From assembly GCA_001643675.2 (NCBI GenBank), contig LSRY02000003.1, forward strand, positions 124,001 through 188,000: DNA of 64,000 nt. The letters run 5' to 3'. The translations under genes were made by a program, and so were the position numbers. The notes beneath the pieces were generated by a model, which was given only the letters and a program-made list of their open reading frames with translations, was not told the origin of the DNA and did not search any database. This DNA comes from Monocercomonoides exilis PA203 (taxonomy: Eukaryota; Protista; Preaxostyla). Of this stretch, positions 1 to 64,000 are shown in pieces; position 1 is the first letter of the stretch, and every line of letters begins with the position of its first letter.

Positions 1-710
1 GCTCATTTAAAAGAACCATTTTTTTTTTTGATTTATAACTGTGTATATTTGTTTCGTCAAAAATATCATTGAAATTTCTCAAATATCAGGATATTTCATA
101 ATATTTTTCATGTGAGAAATTATATCAATACAAGAAAATTGTGTGTTTGAAATTTTATTTATCCTTCGAGTATTTTATATTAAAAATTGTCTTATGTTTG
201 TTTGAAGAAGAAATAAGCATTGCCAACATTCGTAATTTATTTCTGAATTGCGAATGGTTCAGGGTTTCGCGAAAGGTCCCGGTTTTCGCACCAATGATAT
301 TGAAGTTTTCAGTCGGTTTATAACGTGGCAAGTTTGAAAAGAATTTTCCCTAAACGTTTTATAATGAATTCTTATCAATGATATTTCATTTTGAAATTAT
401 TCTTGAAAATGAATGAAATCACAAAAGTCTAAGTTTGTCAATCATCCGTTTCATTTCTTCACTTTATTTTATTAAACTTCTCAAAAAATGAAGTCAAGTC
501 TTTTGGACTTTTTTTGAATCAATAATTGGCAATTCATTTGCTGTTCGAAGTGAACAATTCTTCAATCATCTATAACTTGAACACATTTCTGATTTTCAAT
601 TCAAATTTTATCTCATTTTGAAAAACGAAATGTTTGAATATTATTACTTGTGGGAAATAAATGAGATTTCTAATAATTGAACTTCTATTCAAATAAATGT
701 CAATCCATCT

Positions 711-3700
711 CTTCTCAATAAATTTGTTTCGAATAACATATAACACTTTTCATTGATAAAACATTTTGAAATGATCTTTTTAAGAACAACAAAAATCAAC
801 TAATAATAACATCTAACTTTTCAGATAAGAGGCATTTGTATTTCAGAACCTCAACCAACTATTTCCTTTTCAATCTCCATCATAAATCTGTGAGCCTTGA
901 AAGGGAAAGAAAAGAGGAAACAAACACCTTTCTCAATCTCCTTCCCCTCCAAACTCACAAATCGATGAGCACATATTCAAGGTGATCAGAATTGACTTCA
1001 AACAAAAACATCAGAAATTACAAGAAAATGTTCAAAGAAAAACAGTCACCCAAAACAACGCAATGACAAAAAATCTCAGGACAGCAGCCAATATCACACC
1101 ATCATCAAATTGTGCTTTGACAAACAGTGCAACACAAACTCGTCCATGTGTGAAACGAAAACGAAAACAAAAACAAGAAATTAACCTCCTCAATAATAAA
1201 TGCGAATTAAAAATCAGTCTCAACCAAAATAAAGTTGCTGAGCATTCTTTTATCCTTTCCAAGCCATATGCTGCCAATGCTTCAATTGAAAGCATGCTCA
1301 CAGCTGTATGCCCATGAATTCATTTGAAAAACGTTGTTGTATACAAACAAATATAAATATTACAAAAAAAAAAAAAAAAAAAAAAAGAAGCAATGTGCTG
1401 GAAGGAATCAACAAAAAATAAAGATTTTGAAACTCAAACATCTACGCAAGATATATGCCTGTTCAAAAAAAGACTATTTATCACACGCACTCCAACCTTC
1501 ATTGAAGCACTTTTCAAACAAAATAAGATGTGAAATTCTCAACAAATCAAACACACAAAAAATAAATATATAAACACTCAAAAATCACTAAAATCTGAAT
1601 AAACTTCAAATAAACAAAAAACAAAATACATTGCGAAAGCAAAAGCAATCAATAAAAAGATATCTTTCATTTTCATATTTCTCAAATTCATTCTTTCTTC
1701 ATTTCAGTGTATTTTCATTCCCCACATTTTCTTCACTATCCATCCTCTGTTATTTGCACAATCTGCAAAAAAAACTTTTCAGAAGCTTCACCATTCTCGC
1801 ACCTTTTTCTCTTCGTTTAAATCATTTCCCCTTTCATCTCATTTTTTTCTCAATTGCATTCCCCTTCCTTCCCTTTCTTGCCTTCCTTCTCATCCCCCTC
1901 TTCTCTTCGTGTTTCCACCACCTCCACTGCATCTGACATCGTCATCACCAATGCATCCTTCGGGAAGTGCGAAATCAGCTCCCGCTTCACTTCCACAAGC
2001 GTTATCCTCCTCGAAGCCTCCTGCTCCACACACCCTTTCACAACACTCCAAAGCGAAGACCCCTCTGCACCTGCCATGTTCGGCATCTCAAACATCCCAA
2101 TCTTCTCCCCTGCCACCTCTGCTGGATATTCTCCAAACGGGATCTCCAGTGTCACACACTCCCACAGCATCATCCCAATCGAGAATGACACTGACTCCTT
2201 CGTCGCTCCCATCTTCCTGGTCACCTGCAGCTCTGGCGCCTTCCACCTCAGGCACTCCTTTCTGAAGGCATCCTCATCCTCTTCAAACGCAGATGAGGGC
2301 AGAGAGTCATCATCATCATCATCACTGGCAGATGTGACAATAGTTGACGATGAGATTGAGGATGAATCGGAATCATCATCTTGCAATAAATCAGAATGCA
2401 TCACAATGCAGATCACCATGTGTTCTGAGAATAGAACAATGTGCGGACTCAGATTGGCAAGTGACTGAAGTGGATTTTCCATTTCATCAAACGAATGGAG
2501 TGCCCCGTTCGCCACCCAGAACAGGATCTGAGCAGCTGTTTGCTCCCTTTCCTTCAAGGAGCCAATCGGCATCTCCTTTATCTTGTTGCTTTCATGTAAT
2601 AACATGAACAGCGAATCCCTCAGATCCACAATCAGCTTCTCATGTGGAGACGAACAGGCCATTGCATCCACCAGATTCGACATCGATGAGGTGGTTGGAC
2701 ACAGATCCTCTCCTCGAACAAATGTGGATTCAGTGTCTGAAGTGTCTGTTGTTGAAGTGGATGAAATGGATGGTGATGGAGTTCTCTTTCTTGTCTCTTC
2801 TTCTTTTTCCTCTTCCACCTTCTCCAATGCCCAATCAGGGATCTTGTCTGAATCTCTCCCCAAGATGTATTCAGTGGAGTCACTCTCAGACAGAAGGTGC
2901 TCTGACGACTCCGAGTGCCCCAAACTTTTCGCATATACCCTCTTCTTTATTCTCTCTTCATTCTTCTTTTCTGCCTCTCTTTCTGCTCTTCTCCACTGCT
3001 CCTCAGGTGACATCTCCATCGTAACCATCTCAATCAGCTTCGGATCCTTTTTCACTGTGTCATTCACAATCTCTTCCAATTCTTCTGATCTTCTCTTTTG
3101 CTTTTTCCAGCGAACAATAAAAGCAACTGCAATGATCAGAACAATCAATAGCACAATTAAAATAATTGCAATCACAATCCATAGCAAACTTGCTTGATTT
3201 CCTCCCTCAGATATTCTCTCATCTCCTTTTAATTTGGGATCACTTGCATTCTTCAGAATGAATGAATTTGTTGATGAAGGAGATTCTGCATTTCCAAACA
3301 AAACTGAAACACTCACCTCAATTTCATCTCCACAATTGCTGATCAGATCTTTTGTCACACTTCCCTCAACTTCTCTTTCTGATAAAAACCCATTTGAATC
3401 AAAATCGTGTTTTTCAATCTCTTTCTCTTCTCCTTTCCTCTTCACAACTGAGAATGACAAGTTGCATGGAACAAGAAGCAATCCTTTGAATGTAAGCTTC
3501 ATTCTATCTGCCTCTTCTTTTGCTTCCACACTCTCCAGAACAGGAATGAAGAATGATGAATCTCTCTCTGAAGCAATCCCTTCAAAACTGCACCCTTCAT
3601 TCAACATCCAAAGTGAAGTGTTATCCTTCCATCCATCTCCTCCTTTCAAACTCATCACATTCAATGATCCTGAATTTGAACAAATGATGTTTCTTCTCAG

Positions 3701-6700
3701 TGATGTGTATCCTTCAATGGATGGATTATTGTTTTCAAATAACCCCATTTCTATGATTACGCTTCCTCCACTCATTGTTATTCCACCTTCTGATGAATTT
3801 GTGATTGTTGTGTCTTTCATCACCACAGAACTCTTCACAACATCCACAAGAGATCCATCCCATTTGCACATCTCTTCTTCTTTTGCATTCAAATTCTTTT
3901 CATTTCTTTCCTTTAAACTTCCATCAAAAATGCAACTATCCATTTTCACATCCAAACAATTCTCCACTTTCATCAATTTTCCTTTTGTGGTCTTTGAACT
4001 TACTCCGCCTATTGTGCAATTTGCCAAATGAATTGTCTTTCTCAATGACAAGCAAGATATCAGTGATTCCTCATTTCCTTCAACAGTGATATTTTCTGTT
4101 TTGAAATCTTTAATTGTTAATTGTCCACATTCGTTTATATTTATCAGAGAAGTTTTTATTGTTGAATTACAAATCGTTAATGAATCGATTACTGATGGAA
4201 GTTGAGAAGAAAGATACAATGCAGATTCTTGAAGAATTAGATTTGACATTGAACATTCCATAAGTTGTAATTCTCCCTTTGCCATGTTGAAAATGTGAAA
4301 TGGAACGTTTGCAAATACAACATTTTCTCCTTCCGTCAATTGTTTTGTTGTGAATGAACAATTCATTATCTCAAGAATTCCTCCTTCTGGTGATATCAGT
4401 GAATCATGTGAAGAAATGAAATTCGAATCAAATACAAAGTTCACTCTCAACAATGAAACTGTTCCCGCAGTTGAAATCAAAGAATTCTTTTCACTTGTAA
4501 TCTCTGATTTCACTTCAACTTCACAATTTTCTCTCTTCTTCGAACTCAAACTCATCTCCTCCAGATTTATCTCTTCACAAATCACACTCTCTTCAACAAC
4601 GAATATCAGACTCATGATATCTGAAGTCAGATGCATCAGTCCATAATCAATTGAATAACATGGAAGATCGTTTGTTCCACATTGTCTATAATCCAACCCA
4701 CTCGCACTGCTCACAATAATCGTGTCGCTCTGATGGATCGTTATAAATCCAATCAGATCTGTGTCAACTGTATACTGGCATTTATCAATTCCATATATTG
4801 CATTAATTCGTGAATAACGATTCTCTCGAAGATCAAATTGAAATTGGGTTTCATTGATCTGAAATGTGATGTTGAAACATTCAATGAAAATATCATTCCC
4901 CACTCTTGCCGTATTGGCATTGAACTTCATTTTCGCAAACGAAAAATTCAAATCTCCTTTTTCTTTTGTTGTCAAATACACTCCTCCTCCTTTCCCAATG
5001 GTGCAGCTGCATTGACTAATTGTTGAGTCAATCATCTTCATTGATCCAGACAATCCCAATGCGAAGAATATTGCCCCTCCTTTTTCACTATCTTCTGCTT
5101 TGTCTTCTGTGATGTTGCTCGAATTCACAACCAAACAAATCTTTTTCTCGCTCATTGATTCCAAAATGCTCGCTCCATTGTCACTTCTCTTCACTCCTGA
5201 AAATGATGAATTGTCAATATTGAGACTCATTTCCTCACCCACTTTATTTATCTTTGTTGTTGATTCAGATCCTTTGATCAGAAGACATCCGCCGCTTTCA
5301 TTCAACGATTCCACTCGAACATTCATCAAATGACAATCAACTCCAACATCATGAATGACAAAAATACTGTTTCCAACATTGCATGAATCCATCGACAAAT
5401 CATTCACTTCCACAGTTCCTCCAATCGCATCCACAAACACACATTCAAATCCATTGTTCACTCCTGCTTCTGAATGGAATGAACATCCAGTTATCACCAA
5501 ATCTCCACCTTTGTTTGAAATGATTGTTTTGGCTGAGTTGTCAAATCCAGATGTTAGTTGCAGTTGGATATTTGTCAATTCGAGCTGACCATCGTTTTCC
5601 ATGTAATGGTCCAGTTGACTTCCAATTGACTTTTCAAAATTCAATATCGCTTTCACATTCTCTTCTCCCATCTTTACACTCTTTTTGATCTGATAATTGG
5701 ACACATCATATGAATCTCTAATGAAAGTTGATCCTTCAATCTGAATTGCCTTCATTCCAATCTCTCTTTTCATGTTCATCATCCCTTTCCACATTGTGAA
5801 GCACGGTTCTTCCTCACTTCCACATCTTGCAACATCAAATCCACTTGATGAGATAAATATCTCAGTTGAGCTGTATGGAACCAGAAACATGAATAAATCT
5901 TTGTTTGAATGAAAGTTGTCACTTCCAACAAACAAACAATTATCATTTATCATTGATAAGTAATCAAATTTAAATGACTCATTTGTAATGGAAGTATTAA
6001 AATCTTTTGCCAAAATATACATGTTTTTTCCAATGGCTGCATTGTTGTTCTCAAAAATTACACCAGTATCAAATAGAAATGGCTTTTCCTTTGAACAACT
6101 TTGACAATCAAAATATAGGAATCCTCCTTTTCCTTTGCCTGATGAAAGTGAGCAAAATGATGCATTTGTTGATTTAATGATCAAATCTTCTTCATTTTTT
6201 AATATCACTTTTGAAATACCTCCTTCTTCACCGCTTCCAGTGTTCATAATGTTTGAAAAGTTGCTGTTTTCAAATAAAACAGAAGAAGCTATCACAAATG
6301 AAGACTTGATAAATGAACAATCTGCCAAACTGCATCCTTTCAATGTGCAACTTCCACTGGTTGTGGATATCAACGAGTATTGAATGGCTGTTGATGATTG
6401 GATCTCAAATAAACAGTTTTCAAGTTGAAGATTATTACTCGAAGAGATCAGCGTATTCATATTTGGCTCAAATTGACTTGGAATCTGTAACTTCAAAGAT
6501 AACAAGTCGAGTGAAACTGTTGATGAAATAACAGATGAAGTTAATTCAGAATTCCCTTTGATTGTCCCTTTAAAATGAATAGGTCTGTGTTTGGTTTCAT
6601 CTCCCTCATTCACACATCCATCAATCACAAGTGCATTTGTAAATAAATAAATATCTTCAATTGTCCCTTCATCTTTCACTTTCACTTTCCTTTCTCCTTC

Positions 6701-9700
6701 TGTTCCACTTCTGTCAATGTGGTCAATTCCACTTTTCGTCGATTCACATGGGAATATCTCATCTCCACATCCCAATGTATCATGTCCATCTGTCGATACA
6801 GACACTTCCACCCACTTTAAAGAAACAAGAAACACTCGAAGATCCAATTCCCCATATTTCTCATCTTCCCCAACAAATGCATTCCCATCATCCTCGTAAT
6901 CTGAGTAATCAAATGCAAAACGCTCTGTTTTCACACTGGCCACAAGATTCCCACTCTTCACAAACATGTTCTTCCCAACTGTTGCCCTGCACCCAGAAAA
7001 CGATATCGATGAGAGTTGAAATCCTCCTTCATTTGAACTGCAATCCAGATAAATCCCTCCTCCTTTTCCTCCATCGCTGGCATCTTCATTCACGCAGCAC
7101 CCAGTAAACGTGGTGCTGCTCACCGAAAACGTATTGTCAGAGACGGATGAGGCGAATGAGATGCACCCGCCATTGGTGGCGGTCTGTTGGCTCAACTGTT
7201 CTGAGTTGATGTTGGTGATGGTGCAGTTGGTGAGGGAGAGGGAGAGGGCAGGGGAGGTGGCAGAGGAGAGGACACAGCTGGCTGGAGTGGCTGTGGAGGT
7301 GATATCGGTGATGCTGGAGGAGTTGAGGGTGAGGGGAGCGGTGAGGGAGGTGAGGTGGAAGATGCTTTGGCTGTTGAGGGTGAGGCTGGTGATTGCGGTG
7401 TGGTTGAGGGCGAGGGAGCCAGCAGTGAGGAAGAAGAGGGGAGTTTTTATTGTTATGGAGGTTGTTCCGGTGATGGTGGTTGTGTTGAGGTTGAGGGAAG
7501 GGGAGTCATTGGAGAGGTGGAAGAGGATGGGGGTGATTTGATTTGAGGAGTTGTGAGCGATGGCGAGGGCAGAGACTGTGAGGGAGCCCTGGGTCTGTTG
7601 GAAGAGGGCAGACGAGGCAGATGGATCTGGTGAAGAAGATGTTGATGTTGATGATGTTGATTGTGATGACTGTGAATGTGAGTTTGATGGTTGGGGAATG
7701 CCACTGGAGGCAATGGTGGTGGCATCTGTTCCGTTTCCTGTGATTTTTGTATTTGGGGCACGAAATGTGAGAGTCTTTGTGGGAGCGAAAGTGGAGATGA
7801 GAAGAGAAAGGGAGGCATCGCTGAAGGGAGCAATGCATCTAAGGGAATATTCGATGGTGGCACACGGGCTTTGCTGGGTTTTGCCACAGGCATCAACATC
7901 ACTTCCACCATTTGCAACGATTTTGTTCTGGTTGATGATTGGAAGCCAGCCATTATACACAGCATTATCAGCTGTTCCATTATTCCACACTCTTTTTGTT
8001 TGGGTTGTTGAACCACAATTCTCGAATGGGGATTGGGTGATGCTGCTGCCATTGAAAAACACATCATTTCCTCTGCCATTTTTAGCTATATTTCCATCGA
8101 AGAAACAAAAAGTGATGAATTTTACTCCATTCATCCAGGAATAAGTTGCTGTGCAACATAGCCCAGCGCCACCATAGGTAGTTGATGAACTTGTCAACTC
8201 GTTATTAACAAATAGACAATCATCAACCAAAAATTGGATTGGCTTTTCTTTAGGAGGATTATAAAATGTCAAAGAACCATCCGCATGTCCACCAGAATTA
8301 GCAATGCACTTGCATTTGTTGAACAAGAATTGACCGTTTGATGAAAAATTGCCGATATAAAAATACCAACCAGTTCCAACGCAGCTTGTTATTTTGCAAT
8401 TTTTTACTCTATTGTCAGAGAATGTCCAAACAGAATTTGATTGTGGATAAGCTATGCAAGTTGCTCCTCCATGAAATGCCGAACAGTTTGTAAAATTGGA
8501 TTTTGTGATGTCAATTTTTAACAAATATCCGCAAAACAACGCTCCTGCGTGATTACTGGTAGAACAATTGAAAAACGAACAAGAAGTGATTGTGAGATTT
8601 GCATTTGTGCAGTTGACTTTAAGTGCTCCACCCCAATCGTCTCCGCTGTTTGATTCATTCCATTCACACCATTTGAAGATATAGCTATTCAATTCAGCAA
8701 AGGATAATCTTCTTAATTTCTCTCTTTGAGTTTCGGATCCAATATATTTTGCAAGATCATTTGGTGAAGAGCGTGTTTGGTGGAGAAAAGAGGCATTGAA
8801 GGCAGAGAGAGAAGTGGATGGGCTGTTGAGGTTTGGGAGGATGGCACCATCGATGGGGTTGTTGGTGTGGAGGAAGATGGTTGAGTGGATGGAGAGGGAT
8901 GAGCGAAGGGAGAAGGAGTGGATTAAATTGGTGTTGGTGTTGGTGGAAGTGGAAGAAGAGGAAGAAGTGGTTGAGATGAATGAATTGAGTGAGTGTGAGG
9001 GAAGGGATGGAAGAGATGGATGGGATTGGGGAGATGAGATGTTGGAGAAGAGGGTGTTTGAGAGATGGAGATTGAGGTGGATTTTGAGGTGGTGATAGGA
9101 TTGGTGATGGATATGGAAAGGTGAAGGGGAAGAGAAAGAGGAAATCGAAGGGGAAGGAGAAGAAAAAGAAGATGATGAGGATAAGGATGAGAAAGATGAA
9201 GGAGAAGAGGAAAGGGAAGGAGATGGAGAAGGGGATGGGGAAGAGAGGGAAGAAGGAGAAAAAAGGAAAGGCTGGACGAGGGAGACGAATGAGGAGAACG
9301 AGGAGTGGGAGATGGAGAATGATGCAGGGATTGAGGAGTGTGCATCTGTGAGGAGATTGTTTGGGGTGGAGAAGAGGGGGAAGGAGAAGATGGCTGGTTG
9401 GTGGGTGGTGAGGGAGAAGTTTGTGAGGTCGACGGAGGCATGGCCAGAGAGGAAAAGTGGAGATTTTGTTGCTGGGTTGACTTGGCAAGTGGAGGAACAG
9501 ATGGTGGCAGCTGAATGTTGCTGAGAAGTGAGGAGTGGACAAGTACTGAGAGGGATGATGTTGAGATGGGTCACACACAAGGAGGAGTTGATGATTTTTA
9601 GACTTGTTTGAATGCTGTAAATGTAATTGCCAACTGTATTTTCATTTGTTGCTGCATAATTGCCAAAATAATTGTTGTATTCTCTTTTTCCGTTTTCAAT

Positions 9701-9895
9701 GTTGATCTTGCATTTCTGCATCTCCTCGTTCCATTTTTGTTGAATTTGTCTTTCTGCAATGTCTTTACCATTACAACAGTTAACAACAAGTAACAGCAAT
9801 GTGAAAATATTGTATGCAGCTCTCATGTTGGGGAAGTGCCTCACCACAATTGCAGATGCAGGAAAAATGTGGAAATGAAAAGTTATTGCGCCCAA
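711..9895. repeat. Segmental duplication, copy 1 (receptor gene plus ~1.1 kb 3' flank)
   Basis: The sequence from cttctcaataaatttgtttcgaataacat (711) recurs at 38580. Collinear similarity continues through the whole gene to just upstream of the start (~9895 vs ~47765). Confidence 0.95.
1850..9826 (-). CDS. Giant single-pass receptor-like protein: signal peptide, Pmp/pectin-lyase-like beta-helix ectodomain, TM helix, degenerate tyrosine-kinase-like (pseudokinase) C-lobe
   Basis: Intronless ORF. The ATG at 9826 (MRAAYNIFTLLLLVVNCC) matches the paralog start, whereas the ORF-track start at 9895 is TTG. Repeated GGAL/GGGIY/GGAIF and FxxN motifs; TM helix LLWIVIAIILIVLLIVLIIAVAFIV followed by RWKKQKRR; kinase-like LRWKAPE and SFSIGMMLWECVTLEIPF. 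Confidence 0.88.
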   Translation of the reverse strand: MRAAYNIFTLLLLVVNCCNGKDIAERQIQQKWNEEMQKCKINIENGKREYNNYFGNYAATNENTVGNYIYSIQTSLKIINSSLCVTHLNIIPLSTCPLLTSQQHSAATICSSTCQVNPATKSPLFLSGHASVDLTNFSLTTHQPAIFSFPLFSTPNNLLTDAHSSIPASFSISHSSFSSFVSLVQPFLFSPSSLSSPSPSPSPSLSSSPSSFSSLSSSSSFSSPSPSISSFSSPSPFHIHHQSYHHLKIHLNLHLSNTLFSNISSPQSHPSLPSLPSHSLNSFISTTSSSSSTSTNTNTNLIHSFSLRSSLSIHSTIFLHTNNPIDGAILPNLNSPSTSLSAFNASFLHQTRSSPNDLAKYIGSETQREKLRRLSFAELNSYIFKWCEWNESNSGDDWGGALKVNCTNANLTITSCSFFNCSTSNHAGALFCGYLLKIDITKSNFTNCSAFHGGATCIAYPQSNSVWTFSDNRVKNCKITSCVGTGWYFYIGNFSSNGQFLFNKCKCIANSGGHADGSLTFYNPPKEKPIQFLVDDCLFVNNELTSSSTTYGGAGLCCTATYSWMNGVKFITFCFFDGNIAKNGRGNDVFFNGSSITQSPFENCGSTTQTKRVWNNGTADNAVYNGWLPIINQNKIVANGGSDVDACGKTQQSPCATIEYSLRCIAPFSDASLSLLISTFAPTKTLTFRAPNTKITGNGTDATTIASSGIPQPSNSHSQSSQSTSSTSTSSSPDPSASSALFQQTQGSLTVSALAIAHNSSNQITPILFHLSNDSPSLNLNTTTITGTTSITIKTPLFFLTAGSLALNHTAITSLTLNSQSIFHLTSLTAPLTLNSSSITDITSTATPASCVLSSATSPALSLSLTNCTITNINSEQLSQQTATNGGCISFASSVSDNTFSVSSTTFTGCCVNEDASDGGKGGGIYLDCSSNEGGFQLSSISFSGCRATVGKNMFVKSGNLVASVKTERFAFDYSDYEDDGNAFVGEDEKYGELDLRVFLVSLKWVEVSVSTDGHDTLGCGDEIFPCESTKSGIDHIDRSGTEGERKVKVKDEGTIEDIYLFTNALVIDGCVNEGDETKHRPIHFKGTIKGNSELTSSVISSTVSLDLLSLKLQIPSQFEPNMNTLISSSNNLQLENCLFEIQSSTAIQYSLISTTSGSCTLKGCSLADCSFIKSSFVIASSVLFENSNFSNIMNTGSGEEGGISKVILKNEEDLIIKSTNASFCSLSSGKGKGGFLYFDCQSCSKEKPFLFDTGVIFENNNAAIGKNMYILAKDFNTSITNESFKFDYLSMINDNCLFVGSDNFHSNKDLFMFLVPYSSTEIFISSSGFDVARCGSEEEPCFTMWKGMMNMKREIGMKAIQIEGSTFIRDSYDVSNYQIKKSVKMGEENVKAILNFEKSIGSQLDHYMENDGQLELTNIQLQLTSGFDNSAKTIISNKGGDLVITGCSFHSEAGVNNGFECVFVDAIGGTVEVNDLSMDSCNVGNSIFVIHDVGVDCHLMNVRVESLNESGGCLLIKGSESTTKINKVGEEMSLNIDNSSFSGVKRSDNGASILESMSEKKICLVVNSSNITEDKAEDSEKGGAIFFALGLSGSMKMIDSTISQCSCTIGKGGGVYLTTKEKGDLNFSFAKMKFNANTARVGNDIFIECFNITFQINETQFQFDLRENRYSRINAIYGIDKCQYTVDTDLIGFITIHQSDTIIVSSASGLDYRQCGTNDLPCYSIDYGLMHLTSDIMSLIFVVEESVICEEINLEEMSLSSKKRENCEVEVKSEITSEKNSLISTAGTVSLLRVNFVFDSNFISSHDSLISPEGGILEIMNCSFTTKQLTEGENVVFANVPFHIFNMAKGELQLMECSMSNLILQESALYLSSQLPSVIDSLTICNSTIKTSLININECGQLTIKDFKTENITVEGNEESLISCLSLRKTIHLANCTIGGVSSKTTKGKLMKVENCLDVKMDSCIFDGSLKERNEKNLNAKEEEMCKWDGSLVDVVKSSVVMKDTTITNSSEGGITMSGGSVIIEMGLFENNNPSIEGYTSLRRNIICSNSGSLNVMSLKGGDGWKDNTSLWMLNEGCSFEGIASERDSSFFIPVLESVEAKEEADRMKLTFKGLLLVPCNLSFSVVKRKGEEKEIEKHDFDSNGFLSEREVEGSVTKDLISNCGDEIEVSVSVLFGNAESPSSTNSFILKNASDPKLKGDERISEGGNQASLLWIVIAIILIVLLIVLIIAVAFIVRWKKQKRRSEELEEIVNDTVKKDPKLIEMVTMEMSPEEQWRRAEREAEKKNEERIKKRVYAKSLGHSESSEHLLSESDSTEYILGRDSDKIPDWALEKVEEEKEEETRKRTPSPSISSTSTTDTSDTESTFVRGEDLCPTTSSMSNLVDAMACSSPHEKLIVDLRDSLFMLLHESNKIKEMPIGSLKEREQTAAQILFWVANGALHSFDEMENPLQSLANLSPHIVLFSEHMVICIVMHSDLLQDDDSDSSSISSSTIVTSASDDDDDDSLPSSAFEEDEDAFRKECLRWKAPELQVTRKMGATKESVSFSIGMMLWECVTLEIPFGEYPAEVAGEKIGMFEMPNMAGAEGSSLWSVVKGCVEQEASRRITLVEVKRELISHFPKDALVMTMSDAVEVVETRREEGDEKEGKKGKEGECN

Positions 9896-12499
9896 TATAT
9901 TTTTTTGTTTCTAAAACAATAATTCTTATAAAACATTTTTCCAGATGAAATTTGCATTTTTGCATAGAGTTATATTCAAGTGTACCTCAAAATTTGAACT
10001 ATTTTTATTTGATAAGGCTTAATGTTTTCCAGCATTCTATCATCAATTCACTAATATGTTGACAACATTTTATGTTCATATTTTTTCTTTTTTGTAGTTT
10101 TCTTTCTCAAAAATAATTGTCCACTAATTGAAAGTGTGGATATGTTTTTTACGAAAATAATATAAATAATTATCAATTTTCATTTTTAAGGTTTTTTAAT
10201 TTTTGTTAAAGTGCAACTTGCAATTGTAAGATTTCGAAACAGATAAATTCAAGAATTTTAATGATGTTTGAAAAAAGTCTGATGAAAGTTTTGTTTTGAA
10301 TAAAAAAACCGTTCATTAATTTTTTGTTTTTATCAACAGGTCATTATTCACATCACACATTCATTAAATTTCAATGTTTGATTTTTTTTTGTTATTTATT
10401 CCTGTATTCAACGAAAAAAGCAGGAACCCAAAAAGAAACATTTTGCAACATTTTCAAATATATGGAACAAAATTATTTGATTTTCAAAATTTTGTTCCAC
10501 GCAGCGCTTCCAAATATTTTTCTCGACTTTCTCATATTTCTATGTTTTATTTTGTACGAGAATGCAAAAATACAGATATAGCATGAAATACAGGACATCG
10601 CACTTAATTCCGGACAAGATCATTTTCTCAACAACAACTCAAAGAGAAAACTTGATAATATTCCTCAAAACACATCTCATCAATACAAACTCAATTAATA
10701 CGCAAGGCTTTCAAAATAGCTTCATTTGTGCTCAGAAATAATTATTAAGAAATTCAAAGAGAAATAGGATTTGGGTTTCTCCAAAATTTCAATTATTGCA
10801 TTTAACAATATTCAGTCTGCACGAAAATGAATGTCCGGTTTGCCAAATGAGTTAGCTTTATTAAGATATATTTTGAATATCAGCTTAAAAAAAGATCAAG
10901 TTGTTTATTTTAGTCATTCAAAAAACTACAAAGGAGTCATTTTCTCATTGAATATTAACTAAACATTTCCGTTTTTCAAATAACTTCTTTTATTATCAAT
11001 TATCAAATTTAATGCAGTGAGTGCAGTCGCCAAATATTAATTGTCAGTATCTGACAGATGATAAATAAAAATAAAATTCGCAAGAGCTCTGTTTGCAGAA
11101 AAAGAAAAGAAAAGAAAAGAAAAAAAAAAGAAAAAAGAAAATACTTGATTTTAAAAATCAATTTGCACTTCATATCTCCTGCAATAAAAATAAAAAAAGT
11201 TTCTTGCACTAATCTTTTTCATCAAAGGTGGAAGGCCTGTAATTTATTTGTTTATCATTGCATATATAATCGCTCAACAAAAATGTTCGACCTGAAACTC
11301 GCGGCTATAAAAAAAAGACCCATTTGTTAGAGTTTTCAGATTCCTGCAAATCAAATTTTCACGGTGCGTCTTGCCTCACATCCTTATTGCAGCAGACAAT
11401 CTGAATTGCATCTATGAAAAGATAATGCGGCTGAGTCATCCTGCTTTGCTCAGGCAAGAACTCAGAACTTTCGCTTTATTTAAATGACAGAGGAGTTCAA
11501 CAATGTTGGTTTTATAATTAAAACAAGAAGGCATGCTCATGTCTATCCAGGGTTTTAAAGAAATGACATGGGAGGAAATACGAACTTTCAAGCTTTTTTT
11601 GCACAAAGTGCGAAAAAAATTGTCACTCTTGGGTAATTATTATTGAAATCATAACTTTTTTCGGTGTGTTTATTTTTCAAAGGTTGTTTGTCATAGGGAA
11701 GAGTTTTAGTATTTTTTTGTATGTTTTTATCACAACTGCATTAAAAATAAATATTTATGCTCAAATAAAGATGTTGATGTCTTCAATAAACCTTTTCATT
11801 TTTTTGTGCTCTTTTATTGATATAAAAGTAAAAATTTTTGAACCGAAAATTTTAAAAGAAAAATTATGTTTTCAAAAATTATTACCCACTTATAACTTTT
11901 CTAGACTTTATTTGATTTCAGAATAAATTGGATTCTTATATCAATAAACCGGTATCATTGATATCACTGCACAATGTTTTGTGACATGTCGTATTTTTTT
12001 TTTCTAGGTTCCTTTTGTTTTATTTTCAAATTTAATAAATATTTCACATTTCTATCATATTTCTTGTCCCGCTCACAAAACTTCACCAAATTGAAAATAA
12101 TAACATTTTAAAAGTTTTTCTTTTATGCCAGTTGAAGAAGATCAGCTGGTTCAGAAATTTGATTGAAATATGAAATTTTCATTTTTTGATAATTAAACAA
12201 AATGAACTTTTCGAAAAAAATTTGACACATCACATATATTTGGGTAATTCTTTTTGAAAAGTCACAAATGTTTTATTTTCTTATAAATCAATAATTTAAC
12301 ATTTTGCTCAAATTTATGATAACGTACACGAAACTTCACTGACATGGAATCTATTTCTGGATAATGCTATTTCAAACATTCTGAAGAAAATTCGTGAGTG
12401 GATACAGAAATTTGAGCAAAATATGAAATTTTTGATTTATTTGATGATTAATTATTTGCGACTTTTCAAAAAGAGATACCTATTTCAAAAAATGAAACC

Positions 12500-12790
12500 A
12501 TTTCATTCATATGGGGGAAAATTCGGACTTTCAATCATTTTTTGCACAAATCTTTAAAAAATTGCTTTTCTTATAACTTTTTATCGCTTTCTCAGATTTC
12601 AAAATATATTTTATTTTTTTTATCAGCAAACAAACCTAATCAATATTATTGAAAAAGAATTGGAACATTTCACGAATGTCGAAAAATGGACCCTTTTTAA
12701 GTGTGTATTTTTATCTCAAAAGTCAATGAAAAGTTCTCAATTTTTCAATGTTAATGCCTGAAGCAAAATGTTTTGTCCCATATCTTTTGA
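12500..12790 (+). repeat. ~290-bp dispersed repeat, copy A (partial copies near 11565-11625 and 11885-11990)
   Basis: Aligns by eye to the reverse complement of ~36510-36800. Shared blocks include ggactttcaa, tcgctttctcagatttcaaaata, aacatttcac.aatgtc.aaaaatggac and aaaagtcaa.gaaaagt. Confidence 0.75.
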
Positions 12791-12808
12791 AAGAATAACT
12801 CAAGGAAT

Positions 12809-13760
12809 ATGAGTGGTAATGAATCTGTTAATAATTGTCCTTTGCACAGAATATTTTGATGAACTTTGGTGAGTCTTTCGAATGTGATGTGGATGAAGCG
12901 TGAAGAAATGATTCATGTGGAACATAAGGTATTTGATTCGAATTGATTCCATTAACTTCATTGTTGAAAGCCAAAATTGCAGACGAAAAAAACTATTGCA
13001 CAGTGGGATCAATATGTGCACTCTTCTCATGCAAAGCACCTCCTATTTCGATTGTCTTTTTGCGTTCGTCATCGCTGAGCGCGCAAATAGCGGCAATAAG
13101 TTGGATTTTTCTTTGAAGACTTACTCAAATTTGCTTATATTCATAGAATCCCAAGACTTGTTCCTTTTGTTGATTGGTTGTGCTCCTCTTCAGAAAGCCT
13201 AAAATTCACAGGAGAAAAAAAGAGGGTGTGACAGCACTGTGCACACGGACCTTCGTCTGAATACTGTTTCCTTCAGCACGAACAAGTGCGCCTTATATAT
13301 GAGAAGTGGCAACAGGCGCAAGCAAGGAGTTATTGCACAGATGTTGGACACAAAGCGGTAAGGAGGATAAAAGCTCGATTCGACGAGGAAAGTTATCACC
13401 AACAACAGAATAACCGATGCAGATGAAGCTCAATCAATCTGTCCGGAATAAGACGCAGAGATGAGAGCAGAAAAGAATGACTGACGATATTGTGGTTGTT
13501 GCCTAATAAGAGCCGCTGGAGGCAAGAGTGAAGAAACCATGATTTGACCCAATTTGAACGAGTTCAAATGCCTTGATGGAAAGTTTTGTATGGGTTTTAT
13601 TTGGATTTATGTCCAACATGCCTCTCCAGAACGATGTCCAAGGATGTGAAACCAACAAGCACACACTGATTAATTGAATATTGGGTTTGATAAAAAACAA
13701 AGAAAACTTGGTTCATTTGAAGCACAGAATATAACTTGAAAACATTCTAATGAAGAGTTG
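12809..13760 (+). pseudogene. Possible decayed coding sequence of unknown family
   Basis: Island richer in GC than its flanks. One frame reads as protein-like across scattered stops (GFFFEDLLKFAYIHRIPRLVPFVDWLCSS...QVRLIYEKWQQAQARSYC...LDLCPTCLSR). No family recognised. Confidence 0.3.
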
Positions 13761-14849
13761 TTATCCTGTCCATTTGAGAAAACTCTGTGAACAAATCAGA
13801 AGATGAAAACCTCAAACTGCACAATTAATGCCGTTTTTTTATTGAATAATAATAAAGAACACATTCCACGTTCAAAAGAAGAAGAATCCATTTAACAGTC
13901 AAAACAAATCATTTGACTTTTGTGACTGAACTCCGAATGATTTCAGATATTTTCTTTTCAACTACTAATACTCTTTTCAAAAACCATTTTCTTCTTTAAA
14001 ATATTAGTCACTCTGACTGAACTGTGGTGGAATGTTTCAAGCATATTGATGAGAAAATCTTGGTTTTCAAGCATTGTTTTTTCATAATCACTTTTTTTTA
14101 GTCATTGTTAATAACATAGAAATGAACAATATGTTTTTGTTTATCCATTTCCTTTTTCGATGTTGTCATATTATAAACTTTTTGATTTTTCAAAGGTTCA
14201 TTATTTTGTTTTTTCCTAATGCTATATTAAGAAGCAACTCAAGAAAAAAGTTCATCCTATAAATTGAAACAAGTGAATAGTCAAAAAATGATACAAAGTC
14301 CAAGCATCATTTATCCAATATACTTCAGCTCATAACATGAAACTAATGAGACTTAGGATAATCCATGTGGATAATTTTTAACAAATTATTTCTCTTGAGT
14401 TAATTTGTTCTTTTGAAACAAGAAAACAAAAAGCCATTCACCTTTGGCTTCTCAAATTTATTCATCCAACAGTTCAGATGACTATCATTCCTGTATTCAT
14501 TTAATCTGCATGTCAGCATTGTTTGAAACGTATTCGTTAACCAGTTCGTTGCAAGCATCAGTAGTTGATACCTTTACGCTTTGAGTCAATAATTCATGAA
14601 GAAATAGAAAGAGTTGATTCGAATGAATTTACAATTCCCATCTCCCTGATGGATAGTGCAATCACTGATCAGATTTCCCACGTTGTGACAACTCACAAGT
14701 TCACTTCCAAAAGAAAAAAACACAAAGAAATTGATATTGGATCAACTGAAAAAAAACGAAAGCTTACAGATTTTGATTCGCTTCAAAAAAGTTATGATTG
14801 GCCAATAAAAAAAAATAGAGAGATATGAAACATTTTTTGAAGGCAATGT

Positions 14850-15990
14850 GAAAAATCCATGAACATCCGGACTCATTTGTGATCAATATTTTTATGTTGA
14901 CAGGAATGAACATTTACGTATTTCCACATCAACAATAATCAAATTGAACAATCCGATCAAATCAGAAATGAAATCAGGTGCAAAAAGAGGATTTTAACAA
15001 GCTTTCACTGTTCATCATAAGCTTCGTATTTATTTGAAATTGCTGTCCAGTTCAACGAATGTGAATAGAATTGCTTTGTGTCTTGGGACTTCTCAATCAT
15101 TGGTGAGCAAAAGCATTGCTGAAATTCGTTTTTTTCTGTTCACAGTCTTGGAAAAGATGTTTTCAAGCCCTCCAAGACATCCGGATGAAATGAACGAAGA
15201 TATTTTTTGAAAGCCATTACTCGTCGATACCACAACCATCGAAATCCCAATGCCAGATGTTCCAAACGAAGAAAGAAAATATTTCAATGACATTTATCAC
15301 AACACAATTTGCAGGAAAGTTGAAAACGCAGTTTCATCATTACCAACTTTCAAAGCATTGATTATTAAAAACGCTGTGACAGGAGGTTTGCATGATGCAG
15401 TTAAATTTCTTAAAGGCATGAACAAAAACACAGAGCACATCAAAATGACGGATGAAGAGAAAAGAATATCATCAAAAGAGTTAAATTTTCACAGATGGGC
15501 AATAGTGGTAAATAAATGTTTCCGTGTGATTTCACTGAATAACGCTTAAGTACACCAATAAAGAAAAATATAGCTGATAAATTTCACAAAATGCAAGCAG
15601 AGTCGCAAATTCAATGTTTAACAATTGAATCAAATGCAGTTACTTCAAATTTTTCAATTGCTTTAATTTCCTCACCTTCACCTTCTCATTCATCATCTCC
15701 ATGCTTTTCCTCTCCTTCAAGTTTATCTGAGATAAGCTCTTTATCGTCCAGTTTTGAAACATCTTTCTCAAAAAGCTCACTATCGATTGAAGAGTTTAAC
15801 AAAAGGATTGCCAAATGCCATGTTCCAGTCGAAAAGTTTTTTGGACGTTGAAAGAAATTATAGCTTTGATTTTCAGAAAAATACACTTGTGGAATCTAAT
15901 GTCTCTCATCAGATTTTAAAATAGCTTGCTGGTCAACAAATATAGTGATTGAATATCAAAATTTGGAACACTCTGATGGAATATGGGTGA
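14850..15990 (+). mobile_element. Decayed DDE transposase of the PIF/Harbinger-ISL2EU (IS5-like, DDE_Tnp_4) type
   Basis: Manual translation through stops and frameshifts gives, in order: FMLTG; HTH region KLRIYLKLL...RIALCLGTSQSLVSKSI; first Asp LLVDTTTIEIPMP...KYF...KVENAVS; GGLHD; WAIVVNKC (degenerate WAxLxDKG); FNKRIAKCHVPVEKFFGR*KKL (catalytic Glu motif); ACWSTNI. No TIRs identified. Confidence 0.8.
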
Positions 15991-16823
15991 TTATTTTTTA
16001 TATCATACATTTTTTCGTGGTGTTGATTTTTCAAAGATTTTTGATTTTTTTAAAAAGTTATTTTTTCTTTAAAAGGGAAAAAAGCAAAATAATTGTTTTT
16101 ATTTACAAACATTTTTGTTCAATCAAAGATTAAAATGATTACATAAAGCCTTATCACTTTTCAATTTTTTTTATTGATATTCAAGAAATAATATCGCACC
16201 GAAATTTTTGAATGAAGAAAATATGATTTTAAAAATAATCACCTATATTTTATCAATAAGTCACAACATTTTCCTGGAGAAAGGAAACTCAACAACAACA
16301 GATAAGAAAAATTAATTCAAGAGATTGTGCACAAAGAAAACTCGTCAGAAAATCATCAAATTGTGAGTAACAATTCATTTGATGATGATTTGAAGAAACA
16401 AAATTGGTATTTCAATAATCATTTATGCTTGACAAAAGATTTGATAATTTGGAGAAAAATGAATTCTCACTGATTCTTTTTTTTTTTTTTTTTTTTCATA
16501 TTCAAATATGGATGAAAATTATTTCAGTTTTTATTGTTCAAAAAAAGAAATTCAATAAATCTTTTGGAAAAGAAGCAAACAAATTCAATATTTTTTTTAA
16601 AGATAAAAAGATTTACAAAAGACTAATTTTCCATTTTTAATTCGATTTCAAATTATTTTTTATTATTCCATTGCCTCCTTTATTTTTCAACTTAACAAAA
16701 TCATAAAAGAAACCAATTGAAATTACAAATGAGATATTATTTTCATCACTAAATGATTTGACAAAAAGTTATTCTTTTCAACTTTCGAGCTTTTGATCGA
16801 TCAATCCCATAATAAAATATAAC

Positions 16824-16932
16824 TCAAATAAAGGACTCAGTTTTCAAATAAACCGGGTTTATTCGAATAAACCCGGTTTATTTGAAATAAAGGCTATTTA
16901 TTCGAATAAACCATTTTTATTCAAAATAAAAT
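16824..16932. repeat. ~20-bp degenerate tandem array containing a 46-bp perfect palindrome (16842-16887)
   Basis: tttcaaataaaccgggtttattcgaataaacccggtttatttgaaa is its own reverse complement. The aataaa core recurs about six times at ~20-bp spacing. Confidence 0.9.
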
Positions 16933-17001
16933 ATCTTATCCAAATTTCATCCATTTAAAAACATTTTTCACTTAGCATGTGAAAAATTAAAAAGAAGTCC
17001 A

Positions 17002-18858
17002 ATGATGAAAGTTAGAGTTAAGAATAACAAAAATTTTGATGATGAAACATTCAGAATTAATAGCGAGTTTAATGTGATTGAAGAGATTGAGGTTCTGAAA
17101 AAAGGTAAATTTGATTGTTGTTCAAAGTTAAGGCGAATTATTATTTTATAAATACTTTAACATTTCAATTAGAAATCATGACGAAAGAAGGAGAAAAGAT
17201 GAAGCGGTCGCTGATAAGGCTTTATCATCTTTCGAAAATTGTTGATCCAAGGGAATACGCAATTAATGATTGTTTTTCGGATGAAAACTTCACACAAAAA
17301 TTGGAAAATGATTGTGGATCTTTTCTAAAACCCATCGAACTTGCAGCAGCGCGTGTACTCGGACATATTAGCAGGATTCTGTGTTTTGGAGGAGGCGATG
17401 AAGGAAATGAATTGCCCTCAAATACTGATAATCTTTCTGAATCAACAAAGCTTCTCGTAAAATCTATACCATATTTTTCATCAGAAGATAGATATGAAAC
17501 AATTGAAAACGAACTTTCAGCTTTGGGAAAATGTAATGATGAAGATATTTGCACTTTCACAACAGCATGTCTAAGACCGTATTCTGTAGATTGTGGTTTG
17601 CCGTAATGCAAAATACACATTTTCTTTATTCAAAAAATTTATTTCATTCATTTAAGGAGCAACTCCACTTATTGGATACGAAACTCCAGCAAAGATTTGG
17701 AAGTGGCTTTATGGATATTTATCCAACAGCAATATTTCAGTCATAGCAGATGCTTTACAGCCTGCCAAAAGTTTTTGTTCTTTAGAAATCAGTCTGAAAC
17801 TAGGCAAAGATGTCAAAACCAACAACTTTTTAGCAGTTGATTCATTTCTCCAAGCACAATATCATCATAATTCTCCAAAATTGCCATTTGAAGTGGCCAA
17901 TTGAGGATCTTCTTGCTGGATTCCACCTGCATATCCTCGGGGTCCGATTTGCTCGGTTGCAATCAAAGCATTCAGATGTCTGTGCCATTTTACAGAAAGT
18001 TGCGAATCAGTTTTCACTCAGCTTTTCACGCTTCGAGATAGAATTGTGGAGAACGTGTTGAGTTATTTGGATTCCAGCTGGACAGAAGACGAATGGAAGG
18101 CCACCTTTGCATGGAGTGAGTTTTTTGGAACGGATTGCATCGACATATACTCTTCAGGCGGAGCAAACTTCCAGAAAATGGAGGACGGGCTGTTTTGCGA
18201 AGAGGAAAACATCAAGCAAATGATCTCAAAGTTTCAGACAGCGGATGTTATATTTGTTGGATTTTGGTTGTCAAAGCAAGTTTATGAAGTCATTACGAGA
18301 ATTGCCAAGAAAGATTTGCTGAGACAAATAGCATCGTTGATGTGCAATGCAACAAGGGATAAATTGCGATCGGAAAGTATGGCAACGCTTTTATATCCAT
18401 ATGCTTCGTTGTCGTCAAGTGCGAAAGTTCGTCAGCTTCACAGAAACAAGAGCAATGGGCAAAATTGTAAGATCGAAGAAAACAAATGCCTTCCTCAGCC
18501 TCTGCGAGGAAAGCTGCTAGCTGTTTTAGTTGAGGCGTGCGAGGAAGAAGGTGTTATTGACTTTGCCTACGCTCAGATTGCTCCCGTCACTTCGGAACAT
18601 GCCCGTTCTTTTGAAGCAAAGGAAAGTGAGAAAATAAGAAGAAGATTGAAAGCTAAATGCGATCCAAAAATATGTCCAGTTTGCGCTCTGCTTGAAAGCT
18701 CAGATACTGAAGATGATGGAACTGATCCAGATACTGAGCCAGACTCTGAAGAAGATGAAGAAGATGAGAAAAAGAAGAAAGAAGAAGCATCAATGAAGCA
18801 TTTTAATGAAAGAAATAAAATGATGTATTATAAAAATGATTCATCTCAGTTTAAATAA
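17002..18858 (+). CDS. Three-exon hypothetical protein with one in-frame TGA (17902-17904); recent pseudogene or recoded gene
   Basis: Exons 17002-17104, 17173-17595 and 17657-18858 are joined by phase-compatible GT-AG introns. Exon 3 is open apart from aat-TGA-gga. The C-terminus has CPVC and an acidic tail. Confidence 0.6.
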
Positions 18859-19079
18859 AAGAAAAGGAATATACAAGTTTTTTTTAAAAAATACGAGCAG
18901 TTTTGAAATTTAGAGAAGCTTGACTTGCTATGGATGAAAACTTCCTGTTAATTAGGAATCATTGAATGAAAAATGATTCAGAAAAAATACACTTGAAGTT
19001 ATTACCAAATAGAAGTGTTTTTGTGATGAATGAAAAAAGTTATCTATTTAATATGTTCTTTGATTTCGCTTTTCAACAA

Positions 19080-19152
19080 GCCTGGTTAGCTCAGTCGGTA
19101 GAGCGTTGCTCTAATAAGGCAACGGTCGCAGGTTCGAGCCCTGCACTAGGCA
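19080..19152 (+). tRNA. tRNA-Ile (anticodon AAT)
   Basis: Cloverleaf: acceptor GCCTGGT/ACTAGGC, D arm GCTC/GAGC, anticodon arm TTGCT-CTAATAA-GGCAA, T arm GCAGG-TTCGAGC-CCTGC. A downstream T run fits a Pol III terminator. No encoded CCA. Confidence 0.96.
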
Positions 19153-19265
19153 GTTCCTTTTTGTCTTTTTTTAAAATTTGAAAAAGAGTTTTATTTATTG
19201 TGAAGAGTTATGAAAATCTTTTTTCTTCATTTGAAAAAAGATCAAATTTACCATTATAAGGTTTA

Positions 19266-22200
19266 ATGTCACAACTTCAATTTCAAGTTGTTTCATTTTC
19301 CAGCGAGGAGCCGTCTAGACAGGCTTCTAGTTTAGCATTACAAAAGCCGGGAAATTCTGGTTGGCAATCCGCTGTGTATGATTTATTATTTATTTTTACC
19401 TCAATTGGTGAATTGATTTTTTTTTATTTAGTAATTGCTCATATCCACAACAACTAACATTGAAGCTAACAGATGGACCGGCTCATTTAACATCATTATA
19501 TATTCTTTCACACGAATCGAAGATAGCATCTCGAATTGAACTTCAAGTAGGCTTACCTAAAAATGGAATTTCTGCTGAAACGCTTGAAGACTGTTCCTTT
19601 ATTGGACTTGGGTATGAATCACTTATTTAAAGAACACATATATCTGTTATTAATGTATTTATGAAGCCATACAAACCTTGAAACAAATGAAGGAAATAGT
19701 TTTAAATACAGTGAATTGAAATCTATAGACTTAAATTCTTACGCTCAATATGTTAGACTCATATTTCATAAAAATTATGTTAATCCCTTTAACACTGCTA
19801 ATCAAGTTGGAATCAGAGCTATCAAATTTGATGGAGAACCAATAGCTGGAAAAGAGGTAAACAATATTCATAATCTTTTTTTTTAAAAGAAACAAATAAA
19901 AAATTATTTTGTAAAATGTGATTAATGATGTTTTTTTGAAAAAAAACAATCAACGTCATTTTAATTTTAGACGCTTGTAAAGGGATTTAAAGCACTTTGT
20001 GCCCAAGCCAGCAGAATGAAAAGCACGACCGCCAAAAAAGTAACTCGAAACGCGGGCGGTGCAGACGTTGTCATGGACGAAGCGACTAAAAAGAAACTGG
20101 AAGAGCTGAACCGAAAGAAAAAAGAAGCAGCAGATGCAGAAGACTTCGATGCAGCGAAGAAGTGGAAGCAGAGCATTGATCGGCTGACTGAGCTATCCGC
20201 CGAGCTGTCAAAATTGGAGCAGATCAAAGAAAAAGCGAAGGCACTGGAAGACTTCGACACAGCAAAGGACGCGAAGATGAAGATCGACCGCCTGAAAGTG
20301 CAGGTCGAGGCGCTGTGCCGGGGAGAAGAGCTGCCTGAAGAGAGGGTGCCTGACCGAAGCCGCGAGGCAAGAACACGAGCAGTCCGTTCTGGTGCTTCTT
20401 TCGACAGCGACGAGACAGAGCGACCGCGAAGGGGCGGGGCGTCGTGGGGCGAGAGAGGAAGAGAGCCTTCTTCTTCTCCTCCGCCTGGTGCTTCAATGGC
20501 CACGCCGTCGCTGAACAGCACATCCAGCCGCATCTCTCCAGACAACGTGGGAGGCGGCCCATCGTTTTCTCCACCTTCCTCTCCTCGTTCTTCTTCCTCT
20601 TCCTCTTCTTCTTCATTTCACCAATCTTCTTCTTCTGCTTCTTCTGCTTATCCAGACACTTCATCTGTGCCAGCCACACGCGCTCCACCGAGGACACGTG
20701 GTGCTCCTCCGCCAAGACGCATTTCTTCACAGCCATCCTCTTCTTCCTCCTCTTCCTCCTCTTCTTCTTCATTTCCTCGTTCAACAGCAGAAGCATCGAG
20801 AGAACCAGCACGGGGAAGAGAAGAGGAAGGAGAGGAAGGAGAACAGGAAGGCGGGGGAATTGAAAGCGATCTGACAGGGCTTAATGAATATGAGAGGCAA
20901 ACAGCTGTGGCTAATAAGTCAGAGGAGGAAGCGGCACACGAGTTTGAACTGCAGCAGCAGAAGGCAAAGACAAATGAAGGTGTGTGAGAATAACAGAGAA
21001 ACGAAAGATTGATTTAGAATTTTTATTTTTTTTTTAACAATTTTTATCTTGTTTCACTTTCATAACAACTTCATTTTCTCTCCTTTTATTTTTCCATCCC
21101 CCCCCCCCCATTTGTTTGTTTGTATTTTCATTGTTTTCATATCTCAACCCATTCCGTTCCAGACGAAGATGCACCTCCGCTCAGCGACAAAGAGCGCACA
21201 GAGTATTCTTCTCTCGTTGCGCAAGTCGGCGAGCAGACGATGGCGCGGCTGCGGAGCAAGAACTGGGCACACCGCGAGATGGGGGTGAACGACATCATCG
21301 ACCAAGTGGCAGCACTGGGCGACAACAGCCCTGCCATCGACCGCATCGCCTCGACACTCAGCGCGTTCTTGCTGAAGATGATCGACGACAGGAATGCGAA
21401 CGTAGCAGCGGGTGTGGTGCAGCTGCTGGAGAGGCTGATTGAAGGCTGCTCTGAAGGAAGAGAGCGCACGGGGCTGGCTGAGGCGGCGCTGGGGAAAGTG
21501 TGCGGGCGGCTGGGCGATGCGCAGAAGCGGGTGAACGAGCACGCGCGAGACTTTGTGCTGTTCTGTGCGCACAGAGCAGTCCTCGGGCCGATGCAGACAG
21601 TGGCGAAGATGCTGAGCTCAGCACAGCCGCCGCTGGCGAAGTGGAAGGAGCACAACGAGCGGATCTCAGTCATAGCAGCAGTTGTGGATGAGAGCGGGGT
21701 GGAGTCGATTGGAGTGGAAGGGTATCTGAAGTATGTGGTGGCACAGATGTCGTCTCCCAACAGCGACGTGAGAGATTTGTGTGTGGCGCAGTTTGCAATC
21801 ATCTATCGGGTGCTGGAAGGAAGAGCGATGGCTGCAGTGGAGGCAGCGAAACTTCCCCCACAGATGATGAAGAAAGTGAAGGAGTCGATCGGAAAAGCAG
21901 ACAGCACCCCTGCTGCTCCTTCTGCAATTGGAGGAGGCATTCCGAGAAGAGGGCCAGGGGGGATGGCAGCATCGCCTGCTGCACCTTCTCCACAGGGAGG
22001 GAGAGGAGGATCGAGTGCCACACCAAACAGCGGAGGATATGGCAGAGGAGCACCAAAAGCAGCAGCAGGAGCAGCCGGAAGAGGCGCAGGCGGAGCTTCT
22101 GCTTCGACTCCTTCGCCTCAGGCAAAACCAAAAGTGACTCCGAAAGTGGCACCGAAAGCGACGCCCAAGCCGGCTGCTGCGAAAGCGCCTGTAGAAGCAC

Positions 22201-22739
22201 CAGGACCAGCGCCGGTGGCAGCAGCAGCAGAAGATGAGATGGGGATGGACGATGAGGAAGAAGAGGAGGATGTGGACTGGACATACTGCGAGTATTGCGG
22301 AGTGACGAATGCGAGCTGGGTGAAAGAGGATGTTATTCAGCACCAGACACACGAGTGTCCTTTCATCACGTCGTGTGACTATTGCGGCATGCTCATCCGG
22401 ATTGACGAGTTCACCGACCATCTTCTGTCACAATGTGAGTCCGGGAAGAAGTTTTCTGAGTGCCCGCGGTGCGGCGAGGCGGTGGAAGAGCGGCTGCTTC
22501 CTGCGCACATCCAGAAGAACAGCTGTCCTCTTTCGAAGGGAGAGGACTTTGCGCGCTGCCCGCTCTGCCATGCGGATATTCCGAACAGCCCCGACGGATG
22601 GGTCAGCCATCTGACGGTGAAGCCGGGCTGTCCAATGAACAAGAGGACGATGAAAAAGTGGGGGAGAGCACAGCAGCCGGCACCTGCGGCAAGTCAGGGA
22701 TCGGGTTTGAGTAGGATACCGAGGTTGTCGAAGAGATAA
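19266..22739 (+). CDS. CEP104: Centrosomal/ciliary-tip protein CEP104 homolog
   Basis: Five phase-compatible exons: 19266-19375, 19432-19611, 19667-19856, 19971-20979, 21163-22739. N-terminal jelly-roll motifs (GWQS..NCSYPQQL, SHESKIASRIE, SELKSI, IFHKNYVNPFNTANQVGI), EDFDxAK coiled coils, a TOG/HEAT region (SKNWAHRE) and C-terminal C2HC zinc fingers. Confidence 0.9.
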
Positions 22740-23396
22740 GGAAGGAAGGAAGGAAGGGTAAGAGGGAGAGAGAGGGATATTGGTGATGAATGGATTATCT
22801 TGTTGAGGCAATTTAGTTTATTTTTTTATTTTTGTTGTTTTGTTAGTTGGCTTTTATTGTTTTTGTATGAAAAAAATTAAAAAAAGCAAAATATGAAAGT
22901 TCATTGGAACCTCTTTCACTTGCAACTCCTCTGAATATATAAATCATCTTTATATTCGTTCTTTTGATGTTTTCAACGAATAGCATCGTTCAGTTCTCAA
23001 GTTTAATGGCTTGTTAATCATTCACATCCCATTTCTACTTCTATTTTATTCTCAATCATAGTTTTCTTTCATTGCAAAAGAAATGAATAAAGAAAGAAAA
23101 AAAGATAGAAATCTAACTTTGCTTTGTACTTGTTCATAAAACAGATGAATTTTCACATTCAAAAATTAAAAAAAGAAAGAAAAAAGAAAAGAAACATTTC
23201 GAAATTCAAGCAAAGAATTGTGCTTTCAAAAAACACAATTAAACACCAAAAAATACAACACGAAAAGAAGTGAAATAATTCATTACAAATTGAAACGACT
23301 AAAAATGACATAAAAGTCAATTAAATAACAGGAAAAAGCAGAAAGAAAAGATTATTTCTTTGAATTGATGATTTGAATGCAATGAAGTGGAGTGTC

Positions 23397-26300
23397 TCAG
23401 ATGTGCGCTTGGAGGATGTTCTTTAAGAATGCTGTGATGACTTGTGAAAAGTGCTGAAAAAGATGGAAAAACAGAATATTATTCGTGGCATTACAAAAGA
23501 GGAAGATTAATTGATAGATTTCTGAAATTTTGATACAAAAACTAAGCAAACCTTAATTTGCACATTCGAAATTGGAGCCGAAGGAACCTTTCGTTTCATC
23601 AGCAAATCCATCTGCTGTGCAGTCAGATTACCTTTCTCCTTCTCCTTCTCACCATCTTTCTCCTTCTCTTTATTTGAAGAAGAAGAAGAAGAAGAAGAAG
23701 AAGAAGAAGAGAGAATTCTTGTGAGCAGAGTCAGAAGTGTGTGCGAAGCCAGCTCCAAAGCGCCAGGCGGTGTTGTGTCGCTCACCACAAACGAAAGCAT
23801 TCCATCTGCCACTCTCGACGAAGGGGTAAAGAGAACACCACGGAAGGGAACACTTCCTGTTTGGAGGGGGGGGGGGGATTAAATTTGATTGGTTGAATGT
23901 GAAGAGAAGATTGAAGAGAATGAATGTTTGATTAGGAAGAATAAAATGAAAGAAATAAAAAAGATAATAATGACAGTAATAATAATAGGCTAAAGGAGCT
24001 TCATCCAAAAAAGTGTTCAAAAGGCAAAAAAATTAAATATCAATTAGAATTCAACACAAAAATAATCAAAATTTGTCTTTTTTTTTTTTCAATCCATTCA
24101 TCAACCAATTCATACCATCTCCTGTGGAATATGCTGAAGACAGCGAGAGGCCGAGCTCTCTGCAAGCCGTGAAGAAAGCCAAATGCGACGACTTCAGGAG
24201 AGACGGATGGGCAAACGGAGGAACAACCACAAACCACCTCTTTTCTGGCTGATGAAGAGAGGAAGAAGAAGAAGCTGAAGTTGAATCAATGATTCTGTTC
24301 TGCTGCAAGTTGTCTCCTTCATTTCCTGCTTTTCCTTCGCCCCCTTTCACAAAACCTGGTCCCGCCAACACAAGATTACTCTTCTCTCCATTTCTCCCTC
24401 TTCCATCTTCACACCCTCCCTCTCCTCCTCCTTCTCCTCCTCCTCCTCCCCCACCCACTGCAAAGCACTCCGCATCCACATCAATCGCGCCCTGTGTCAC
24501 AAACTGCATCCATCTCCACTCCCCAGCCTCTCTCAGCCTCCCTTCCCTCACCTCCACCCCGCACATCCGCACTGCCCCCCACTCGTCCACAAACACCACA
24601 TACTCCACCTGCCACGTGCCCCACAGCCCTTCTCGCCCACACACCGCCCCGACTGCATTAGACGCATCTCTCACAGCTGCCAAGGGAACACCCCGAAGTG
24701 GCGTTAAGACTCCACAGCGCTCAAATTCAGTCACTTTGTTGTGGGTAGGAGAAGAAGAAGAAGATGATGATGATGATGGAAGTGAATAATTTCCATGTGA
24801 TGTATATTTTGTTCTTAAATCGTTAGCTTTTCCTGCTGCATCATCTGAATCAGAATTGTATTCGTCTTCATCTTCATCATCTTCTTCTCTTTCTTCAATA
24901 ATCATGTCATCATCGTCCCCTTCTTCCCCTTCTCCTTCTTCCTCTTCCTCAACTCCATCCAACACATTCTCCCCAAATGCAAATCTCTTTCCTCTCCTTC
25001 CATTTCCTCCTTTCCTTCTCCTTCTCCTTCCCCCTCTCCTTCTCCTTTTCCTCTCTCTCCTCTTCCTCTCCTCCTCATCTTCTTCTCCTCTCCCAGTTAT
25101 CCACTCTCCAATGAACGTAATCTTCGACTCGCCCGTCGGCTTCACAAACATCTCAACAATTGGCTCACACAAAATCTGCTCAGCCGACGGAAACAGCTCC
25201 ACAATTGCGCCTTCTGAACACATATGCGCCAGAAAGTGAGGCCAGGAGCGATAGAAAGAAAGAGGAGGAGAAGAAGAAGATTTCTGTGTTTGTGTTTGTG
25301 TATGTGATTGTGAGTGAGAAAGAGTGTGTAAATGCAGGTGTGATTGTGATTGTGTTGGTGAATGAGGCACAAATTGAGGGAGAGAAGGCGAAGATTTCGG
25401 TGTTTTGGGGATTTTAGGCGTTTTTGGTGTGATTGGGGCGATTGGGGTGATTTGTGTCTTTGAAGAGCGAGCTGTGGAAGGCTGGGGAATGGAAGCAAAA
25501 GAGGAAGAGGATGAAATGAAGGGGAAACGAGGAGAGGAAGAAGGGACGGGGTCGAGGAAGGAAGTGGAGGAAGAAGAAGGGAAAGAAGAAGAAGAAGAAG
25601 AAGAAGAGGAGGAGGAGGAGGAGGAAGAGGAAGAGGAAGAAGATGAAGAAGAAGATGAAGTTGATTCGCGAAATGGAGAGAAGAGATTGAAAGATGAAGA
25701 GTCGCAGAATGAAATGATTGAAGGGCACAGAGGAACAGTCGACAAGGAACGAGGATCAAACACTTGTTTCGGTGCATTCTCTGGTTTCTTCTCCACTTCT
25801 CCTTCTTCTCCTCCCTCTCCTCTTTCTCCTTCTTCTTTTATTTCACCTTCTTCTTCTTCTTCTTCTTCTCCCTCTCCCTCTCTCTTCTTCTTCTCTTCCT
25901 GCTCAAACTCCAGAAATGCCAAGTTGTCCAATCCAAGTGCTTCTGCCAGAATTGGCACAAGAACTTCTTCCAACGCCGTCTGATTCGCTTTTATCTGCGC
26001 CACTCGATCTCGGTGCTTATGTGAAACACCCTTTGTGCTATTCTTGTCTTCTTCTCCTTCTCTTTCTGTTACTCCTTCTCCTTCTTCTTTATCTCTGTTC
26101 TGAATATTTCTGTCTGTTTCACTGTTATCATTCACAACACCATCTTCTTCATTTTCTTCCTTTTCCTTTTTCCCTTCTCCTCCTTCTCCCTCTCCCTCTC
26201 CCCTCATCATCTCCTCCTGCTCCTTCAACAGCCTCTCCATCTTCTCCTTCAGCACCCTCTTCTCCTCTTCCTCTTCTTCTCTCTCTTCTGCTGCTGCCAA

Positions 26301-29300
26301 TGTCAACATCGCTGATGACAGCACCACATCCTCCATCTCCATCTCCAGCTCCTCCAGCGCCTGCTCCACACACCCCTTCACCCAGCACACCACATCTCCT
26401 CTCCGCCCAACCTCATCGTCCAGCCGAATCATCACTCTTTCTGTCTGCGCCGCCCTCGACAGCAGCCGCGCGATGGCCGAAGGGACAAGAGAAGGGTCGT
26501 ACAGGTCGTAAATAGAGGGCATCGTGTTCACGTCGGCCGAGGTGAAGATCCGCTTGCTGCCAGAACGGGTGCCCATTGCGCGGGAGAGGAGAGGAGAGGC
26601 AGCGCAGAGGGGAATGTTCAGATCAGCTGATAGAATCACATCAGACTCAGACACCACACTGCTGTACATAACAGAAGGGCGGTTTTTGGTGTATGCTTTG
26701 AGCTTGGCGAGGGCAGCAGGGGAGGAAAGGAGAAGAGAAGAGAGAGAAAGATGGGGAGAAAGATAGGAGCAGGCTTCGGGGACGATGATGCGGAGGCGGC
26801 TGTCGATGTTGGAGATGGGGCCATCAGAACGAAGAGAGCAGATGATGGAGGAGGGAGTTGTGGTGGATGAGGATGAGGAGGAAGAGGAGGAGGATGATGA
26901 CAAAGAAGTAGAAGAAGAAGATGTTGATGATGAAATAGGAGTTGGTGTGTGTGAACGAGAAGTCGGACCTAAATAGAAATAACAAAATAAATAAATAAAT
27001 AAAATAGATTAATAAATAAGCACACAAGCACTGTTCAAAGGAATTGAAGTGATTGCAGAAGCAGACAATGAAGAGGTAGAAGAAGAAGAAGCAGAAGAAG
27101 AAACAGACATCATCAGCTTCTTTGCGTAAGTGAGGACAGCTTGTGGGAGAGGGAAAGGAGAGACGAGGATGACATCCACATGAGGATCACGCAGATCAAG
27201 CAGAGACGAAATGTCTGACTGGAGCTGAGGAAACAGATGGAAAAGCACATCTGAAGGGGAAGGAACACGACTTTTGGAGAAAGAGGATGAAAGAGAAGAA
27301 GAAGATGTTGATGATGATGAATTGCTTGAGCCTTTCAAATGATAAAACAACGAGTCAGCAGAAGCAAAGCCCTCTGCTTCAGGCAGTTCCAACTGTGCAT
27401 ACTTCTCGTTCTGCAGTGCCATTCTTATGCTCTTCTCACTCACTGCTGCCTTCCCCTCTGCGCCCAGCCCTCCGCCCGCCGTGTCCTCCACCACATTCGC
27501 CACCCACCTCTCGAATTCTGCCTTCTCCACGGAACAGCTCGCATCCACAGACATTCTGATCCGCTCGTCCCACCCAACCGACGGCAGGTGCACATGCACC
27601 CGGCGCGTGTGCTGCATCTCCCGCCAGCTCGTCTGCAGCGCAACAGCCAGCTCTCTTCTCCTTTCTTCTCGCACTGCCATCCGCTGCACTCGCTCCTCCA
27701 CAAACGCCTTCCGCACACAATAGTCCCTCCACCCCTTCTGGATGACAGCTGCTGCCTGGCCCTTGGGACAGTACCGGAGATACTGTCTTCTCGCCCTCCA
27801 CATCCGAAACACCGACTGAATAGCCACCGCTGCCTTCGCCTCGCAGTCGCCAAACTGGAAGCGCCGGCCGACTGAATGGAGAAGAGGCTCAATCTCATCG
27901 CGGTTGACGACAAGAGACAGAATCTGGCTCGTCTTCAGACGCAGAGAGGGTGGGAGTGCACGCACAGCCTCCCAGGAACGAGAAGAAGAAGAAGAAGAAG
28001 AAATATTTCCTCCTTCCTTTGCCCTCTCCTTCCCTGCCTTCCCTGGCACATACACAAAGTCGTCGCTGGTAGCGAGCTGAACCACTTTCTTCCCGCTCAC
28101 AAAGACCAAATCGATTCCATTCTCCACACACCACCACTCCACCTGCTGCAGCACCGCCTCTATGCGCTGCCAGTGCTCGCCAAATGCGCGGGAGAAGGAG
28201 GAATATTCGGGTGTGTCCCGCACAACCGCCCCGCGCCGCACAATCAGATGGTGTAGCGAATACTCGTCCAGCAGATCGTCAAAGCTGCGAAGTGCAGTTT
28301 GGGCTGCAGAGGAAGAAGAAGAGGCAGAAGAGTCGTTGTTTGGCAGAGGAGCATTTGAAGTGTTGGAGAATGAGTCTGAGGTTGCTCCGCGATGTGCTTC
28401 TGCTGCTGCTGCTGCTGTTTCGTTTTCAGCACGGCGCCTTCTTTCATTCTCTTCCTCTTCCTCTCTTTCTCTTTCTCTTTCTCTTTCTCTTTCACTCAAG
28501 CTGTTCTCACTTCGTGCAGAATTCGTCTGCCTTTCTCCAGCTGTCCACTTTCTCATCGCTCTTCTCTTCAGCATTTGCTCAGTCACATGCGGATGATACG
28601 AATGGTCTGGCAAGAGCGATCGCAAAGGAGCGTCTGTCCCAATGGGCGTGGTCAGATCAAGTATTCCTTCGCCCACAAGAACTCTTCTATCACCCTCTGC
28701 ACTCAGCTTTTTGCGTGCTCGTCTCGTACCGTCGGGAAACACCACCGTCTCAAATTGCTCTTCCAGCGGATGTGCAGTCGCCATTTGCGTTTGCAGTGAG
28801 GCCATTTTGTCTATTCCAAGTGCAATCGTAAGATCTTTGGGAGTTTTCAGAAACCCTCTGTCTGCCAATGATATTGCTGACATTGATGCCATTGCGGGAG
28901 AATACACAGATGTTGGCTGATTGGAATCCGCAAGCGGTAATCCCCCTTTCAAGAGAGTTGTTTCTTTGGCTCCAGGCATTTCTTCCTCGCGAAAGCGAAC
29001 ATTTGGATTATTTCTGACTTTTGATGGAACAATTGCAAGTGGTGTTGTTGTCTTTGTTTTATTAATCTTTCCTTCTGGTGCACGGCCAACGCGCCGTGGT
29101 GCCGAGCATCGCCGTTGTTTCTTTATGTGAAATCGTTCTGAAAGGATTGATTGAGCATCAGGATTTCCAAGAACACGCGAAGTAATTTGATCTTGCTTTT
29201 GATTTCTGATTAAGGCCGAATACGAAACAAACGAGCTTTGTTGTGCAGTTAGTGATGCAGGAGAATTTTCACGTTTTGGACTTAGAGAACTTGTAGAATT

Positions 29301-29573
29301 GAAAAATGGTTGGTTTAATAAAATCTTTGAAGTTCTCGAATGGGCCATTCCATATGACTTTTTGGAATGTGTTGATTGCTTTTGAAACTGTTTCTCATCT
29401 CTTGTTACGCCTTCAGACGGCATTGGTCTTAAAGAACTTGTGTTTGTCGCAAATAATTGATTGGACCGTTGTGATGATTGAATTCCCGAAGCTGATGGTG
29501 GACGTAAATCGGATGGACGCAGCGTTAGAGGAGGAAGACGGGTAAATGATGGTGAGTCTGTTGTCCCATACAT
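23397..29573 (-). CDS. IQCH: IQ-motif-containing protein H (IQCH)-like, with long Ser/Glu-rich inserts
   Basis: Exons at about 29573-27030, 26968-24116, 23856-23552 and 23453-23397. Motifs: LLDEYSLHHLIVRRGAVVRDTPEYSSF; IQ motifs IQSVFRMWRARRQY and IQKGWR; VHVHLPS; SGSKRIFTSADVN. An additional 5' exon is possible. Confidence 0.75.
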
Positions 29574-30016
29574 ACCGCTGAATAATTGTTCTTTTGATGA
29601 AAGTTGTTGAATTAAAATGAAAATTGTGGGTGTCCTAAAAAAAAATTAAACAAAAGTTTTTTTATTTATTTTTGTGAACTTTCATTCTTATGTACGTTAA
29701 CTCATATAAAAATAAAATAAATGTAATTGAATTTAAATAAAAAGAAAAACCATGCCAATATCTCAAACATGAAATAAATATTTTGAAAGGTATACTTTCT
29801 TAACGAAAATGAACAAAATTTGAATCCAACAGAAAAGCAAAATACTCTTGACATAAATGAAAAGAATGTACGAAATAACTTTTATAATTCTATCTTTACA
29901 TCTTGCACTTGAATGTACATTTCTATTATTCTTAAAAGAAAACTTTAAAATAATCATGAAAAAAATATTCTAGACACATTCTCCTTAACTATACACACAA
30001 AAATTAAATATCTTTT

Positions 30017-31127
30017 TTAACTTGCTAAGTTAGGATGCAATGGTTTTGCCAATTCTGAATTTGGAGACATTTCATATTTTATTCCTGGTACTTGGCCTGA
30101 ATATCCTTTTCCAGTTTGCTTGTCATTTGAAATTGAAATAAATGTAGCCCGAAAGCGAGAAAAAGTCAGATACGTAAATAATATAGAAAATGAAAAATCC
30201 AACAAAATGAAGCGCAGGATGCCCGCACCAGCAACTCTGAGTAAAGCCTTCCAACTGCATTTCAAATAAATTTAGAAAGTTATTAAATAATAAAATTCAC
30301 AATGTAAGATTATTAAATCAAACCAAAGGGTTTCATCAAATAAACAATCATTCCATTCTTCTTCGGTAATAATTGTCTGCTTAGCTATGGCCTCGTACAC
30401 CTCCACAACAAGACACGTCAAAGATATAACAAGCATTGTCAACAAAAGTGTGACAAGCATCTTCACCCTTAGCAAAAAATTACTATTGATAATAAATCGC
30501 TTACTCATTTTATACACAGAACGGCATAAATTAATAACAAAGATTGGCAGAGGAAGCATAAGTAAAGCATCATAAAGAATTAATAAAACTCCTTCAGCCT
30601 CCCACGTACTGTAAGATAATGGATCAGCAACGCAGCAAATGAATGAAGAAATCAAAATCAAAAACACAATGACAAAATGCACATAAATAATGATAGAAGA
30701 GCATCTCTTTGATGACGAAAATGGTATTAGAGCACCCTTTGCAAGATATGTCTCAAGGAATTCAGAAGATAAATAATGAAAATGCTCCATAATGTGACAT
30801 AAAATCAAATACTGCAAAGGTAAACCAACGGGAAGTGGAACGATATGCACAAATGCAAAGTAAAAATTGAACAAAAACGCTGAAGCATAATAAAAGAATT
30901 TCATCTTATTCATTTTTTTTCCTTGTGATTTAATTTCGTCAACAATAAGTAAAAAAAATAATATCATTGTACAAATGGAGCAAATGACTGGTGGTAAAAT
31001 TGCTGATCCTCCAATTCCATAAACAACTGTTGAAGAAAAATGACATTAAAAAAATGAAACTGAATAATATTATAAGCAGGCCTGGAAATTCAAAAATCAA
31101 ATATGCTTGCGTTGGTGGCTCCTCCAT
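30017..31127 (-). CDS. Multipass membrane protein (about 6-7 TM), probably three exons
   Basis: Three consecutive same-strand hydrophobic ORF segments (31127-30970, 30920-30295, ~30245-30017) separated by intron-sized gaps. Exact splice sites were not resolved. Confidence 0.55.
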
Positions 31128-31261
31128 CAAAGTGAAATCAAAAATTTTTTAAATCAATAGAATCCAATTAAGACGCAATTTATCAAAATAAATATCTTCG
31201 TCGAATTGTCTATTTTTTTATGGGATCAAACAAAAGACTTCAATCACAATCCAATCCAAGC

Positions 31262-31360
31262 GAAAAAAAAAAAAAAAAGAAAGAAAGAAAAAGAAAAGAA
31301 AAAGAAAAGAAAAAAAAAATGAAAAGAAAAAAAAAAAAAAAGAAAAGAAAAAAAAAAAAG
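31262..31360. repeat. Polypurine (GAAAA)n/poly(A) tract
   Basis: Almost uninterrupted A/G run of ~100 bp. Confidence 0.85.
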
Positions 31361-32029
31361 TCAATTCAAAAATAGAAAGAATACACCAGAACATAAGAAT
31401 ATTTTAGTGCAATGGTTTTTCTCTATGTAAAGTTATTTCTTAAAAAAGAACAAAAGAAAAGAAAAGAAATAGTTTTAACCAAATTTGAAACTCTATTTTT
31501 TTTCTGACAGAGGAAATCTTGTGAAGGACGAAACAAATTTTTTTCTTAGTTCCTCTAATTGCAGCAATGCTTCATTCAGAACATGTTTTTTTTTTCCTGA
31601 TGTGAAATACTTATTGATTTTATTGCAATTGAAAGTATTCTCAATTAAAAAATTTGGATAAAGTATCATTTCTTTTTAAATTGTAGTTTTAAAGAAAAAT
31701 TTTTGGAAAGTCTTTTTAAATAATCAAAAGCATTTATGAAACAAAAAGATTACTTTTATTCATAATTCTTTCAAAAAATGAAAATAAAAAGGTTCTGATT
31801 GAAATGAAATAAATTGTATTTAATAATACAATATAAACGAAAAGTATTCATAAACCTGAAAGTTAATTAAATCAATTGAAATTTGATTGTCAACTTTGAT
31901 TATAAGGAAAGAAAGCACATTCCGAATCAAATGCACTTCTTAGTTCTCTTTTTATTTTTAAAAATTAATCATTCTTCCAAAAAGAAAGAATTTTTTATTC
32001 TTTTGTATGATGAAATTTCCTTGAACAGT

Positions 32030-34468
32030 CTAATCATCCATTCCTTCAAAAGGAGATTGATCATCCTCCATTGCATTCTGTTCCTGATCCTGTCCTTCGC
32101 CTTGATCTTGTTCTTGTCCCTGCTCATCCAAAGGCTCTCTTCTTGTTCTTTTTGTTGTGCCTGTTAATGTCGAATAGTCAAGAGATTTGCTCTTTGGCCT
32201 TCCTCTTTTTCTTGGTGCTGCTTCTTCAGACGAAGTTCCTGCACCGCCCTGGTGATGGTGAGGAGGTCTTCCTTGAGGAGCTGAAGCAGACGGAGGAGCA
32301 AGAGGCCCAGGCTGTGGAATAGGAGTGTGCATCACCATTGGCATAGGCATCGGGATCTGCATTGGCATTGCCTGTTGAGGCTGAATGGGGACAGTTCCAG
32401 TCATTCCCATCTGCATAGGCTGCCCAGCTGGTGCCACTCCCTGTGCTGCTCCTGAAGCTGGCTGAGTGCCACCACTCATCATCATCGCTGGCTGCCCTGT
32501 CGTCATTCCCATTTGCACAGTCATTCCGCCTCTTGCAGTCGAAACGCCTGCACTTAATGCTAAAGGATTAATAGACATTGCACCACTTCCTTGTCTTTGA
32601 GCATTTGCTGCTTGAGATGCTGACGATGAGTCTGCAGAGCCTTCGCCGCTCATAACATCAACTCCTTCCTCGCTTTTTTCCATTTTCATTTCATTACCTC
32701 CTTCAGCTGGCATTGGGGGTTGTTGCTGTGGTTGCTGCATTGGCTGAGCTGCTTGCTGTGGTTGTGGAGGTTGTTGTTGTTGTTGCTGCTGCTGCTGCTG
32801 TTGTTGAGGCTGCTGGGGTTGCTGTTGAGGATTCATCATTTGAGGATACTGCTGTGGCTGAGGATGATATGTTCCTGTAAGAATTTGAGCAGCTGTTGCA
32901 TACGTATCTCCAGCAGTCATCATTGCATTGATAACTTTTGTATAGGCTTCCTGATCTCTCAGATCGGTTACGCCCATTTGTTCTGCCATCATCTGCAATT
33001 GAGCTACTGCCTGTGCCTGAAGCATCACTTGCTGCTGCTCTTGCTGACGCTGTGCAGCTGCATAATTCTCCATGTCTTTGCTATCTTCTCCATAAACTTG
33101 ATGCAACTGACTCTTATATCCCATAATTCTCAAACGATATTCTTCCACTTCTTCTCTTCTCAGCACCTTCCACCTTCTCCAGCACTGATTATCAGTACGA
33201 TTGCCCATCTCCTTTGCCACGTCTGTCCAACGACCAACACCGATACGATCAATAATACTAAGCAATTTCTGATCTTCTTCGTCTGTCCACACTTGATGTG
33301 AAATTTCAGGAGCAAGCAAGTTGCAATATCTCTCTCTGCATTGCACGTCAGTTCTTCGTGGAACATGTTGAGCGATCAATGCCCATTTTCCTGAGCCATA
33401 GATTGCAGTGGCCAATTGAAGCCTTCTATCTTCTTCCCAATCCCATTTACCTTTCTTGATATCAGGTGCTAATGTCTTTTGATATCTATGCAAACATTGT
33501 TGCCCTGTTCTTCCATCAAGACAATTTGCAACTTGACCCCAATTCTTTAGCCCGTAAAGTTTCACTGCTTCGTTCAAAATTCTATCTTCATCTTCTGTCC
33601 ATTTTGATTTTGTAAGAGTTGGGTTTAGAGTTCTTTGGTACTTGGCGAAGCACTGAGTTGGCGTTCTCCTTGATCCGAGCTCCTGTCCCATTTGCTGAGA
33701 AATATATTGCCAATTATGACCACGATGTTGAATTGCCAAAAACCGTAATTTTCTTTCTTCTTCTTTTGTCCAAGGTGATTTATCAATCCACGGAGCATCA
33801 ACATTCATCCATCTAATTTGGCATTCATGTGGTGTACGACCAACTACGTGCATGCTTGCCAATTCGTACCAATCGATATTTTCAACACTTGCTTCAAGTT
33901 GTCTTGGATCAATAATATTAATTGCTTCTTGTGCTTTTCTCAGAATCTCTTCGTCTTCTTTTGTCTTGGCACTTTCTTCGTATCTCTTTCGAGCTTGCTC
34001 AAATAAATGTTTTTGATTTTGATGTTTGATTCCGATTGCCAAAGCTTTTGATTCTTGTTCTGTCCACTTTCGAACTTTAAATACTAGTGGCATTTTATCC
34101 TTCAATTTAGCCTTAGCTATTGTATCTGGATTATCAGGAGGTTTGTCACCGTCTGTATCAACAAACATGCTTAAACTTCTTTTCCTCTCAATGGATACTT
34201 TCCGTGCTTGTTGATGAGACAACCTGTGATCTAATTCGTGCAATTTGTTCATATTATCTTGTAATTCAATTAGCCTCGCTCGTATCTTCTCGAGCTGGGC
34301 TTGCAAAACTTGTTGGTATTCAATATTGGTTCTTAAAGAAAAATCTATTGGGCTCATAATTGGCTCTGACTGAAAAGCTGGCTGCATCATTCCTTCTGAA
34401 CCATCATATACTGGGTATTGATATGCTTGCTGTTGTTGCCCATATGTTTGCGTATTATTCGCTTCCAT
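32030..34468 (-). CDS. SNAPC4: snRNA-activating protein complex subunit 4 (SNAP190)-like Myb protein
   Basis: Intronless 812-aa ORF. N-terminal coiled coil, PPDNPDT motif, a split first Myb repeat followed by four Myb repeats (WTKEEE, WTEDED, WDWEED, WTDEED), and a Gln/Pro-rich tail. Confidence 0.8.
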   Translation of the reverse strand: MEANNTQTYGQQQQAYQYPVYDGSEGMMQPAFQSEPIMSPIDFSLRTNIEYQQVLQAQLEKIRARLIELQDNMNKLHELDHRLSHQQARKVSIERKRSLSMFVDTDGDKPPDNPDTIAKAKLKDKMPLVFKVRKWTEQESKALAIGIKHQNQKHLFEQARKRYEESAKTKEDEEILRKAQEAINIIDPRQLEASVENIDWYELASMHVVGRTPHECQIRWMNVDAPWIDKSPWTKEEERKLRFLAIQHRGHNWQYISQQMGQELGSRRTPTQCFAKYQRTLNPTLTKSKWTEDEDRILNEAVKLYGLKNWGQVANCLDGRTGQQCLHRYQKTLAPDIKKGKWDWEEDRRLQLATAIYGSGKWALIAQHVPRRTDVQCRERYCNLLAPEISHQVWTDEEDQKLLSIIDRIGVGRWTDVAKEMGNRTDNQCWRRWKVLRREEVEEYRLRIMGYKSQLHQVYGEDSKDMENYAAAQRQQEQQQVMLQAQAVAQLQMMAEQMGVTDLRDQEAYTKVINAMMTAGDTYATAAQILTGTYHPQPQQYPQMMNPQQQPQQPQQQQQQQQQQQQPPQPQQAAQPMQQPQQQPPMPAEGGNEMKMEKSEEGVDVMSGEGSADSSSASQAANAQRQGSGAMSINPLALSAGVSTARGGMTVQMGMTTGQPAMMMSGGTQPASGAAQGVAPAGQPMQMGMTGTVPIQPQQAMPMQIPMPMPMVMHTPIPQPGPLAPPSASAPQGRPPHHHQGGAGTSSEEAAPRKRGRPKSKSLDYSTLTGTTKRTRREPLDEQGQEQDQGEGQDQEQNAMEDDQSPFEGMDD

Positions 34469-36509
34469 TCTTTCAGTAAAAATTCTGACAAAAAATGGTT
34501 AGTCAAGATAGGATTTTATTTTGATCAACATGATCAAACCATATTAAGTGGTTTTTTGATATTTTTAGAAAATTTTTGATAAATATTTCATGGAGCTTGT
34601 TTGTATTTAAACAATGAACTTTTTATACTCAATAACTTTTTAAAAGCTTATGTACGATATTTCTGAGTTAAAATTATTGCCTTCTTCATCATAATTTATA
34701 TTCATTTTTTCAAAACATTTTTCACTTATTATTTTCGCACAAGATTGTGTAGTTTTGTTCTTGAACAACGCAATATTCAAATGTTTTGGAAAGTTCCTCG
34801 AGCTTGTTGGAATGAACGCGAATAAAAGATATGTGATATTTTTGTTATCCAAAACATATATCTGAAGAAACATATCAATTGAATTTTAGAACGTACAGTG
34901 TTGAAGATAGATTTGCGAAAAGCAAATCGTCGTTTAAGAATTGAATCGCCTGAGATTCTATTCTTGCGTTCAATTTAATGATTTTTGTTTTTAAATTTTT
35001 TGTTTTTAAATTTTTTGTTTTATTTAATTAATATGTTAAGGATCCCAATAATAATTTTTGAAGATTATTCCCTGAAATTGCATGTCCTTCAAATATAGAA
35101 TGTGTCATTTGTCTACGAGACGATGAAACACCTTTTATTTTTTAATCTTGATAATAAATTTTTCACAGATTATTTTGATAAGTTATGATAATTAGGTTGA
35201 TGTTTATGCTTTTTTAAGAAAGATAACTGTTTTTGAAAAAGAAACATAGAAAGAAAAGTTTTGAGTATTAAATGTCAGTATTTTGAAGTTGTTTGTTTTA
35301 TTCATCGACATGTTATATTTTTGCTTCAAAAATATTAATAATCACTTTGACTAGAATCAGAAAAACGATATTTTTTGTTTGAAAATTTATTTCTTTCGTC
35401 ATCAAGTTTCAAATAACATATTTGGAAAAAAATTTTTTATCAAGAATGAGCGAAATATGATAATGTGAAATAGTCTGATATAAATAAATTACAATTATAA
35501 AAATTATATTATATGAAATTCATTCATTTCACTTCTAAATTTTTTTTTCATTTCGAAATTGAACAATTTTTTTTCGAATTTGACTGTTTCTGGTGAATTG
35601 AATTGAAAATATGTAATTCCAAACAGAAATAATTGATATTTTATCAAAAACGCTAAAGTAAAGGTTAATAAAAACTAAATTTAACTTCCTGCATCTTTTG
35701 GAGTAATTGAGTTGATAAAAAAAATAAAGCGATTTGCTAATCAGTGGAAGTTTTGTTTTTTCAAAATATGTGAAAGAAGATCACAAGAAAAAAAATTTAA
35801 AAATTAATTGATATATTACATGTTATCGATGATTAATTTTCTTCTGATTTATGATTTGGACAGCAACTATTTCAAAATATATTGTTTTGTTATTCATTTT
35901 TGATATTCCAACAGGAGTTCCTTTAACATTTGGGTGATTATTTTTGAAATCATATTTCTTCAATCAAAAATTATAGTTTGAAAAATTTCCGAGAACATCA
36001 GCAAATGAACACTGAATAGTTAACAAGCATTTTTTAAAGATCTTAGTCTTTTTTTCAGCTTTCACATTTGTTTTTAAAAACAGTCGTGATGAATTCAGCA
36101 TTTGAATTCAAAATCTCTAACAGATGGTCAATAACCTTTGATAAATCAATACACCGAAAAATATTTTGATTTCAAAAATATTCACACGTATGTCAAAAAT
36201 TGAAATTGAATGCGTTTCATTTGTTTTCTATAATGTAAAAAAATAATCTATGAATCGGTATTAACCCATTCAAAAAAACTTTTTGAAAATCAAATTGACA
36301 ATTTTGATGATCAAGCTCCCAATAATAATTTTTTTGTTAATTGGAAATGTTGATTGAGTCATTTTTTTATCACATTTTGTTAGTGATCTTCATTTACAGT
36401 CACTGACAAAATTGAATATGATAAATATGAAAGCACAATCAACGTATCAATTCCATAGTGCTTTATGAAGACTTTAGAAGTTTTTGCAATCGTTTATTTT
36501 ATTTCAATA

Positions 36510-36800
36510 ATTTTTATATAAATGGGGCAAAATAATCCACTTCATAAATTCTCATTGAAAAATTATGCACTTTTCGTTGACTTTTTAAGATCAAAAAATA
36601 TTATAAAAATATGTCCATTTTTTGACATTTGTGAAATGTTGGAAAACTTCATGTTTTGATTTCAACGATGCCTGTTTACGGATATGAAAATCAAATTTAT
36701 TTTGAAATCTGAGAAAGCGAAATAAAGTTTTGAGTAAAACAATTTATTTGTTCTTTTAGCAAAAAAAGCTTGAAAGTCCATATTTTTCCCCAAATAAATT
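36510..36800 (-). repeat. ~290-bp dispersed repeat, copy B (inverted relative to 12500-12790)
   Basis: Reverse complement aligns by eye with 12500-12790, with moderate divergence. Confidence 0.75.
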
Positions 36801-36854
36801 TAAATTTTCTGTTTAATAATTGACTTCATTTTTTGTTTTATTTTTAATTTCTTG

Positions 36855-37013
<159 letters not shown>

Positions 37014-37174
37014 TGCATAGTCGATTTGTTTGTGAATCTTTAGTGAAACGGGAACAAAATAATGTGTTGTTTTGTTCGATACAAATAATTATTACATGCA
37101 AACAAACACAAAGAATGAAACAAATTTGATAATTCTTTGAAAAAGACACTCACAATAATATTTCCAAAAATTAC

Positions 37175-38161
37175 ACCATTAATTATTCAAATTTGGTTAA
37201 CTTATTATTCGAAATTGGTCAACTAATTATTCAAAATTAATAAACTAATTATTCTATTTTGGTAAACTAATTATTCGAAGTTATTTAATTTATTACAAAA
37301 TTGTTAAACTTATTATTCGAAATTGGTAAACTTCTTATTCAAAATTAATAAAATTGAGTATTTTTTGAAAAAAAATTTTTTTTGTGTTAAGCCTTCCATT
37401 GATTGAGTGTCGAAAAGTGATTAAAATATCATATTCAGTCAATGTTCAAAATATTGATGAGAAATTGAACCTCTAATTTTATTATTTGTGAATTAACATG
37501 AAAATTTCCGATTTTTCAGAAAAAAATCATCATCATGGAAATCGGATTATCTTTGAATTATTTTGCCTCACATTGTCAGATTTCACATTATTCTTTCATA
37601 AAAATATTACTTGCATAAATACAAGATCATGAAAACATTAATTTTTCATAATTTAATAAATTGATATAAGCACTTTCATAATTTTTCATTTGTTTTTATC
37701 CATCCTCCGAATATTATAAAATGAAAATATAATATCATTATTGCAAAATGTGAAATCTGACAATGTGAGGCAAAATAATTCAAAGATAATCCGATTTCCA
37801 TGATGATGATTTTTTTCTGAAAAATCGGAAATTTTCATGTTAATTCACAAATAATAAAATTAGAGGTTCAATTTCTCATCAATATTTTGAACATTGACTG
37901 AATATGATATTTTAATCACTTTTCGACACTCAATCAATGGAAGGCTTAACACAAAAAAAATTTTTTTTCAAAAAATACTCAATTTTATTAATTTTGAATA
38001 AGAAGTTTACCAATTTCGAATAATAAGTTTAACAATTTTGTAATAAATTAAATAACTTCGAATAATTAGTTTACCAAAATAGAATAATTAGTTTATTAAT
38101 TTTGAATAATTAGTTGACCAATTTCGAATAATAAGTTAACCAAATTTGAATAATTAATGGT
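37175..38161. repeat. Long inverted repeat: 415-bp arms (37175-37589 and 37747-38161) with a 157-bp spacer; foldback-like
   Basis: The arms are reverse complements with no mismatch seen, including the A8/T8 runs. The outer ~180 bp of each arm consists of about eight ~22-bp tandem units (e.g. tattattcgaaattggtcaact). Confidence 0.95.
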
Positions 38162-38255
38162 TTATTTGCCTTTTTCAACTGATGAAATATTCGATCGAAA
38201 AGAAATAAAAAAAGTTGAAAAATAATCGTACTTAGAATTATGGGCTTTTGAAGGG

Positions 38256-38368
38256 TGTTGATCATATTCTTTTCAAATTTATCCGGTTTTGACTGTTCGC
38301 CAAGATGCAGCCCTTCATTTATCAGAAAGCTCAAAAAAAAAAAAAAAAAAAAAAAAATTGTTGATCAT
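38256..38368 (+). mobile_element. Candidate short retroposed insertion (67 bp + A25) with 10-bp direct repeats
   Basis: tgttgatcat at 38256-38265 and 38359-38368 flanks a segment ending in A25 (38333-38357). Confidence 0.4.
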
Positions 38369-38579
38369 TTTGAAATAAAAAAGAAATATAAAAAAAAATT
38401 CACCTTTGCAAGTAATATCTTATCAACCATTTTTTTCTTATGTTATGCTAAGTTCGAACTTATGTTCAGCCTTACCCAGCTGCCAAAAACCAAATTGTCA
38501 AAGTGAAAAAAAGATTCAAAATCAAAGAGAAATGCCAACGAGATCTTTCCAAAAAAATTTTTTTAATTATTAAGTACCA

Positions 38580-41500
38580 CTTCTCAATAAATTTGTTTCG
38601 AATAACATATAACACTTTTCATTGATAAAACATTTTGATATGATTTAAAAAGGACAACAAAAATCAACTGATAATAACATCTAACTTTTCAGATAAGAGG
38701 CATTTGTATTTCAGAACCTCAACCAACTATTTCCTTTTCAATCTCCATCATAAATCTGTGAGCCTTGAAAGGGAAAGAAAAGAGGAAACAAACACCTTTC
38801 TCAATCTCCTTCCCCTCCAAACTCACAAATCGATGAACACATATTCAAGGTGATAAGAATTGACTTCAAACAAAAACATCAGAAATTACAAGAAAATGTT
38901 CAAAGAAAAACAGTCACTCAAAACAATGCAATGACAAAAAATCTCAGGACAGCAGCCAATATCACACCATCGTCAAATTGTGCTTTGACAAACAGTGCAA
39001 CACAAACTCGTCCATGTGTGAAACGAAAACGAAAACGAAAACAAAAACAAAAACAAGAAATTAACCTCCTCAATAATAAATGCGAATGAAAAATCAGTCT
39101 CAACCAAAACAAAGTTGCTGAGCATTCTTTTCTCCTTTCCAAGCCATATGCTGCCAATGCTTCAATTGAAAGCATGCCTGCAGCTGTATGCCCATGAACT
39201 CATTCGAAAAACGTTGTTGTATGAATATAAATATAAATATAACAAAGAAGAAGAAGAAGAAATATGCCGGAAGTAATCAACAAAAAATAAAGATTTAGAA
39301 ACTCAAACATATACGCAAGATATATGCCTGTTCAAAAAAAGACTATTTATCACACGCACTTCAACCCTCATTGAAGCACTTTTCAAACAAAATAAGATGT
39401 GAAATTCTCAACAAATCAAACACACAAAAAATAAATATATAAACACTCAAAAATCACTAAATTCTGAATAAACTTCAAATAAACAAAAAACAAAATACAA
39501 TGTGAAAGCAAAAGCAATCAACGAAAATATCTCTTTCATTTTCATATCTTTCAAATTCATTCCTTCATAAAGCAGGATCCGCAAACGCACCTTTCATCTC
39601 AGTGTGTTCTCATTCACCATTCTCACATCTTTTTCTCTTTGTTTTGTTCATTTCCCCTTTCATCTCATTTTTTTCTCAATTGCATTCCCCTTCCTTCCCT
39701 TTCTTGCCTTCCTTCTCATCCATCTCATCCCCTTCATCCCCCTCTTCTCTTCGTGTTTCCACCACCTCCACTGCATCTGACATCGTCATCACCAATGCAT
39801 CCTTCGGGAAGTGCGAAATCAGCTCCCGCTTCACTTCCACAAGTGTCATCCTCCTCGAAGCCTCCTGCTCCACACACCCTTTCACAACACTCCAAAGCGA
39901 AGACCCCTCTGCACCAGCCATGCTCGGCATCTCAAACATCCCAATCTTCTCCCCTGCCACCTCTGCTGGATATTCTCCAAACGGTATCTCCAGTGTCAGG
40001 CACTCCCACAGCATCATCCCAATCGAGAATGCCACTGACTCCTTTGTTGCTCCCATCTTCTTGTTCATCTGCAGCTCGGGCGCCTTCCACCTCAGGCACT
40101 CTTTTTTGAAACTATCTTCATCCTCAAACGCAGATGAGGGCAGAGAGTCATCATCATCATCATCACTGGCAGATGTGGCAATAGTTGACGATGAGATTGA
40201 GGATGAATCGGAATCATCATCTGACAAAAAGTCAGAATGCATCACAATGCAGATCACCATGTGTTCTGAGAATAGAACAATGTGCGGACTCAGATTGGCT
40301 AGTGACTGAAGTGGATTTTCCATTTCATCAAAGGAGTGGAGAGCGAGATTAGCCACCCAGAACAGGATCTGAGCAGCTGTTTGCTCCCTTTCCTTCAAGG
40401 AGCCAATCGGCATCTCCTTTGTCTTGTTGCTTCCATGTAATAACATGAACAGCGAATCTCTCAGATCCACAATCAGCTTCTCATGTGGTGAAGAGCACGC
40501 CATTGCATCCACAAGGTTTGACATCGATGAGGTGGTTGGACACAGATCCTCTCCTCGAACAAATGTGGATTCAGTGTCTGAAGTGTCTGTTGTTGAAGTG
40601 GATGAAATGGATGGTGATGGAGTTCTCTTTCTTGTCTCTTCTTCTTCTTCCTCTTCCACCTTCTCCAATGCCCAATCAGGGATCTTGTCTGAATCTCTCC
40701 CCAAGATGTATTCAGTGGAGTCACTCTCAGACAGAAGGTGCTCTGACGACTCCGAGTGCCCCAAACTTTTCTCATACACTCTCTTCTTTATCCTCTCTTC
40801 ATTCTTCTTCTCAGCCTCTCTCTCTGCTCTCCTCCACTGCTCTTCAGGTGACATCTCCATCGTAACCATCTCAAATGCCTTCGGATCCTTTTTCACTGTG
40901 TCATTCACAATCTCTTCCAATTCTTCTGATCTTCTCTTTTGCTTTTTCCAGCGAACAATAAAAGCAACTGCAATGATCAGAACAATCAATAGCACAATTA
41001 AAACAATGGCAATCACAATCCATAGCAAACGTGCTTGATTTCCTCCCTCTGATATTCTCTCATCTCCTTTTAATTTGGGATCACTTGCATTCTTCAGAAT
41101 GAATGAATTTGCTGATGAAGGAGATTCTGCATTCCCAAATAAAACATGCACACTCACCTCAATTTCATTTCCACAACTGCTGATGAGATCTTTTGTAACA
41201 CTCCCTTCAATTTCTCTCTCTGACAAAAATCCATTTGAATCAAAATCATGCTTTTCAATCTCCTTTTCTTCTCCTTTTCTCTTCACAATTGAGAATGACA
41301 GATTGCATGGAATAAGAAGCATCCCTTTGAATGTCAGCTTCATTCTATCTGTCTCTTCTTTTGCTTCCACACTCTCCAGCACAGGAATGAAGAATGATGA
41401 ATCCCTTTCTGAAAAAATCCCTTCAAAACTGCATCCATCATTCAACATCCAAAGTGAAGTATTTCTCTCCAATCCATCTCCTCCTTTCAGACTCATCACA

Positions 41501-44500
41501 TTCAATGTTCCAAAATCTGAACAGATGATATTTCTTCTCAGTGATGTGTATCCTTCAATTGATGGATTATTGTTTTCAAATCTTCCATCATTAACAGTCA
41601 TTTCCCCTCCACTCATTGCTATTCCACCATCTGGTGAATTCGAGATTGTTGTATCTTTCATCAAAACAGAACTCTTCACAACATCCACAACAGATCCTTC
41701 CCATCTGCACATCTCTTCTTCTCTATTCAAATATTGCACATTTCTTTCCTTTGAACTTCCATCAAAAACGCAACTGTCCATTTTCACATCCAAACAATTC
41801 TCCAATTTCATCAATTTGCCTTTTGTGGTCTTTGAACTTGTTCTCTCCATTGTGCAATTTGTCAACTGAATTGTCTTTTTCATTGACAGGCACGATATCA
41901 ACGATTCATCATTTCCTTCAACCGAGATGTTTTCTGTATTGAAATCCTTTATTGTTAATTGCCCGCATTCATTAATATCTAACAGAGATGTTTCTATTGT
42001 TGAATTGCAAATCGTTAATGAATCAATGACTGATTGAAGTGGTGATGAAAGATATAATACAGATTCATGAAGAATGAGATTTGATATTTCGCTTCCATCA
42101 AGTTGTAATTCTCCTTTTTCCATATCAAAAATATGAAATGGAACGTTTGCAAATTCTGCGTTAACTCCTTCCGTTGATTGCTTTGTAGTGAACGAGCAAT
42201 TCATCACTTCAATAATCCCTCCTTCTGGTGATATTAATGATTCATGTGTGGAAGCGAAATTCGAATCAAATACAAAGTTCACTCTCAACAATGAGACCGT
42301 TCCAGTTGTTATCACCAATGCATTTCTTGTCTTTTCAATTCCTGATTTCACTTCAACTTCACATAAACCTCTGCTCTTTGAACTCAAACTCATTTCCTTC
42401 AGATTTATCTCTTCCTCAATTAAACTCCCTTCTATCACGAGTATTTGACTAATCAGCTCTGAAGTCAGATGAGTCATTCCATGATTAATTGAGTAACAAG
42501 GTAGAATGTTCGTTCCACATTGCCTATCATCCGATCCATTCAAGCTGTTCACGATGATTGTGTCACTCTGATGGATTGTCACAAATCCTATCAGATCAGC
42601 GTCACTTGTATAATCACAGTCATCTCTTCCAAATATTGCATTACTACGATTGTAGTTGCCTTCTCGAAGATCAAACTGAAATTGCCTTTCGTTGATTTGC
42701 GATGTGATGTTATAACATTCAATGAAAATATCATTTCCCACTCTTGCTGTGTTTGCACTGAACTTCATTCCCACAAATGAAAAATTCAATTCCCCTCGTT
42801 CTTTTGTCACCAGATACACTCCTCCTCCTTTCCCTGTGGAGTCGCTGCAGCTGCAATGGCTGATTGTTGAGTCAATCATCTTCATTGATCCAGATGCACC
42901 CAACGTGAAGAATATTGCCCCTCCTTTTTCACTATATTCTGCCTTATCTTCTGTGATGTTGCTCTCATTCACAACCAAATCGATCTTTTTCTCACTCTTT
43001 GACTCCAAAAGGCTCGCTCCATTGTCGCTCCTCTTCACTCCTGAAAACGATGAATTGTCAATTTTGAGACTCATTTCCTCGCTCACTTCATATATCTTTG
43101 CTGTTGAATTTGGTCCTTTGATTGACAAAAGACATCCTCTGCTTTCATTTAATGATTCCACACGAATATTCATCAAGTTGCAAGAAACTACAGCATCATG
43201 AACAACAAAAATACTGTTTCCAACATTGCATGCTTCAATCGACAAATCATTCACTTCCACACTTCCTCCAATCACATCCACAAAGACACAATCAAATCCA
43301 TTGTTCACTCCTGCTTCTGAATGGAATGCACATCCAGTTATCACCAATTCTCCATTTTTGTTTGAAATAATCGTTTTTGCTGAGTTGTCAAATCCAGATG
43401 TTAGTTGGAGCTGGATGTTTGATAATTCAAGATGAATATCATTTTCCATGAAATATTCCAGTTGACTTCCAATTGTCTTTTCAAAATTCAATGTTGCTTT
43501 TGTATCTTCCTCTCCCATCTTCACATCCTTTTTGATCTGATAATTGGACACATCATATGAATCTCGAATAAATGTTGATCCTTCAATCTGAATTGTTTTC
43601 AAATTATCTCCCTCTTTCATGTTTTCCATCCCTTTCCACATTGTGAAGCATGGCTCTTCTTCACTTCCACAACGCGCCACATCAAATCCATTCGATGAGA
43701 TAAATATTTCAATGGAGCTGTATGGAACGAGGAACATGAATAAATCTTTGTTTGAATGAAAGTTGTCACTTCCAACAAACAAATTCTTTTCGTCTTTCAT
43801 TGAGGAATAATCAAACTTGAATGAGTCATTTGTCACAGACGTATTGAAATATTTTCCCTTAATGAACATGTTCTTTCCAATGGCTGCTTTGTTATTTTCA
43901 AAAGTGAGGTCAACATCAAAAAGAAATGGTTTTTCATTCAAACAATTTTGACAATCCAAATGCAAGAATCCTCCTTTTCCATTGCCTGATGAAAGTGAGC
44001 AAGATAAAACATTTGTTGATTTAATGATCAAATCTTCATCATTTTTTAATGTCACTCTTGCAACACCTCCTTCTTCACCGCTTCCAGTGTTCACAATATT
44101 TGAAAAGTTGCTGTTTTCAAACAAAACAGAAGAAGCCATCACCAATGAAGACTTGATAAATGAACAATCTGCCAAACTGCATCCTTTCAATGTGCAACTT
44201 CCACTTGTTGTTGTTATCAACGAGTATTGAATGGTTGTTGATGATTGGATATCAAATAAACAGTTTACGAGCTCAAGATCTCCACTCGATGAGATCAGCG
44301 TATTCATATTTGGCTTAAATTGACTTGGAATCTGTAACTTCAAAGACAACAAGCCGAGTGGCTGAATTGATGAAATAACAGATGAAGTTAATTCAGAATT
44401 CCCTTTGATTGTCCCTTTAAAATGAATAGGTCTGTGTTTGGTTTCATCTCCATCAATCACACATCCATCAATCACAAGTGCATCTGTGAATGAATAAACA

Positions 44501-47500
44501 TCTTCAATTGTCCCTTCATCCCTCACTTTCACTGTCCTTTCTCCTTCTGTCTCACTTCTGTCAATGTGGTCAATTCCACTTTTCATCGTTTGGCATGGGA
44601 ATATTTCATCTCCACACCCCAAAGTGTCATGCCCACCAGTCGACACAGACACCTCCACCCACTTCAGAGAAACAAGAAACACTCGAAGATCCAGTTCCCC
44701 ATATTTCCCATCTTCCCCAACAAATGCATTCCCATCCTCCTTGTAATCTGTGCAATCAAATGCAAAACGCTCTGTATTCACAGTGTTCACCAGATTCCCA
44801 CTCTTTACAAACATGTTCTTCCCAACAGTTGCCCTGCACCCAGAAAATGATATCGATGAAAGTTGAAATCCGACTTCATTCAGACTGCAATCCAAATATA
44901 TTCCTCCTCCTTTTCCTCCATCGCTGGCATCTTCATTCACGCAGCAGATGGAGAAGGTGGAATCACTCACCGAAAATGTGTTGGTAGAGGTGGATGAGGC
45001 GAGTGAGATGCACCCGCCATTGGTGGCAGTCTGTTGGCTGAACTGTTCTGAGTTGATGTTGGTGATGGTGCAGTTGGCGAGGGAGAGGGAGAGGGCAGGG
45101 GAGGTGGCAGAGGAGAGGACACAGCTGGCTGGAGTGGCTGTGGAGGTGATATCGGTGATGTTGGAGGAGTTGAGGGTGAGGGGAGCGGTAAGGGAGGTGA
45201 GGTGGAAGATGCTCTGGCTGTTGAGGGCGAGACAAGTGATTGCTGTGTGGTTGAGGGCGAGGGAGCCAGCAGTGAGGAAGAAGAGAGGTGTTTCTATTGT
45301 TATGGAGGTTGTTCCGGTGATGGTGGTTGTGTTGAGGTTGAGGGAAGGGGAGTTTTGGGAGAGGTGGAAGAGGATGGGGGTGATGGTGTTTGTGGAGTTG
45401 TGAGCGATGGCGAGGGCAGAGACTGTGAGGGAGCCCTGGGTCTGTTGGAAGAGGGCAGACGAGGCAGATGGATCTGGTGAAGAAGATGTTGATGTTGATG
45501 ATGTTGATTGTGATGACTGTGAATGTGAGTTTGATGGTTGGGGAATGCCACTGGAGGCTATGAAAGTGGCATCTGTACCATTTCCAGTGATTTTTGTATT
45601 TGGTGCACGAAATGTGAGAGTCTTTGTGGGAGTGAAAGTGGAGATGAGAAGAGAGAGGGAGGCATCGCTGAAGGGAGCAACGCACCCGAGGGCATACTCC
45701 ACAGTGGCGCATGGACTTTGCTGTGTTTTGCCACAGGCATCAGCATCACTTCCACCATTTGCAACGATTTTGTTCTGGTTGATGATCGGAAGCCAGCTGT
45801 TGAATACAGAGTTATCAGCTGTTTCTGCATTCCATACCCTTTTTGATGGGGTTGTTGATCCACAATTTTCAAATGGAGATTGAGCGATATTGCTTCCATT
45901 GAAGAACACATCATTCCCTCTGCCGTTTGTAGCTGTATTTCCATCGAAAAAACAGAACGAGATGAATTTAATTCCATTCATCCAGGAATAAGTTGAATGA
46001 AAATAAATGCCAGCTCCACCATAGGTAGTTGACGAACTTGTCAATTTGTTATTAATAAATTGGCAATCATCAATCAAAAACTGAATAGGTGTTTGACTTG
46101 GTGGATTTGCAATTGCCAATGAACCAGCAGAAACACCACCAGAATTTGAGATGCACTTGCATTTGGAAAACAGAAATTGAATAGTTGTTGGAAAATTATC
46201 GATTGCAAAATACCAACCAGTTCCGCACCAATTTGTTATTATGCAATTTTCGACTCTGTTTTCTGAGAATGAATAAATAGAATTTGATTGTGGCCAGCCG
46301 ACATAACCAGCTCCTCCAGAAGCAGCCGAACAGCTTGTGAAATTAGATTTTACGAAATTGACTTTTGACAAATTATCGCAATATAACGCTCCACCATTCC
46401 AATAACTTGAACAATTGTTGAACGAACAAGAAGTGATTGTGAGATTTGCGTTCGTGCAAACAACATAAAGAGCACCGCCGTTACTTGACCCACTATTTGA
46501 ATCATTCCATTCACACCATTCGAAGAGATAGCTATTCAAATCAGTAAAGGGCAAACGACTTAATTCCTTTTTTTGAGTTTCAGATCCGTTGTATTTTACA
46601 GCAGCATTTGAAGAAGATCGAGTTTGGTGAAGAAAAGAGGCATTGAAGGCAGAGAGAGAAGTGGATGGGCTGTTAAGGGAAGGGAGAATGGCACCATCGA
46701 TGGGGTTGTGGGTGTGGAGGAAGATGGTTGAGTGGATGGAGAGGGATGAGTGAAGAGAGAATGAGGGAATTGAATTGGTGTTGGAGTTGGTGGAAGAGGA
46801 AGTGGAAGAAGAGGAAGAGGCGGTTGAGATGAATGAATTGAGTGAGTGTGAGGGAAGGGATGGAAGAGATGGATGGGATTGGGGAGAGGAGATGTTGGAG
46901 AAGAGGGTGTTTGAGAGATGGAGATTGAGGTGGATTTGGAGGTGGGGATGGGATTGGTGATGGATATGGAGAGGGGAAGGGGAAGAGAAAGAGGAAATGG
47001 AAGGGGAAGGAGAAAGGGAAGAAGAAGGAGAAGAAAAAGAAGAGGATGAGGATGAGGATGAGGATGATGAAGGAGAAGAGGAAAGGGAAGGAGATGGAGA
47101 AGGGGATGGGGAAGAGAGGGAAGAAGGAGAAAAAAGGAAAGGCTGGGTGAGGGAGATGAAGGAGGAGAAAGAGGAGTGGGAGATGGAGAAGGTGGCAGGG
47201 ATCGGGGAGTGGGGATCTGAGAGGAGATTGTTTGGGGTGGAGAAGAGGGGGAAGGAGAGGATAGCAGGTTGGTGGGTGATGAGGGAGAAGTTTGTGAGGG
47301 CGAGGGAGGCATGGGCAGAGAGGAAAAGTGGAGATTTTGTTGCTGGGTTGACTTGGCAAGTGGAGGAACAGATGGTGGCAGCTGAATGTTGCTGAGAAGT
47401 GAGGAGTGGACAACCGCTGAGAGGGATGATGTTGAGATGGGTCACACACAAGGAGGAGTTGATGATTTTTAGACTTGTTTGAATGCTGTAAATGTAATTG

Positions 47501-47765
47501 CCAACTGTATTTTCATTTGTTGCTGCATTGTTGCCAAAATAATTGTTATATTCTCTTTTTCCATTTTCAATGTTGATCTTGCCTTCCTGCATTTCTTTGT
47601 TCCATTTTTGATGATATGGCCTTTTTGCGATGCCTTCGTCATTACAGCAATTGACAACAAGTAACAATAATACAACAATATTTACCTTAGCTCTCATGTG
47701 GAGATGTGTATCGATATGGATGTGGATGCAGGAAAAATGGAGAAATGAAAAATTCCAGCGCCCAT
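38580..47765. repeat. Segmental duplication, copy 2
   Basis: Collinear, same-orientation match to 711-9895. Confidence 0.95.
39676..47697 (-). CDS. Giant single-pass receptor-like protein with beta-helix ectodomain and pseudokinase tail (paralog of 1850-9826)
   Basis: Intronless 2673-aa ORF with the same architecture and motifs as copy 1. Confidence 0.88.
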   Translation of the reverse strand: MRAKVNIVVLLLLVVNCCNDEGIAKRPYHQKWNKEMQEGKINIENGKREYNNYFGNNAATNENTVGNYIYSIQTSLKIINSSLCVTHLNIIPLSGCPLLTSQQHSAATICSSTCQVNPATKSPLFLSAHASLALTNFSLITHQPAILSFPLFSTPNNLLSDPHSPIPATFSISHSSFSSFISLTQPFLFSPSSLSSPSPSPSPSLSSSPSSSSSSSSSSSFSSPSSSLSPSPSISSFSSPSPLHIHHQSHPHLQIHLNLHLSNTLFSNISSPQSHPSLPSLPSHSLNSFISTASSSSSTSSSTNSNTNSIPSFSLHSSLSIHSTIFLHTHNPIDGAILPSLNSPSTSLSAFNASFLHQTRSSSNAAVKYNGSETQKKELSRLPFTDLNSYLFEWCEWNDSNSGSSNGGALYVVCTNANLTITSCSFNNCSSYWNGGALYCDNLSKVNFVKSNFTSCSAASGGAGYVGWPQSNSIYSFSENRVENCIITNWCGTGWYFAIDNFPTTIQFLFSKCKCISNSGGVSAGSLAIANPPSQTPIQFLIDDCQFINNKLTSSSTTYGGAGIYFHSTYSWMNGIKFISFCFFDGNTATNGRGNDVFFNGSNIAQSPFENCGSTTPSKRVWNAETADNSVFNSWLPIINQNKIVANGGSDADACGKTQQSPCATVEYALGCVAPFSDASLSLLISTFTPTKTLTFRAPNTKITGNGTDATFIASSGIPQPSNSHSQSSQSTSSTSTSSSPDPSASSALFQQTQGSLTVSALAIAHNSTNTITPILFHLSQNSPSLNLNTTTITGTTSITIETPLFFLTAGSLALNHTAITCLALNSQSIFHLTSLTAPLTLNSSNITDITSTATPASCVLSSATSPALSLSLANCTITNINSEQFSQQTATNGGCISLASSTSTNTFSVSDSTFSICCVNEDASDGGKGGGIYLDCSLNEVGFQLSSISFSGCRATVGKNMFVKSGNLVNTVNTERFAFDCTDYKEDGNAFVGEDGKYGELDLRVFLVSLKWVEVSVSTGGHDTLGCGDEIFPCQTMKSGIDHIDRSETEGERTVKVRDEGTIEDVYSFTDALVIDGCVIDGDETKHRPIHFKGTIKGNSELTSSVISSIQPLGLLSLKLQIPSQFKPNMNTLISSSGDLELVNCLFDIQSSTTIQYSLITTTSGSCTLKGCSLADCSFIKSSLVMASSVLFENSNFSNIVNTGSGEEGGVARVTLKNDEDLIIKSTNVLSCSLSSGNGKGGFLHLDCQNCLNEKPFLFDVDLTFENNKAAIGKNMFIKGKYFNTSVTNDSFKFDYSSMKDEKNLFVGSDNFHSNKDLFMFLVPYSSIEIFISSNGFDVARCGSEEEPCFTMWKGMENMKEGDNLKTIQIEGSTFIRDSYDVSNYQIKKDVKMGEEDTKATLNFEKTIGSQLEYFMENDIHLELSNIQLQLTSGFDNSAKTIISNKNGELVITGCAFHSEAGVNNGFDCVFVDVIGGSVEVNDLSIEACNVGNSIFVVHDAVVSCNLMNIRVESLNESRGCLLSIKGPNSTAKIYEVSEEMSLKIDNSSFSGVKRSDNGASLLESKSEKKIDLVVNESNITEDKAEYSEKGGAIFFTLGASGSMKMIDSTISHCSCSDSTGKGGGVYLVTKERGELNFSFVGMKFSANTARVGNDIFIECYNITSQINERQFQFDLREGNYNRSNAIFGRDDCDYTSDADLIGFVTIHQSDTIIVNSLNGSDDRQCGTNILPCYSINHGMTHLTSELISQILVIEGSLIEEEINLKEMSLSSKSRGLCEVEVKSGIEKTRNALVITTGTVSLLRVNFVFDSNFASTHESLISPEGGIIEVMNCSFTTKQSTEGVNAEFANVPFHIFDMEKGELQLDGSEISNLILHESVLYLSSPLQSVIDSLTICNSTIETSLLDINECGQLTIKDFNTENISVEGNDESLISCLSMKKTIQLTNCTMERTSSKTTKGKLMKLENCLDVKMDSCVFDGSSKERNVQYLNREEEMCRWEGSVVDVVKSSVLMKDTTISNSPDGGIAMSGGEMTVNDGRFENNNPSIEGYTSLRRNIICSDFGTLNVMSLKGGDGLERNTSLWMLNDGCSFEGIFSERDSSFFIPVLESVEAKEETDRMKLTFKGMLLIPCNLSFSIVKRKGEEKEIEKHDFDSNGFLSEREIEGSVTKDLISSCGNEIEVSVHVLFGNAESPSSANSFILKNASDPKLKGDERISEGGNQARLLWIVIAIVLIVLLIVLIIAVAFIVRWKKQKRRSEELEEIVNDTVKKDPKAFEMVTMEMSPEEQWRRAEREAEKKNEERIKKRVYEKSLGHSESSEHLLSESDSTEYILGRDSDKIPDWALEKVEEEEEEETRKRTPSPSISSTSTTDTSDTESTFVRGEDLCPTTSSMSNLVDAMACSSPHEKLIVDLRDSLFMLLHGSNKTKEMPIGSLKEREQTAAQILFWVANLALHSFDEMENPLQSLANLSPHIVLFSEHMVICIVMHSDFLSDDDSDSSSISSSTIATSASDDDDDDSLPSSAFEDEDSFKKECLRWKAPELQMNKKMGATKESVAFSIGMMLWECLTLEIPFGEYPAEVAGEKIGMFEMPSMAGAEGSSLWSVVKGCVEQEASRRMTLVEVKRELISHFPKDALVMTMSDAVEVVETRREEGDEGDEMDEKEGKKGKEGECN

Positions 47766-48286
47766 ACTATTTAAAATTTTAGTTTTAGAAATTTATAAGA
47801 ATTCTTGCATTTTTGAAAAATTCAATGATTTGTTCCAAAAATTTTCTGCTTCGAATAACTTCAATTCTGACATTCTCTTGCAAAATAAAATATGTAAATA
47901 CAAAAAAGTTGAGAAACATTTTAGAATGAACTGTGTGGTACAAAATTCATCAAACATAAAATTTTGTACCAAGTAATTATTATTAAATTTTTGTGTAAGA
48001 CAATGAACGAAGATTTTTTCAACATTTGTGTCAAATACGTCCTTTTTATGCAATATTTGTTAATTTTACACTTTTCATTGATATTGAACAGTTGTGATAA
48101 AATTCTTTCTGCATATATTTGAAATTTGTATAGTAAAAATCAGAAATATCCAATACAATATAAAGTTTATTTATGCATTTTATAAGTGGATATTTTAACC
48201 ATTAAAAAAAACTTAATAATAATTTGAGTTTCATTTTGGTTGATTTTATCAGAAAATTAATTAGAATATTTTCGAGTTTGAAATTT

Positions 48287-49764
48287 ATGGAGGTTGAGTG
48301 TAATCAAAAATCATTTTCATTTTCATTGTGCAAAGATTTTTTGAGTATTAATTCTTTCTTTTTAAAAATATCAATATCTTCTTTTTTTTTTTAACTTTTA
48401 GAATGCTTTGGAGAACTTGAAAATTCTGAATCGGTCAGTCAGCAAACATTGTTAAATGAAACTGTTAGAAAAGTATCTTTAATGAGTAAAGAGCAACTTC
48501 ATCAAAATTTTGATTTATCATCTTTTAACATGATTTCATCGTTTTTGCAAGAAAATTTTCAGAGAGCAAATGACATTTCATGCTTTTTAATATCTGTTGG
48601 AATGCAATTTATATTTTCGTTCGGGTACATCTGTGATTTTGATGATTCAGTCCTTAAACATACATTAGAAGATTATCTAATCTCAGATACTCAAAATAAT
48701 GCTTCATTGGAAGTTAAGAATATTAAGAATTTCAATCCAACTTTTATGTGTGAAGCTTATTATCTCCTTTCAGCTCCGTGGTCTTTTTTAAATACTTCAT
48801 TGCTGTCAGCAACAGTTCCATTGCTGATAACAGAAATTAATCTCTCTGGCAAAACGGAAGAAGAACGCAAAAGAATTGAAATTGCACTTGTTGCACTTGG
48901 ACAAATCAGTATTGTAAGTTTGTTTATTTTATTGTTATTCAACGAAAACATTTCAACACTTCTAACAATTTAGATAATAGCGCGTTTTTCGAAGCGACAC
49001 AATTGAAGGATCAATTGTTCAATTTAATCACACTGCAAAAAAAGCGTCCATACCTTACTGATGTTTCATTTGTGATGGCTTGTTATGCGTATTATGAGTT
49101 ATGCAGATGTAAATGGGATTGCTTTTATTCAAACATATCGAAAATTGGAATTGTCGAAATAATATCGCAAGAGCTTATCAGACTTTCGCAAAATGATGCA
49201 TATAACAACAGTCAATTGCAATTTCCAAATGTTAATTCAAGTTATAGGCACCTGAATTGGGTCAAAAGCGAATGGATATGGCTTCTCAACGGATTATCAA
49301 ATTCTTTAAATGATAAAACGGAAATTTTGAAACAAAAAGAACTTTTTCACCTTCTTCCTGAACTTGCAAAAGACAACACAAATAGCGGAAATCTGAAAAT
49401 CGGCATTATTGAAATTATAACTAATTGTTTCGTCATGAGCTCCCCAAATTCATTTGAGATTCTTTATGAAAGTGGATGTGTCACTTTTGCAATTGAAATA
49501 TTATCTCTATTTTCAGAGACAGAAGAAACAGTTAATCTTTCACTTGTCACATTTATTAAGAAACTGCTAGCCTTTTATCATCATTTGCAATCATTTGAAA
49601 ATCATTTAAAGCTCAAGAAGTACTTCCAGCATATATCAGAAATTATTGAAGAACAAGGAATGTGCGATTCACTAATAGGATGGCATCTTCATTCTTTTGA
49701 AGATTCTGGAATTTCTGTTGATTCAGATATTTTAACTTCACTACAATTTCTTCAAAGCAAGTAA
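48287..49764 (+). CDS. Hypothetical alpha-helical (ARM-like) protein; resembles an expanded oxymonad family
   Basis: Exons 48287-48344, 48402-48913 and 48974-49764 with phase-compatible GT-AG introns. The motifs MCEAYYLL, TVPLLI and EEERKRIEIALVALGQI recall a Monocercomonoides multigene family (from memory). Confidence 0.65.
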
Positions 49765-49921
49765 CACGCTATTCATTTTAAATGAACATATTTGAATAAT
49801 GCAATATTCTTTAAAAAAATGCAATAGATTTGCAAAATTGTTTTTCAAATCCATAAAATTTCTTCATATGCAAATTAAAATGATATATCAAAGATCAATT
49901 CTTCTTTTTTTTTTTTAACAA

Positions 49922-52900
49922 ATGTTTTCTGTTCCAAAATTACCAAATTTTTCTTCGCATTACACTACTGAGCAATATCCATGGGTGGATACGCAGTTAA
50001 ATTTCTTGGGACTTGAGGTTGAAGAGCCCGAGCAGACAGTTGCACAGTTTACGTTTGATTGGCTTCCAGAAGCACATATTCATTTTCATATTCTTGCAAC
50101 AGAAACTGTCAGCCAACTTAGAGACATGCTTTTTACACAGATGGCAATTAAAGGAATTACTCTTCCTCAGTCTCGATGGATGTATCATTTGAGGCTTATT
50201 CCTTCTCTTTATCGCCTTCCAAACACGGATATTCAAGGAGGAGATGATCAGGATGTTATGCTTAGTAATTTTGAGATGTTTAGGAAATGTGCTTCGACGT
50301 GGACACCTCTGCAAATTGAAGTTATCCATGAATCTCGACTTCATGAGTTATCACCTTCTTCTAATCTCGAGAAAGAAAGTTCGCGTGATGGAAATTCTGA
50401 TGGTGAAGATAATAAAGAAACACAATTGGAACGCGCGCAATTTCAAAAAGAGAAAGAAAATACAACAAAACTTCTTAACAAAACGATGTTTTTTTGTGGG
50501 ACCGATTTGCTTATGATAGATAACGAGTTTTCGAAAGAGCGTGTTTATGACCTTCACAAATTGGAAATGGACATTCTTAAAATTGATCCTCGTTTGAGCC
50601 TTGGCCATTCAGCAGAAATTGTTTCTTTCAGAGAGTCGATGGCTCGTCTTAGACGAAGTGAATCGATGCCAGTCGCCCGTTTATCCGATGAGTACATCGC
50701 AAAGGGTTTTGCATTCCAGCTTCCCGAACAGCAAAAAGTGCATCTACCGACATGTCTTTCGCTGCTGCCATCCTCCCTTCCTCTGACATTCACCATTCAT
50801 GTGCGGCTTCTGGATGGGGTGACATTGCGGCCACTTGTAATATCGCGCCACCACACAGCACAGATGACAGTGCGCGACCTGATCAAAGCGACAACCACAG
50901 CTGCAGGCGTGCGCATGATCAAAGAGGATGCAGAGCTGCTGACGCTGAAGGTGCTTGGCCGCGGGCAGTACTATCTTCCGTTCGAGCTGATCATCTCGAA
51001 ACCGACAATCCGGCAGCAGCTGATGGCGAAGTCAGAGCTGATTGAGCTGTCCGTGACGCATCTGAAAGATGCACACGAGCAGCGCAGCTTGGCGCCAGTG
51101 GACGAGACAATCACAGCGCTCGACAAGTTTGTGGTGCCTGAAGCACCACGCCTGCCGCACCTGAGCAAAGTGGAGTGGGGAGGAAGCGGAGGAACAAGCG
51201 GAACAAGCGGGATAAACGGGATAAACGGGTTTAATGGAGGCAGTGGAAGCAGCGCGGGAGAGTTTGGGGGAAGAGACAATGCGCCGCCGTATTTGTCGTC
51301 GTGGAACATCAACACGACGCTGTCGATTGATCTAGTGGGTGTGGAAGGGCTGTCTGTGCGATGGTCAGAGCGGCTGAGAGACATCGTGGAGAAGGAGAAG
51401 AAGAAGAGAGACAGCATCAAACAAACAAGCACGACTGACTCATCATCATCATCCTCATCTCCATCGTCACAACAGTTTGCTTCATCTTCCACTTCTGCTT
51501 CTGCTTCTGCTTCTGCTTCTGCTGCTTCATCATCTCCATCAACCTCCACCACATCCTCCACTTCATCCACCTCATCCACAATTCAGTCTTCTCAATCTTC
51601 TCAATCTTCCTCTTCCTCTTCTTCCTCTTCCTTTGAGCTGTCTGACGCTGAGCTGAGCAGAGTGAGTGGCGGTGTCTATCTTGTGGCGTCTGTCTCGTTC
51701 GGCGGACGGCGTCTGCATTCGATCCAGATGACATCGCCTGTTGTGCCTCTTTCGTCCTCCCCGCGCTTCCACACGCGCCTCACCGCGAGCATCAAAATCA
51801 GCCAGATCCCGTCGCACGCGCGGCTCTGCTGCACACTCTACTTCCACCGCTGCAGCCGCACAGACTCGTCAGTCATCGGCTGCCAGGCAATGCCGTCTTC
51901 GGCTGGGTGGAGCACTCACAGTGGGAGCAGCAGCAGTAGCAATAGCAGTGGCAGTGGGAGTGGTGATGGAGATATCGCACTCGGGTGGGTGTCGTGTCCT
52001 GTGTTTGACTTCCGCGGCTTTCTGCACAGCGGCCCCGTGGCGCTGAAGATGTGGGCAGACGACGAGGCGAATGAGATTGGCACGTGCAATGGAAATATTG
52101 GCGATATGTCAGCGCCTACGCTGCTCTTGTCTTTCCCTTCGTTTGCTGCGCCGGTGGTGTTTCCGAAGGAGCTGAGCGACGAGGAAGAGATTGGAGAGAT
52201 CGTGAAGTTCAACAAGTCGGTGCACCAGTCGAAAACAGTCGTGAAAAGAAGGACTTCTTCGATTTCGGTGTCTCCTTCCTCTTCGCCTTCACCTTCGCCG
52301 TCTTCTTCTCCATTGCCAAGCACATCATCGTCTTTGTTTGCAGCGGCTGTTGCATCAACGTCAATGTCTTCTTCTTCTTCTTCTTCTTCTTCTACAAATG
52401 CTTCTCCTCTTTCTGCCCCGCCGTTCTCGTTGGATGATGCTGCAGAGTCCGAACACAGCAAATTGAAAGGCAAAGCGAAAGAAGAAGGAGAAGATGAAAA
52501 CGAAGGCAACGATGATGAGAATGGCAATGATAATGATGAAGAAGAGGACGATGATCTGACCATTGCTGAGAAAGCAGCAGCGGCTGTGCAGGAAGAGGCA
52601 GGCGAAGACGACACGCTCGACGACGAGGCAAAAGCAGCGCTGTTTGAACAGCGTGCCAAGCAGGCAGCGATCGATGCAGAGAAGATGAAGGCAATAAGCG
52701 ACAGGGATATTAAGAAGTACCCTCACTTCTGCCGCCCTTCTTCTGTGCTGCCTGCTGCTTTGTCTTCTTCTTCTTTCTCGTCGATGTTCAGACAGGTTCC
52801 AGCGTATGTGCGGATGGGCGCGCCTGTTGCACTGCCTCGCCCGCGTTCAGATTCAAAACAGGCTGTGCTGACATCTTCCTCTTCTTCTTCCTCTTCATCA

Positions 52901-54998
52901 TCATCTTCTTCCTCCTCTTCCTCCTCCTCTTCTTCTTCTTCCAGTGGAGCCCTCACATCCGCCGAGCTGCTTGCGAAGCAGGCTGCTGAGCTTGTTGTCG
53001 ACACCTCCATTCCTCTCATCCCGCGCTTTTCTGAGCTGCAGCCAGAGCCTCAGGTGCCCCCCACCCCGCCAACCTCCTTCCCATCCTGCATCGATCAGCG
53101 GATCGAACCAGCTCTTTCTCTGCCCACACAATCTGAATGGAATGTCGTGAGGGCTGTTGTCAAGAGCGACCCACTCGTACCGATTGACGCTGCGTCGAGA
53201 ACAATCATATACAAAGTGAGGTATTCGCTGCTGCCTTATCCTGATGCTCTGCCGAAGTTTCTGAGGTGTGCTGATAGTTTTGTGGATGATTTATGATAAT
53301 AATAATGAATTTGACAAATGATTATTATGTTATTTATTTTTTATTGAAATTTGATTTTTGTCAATTTAAAATTGCAAATATTCAAATATTTTCTCTCTTT
53401 TTTTCTCTCTTTCTCTTTTTCTCTCTTTCTATCTATTCGTCTCAGATGTGTCCACTGGGGCACACGTAGCCAAGTGATAGAAGCACACCACCTCCTTCGC
53501 AGATGGACTCCGATGAACCCGGTCTCAGCAATGGAGCTGTTGGATGCTCGCTTTGCCGATCCGATGGTGAGAGCGAGAGCAGTCGAGTGGGTCGACCAGC
53601 TGTGTGACGAAGAGCTTGAGCCGTTCTTGCTGCAGCTGGTGCAGGTGCTGAAGAACGAGCCATTCCACGACTCTGCCCTGGCAAGACTGCTGGTTAAACG
53701 AGCATTGCGTGCACCAAACACGATTGGCCACTCACTGCTGTGGCATCTGAAAGCAGAAATACACAACGGATACATCAGAGAACGATATGGGCTGATGATG
53801 CAGGAGTATCTGAAAGGGTGTGGTATTCACAGGGAGCTTGTGAGTGAGCAGTCGTCGCTGCTGAAGCGGCTGGTGGGCGTGGCGTCGGCAGTGCTGGCTG
53901 CACCAAAGGCGGATGGGAAATCAGTTCTGGTGAAAGAGCTGGGCGGAGTGCAAAGGGCGATGGCGCTGGGCGGGGCAAAAGTGACGCTGCCTCTCTCGCC
54001 TGACTTCGAAGTGGGAACGTTTGTGAAGGAGAAGTGCCGAGTGATGGACTCGAAGAAGCGGCCGCTGTGGCTGGCGTTTGAGAGCGGGGAGCAGAATCTG
54101 GCATCGATGCTCGTTTTGTTCAAAGTCGGGGACGATATTCGGCAGGACCAGCTGACGCTGCAGGTGCTGCGGGTGATGGATCTTGTGTGGAAGAGCGAGG
54201 GGCTCGATCTGAGGCTGTCACTGTATGGCGCACAGGCAACGGGGGACAACCAGGGCTTCATCGAAGTGGTGACGAATTCAGAGACCATCGCGCACATCAC
54301 AAAGAGAGTGGGAGGCGGGGCGACGGCCGCGTTCTCGAAGCGCTTTCTGTGGGAGTGGCTGTACACACAGTGCGACGGAGACCACGAGCGGTTTGAGAAG
54401 GCGAAGGAGAACTTTGCGTATTCGTGTGCGGGGTATTGTGTCGCGACACATGTGTTGGGGATAGGAGACAGGCACAACGACAACATCATGTGCAAAGTGA
54501 ATGGAAGGCTGTTCCACATCGACTTTGGCCATTTTCTGGGCAACTTCAAAAAGAAGTTCGGGATTGAGAGGGAGAAAGCGCCGTTTATATTCACGCCGGC
54601 GTATGCGTATGTTTTAGGTGGAAAAGAGGGGAAGTTGTATTCTCTGTTTGTGTCGCTGTGTGTGAGAGCTTACAACATCCTGAGAAGACACGCTGCTCTG
54701 CTCATCAACTTGTTCATGCTGGTTTGTATATTTTTATTTTTATTTGACATTCAATTTATTTTGCAATTTAATTATTTTTTACTCATCTTATCATTTTCTT
54801 TCTTCTTTCTTTCAGATGCTTTCAACTGGGATACCCGAGCTGATGCGGGAATCAGATGTTCTTTGGATTCAGAAGAAGCTTCTGCTCAACAAGACAGACG
54901 AGGAGGCTGCTCAGCACATGACGAGACTTGTAGAACTCGCCAGGAAATGCACAATGACACAAGTCAACGACTTTGTCCACATATTTGCTCATTCGTAA
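49922..54998 (+). CDS. Phosphatidylinositol 3-kinase catalytic subunit, class I-like
   Basis: Exons 49922-53265, 53446-54721 and 54816-54998. RBD-like and C2 regions (IALGWVSCPVFDFRGFL), helical PIK domain (LLQLVQVLKNEP), and kinase motifs MDSKKRPLWL, FKVGDDIRQD, GIGDRHNDN and HIDFGHFLGNFKKKFGIERE. Confidence 0.93.
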
Positions 54999-55475
54999 TT
55001 GTTGTTAATCTATTTGTTCAACACCCTTTTTTGGAGTTTCTTGGAAATGAGGGAGTTTTTATTATGAATTTTGCGTTCGTTTTGTATTCTAACTGTAAAC
55101 AAATATCTTTTAGTGAAAAATAAATTACGTTATTAATCAAAAAATCAAAGTTTTTCTGAGGCTATTGATGCAAACGGCCAACAAAAAAGGCAATTACTAT
55201 AAATCATTAACAGGACAATAATTATTTTAATGGAGAGAAGAATATAACATATTATTCTCGAATTATTGTTGAAAGAAGTGATTCTTTTAGAAATTTTCTG
55301 GAAATGTTTTCAGAAAATTTATTTTTAGTAAGTGAAATTGTTTGAAGAACATTTTCGTTCAATTGGAATGCTTCAAAGTGATATAGAAAATACGCTTCAT
55401 TATAAAATTTTATTGTTTTCAATTTTAAAATTGATTGAAAAATTGATGATCAATGACTTAACCAATATTTGTAAA

Positions 55476-56216
55476 ATGACAAAACTTGAGACTCCTTGGT
55501 CGTTTTGGATTGACAGAAGAGCACCTTTTTCAAATCGTGATACAAAAGTAACTGAATCTTATGTATCTTCTTTGAAGCTTCTTGGGACATTTTCGACTAT
55601 TGAAGAATTTTGGGCGTATTTATACTTAATCGTCTTTTTAATGATTGTTATGATTATTTATATTTTAAACTATACTTTTTTGAATAGATATCAATCTTCA
55701 CTAGCGACTGTCGATAAGTTTCCAAAGGATGTGGATTTCCATTGCTTCAGGACTCCAATTAAACCTTGCTGGGAAGAACTTCCCGAAGGAGGAAGTTGGA
55801 ATCTCCGATTCAGAGAAACCTCATTTCGGGTTGGACTATGGGAAAGTCTTTTATTGGCTGCTATTGGGGAGCAATTTCGTGAACAGGAAGTGGTTGGTGT
55901 TTGCTTAAGTATTCGTCCAAAGGATGACTGCCTTTCAGTCTGGTTCCGGCATTCAACACCAGAGATTAAACGCAACACAGAGTTTGATTTTCTTTTGTTA
56001 TGATTGAGATAATTTATATATATATATTTTTTTCATCAATTTTTTATCATGGTTGCAATGAGCAGAGATTTGTTTCGACAGATTCTGAATTTAGATCACA
56101 CAGTCGCTCTTGAATTTAAATCGCATACTCAGTTGCTTCGTTCTGTTAAGGCAAGCAGTGCTAAGCGTGCAAATGAAGCAAGTTCAAAAGCAGATTCTCA
56201 AATTTCTGCGAAATAG
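55476..56216 (+). CDS. eIF4E-family cap-binding protein (non-canonical)
   Basis: Exons 55476-55615, 55688-55981 and 56066-56216. Motifs: LETPWSFW, FSTIEEFW, IKPCWEE, GGSW, LWESLLLAAIGEQF, VVGVCLSIR, LSVW, EFKSH. Confidence 0.9.
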
Positions 56217-56546
56217 ATTTAAATGTTTCACATCAAATATATTTATTGAATTTTAGCGCATTTCTTGGCTTCTAATCATTTCATATTTCTTAACCCTTCT
56301 TTTGAAATATTTATATATCTTAATTTTTAATAGAAATAATAAGAATAATTATTTATTTAACAACATAAGCATTTTAAATCAAATTTTTATTTTCGTTTTC
56401 TTCAATTTTGTTTGTTTTATTAAATTGCTCTCAATTGTGGAAATGTTGTTATTCACCAATAAATCCATTTTATGCTTTAAATTTTTTTCCATTTTCTTCT
56501 AATGAATTTCCGGAAGATCTCAACCGTTATTTGATGACTTTATTTG

Positions 56547-59500
56547 ATGGATGAGAAAAAACCGAGAATTTCTCGGATACCAATGCTAAATCGCAAACAA
56601 AAACAACGTGAAAGTTCTAAAGATAATGTTTGTGATTCATTAAAATTGTTTTTATTTGAATATATTTGCTATAAAATGAAATTATCACATTTTATTTTAA
56701 ATTTTTTTTCGAATCAAAAGGAAGCAAAAGATGCTAAAAATTATGATTTGCCACTTAAAAATGTATCTTTAAAAGAAAATATTGTTACTGGAGATTCTAT
56801 GGACATATTTTCTTTGAAGCAGTTGTGTTTTCAGTTATCTTCAAAAAAAGCTTTTGATGAACGAATGAAAGCAATTATAAATCAGCTTAAGCAGCATTAT
56901 GCAGATCAATTCGAACAACTATCTTCTTTTTGGTCAAAATTGCTTTCAACTGATGCTGCAACAATTCTAGCTCCACTTGATTCTGCTCTTGATGTTTTGC
57001 GAACCAATATTGACTCTATTCAAGATTTGGAACACAAATGCATTGAAATTAGCGATAGGTCTATTGATTCTCACGAACTTACCTTATCTCAACTGGAGTC
57101 ACGATGTTTTCGTGCTTTATCATTTCCATATCCTTTGATTTGCCTTCGTTTGATGGAAATGTTGCAACGTCCAAATGACTTGACTTCATCATCTAATTTT
57201 TTAAATGAAAGTACTTTATCGCAAAGGACAAGCTTGTCAACAACTCAGCTACATTTTTTATTGGGCCAGCACTCATTTCCTCAGCCAGGACTTCCACGTC
57301 AATCAGCACTGACTTTGATAAATTCAATTACAACTCTTTTATCTGAAAATCAAAAATGTGATGCCTTTTCATTCGAAAAATTACCATTTGGTTCAAAAGA
57401 TGATTTTCTTTCTTGGATAGAATCTTTGCGTCGAACACTTACTCCAAACACCATGTTTTCATTGCCTGCTGAGCGTAATCTTATTTCAAGCGTTTCATTT
57501 CCAATGTCTCCCTTGCTTGTTCCGCCAACTTCTTCCTCGAGTGCATCAACAGCGTTTTGCAATGCTTCGTCATTTTCACCTGAAGCATTTGTAACCCCTC
57601 AAAAGAAATTTAGTTCGGAATCCTCTTTCTCATCTATTGATAGCTCTTCTTCTGGAAAGGAAGAGAAACTTCCAAAATCTTTTTCTTTAGTCTTTGGTGA
57701 ATGGGAAGAAAATATCGACAGAGCTCTTTCAGCACTTATGGGCAAAGTGGTTGATTTGCATGAACAGCTGAAGAAAAGTCCAGAAACATCCAAAAGAAAG
57801 TTACGAAACAGAAAGAAAGGGCACCAAGATGAAAAGAGCGAAGAATTGACAGAGTCAAATGATTCGTGTGCTTCTTCAAGTTGTGAATGTTCGGATGATT
57901 CAGACGAGTCTTTCACATCATCTTCACTTCGAATACCAAAAAGCAAATCATTTTCATCAACATCTTCTTCTTCTTCCTCTTCCTCTTCCTCTTCTACTGC
58001 CAACTCTTCTTCATTTCATTTCAAAAGTTCTGCCCAACAGATTTCATCTGATCAGTTTGCAGCACTCCTCAATCGTGTTGTTGAAGGCGTTGATCTTTTG
58101 GGGAAACGCGTCGAAAGTGCCAGTAAAAAGCTGTCTTCTCAGAAAGACAAGCAAAAAAGGAGAATTTCTCATCTTCAAAGGCAGATTGAACAAGAAAGAA
58201 GAAAAAGGAGTGAGGTTAATAAACAGAAGTTAGCTGGTTATGAGGCTTCTGTGCAGAATGAGAGGGAAGATTGGGTAAAGGAAAGAAAGCAGTTGCTTTT
58301 GGCAATCAACCAGTTGAGCCAACAATTGAATGATTCCAGCAAAGGAAAACATATTCAGGAAATGAAAGAATCAACAGAAGAAACAGCAGGTGTTGGCAGA
58401 CAATTCGAACAAAAAGGCACTTTTGAACAGAATTCAACTTCAAATTCAGCTTCTCCACAAAATGTGAAAGTGAATGATCGAATATGCAATGTACCAAAAC
58501 CAGAAAAGCAGAACAAAACAAAACAGATCACAAACAAAGATTCGCCTCTTCATTCTTCATTGTCATCAACAGCACCAACATTATCATCATCAACATCTTC
58601 TTCTTCTTCTCTGTCGTCTCATTTATCTCAAACTCAACCTTCTATCAAACCTTCGCATTTCACTCATTTCCATTCCTCAGCTTCACCCAGCACATCACGC
58701 TCCATTTCAAACAGACGATCAACTTCATCCACACGCCATCTCTCTCAATCACCCCTTCCACGTCATTCTTCTCATTCACATCGCTTCTCTTCCTGTTCTT
58801 CCAATCTTTCGCATCACAGCTCAGAACCTGGCTGTTCTTCTGCTTTTGCCTCTGCCTCTCCTTCAGCCTCAAAATCAGCATCACCCACGTCACGTTACTC
58901 ATCTGTCTCTTCTGCTGCCTCTCAATCTGATTATTCAAAGAGCAAAAACTCTTCTCGCAATCTCCTTCATCAGCATCGCAAACATCGTCATCATCATCAC
59001 CTTCATCATCATTCCAGTCATAATCACCCTCATAGCAAATCATCACACAGATCTTCCTCTCATCATTCTTCCCATCTCAAAGACACACACAGAGATTCCT
59101 CTCTTCGCAAGCATGACTCTCATGACACTTCTCTTTCATCAGCACAGTTTGCATCATTTGCACCTTCTGAGTCACTCACTCCCCCAAACCACGTCAAACG
59201 TGTCCCGTCGCTCTTATCATCGGCTGCTGTGCAATCAGATGCGCAATCAACTGACAATACAAAACTAAGCAGGAATAGCAATGTATCATCAACAGATGAA
59301 TGCAAAAGAAGCAGAGAAAGCAGAAGAAGCAAAGGAAGCAGCAAATATTCAGTTGTCAATTCACTTTCACAGACATCCACTCCGGTTGAGTCGAATGAAC
59401 TGTCTTCTGCTGGTCAATTGAACTCGTCTTTTGTGAATGCATCACCAATGGTTAACACAATGTGCATGCCTTCCAGTTCTATTTCGCCATTTGCAGCATA

Positions 59501-61973
59501 CAATCCTGCAAGTAATAATAAGAACTTATCATTTTTGGCTTCTTATCCTCCTCCTCGTTCTTCTTCTTCTTCTTCTTCTTCTTCTTCTTCATTTATTTCA
59601 AGTCCTCCAAAGACAATCACAGATATTCTGAGAGAGAAAGAGATGGAGGAAAAGAACAAAAGAGAAGAAGAAGAACTCAACAGACGACTTCAGAAGACGA
59701 TAAAAGGAGCAACTTCAGAAGGAGAACAAGAAATAAGCGAAGACTCTTCTATCGATTTTGAGATGGGAAACGAAGATTCGATTCAGTCATTGAGTGAAAG
59801 ATCAGATAAACAAGAAGAACATTCAAAGAGGAAGGATAAAATGGATCAATCGAATCAATCAAATCCTTCTTCTTTGAATGTTTTTGGAGATTCTCAGCAG
59901 AAGAAGACAGAACAGAATGAAAGGAAGGAAGCAGCTTCGACGAGATATCAAACTCTTCTTCAGGAAGAGGAGAGGAAGAGGAGAAGTGAAGGAAGATCAA
60001 AGGAAAGATCAGCTGAACGGCAGGCGAAGAAGCCATTTTCTGAGCCGCTGAATATGAGACTTCAGAGAGAAAACGCAGAAAAAGGGAAAATTTACCCAAA
60101 AACTGCTCTTATCACACGAAGCAGAGGGCCATTTTGGAGAGGAAGGAACAAAGAGAAAGAGGCGATGTCTCCGAATGAGAGGAAAACGGTAGGAAAAGAA
60201 TTTGGTTCAATTGGTATGAGAGCAGAAAAAGACAATAGAACAGCAGGAAGAATGCATAGCAGCGGAAATAAAGTGAATTCTTCTGCAATGAAAGACAGCT
60301 CATTAAACAGCAGAGAACAAAGAAGAAACGCTCAAAATGACAGAAATGATTCGCAAAGCTTGCGAATCCCTTCGATTGCGTCGTCCATTGCAGAAAAGCC
60401 TATTTTCTCGCCAATTGTGCTCCCGTGGGAACAGAAAGGCAGCTCAAGCGACAAAAGTGAAAGATTTGTGAAGTCAGAAGATGATAACTTAGATGCAAAA
60501 AGTGAAGATCAAACAAATCAGCATAATTCCTCTTCTGCTTCTGCTTCTTCATTTTCTACTTCAAAACAAGCTGGAACAGCAGGAGGTGTTTCAATCTTAT
60601 CGCATTCATTTGACAATTCAGACAATTCAGAGCAGAAAGAGCATCCACTTCAACTCAATTCGCTTTGCTCTTCGTCTGATCCAAGCAGATTTGCAAGTTC
60701 TTCTTCCTCTCCTCATCCTTCTTCTTCTTCTTCTGCTTCTGCTTCAAAACCAAAAGAAAACGAATTAAACACCTTATCTTCTCTCTCTACTCATTCATTA
60801 TCTTCCTCCAGTCCGCTTCAAAAGAAGCCAAGTGTCTCATTCTCTTCTGCAGCCAGTGCTCTTTCATCGCCTCTTGTAGCGCAGCTCATTCAACAAGGAA
60901 TGTCTCCACATCGCATCCACACACATCAGCACAGACATCGCGTGCATCATCATCACAAGACGAAGGATAAAGAGAAAAAGGAAGAGCTGGCAAGCTCTGC
61001 TAATTCTCATTCAAAAGAAAAAGAGAAGAATGAAAAGGGCAAACAAAGTCATCATCACCATAGTAATAGTCGTCATCATCATCGTAACCACAATCACAAT
61101 CGCAATTCCTCCAGCAAACATTCCAGAAAACCCAAAGAACATCATTCTCGCTCTGCTTCAAAGCACTCCTCCAAGCACCATCACTCACATTCTCGTTCTC
61201 GTTCTCATTCAACTTCACATCGTCCTCATCGCATTCACAGGAGTTCTCTTTCACATCGCAGCACATCTGCTCGTTCTGCCTCTTCCTCTGCCTGCCGCAC
61301 GTCGATGTCCATATCCCCCACTCCTTCGCCTTCTGTCTCCCATTCTGTCTCCTCCCACTTCCCTGTCCATGTGCCAAGAGCTGCTTCTTCCTCTCATCAT
61401 TCTTCTCTTCGTTCATCTCATCATTCATCATCTCCTTCATCTCTGATGGCTGACTCGCCATCGCCTGGCAGATCGACCCCTCCGCCACGACACAGCTATC
61501 GCAGACACCACGCTAAGCACAAACACACTTCAGCTGCTTCTGATGAGAAGTCAAAGAACAATGCATTCAACCAGAACAAGAGGAGCAAACAGAATACAAC
61601 TTCCAATGAATCGAGGAATAAAACAGCTCATAATTCATATGAAGCATCATCCCCCTCACGCTCGCCTCTTTCTTCATACACCCCACGCACACGAGGCAGA
61701 GCTATGAACATCAGAGAACACAAAAACAGCACAGATGAACAGAAATTAGAGGCAACACAGCAATCTTTTAAGACACAAACAGCAGATTCTAACCTGTCAT
61801 CCACAAGACAGGTGCATTTTAAACTGCCCGATGATGATACAAAGTCACAGAAAAATGGAATGGAAGGGAAATATAGAAGGAATAGAAGCGTTCAATCAAG
61901 ATCTTCTTCACGGTCTGCCTCTGAATCTTCTTCATTTCGAGACGAAGATCCGTTTTCTCCTTCGGTGAAATGA
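56547..61973 (+). CDS. Large low-complexity Ser/His-rich protein with N-terminal and central coiled coils
   Basis: ~1800-codon ORF. Probable 93-nt in-frame intron at 56628-56720 (gtttgt...aag). No family recognised. Confidence 0.75.
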   Translation: MDEKKPRISRIPMLNRKQKQRESSKDNVCDSLKLFLFEYICYKMKLSHFILNFFSNQKEAKDAKNYDLPLKNVSLKENIVTGDSMDIFSLKQLCFQLSSKKAFDERMKAIINQLKQHYADQFEQLSSFWSKLLSTDAATILAPLDSALDVLRTNIDSIQDLEHKCIEISDRSIDSHELTLSQLESRCFRALSFPYPLICLRLMEMLQRPNDLTSSSNFLNESTLSQRTSLSTTQLHFLLGQHSFPQPGLPRQSALTLINSITTLLSENQKCDAFSFEKLPFGSKDDFLSWIESLRRTLTPNTMFSLPAERNLISSVSFPMSPLLVPPTSSSSASTAFCNASSFSPEAFVTPQKKFSSESSFSSIDSSSSGKEEKLPKSFSLVFGEWEENIDRALSALMGKVVDLHEQLKKSPETSKRKLRNRKKGHQDEKSEELTESNDSCASSSCECSDDSDESFTSSSLRIPKSKSFSSTSSSSSSSSSSSTANSSSFHFKSSAQQISSDQFAALLNRVVEGVDLLGKRVESASKKLSSQKDKQKRRISHLQRQIEQERRKRSEVNKQKLAGYEASVQNEREDWVKERKQLLLAINQLSQQLNDSSKGKHIQEMKESTEETAGVGRQFEQKGTFEQNSTSNSASPQNVKVNDRICNVPKPEKQNKTKQITNKDSPLHSSLSSTAPTLSSSTSSSSSLSSHLSQTQPSIKPSHFTHFHSSASPSTSRSISNRRSTSSTRHLSQSPLPRHSSHSHRFSSCSSNLSHHSSEPGCSSAFASASPSASKSASPTSRYSSVSSAASQSDYSKSKNSSRNLLHQHRKHRHHHHLHHHSSHNHPHSKSSHRSSSHHSSHLKDTHRDSSLRKHDSHDTSLSSAQFASFAPSESLTPPNHVKRVPSLLSSAAVQSDAQSTDNTKLSRNSNVSSTDECKRSRESRRSKGSSKYSVVNSLSQTSTPVESNELSSAGQLNSSFVNASPMVNTMCMPSSSISPFAAYNPASNNKNLSFLASYPPPRSSSSSSSSSSSFISSPPKTITDILREKEMEEKNKREEEELNRRLQKTIKGATSEGEQEISEDSSIDFEMGNEDSIQSLSERSDKQEEHSKRKDKMDQSNQSNPSSLNVFGDSQQKKTEQNERKEAASTRYQTLLQEEERKRRSEGRSKERSAERQAKKPFSEPLNMRLQRENAEKGKIYPKTALITRSRGPFWRGRNKEKEAMSPNERKTVGKEFGSIGMRAEKDNRTAGRMHSSGNKVNSSAMKDSSLNSREQRRNAQNDRNDSQSLRIPSIASSIAEKPIFSPIVLPWEQKGSSSDKSERFVKSEDDNLDAKSEDQTNQHNSSSASASSFSTSKQAGTAGGVSILSHSFDNSDNSEQKEHPLQLNSLCSSSDPSRFASSSSSPHPSSSSSASASKPKENELNTLSSLSTHSLSSSSPLQKKPSVSFSSAASALSSPLVAQLIQQGMSPHRIHTHQHRHRVHHHHKTKDKEKKEELASSANSHSKEKEKNEKGKQSHHHHSNSRHHHRNHNHNRNSSSKHSRKPKEHHSRSASKHSSKHHHSHSRSRSHSTSHRPHRIHRSSLSHRSTSARSASSSACRTSMSISPTPSPSVSHSVSSHFPVHVPRAASSSHHSSLRSSHHSSSPSSLMADSPSPGRSTPPPRHSYRRHHAKHKHTSAASDEKSKNNAFNQNKRSKQNTTSNESRNKTAHNSYEASSPSRSPLSSYTPRTRGRAMNIREHKNSTDEQKLEATQQSFKTQTADSNLSSTRQVHFKLPDDDTKSQKNGMEGKYRRNRSVQSRSSSRSASESSSFRDEDPFSPSVK

Positions 61974-62429
61974 AGGTTTTTCTTTTATTTTTTATGAATT
62001 TTAGTTTGAAAGGTTTTTGTGAATTGAGAATTTGTGAATGAAATAGTTTTATTAGCTTTTTTGAGACTTTAGTTTGAATTCTTATGAAAAAATATATCTG
62101 AAAGCATCTTTTTGTGTCTTTCTTCTTCACAAAATGTTTTTTCTTTTCTTTTTCTTTTACAAAAAACACTGAAATGAATCCAAAACAAAAAGACAAAACC
62201 AAAATGTCTACGTGTAATTATGAAATGATGCATATTATCAAAATAAATAAATCAAAATGAATACAAGCAATGACAAATACTGTTTGCAACAGATTTCTCT
62301 GTCACTCAATTTTAAAGAAGGGAAACAAATGCTTTTGTTTCATTTGAAGTTTATAATTCTGTTCATAACACAATGAAATATAAGCAAATATTTCACATAT
62401 CAAAAAAAAAGATAAAGTCAAAAGACAAT

Positions 62430-62829
62430 TTAAAAAAAGAAAGAAAGAAAAAGTGAAATTTGAAAGAAATATGAATCAAATAGAAGAGCAATGAACAAAC
62501 CTTCGTAAGACTTCCAAATTGTTGGCGGCAATCCGTCAACATCCTTCGGAGTGATCAAATCAGACAGAAGATTCAAAGGAGAAAGGGATGAAGTGCGAGA
62601 AGAACGAGAAGGAGATGGCGAAGGTGAAGGTGAAGGTGTTGTTAATGAAGAAGATGAAGATGAAGAAGAGAGAAGAGAAGAAGAGGAAGAGGAAGAAGTG
62701 AAAGGGCGATGTGTTGAAGAGGAAGTGGCAGACGAGCGAGGAGGTGTGGCTCGTCGTGTGGAAGAAGAAGAAGTGGAAGAGGAACGAGAATGGCGCGAGG
62801 TGGATGTGGGACGGATGGCTGCTGAGGTT

Positions 62830-62864
<35 letters not shown>

Positions 62865-64000
62865 TGGTGAGGAGGAGGAGGAGGAGGAGGAATGAGATGA
62901 ATCAGAAGAAGAAGATGATGATGATGAATTGATGGCAGATTTCAGCCAGGGAAATGCCGCAAGTGGATCACTTGAAGAAGAAGAAGAAGAAGAAGGCAAA
63001 GAAGGCAGAGAAGAAGTAGAGGAAGAAGAAGAAGGAGAAGTCAACGCAGCAAGTGCATTCGGTGTGCCAGTTGTAGACACGCCACCAGCTGTGAGCTTTG
63101 CGAGTTCTTCAGCCGAGAAATCGATGGGCTTCTTTGTGACCGCGTCGAATGTGCTGGCTGAGATCGTCGTGCCCTTCGGCAGCGCTTTGATGGCGTTGTC
63201 GCCGTTCTCTGCAGACGAAGAGAGCACGCCGTGTGCAATCGTGTCTGCCTCCAGCTGCAGGAAGCGTCGATGCGCCAGCTCCAACTTCCGCTCGAGATAT
63301 TCTTTCTGCTCTCGAAATGACTCCTCCATCTCATTCACAATCTCTCTGTGCGCCACTTTCAGCCGCTCGTTCTCCAGCAGCGCTTTCGACAGCTGCGCCT
63401 CGAACCCTCTCTTCATCTGCTGCATCTCCTCTCTCAGCGCATTCTCAAACGTGTCTGCCGCCACACCAGGGCTCACCATCGCATGCTGCAGATTCTCCAC
63501 CATCATCAGCTTCGTCGACTCCAGCTTCAGCTTCAGCTCTGTGATTTCGCGTGCTTTAGAGTCCATCTCCCTTCTGTGTGCTGCCTTCAGAAGAGCAATC
63601 TCCCCTTTGATCCTCTCCACTTCGGTGCTTCTTTCGGGTTTCGGCTCGACCATCACAGACTTCACATCAATCACAAGCATCTTGTTCGACACCACTTTCA
63701 GCTTCTCCAACACATCCAGATATTCTTTCTCTTTCTTCTCAAACGACTCTGACAGCGCCTTGTTCTTCTGCTTCTCGTCCTCCAGCGCCTTCTCCACTTC
63801 TGTCAGCCGCTCCTCAAACAGACGCAGCGCTGATGAACCTGCTGCCAAAGAGGAAGAGGAGGAGGAGGAAGAAGAAGAAGAAGAAGAGTTTGGACTGCTC
63901 CCACGGCGTGTTGTTGACGCAGAAGATGGAAGGGCAGGCGAAGAAGGTGTGCCAGCTGTTGTGCTTGTTGATGTCGTAACTGTTGTTGTTCGCACTGAAA
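62430..64000 (-). CDS. Coiled-coil, Ser-rich hypothetical protein (5' end outside the window)
   Basis: Frame open to the window edge, with heptad-rich segments. A probable donor near 62500 (gaag|gtttgt) implies a short final exon near 62350. Confidence 0.7.

Follow-up and report, generated by a model that had tools for sequence, protein, structure and literature searches.

Two giant genes, neighbours in the genome of Monocercomonoides exilis with 38 kb between them, encode receptor-like proteins that are nearly the same in some blocks and strongly diverged in others, which raises the question of how one segment of such a pair can come to differ so much from the sequence on either side of it. 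A preliminary description had pictured this segment as a ligand-binding cassette, diversified by exchange or gene conversion among members of a variable receptor family in a protist. The host is indeed a protist, and we analysed the two genes, here called A and B, within the window (the whole 64,000-nucleotide stretch of DNA), together with their relatives in the assembly.

Two receptor-like genes of a very large family

Gene A (reverse strand, 1850..9895) has an open frame of 2,681 amino acids, annotated as a model of 2,658 amino acids that starts at the ATG at 9826. Its paralogue, gene B (reverse strand, 39676..47697), encodes 2,673 amino acids, of which the public model retains 2,160 and leaves out the head, the membrane-distal part discussed below. 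A further open reading frame of the window, 56544–61973, is unrelated to the A/B family. Single-copy neighbours of the pair are a CEP104-like gene (21120–22739), an IQCH-like gene (24066–26903), a Myb gene (32030–34468) and a PI3K gene (49922–55123). The order of parts in A is that of a type I receptor: a predicted signal peptide (reverse strand, 9767..9826), in which Met24 is followed by a hydrophobic run; a large ectodomain of approximately 2,200 amino acids; the only membrane span, a hydrophobic stretch at amino acids ~2237–2262 (reverse strand, 3110..3187); and a kinase-like cytoplasmic tail. Part of this tail (reverse strand, 1976..2263) resembles a kinase C-lobe, matching PF07714 at 23.7 bits (cut-off 23.1) over profile positions 164–258 only. 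Against the PDB the tail gave weak matches to TKL kinases (E 0.001–0.01), and a motif check of the tail found APE as the sole kinase motif, with no GxGxxG, VAIK, HRD or DFG. We take B to have the same layout, with an ectodomain made of beta-helix modules and a degenerate kinase-like tail in both proteins.

At E ≤ 1e-10, 584 database proteins match; the best 120 of these are all from M. exilis, are 54–85% identical and are mostly recorded with PF07714. The family is the known ‘tyrosine-kinase-like’ expansion of M. exilis, reported as ‘protein tyrosine kinase / TKL’ and as the largest gene family of the genome (PMC6759080), and overlapping with unclassified repeats (PMC8767320). A and B belong to this expansion and the tail of A matches the kinase C-lobe, but that tail is without catalytic motifs. 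In both papers we found kinase annotation and copy number, and no ectodomain, beta-helix head, truncated copies or conversion; published gene models of the family often leave out the head. In the assembly, the family exceeds 1,000 copies and the head 1,200 (1,283–1,730 candidates on a first count), and the full-length intact genes number in the hundreds. The present findings give content to much of what had been ‘unclassified repeats’ and a ‘largest gene family’ in a much-studied genome.

Gene A is transcribed: RNA contigs match stretches unique to A exactly, and none lies upstream of the gene. RNA word depth, a weak measure, is hundreds of times higher in the conserved blocks than in the A-unique parts, which suggests that many family members are transcribed at once.

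A mosaic of young and old blocks

The preliminary description held that A and B are almost identical on both sides of a segment of about 230 codons and differ strongly inside it. The contrast at the segment is real. The two genes align there without gaps, yet 76 of 211 residues differ over amino acids 380–590 of A (64% protein identity), whereas the 50-amino-acid windows directly beside the segment are 88–98% identical. All of the residue exchanges that had been quoted (DDW/SSN, TSNHA/SYWNG, TCIAY/GYVGW, SCV/NWC, HAD/VSA, TFY/AIA and LCCTA/IYFHS) are present, as is the scaffold said to be kept (WCEWN, GGAL, TITSCSF, GTGWYF and YGGAG). The many synonymous changes are there too: 79 of 167 synonymous sites differ in the head (amino acids 380–645) compared with 18 of 206 in the flanks (amino acids 262–339 and 720–900; Fisher P = 1.5e-17). 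In terms of dS this is 0.72–0.85 in the head and 0.09 outside it, a contrast of about eightfold.

A change-point fit places the diverged head block of A at 7950..8775 (reverse strand, amino acids 374–649), where mismatches reach 24.7%, against 6% to either side of it; the gapless alignment puts its counterpart in B at 45796..46623 (reverse strand, amino acids 359–634). Of the breakpoints expected at the two edges of a cassette, the 5′ one, at 8775 (amino acid 374), is sharp and stable across all change-point models, but the 3′ one is fuzzy and drifts among models between amino acids 649 and 729 (7950–7710). Upstream lies a block that A and B have recently had in common (reverse strand, 8776..9736; amino acids 54–373 of A; dS 0.02–0.2). 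Downstream is a homogenised block (reverse strand, 7145..7755; amino acids 714–917) in which A–B dS is 0.09 and dS across the whole family is also low, 0.22 at amino acids 720–900; its summed DNA word depth is approximately 1,000 times that of a single copy.

The phrase ‘otherwise near-identical’ did not survive, and the original observation is thus partly confirmed, real but overstated. Overall protein identity is just 83% because several blocks besides the head have diverged too: amino acids 1254–1463, 1644–1973 and 2125–2214 have A–B dS values of 0.5–1.2, and from amino acid ~1226 to 2100 the two proteins are no closer to each other than the family median. About 45% of the gene, head included, stands at background divergence. 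Along the gene, old stretches (dS 0.5–1.2) alternate with recently common ones (dS 0.02–0.15), and these young blocks are 94–100% identical. The young stretches include a non-coding 3′ flank of 1.1 kb (711..1849 at A, 38580–39675 at B; 93% identical), which also occurs, at 80–92% identity, in approximately six further genes belonging to a single sub-clade. The 5′ end of the homology falls within the coding region, at amino acids ~35–50, and the first ~35 codons and the promoters of A and B are unrelated.

With more than 1,000 family copies, some blocks of which are at least 95% alike between copies, the Nanopore assembly could in principle have fused different repeat copies into a chimera and so made such a mosaic. 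We consider this extremely improbable: independent short-read DNA contigs match A-unique stretches exactly (8132–8232, 8348–8444, 8592–8682 and 9628–10306) at a single-copy depth of 33–41, the frames of A and B are both open for ~2,670 codons, and the same mosaic pattern recurs throughout the family.

The beta-helix head and its variable stripe

The head is predicted to be a right-handed parallel beta-helix. Its AlphaFold2 model has a mean pLDDT of 90–97 per 10-residue block over amino acids 386–495 of A, and VIA-align superposes it on solved beta-helix proteins at Z 13–16.7, with an r.m.s.d. of 3–4 Å over 200–240 aligned residues; all of the recognised proteins among the best 50 (Z 13.4–16.7) are parallel beta-helix proteins. 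Foldseek alone gave no PDB match to the head at E ≤ 0.001. Six rungs of the head are anchored on G-G-A, and the whole protein has 6 GG[AG]x and 13 FxxN motifs.

A Pmp-like beta-helix had been proposed, and its fold holds up in the model. Like chlamydial polymorphic membrane proteins, which have beta-helix repeats of GGA[ILV] and FxxN (PMC10715098), and like the Pmp-like proteins of parabasalids, the head has GGA rungs and FxxN-like strands in a parallel beta-helix. However, the Pfam Pmp repeat model, PF02415, has no match in it at E ≤ 1, nor has any other Pfam family (the remaining ectodomain is likewise without a Pfam match). A also lacks an autotransporter barrel, and ends instead in a membrane helix and a kinase-like tail, as a eukaryotic type I protein. 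The nearest language-model clusters, which we take as a lead only, are hypothetical proteins of parabasalids, some of them with PF02415. Pectate-lyase-like glycan binders, such as phage tailspikes, polysaccharide lyases and adhesins (for example, PfbA), have the fold in common with the head at the same Z scores of 13–16.7, but at a sequence identity of only 7–16%. A shared beta-helix fold shows nothing about function; we nevertheless infer that the head may be a ligand-binding surface, probably for glycans.

The claim that variable residues occupy equivalent positions on one face was borne out on the predicted structure. Rather than being scattered, they recur at the same rung positions around the invariant GGA, periodically along the rungs, and form one exposed stripe. 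Rung positions −3..−1, +4, +6 and +7 are predicted to make up this face. The sites that differ between A and B also vary across the family.

Such a stripe would suit a history in which the genes duplicated recently and diversifying selection then acted on point mutations in the head, and dN/dS is indeed higher at the most variable sites of the stripe (~0.5) than elsewhere in the head (0.18). Yet ~0.5 is below 1 even though these sites were chosen for their variability; A–B dN/dS in the head is 0.34, in a pairwise range of 0.26–0.34, well below 1. Protein selection, moreover, cannot give an approximately eightfold contrast in dS, which largely refutes this explanation and leaves it very improbable. 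Because dS is raised about eightfold while dN/dS stays at 0.34, and at ~0.5 on the variable sites, head divergence reflects old DNA and not fast protein evolution. Indeed, the A–B difference in the head (dS 0.72, pN 0.21) is at the level of the family median (dS 0.90, pN 0.20).

Short conversion tracts and a store of head-only copies

For the family analysis we used 30 loci of ~3.7 kb, all picked as best matches to the head of A, plus the window. A PHI permutation analysis of the head indicated recombination at P < 0.001, under permutation nulls that assume no differences in rate among sites. Conversion tracts in the family are 99–100% identical over 120–204 nucleotides against backgrounds of 77–80%, and all tracts detected are 40–204 nucleotides long. 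Conversion among family members, one part of the original proposal, is therefore detectable inside the segment; the other part, exchange of a whole cassette of ~230 codons, was not seen among these tracts, and no recent donor of the head of A or B was found, as the best copy in the assembly reaches 84–85% over the 165-nucleotide variable core and whole-head protein matches reach at most 73–75%.

In trees of amino acids 270–372 and 701–920, short branches unite A and B as a sister pair, and in the head tree, which is star-like, they sit on long branches. An AU test did not reject their monophyly in the head (P = 0.205); we therefore claim no incongruence between segments, and the case for distinct heads rests on branch length and dS and not on topology. 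As to donors of the mid-gene patches, the best other paralogue in each 50-amino-acid protein window stood no further out than the high end of the values for the family (z mostly 1–2), with the second-best close behind, and none could be singled out.

Many head copies stand alone. Of the 150 best matches to the head, approximately 119 sit in frames of less than 1,000 amino acids. These are truncated copies of the head alone that can still be read, and most of them lie on the contig of A and B, at C25:1.49–2.5 Mb. Truncation is specific to head copies: a mid-gene query gave approximately 8 of 150 matches in short frames, and a C-terminal query also found almost only long frames. The truncated copies have conserved ends, starting at amino acid 260, 335 or 343 and ending at 645–661, 721 or 779, and frames were open in 17 of the 17 examined, where neutral decay would leave 0.4–2% each. 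Capture by a transposon was considered and rejected, as ±1.5 kb around four copies held just GAA-type low complexity and no terminal inverted repeats. Transfer between the store and full-length genes is seen elsewhere in the family: the full-length L002 (frame of 2,914 amino acids) and the truncated L003 and L025 have 141–153 nucleotides in common at 99.3%.

Because no partner of the A or B core exceeds 85% in the assembly, we read the locus as a gene-conversion patchwork, in which the flanks were homogenised and both heads left as old, distinct lineages, and regard a cassette swap as undemonstrated; we give the patchwork a probability of about 0.55. Under it, the conserved blocks beside the head would be kept alike throughout the family, and the head would be exchanged only as patches of ~40–200 nucleotides among full-length genes and the store of truncated copies. 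As for how events unfolded at this locus, and in which direction, we infer that homogenising conversion, of A with B or from close relatives, most probably spread along the conserved flanks and halted on reaching heads that had by then diverged too far, and that the two heads would thereby have remained old, separate lineages. The flagged segment would stand out most among the old stretches because it corresponds to the membrane-distal beta-helix head, and the exposed stripe of that head forms the variable protein surface of the family.

The AU result, the choice of family loci by their match to the head of A and the rate assumption of the permutation nulls weigh against the patchwork, as do two observations on the locus itself. 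The 1.1-kb 3′ flank is limited to a small sub-clade of about eight genes, which points to a real duplication and fits a recent whole-gene duplication with overwriting of the head and mid-gene equally well. A and B could thus be recent whole-gene duplicates in which one head (amino acids ~374–649/729) was overwritten in a single conversion, from a truncated head-only copy or another family member, with later patches hiding the donor. The diverged block matches the truncated copies in extent, as expected if one of them had been the conversion donor, and its sharp 5′ edge falls where their conserved 5′ block stops. The best head matches of B are truncated copies of the C25 array, and tracts do pass between truncated and full-length copies. 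However, a best copy of 84–85% over the core is far from the 94–100% of the young A–B blocks, every tract seen is of 40–204 and not ~800 nucleotides, and background divergence extends over ~45% of the gene and not the head alone. We regard a single overwriting as a serious possibility, but as one that is probably wrong.

A store of readable, head-specific partial copies with conserved ends, and recent short tracts between such copies and a full-length gene, would also be expected of programmed somatic switching in the style of antigenic variation, in which the truncated copies serve as silent donors to expressed receptor genes. We think this improbable. DNA contigs of the sequenced culture, which drop rare variants, hold no alternative head letters at A; full-length genes are intact in their hundreds; RNA word depth, weak measure as it is, suggests that many are co-transcribed; and M. 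exilis is a commensal for which we know of no immune pressure.

Segmental conversion from stores of partial copies underlies the mosaic VSGs of Trypanosoma brucei, vlsE/vls of Borrelia, msp2 of Anaplasma, pilE/pilS of Neisseria and the pseudo-V genes of chicken immunoglobulin, and is known mainly from immune-evading pathogens and vertebrate antibody genes. The A/B family resembles these systems in having a variable region between conserved blocks, many partial copies that cover just that region, and short tracts that give mosaics. It differs in having hundreds of intact genes and probably no single expression site, and in its carriers, which are receptor-like, have a cytoplasmic tail of signalling type and belong to a commensal. 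One-way flow, silencing and somatic switching are features of the cassette systems, whereas the A/B family is known from genomic layout and tracts. Here the same layout, in which homogenised blocks enclose a variable surface, occurs on receptor-like signalling proteins in a commensal gut flagellate, and would suggest that its use is to recognise a varied environment and not to evade. We suggest, tentatively and as a speculation that we would ourselves bet against, that M. exilis diversifies receptors in the germline, and possibly somatically: a head-only store of ~1 Mb would patch the stripes of hundreds of co-expressed receptor-like genes, with the homogeneous flanks as recombination handles, and so yield an innate repertoire, for example, for bacterial glycans. 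With one sharp breakpoint, unique flanking genes and a transcribed gene, the A/B pair is well suited to measuring the process.

Layout of two giant receptor-like genes and their locus

Gene A (window 1850–9895, reverse strand; open frame of 2681 amino acids (aa)) and its neighbouring paralog gene B (39676–47697, reverse strand; 2673 aa) lie within C25:124001–188000 of the 82.3-Mb, 101-contig Monocercomonoides exilis assembly that we searched for relatives. Gene A (reverse strand) encodes a hydrophobic signal sequence that follows Met24, roughly 2200 aa of ectodomain, a single membrane span (aa 2237–2262) and a tail of 419 aa that matches the PK_Tyr_Ser-Thr model over the C-lobe only (23.7 bits; cut-off 23.1). 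On the basis of this layout and match, A and B are members of the ‘tyrosine-kinase-like’ expansion, the largest M. exilis gene family according to the genome papers (PMC6759080; PMC8767320), and all of the best 120 database relatives of A listed are M. exilis proteins. A, at least, appears to have a degenerate kinase part: its cytoplasmic tail (window 1850–3100) retains an APE motif within the kinase C-lobe-like stretch, carries acidic and Ser-rich low-complexity inserts and has none of GxGxxG, VAIK, HRD or DFG, which suggests that it is probably a pseudokinase.

Until now the family was on record solely as a kinase expansion that contributes ‘unclassified repeats’ (PMC6759080; PMC8767320); in the genome papers examined and in full-text literature searches we found no account of the ectodomain, the variability of its head, the truncated copies or gene conversion. 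Public gene models of the family (P0002–P0120) often begin inside or beyond the head, the membrane-distal segment of the ectodomain, which is therefore under-annotated in databases. Apart from A's own model (P0001), P0019 is the sole one to cover the head in full, and the gene B model has 2160 aa against 2673 aa in the open frame.

The window otherwise has genes of ordinary eukaryotic kinds (CEP104-like, IQCH-like, a Myb protein and a PI3-kinase). The PI3-kinase is split across two adjoining open frames, one (49922–53296) with the C2 domain and the beginning of PIK, the other (53351–55123) with the remainder of PIK plus the catalytic domain; the roughly 55 nt that separate the frames probably represent a short intron or a frameshift.

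Old blocks of divergence between A and B

The preliminary description presented A and B as near-identical apart from a divergent beta-helix cassette of about 230 codons. Every residue swap and scaffold motif that it quoted is found in the A/B alignment, with 76 of 211 residues unlike in aa 380–590 and identity (50-aa windows) of 52–70% within A aa 368–592 and 82–98% directly outside. The pair is not otherwise near-identical, however. Overall protein identity is 83% over 2417 residues (BLASTP), with further dips to 64–78% at aa 1243–1342 and 1690–1830, and between about aa 1254 and 2120 B is at family background relative to A. Set against 118 annotated paralogs, B ranks as the closest relative of A in aa 701–1250 and 2215–2664 only (few annotated models include the N-terminal part, and the comparison applies outside aa 60–370, which A's own model alone covers). 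DNA homology spans window 711–9902 in A and 38580–47772 in B, including about 1.1 kb of non-coding 3′ flank that is 90–99% identical; at the 5′ end it stops within the coding region, and the promoters are unrelated. A near-perfect inverted repeat (37169–38167; 439-nt arms, 98% complementary, 121-nt spacer, AT-rich units of about 22 nt) sits about 400 nt outside the homology boundary at 38580.

Sliding Nei–Gojobori estimates of dS between A and B are 0.02–0.2 in aa 54–353, 714–893 and 2215–2665, 0.7–1.1 in aa 384–683, and 0.5–1.2 in aa 1254–1463, 1644–1973 and 2125–2214. Synonymous differences occupy 79 of 167 sites in aa 380–645 versus 18 of 206 in the two flanks (Fisher P = 1.5e-17), and this contrast contradicts divergence of the head by point mutation under selection. 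A dN/dS well below 1, which the preliminary description had listed together with other outcomes as refuting a diversified binding surface, is what we obtained: 0.34 in aa 380–590 and, on 36 codons picked as variable, only 0.44 between A and B and 0.50 as the family median, ratios that saturation of dS would if anything raise. A change-point fit to the nucleotide alignment places a first break, sharp and stable, at window 8775 (aa 374) and, in the best-BIC model, a second edge at 7950 (aa 649), near-equal models extending to aa 689–729. The flagged feature is thus approximately 825–1065 nt of anciently diverged DNA amid younger surroundings, one block among several of this kind along the gene, and the head difference reflects old DNA rather than fast protein evolution.

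A variable head and its many truncated copies

The structure predicted from an alignment of 28 family copies of A aa 336–722 is all-beta with a repeating strand pattern and is confident for about A aa 380–565 (ten-residue block mean confidence 90–97 for aa 386–495 and 65–81 beyond). Foldseek returned no significant match to this model. Among the 50 top matches of an exhaustive structural aligner, all recognised ones are right-handed parallel beta-helix proteins, including tailspikes, polysaccharide lyases, polygalacturonases, alginate epimerases and the adhesin PfbA (Z 13.4–16.7, mostly 3–4 Å r.m.s.d. over 200–240 residues). The beta-helix proposed earlier stands as a predicted fold, but the Pfam Pmp model does not match the head; a protein-language-model search places it closest to clusters of parabasalid hypothetical proteins, of which some carry Pmp repeats, and this possible kinship is a lead only.

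When six successive rungs were aligned on G-G-A and family entropy was taken per offset, the mean was about 0 bits at 0 to +2, 1.2–1.35 bits at −3 to −1, 1.39 at +4, 0.60 at +5, 2.09 at +6 and 1.76 at +7, and below 1.1 at most remaining offsets. The high–low–high alternation at +4, +5 and +6 is, as read from sequence register, that of a strand whose outward residues vary and whose inward residues are conserved. The A/B differences fall on the sites that vary across the family (mean entropy 1.53 versus 0.50 bits). Both observations bear out, at the level of sequence register, the proposal of a kept scaffold with a varied, putatively exposed stripe beside the GG motif.

A genome search with the A head gave 1283 first-look candidates. 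All 150 scored matches are 62–73% identical to A, B among them at 66%, and a search with the B head found nothing above 75%. For the 165-nt variable core, the closest copy in the assembly is 84% identical to A (or 89% over 119 nt) and, for B, 85%, which rules out every assembly locus as a recent source of either head. Of the 150 matches, about 119 are in open frames shorter than 1000 aa, and about 100 of these lie at C25:1.49–2.51 Mb, often as mirrored pairs with identical scores, forming an array of about 1 Mb of truncated, open, head-only copies (L003–L005, L008, L010–L012, L014, L017–L019, L022–L026, L028 and L030 among the 30 paralogous loci of 3.7 kb used for family analysis). In the 19 truncated loci read, homology to A begins at aa 260–343 and has recurrent ends at aa 645–661, 721 or 779, past which the sequence turns AT-rich and non-coding and is in part common to several copies. 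Mid-gene (aa 1254–1463) and C-terminal queries match almost only frames of 2000–4400 aa, so the truncated copies are head-specific. All 17 non-redundant ones, selected as best protein matches, are open over aa 343–645 at a median nucleotide divergence of 23.5%, each with a chance of 0.4–2% of staying open with substitutions alone. Their dN/dS (0.28) equals that of full-length genes (0.26), although the low value could also come from divergence inherited via different parent genes. Two near relatives of A and B (C25:212174–216964, frame of 2004 aa; C24:321204–325997, 1990 aa) look like an internal-deletion variant of the ectodomain, the distance from head to C terminus being about 2 kb less.

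Gene conversion among family members, as the preliminary description proposed, is supported in the head. The pairwise-homoplasy test is significant for all 28 copies and for full-length copies alone (permutation P < 0.001), and in a GENECONV-like scan as many as 142 polymorphic sites match in a row (global permutation P < 0.003 in the seven highest-ranking pairs), under permutation nulls that assume no rate variation among sites. Tracts read directly span 93–204 nt at 98–100% identity, in pairs that are 73–90% identical on either side and at positions where family pairs have median identities of 71–74%. Three of the top tracts join L002, a locus with a 2914-aa frame, to the truncated loci L003 and L025; truncated and full-length copies thus have recent patches in common. 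For the pair itself the scan gave less: the best A run, 70 nt long and within a conserved stretch, is of borderline significance (global P 0.06), and none of the 40 most significant pairs involves B.

Between 11 full-length genes from different contigs, dS is 0.90–1.15 in aa 380–719 and only 0.22 in aa 720–900, and over window 7061–7651 the summed DNA word depth, which is not a copy number, exceeds that of A-unique stretches about 1000–1400-fold. The adjoining block is thus kept alike across the family and the head is not. The A/B finding is one local instance of this family-wide layout, and the earlier claim was partly overstated. Window 7061–7651 (A aa 748–945) is a Ser/Thr-rich block, almost identical across the family, which could be a recombination handle or reflect nucleotide-level constraint.

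Probable history of the pair and transcription of A

In block trees, A and B are sisters on short branches in aa 270–372 and 701–920; the aa 380–590 tree is star-like with weak internal support, and both lie on long branches. Because an AU test does not reject A+B monophyly in aa 380–590 (P = 0.205), the argument rests on divergence, not topology. We slightly favour (probability about 0.55) a history in which the heads were already old and unlike, conversion between the neighbours or from close relatives then made the conserved flanks alike, and homogenization would have halted at the diverged heads. Support comes from the lack of a donor for either head, from the end of A/B homology lying inside the gene on the 5′ side and from the family-wide recurrence of the low–high–low dS pattern. 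A less probable history that also fits is a recent duplication that gave rise to A and B, with later overwriting of the head and mid-gene. It would fit a 3′ flank common only to a sub-clade of about eight genes (80–93%), which are A's closest C-terminal relatives, yet whose listed heads are at background (66–68%), and a diverged block whose extent coincides with the truncated copies. Both homogenization up to old heads and later overwriting are forms of gene-conversion mosaicism. Assembly artefact is an unlikely source of the mosaic, because independent short-read contigs (the form in which read data were examined) match A-unique stretches exactly at single-copy depth, and programmed somatic switching has no support here.

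The family resembles, in layout, surface-protein systems with segmental conversion from partial copies, but differs from them in having hundreds of intact genes, a signalling-type tail and no evident single expression site, and M. exilis is a commensal.

Contigs of three metatranscriptome runs match A-specific positions 8197–8377, 8476–8682 and 9603–9841 with zero differences, and RNA is nearly absent upstream of A (9819–10400), a stretch with a DNA depth of about 40. Gene A is thus transcribed, apparently weakly, from a start near 9841–9895. RNA word depth, a weak measure, is hundreds of times higher in family-conserved blocks than in A-unique parts, which hints that many family members are transcribed together.
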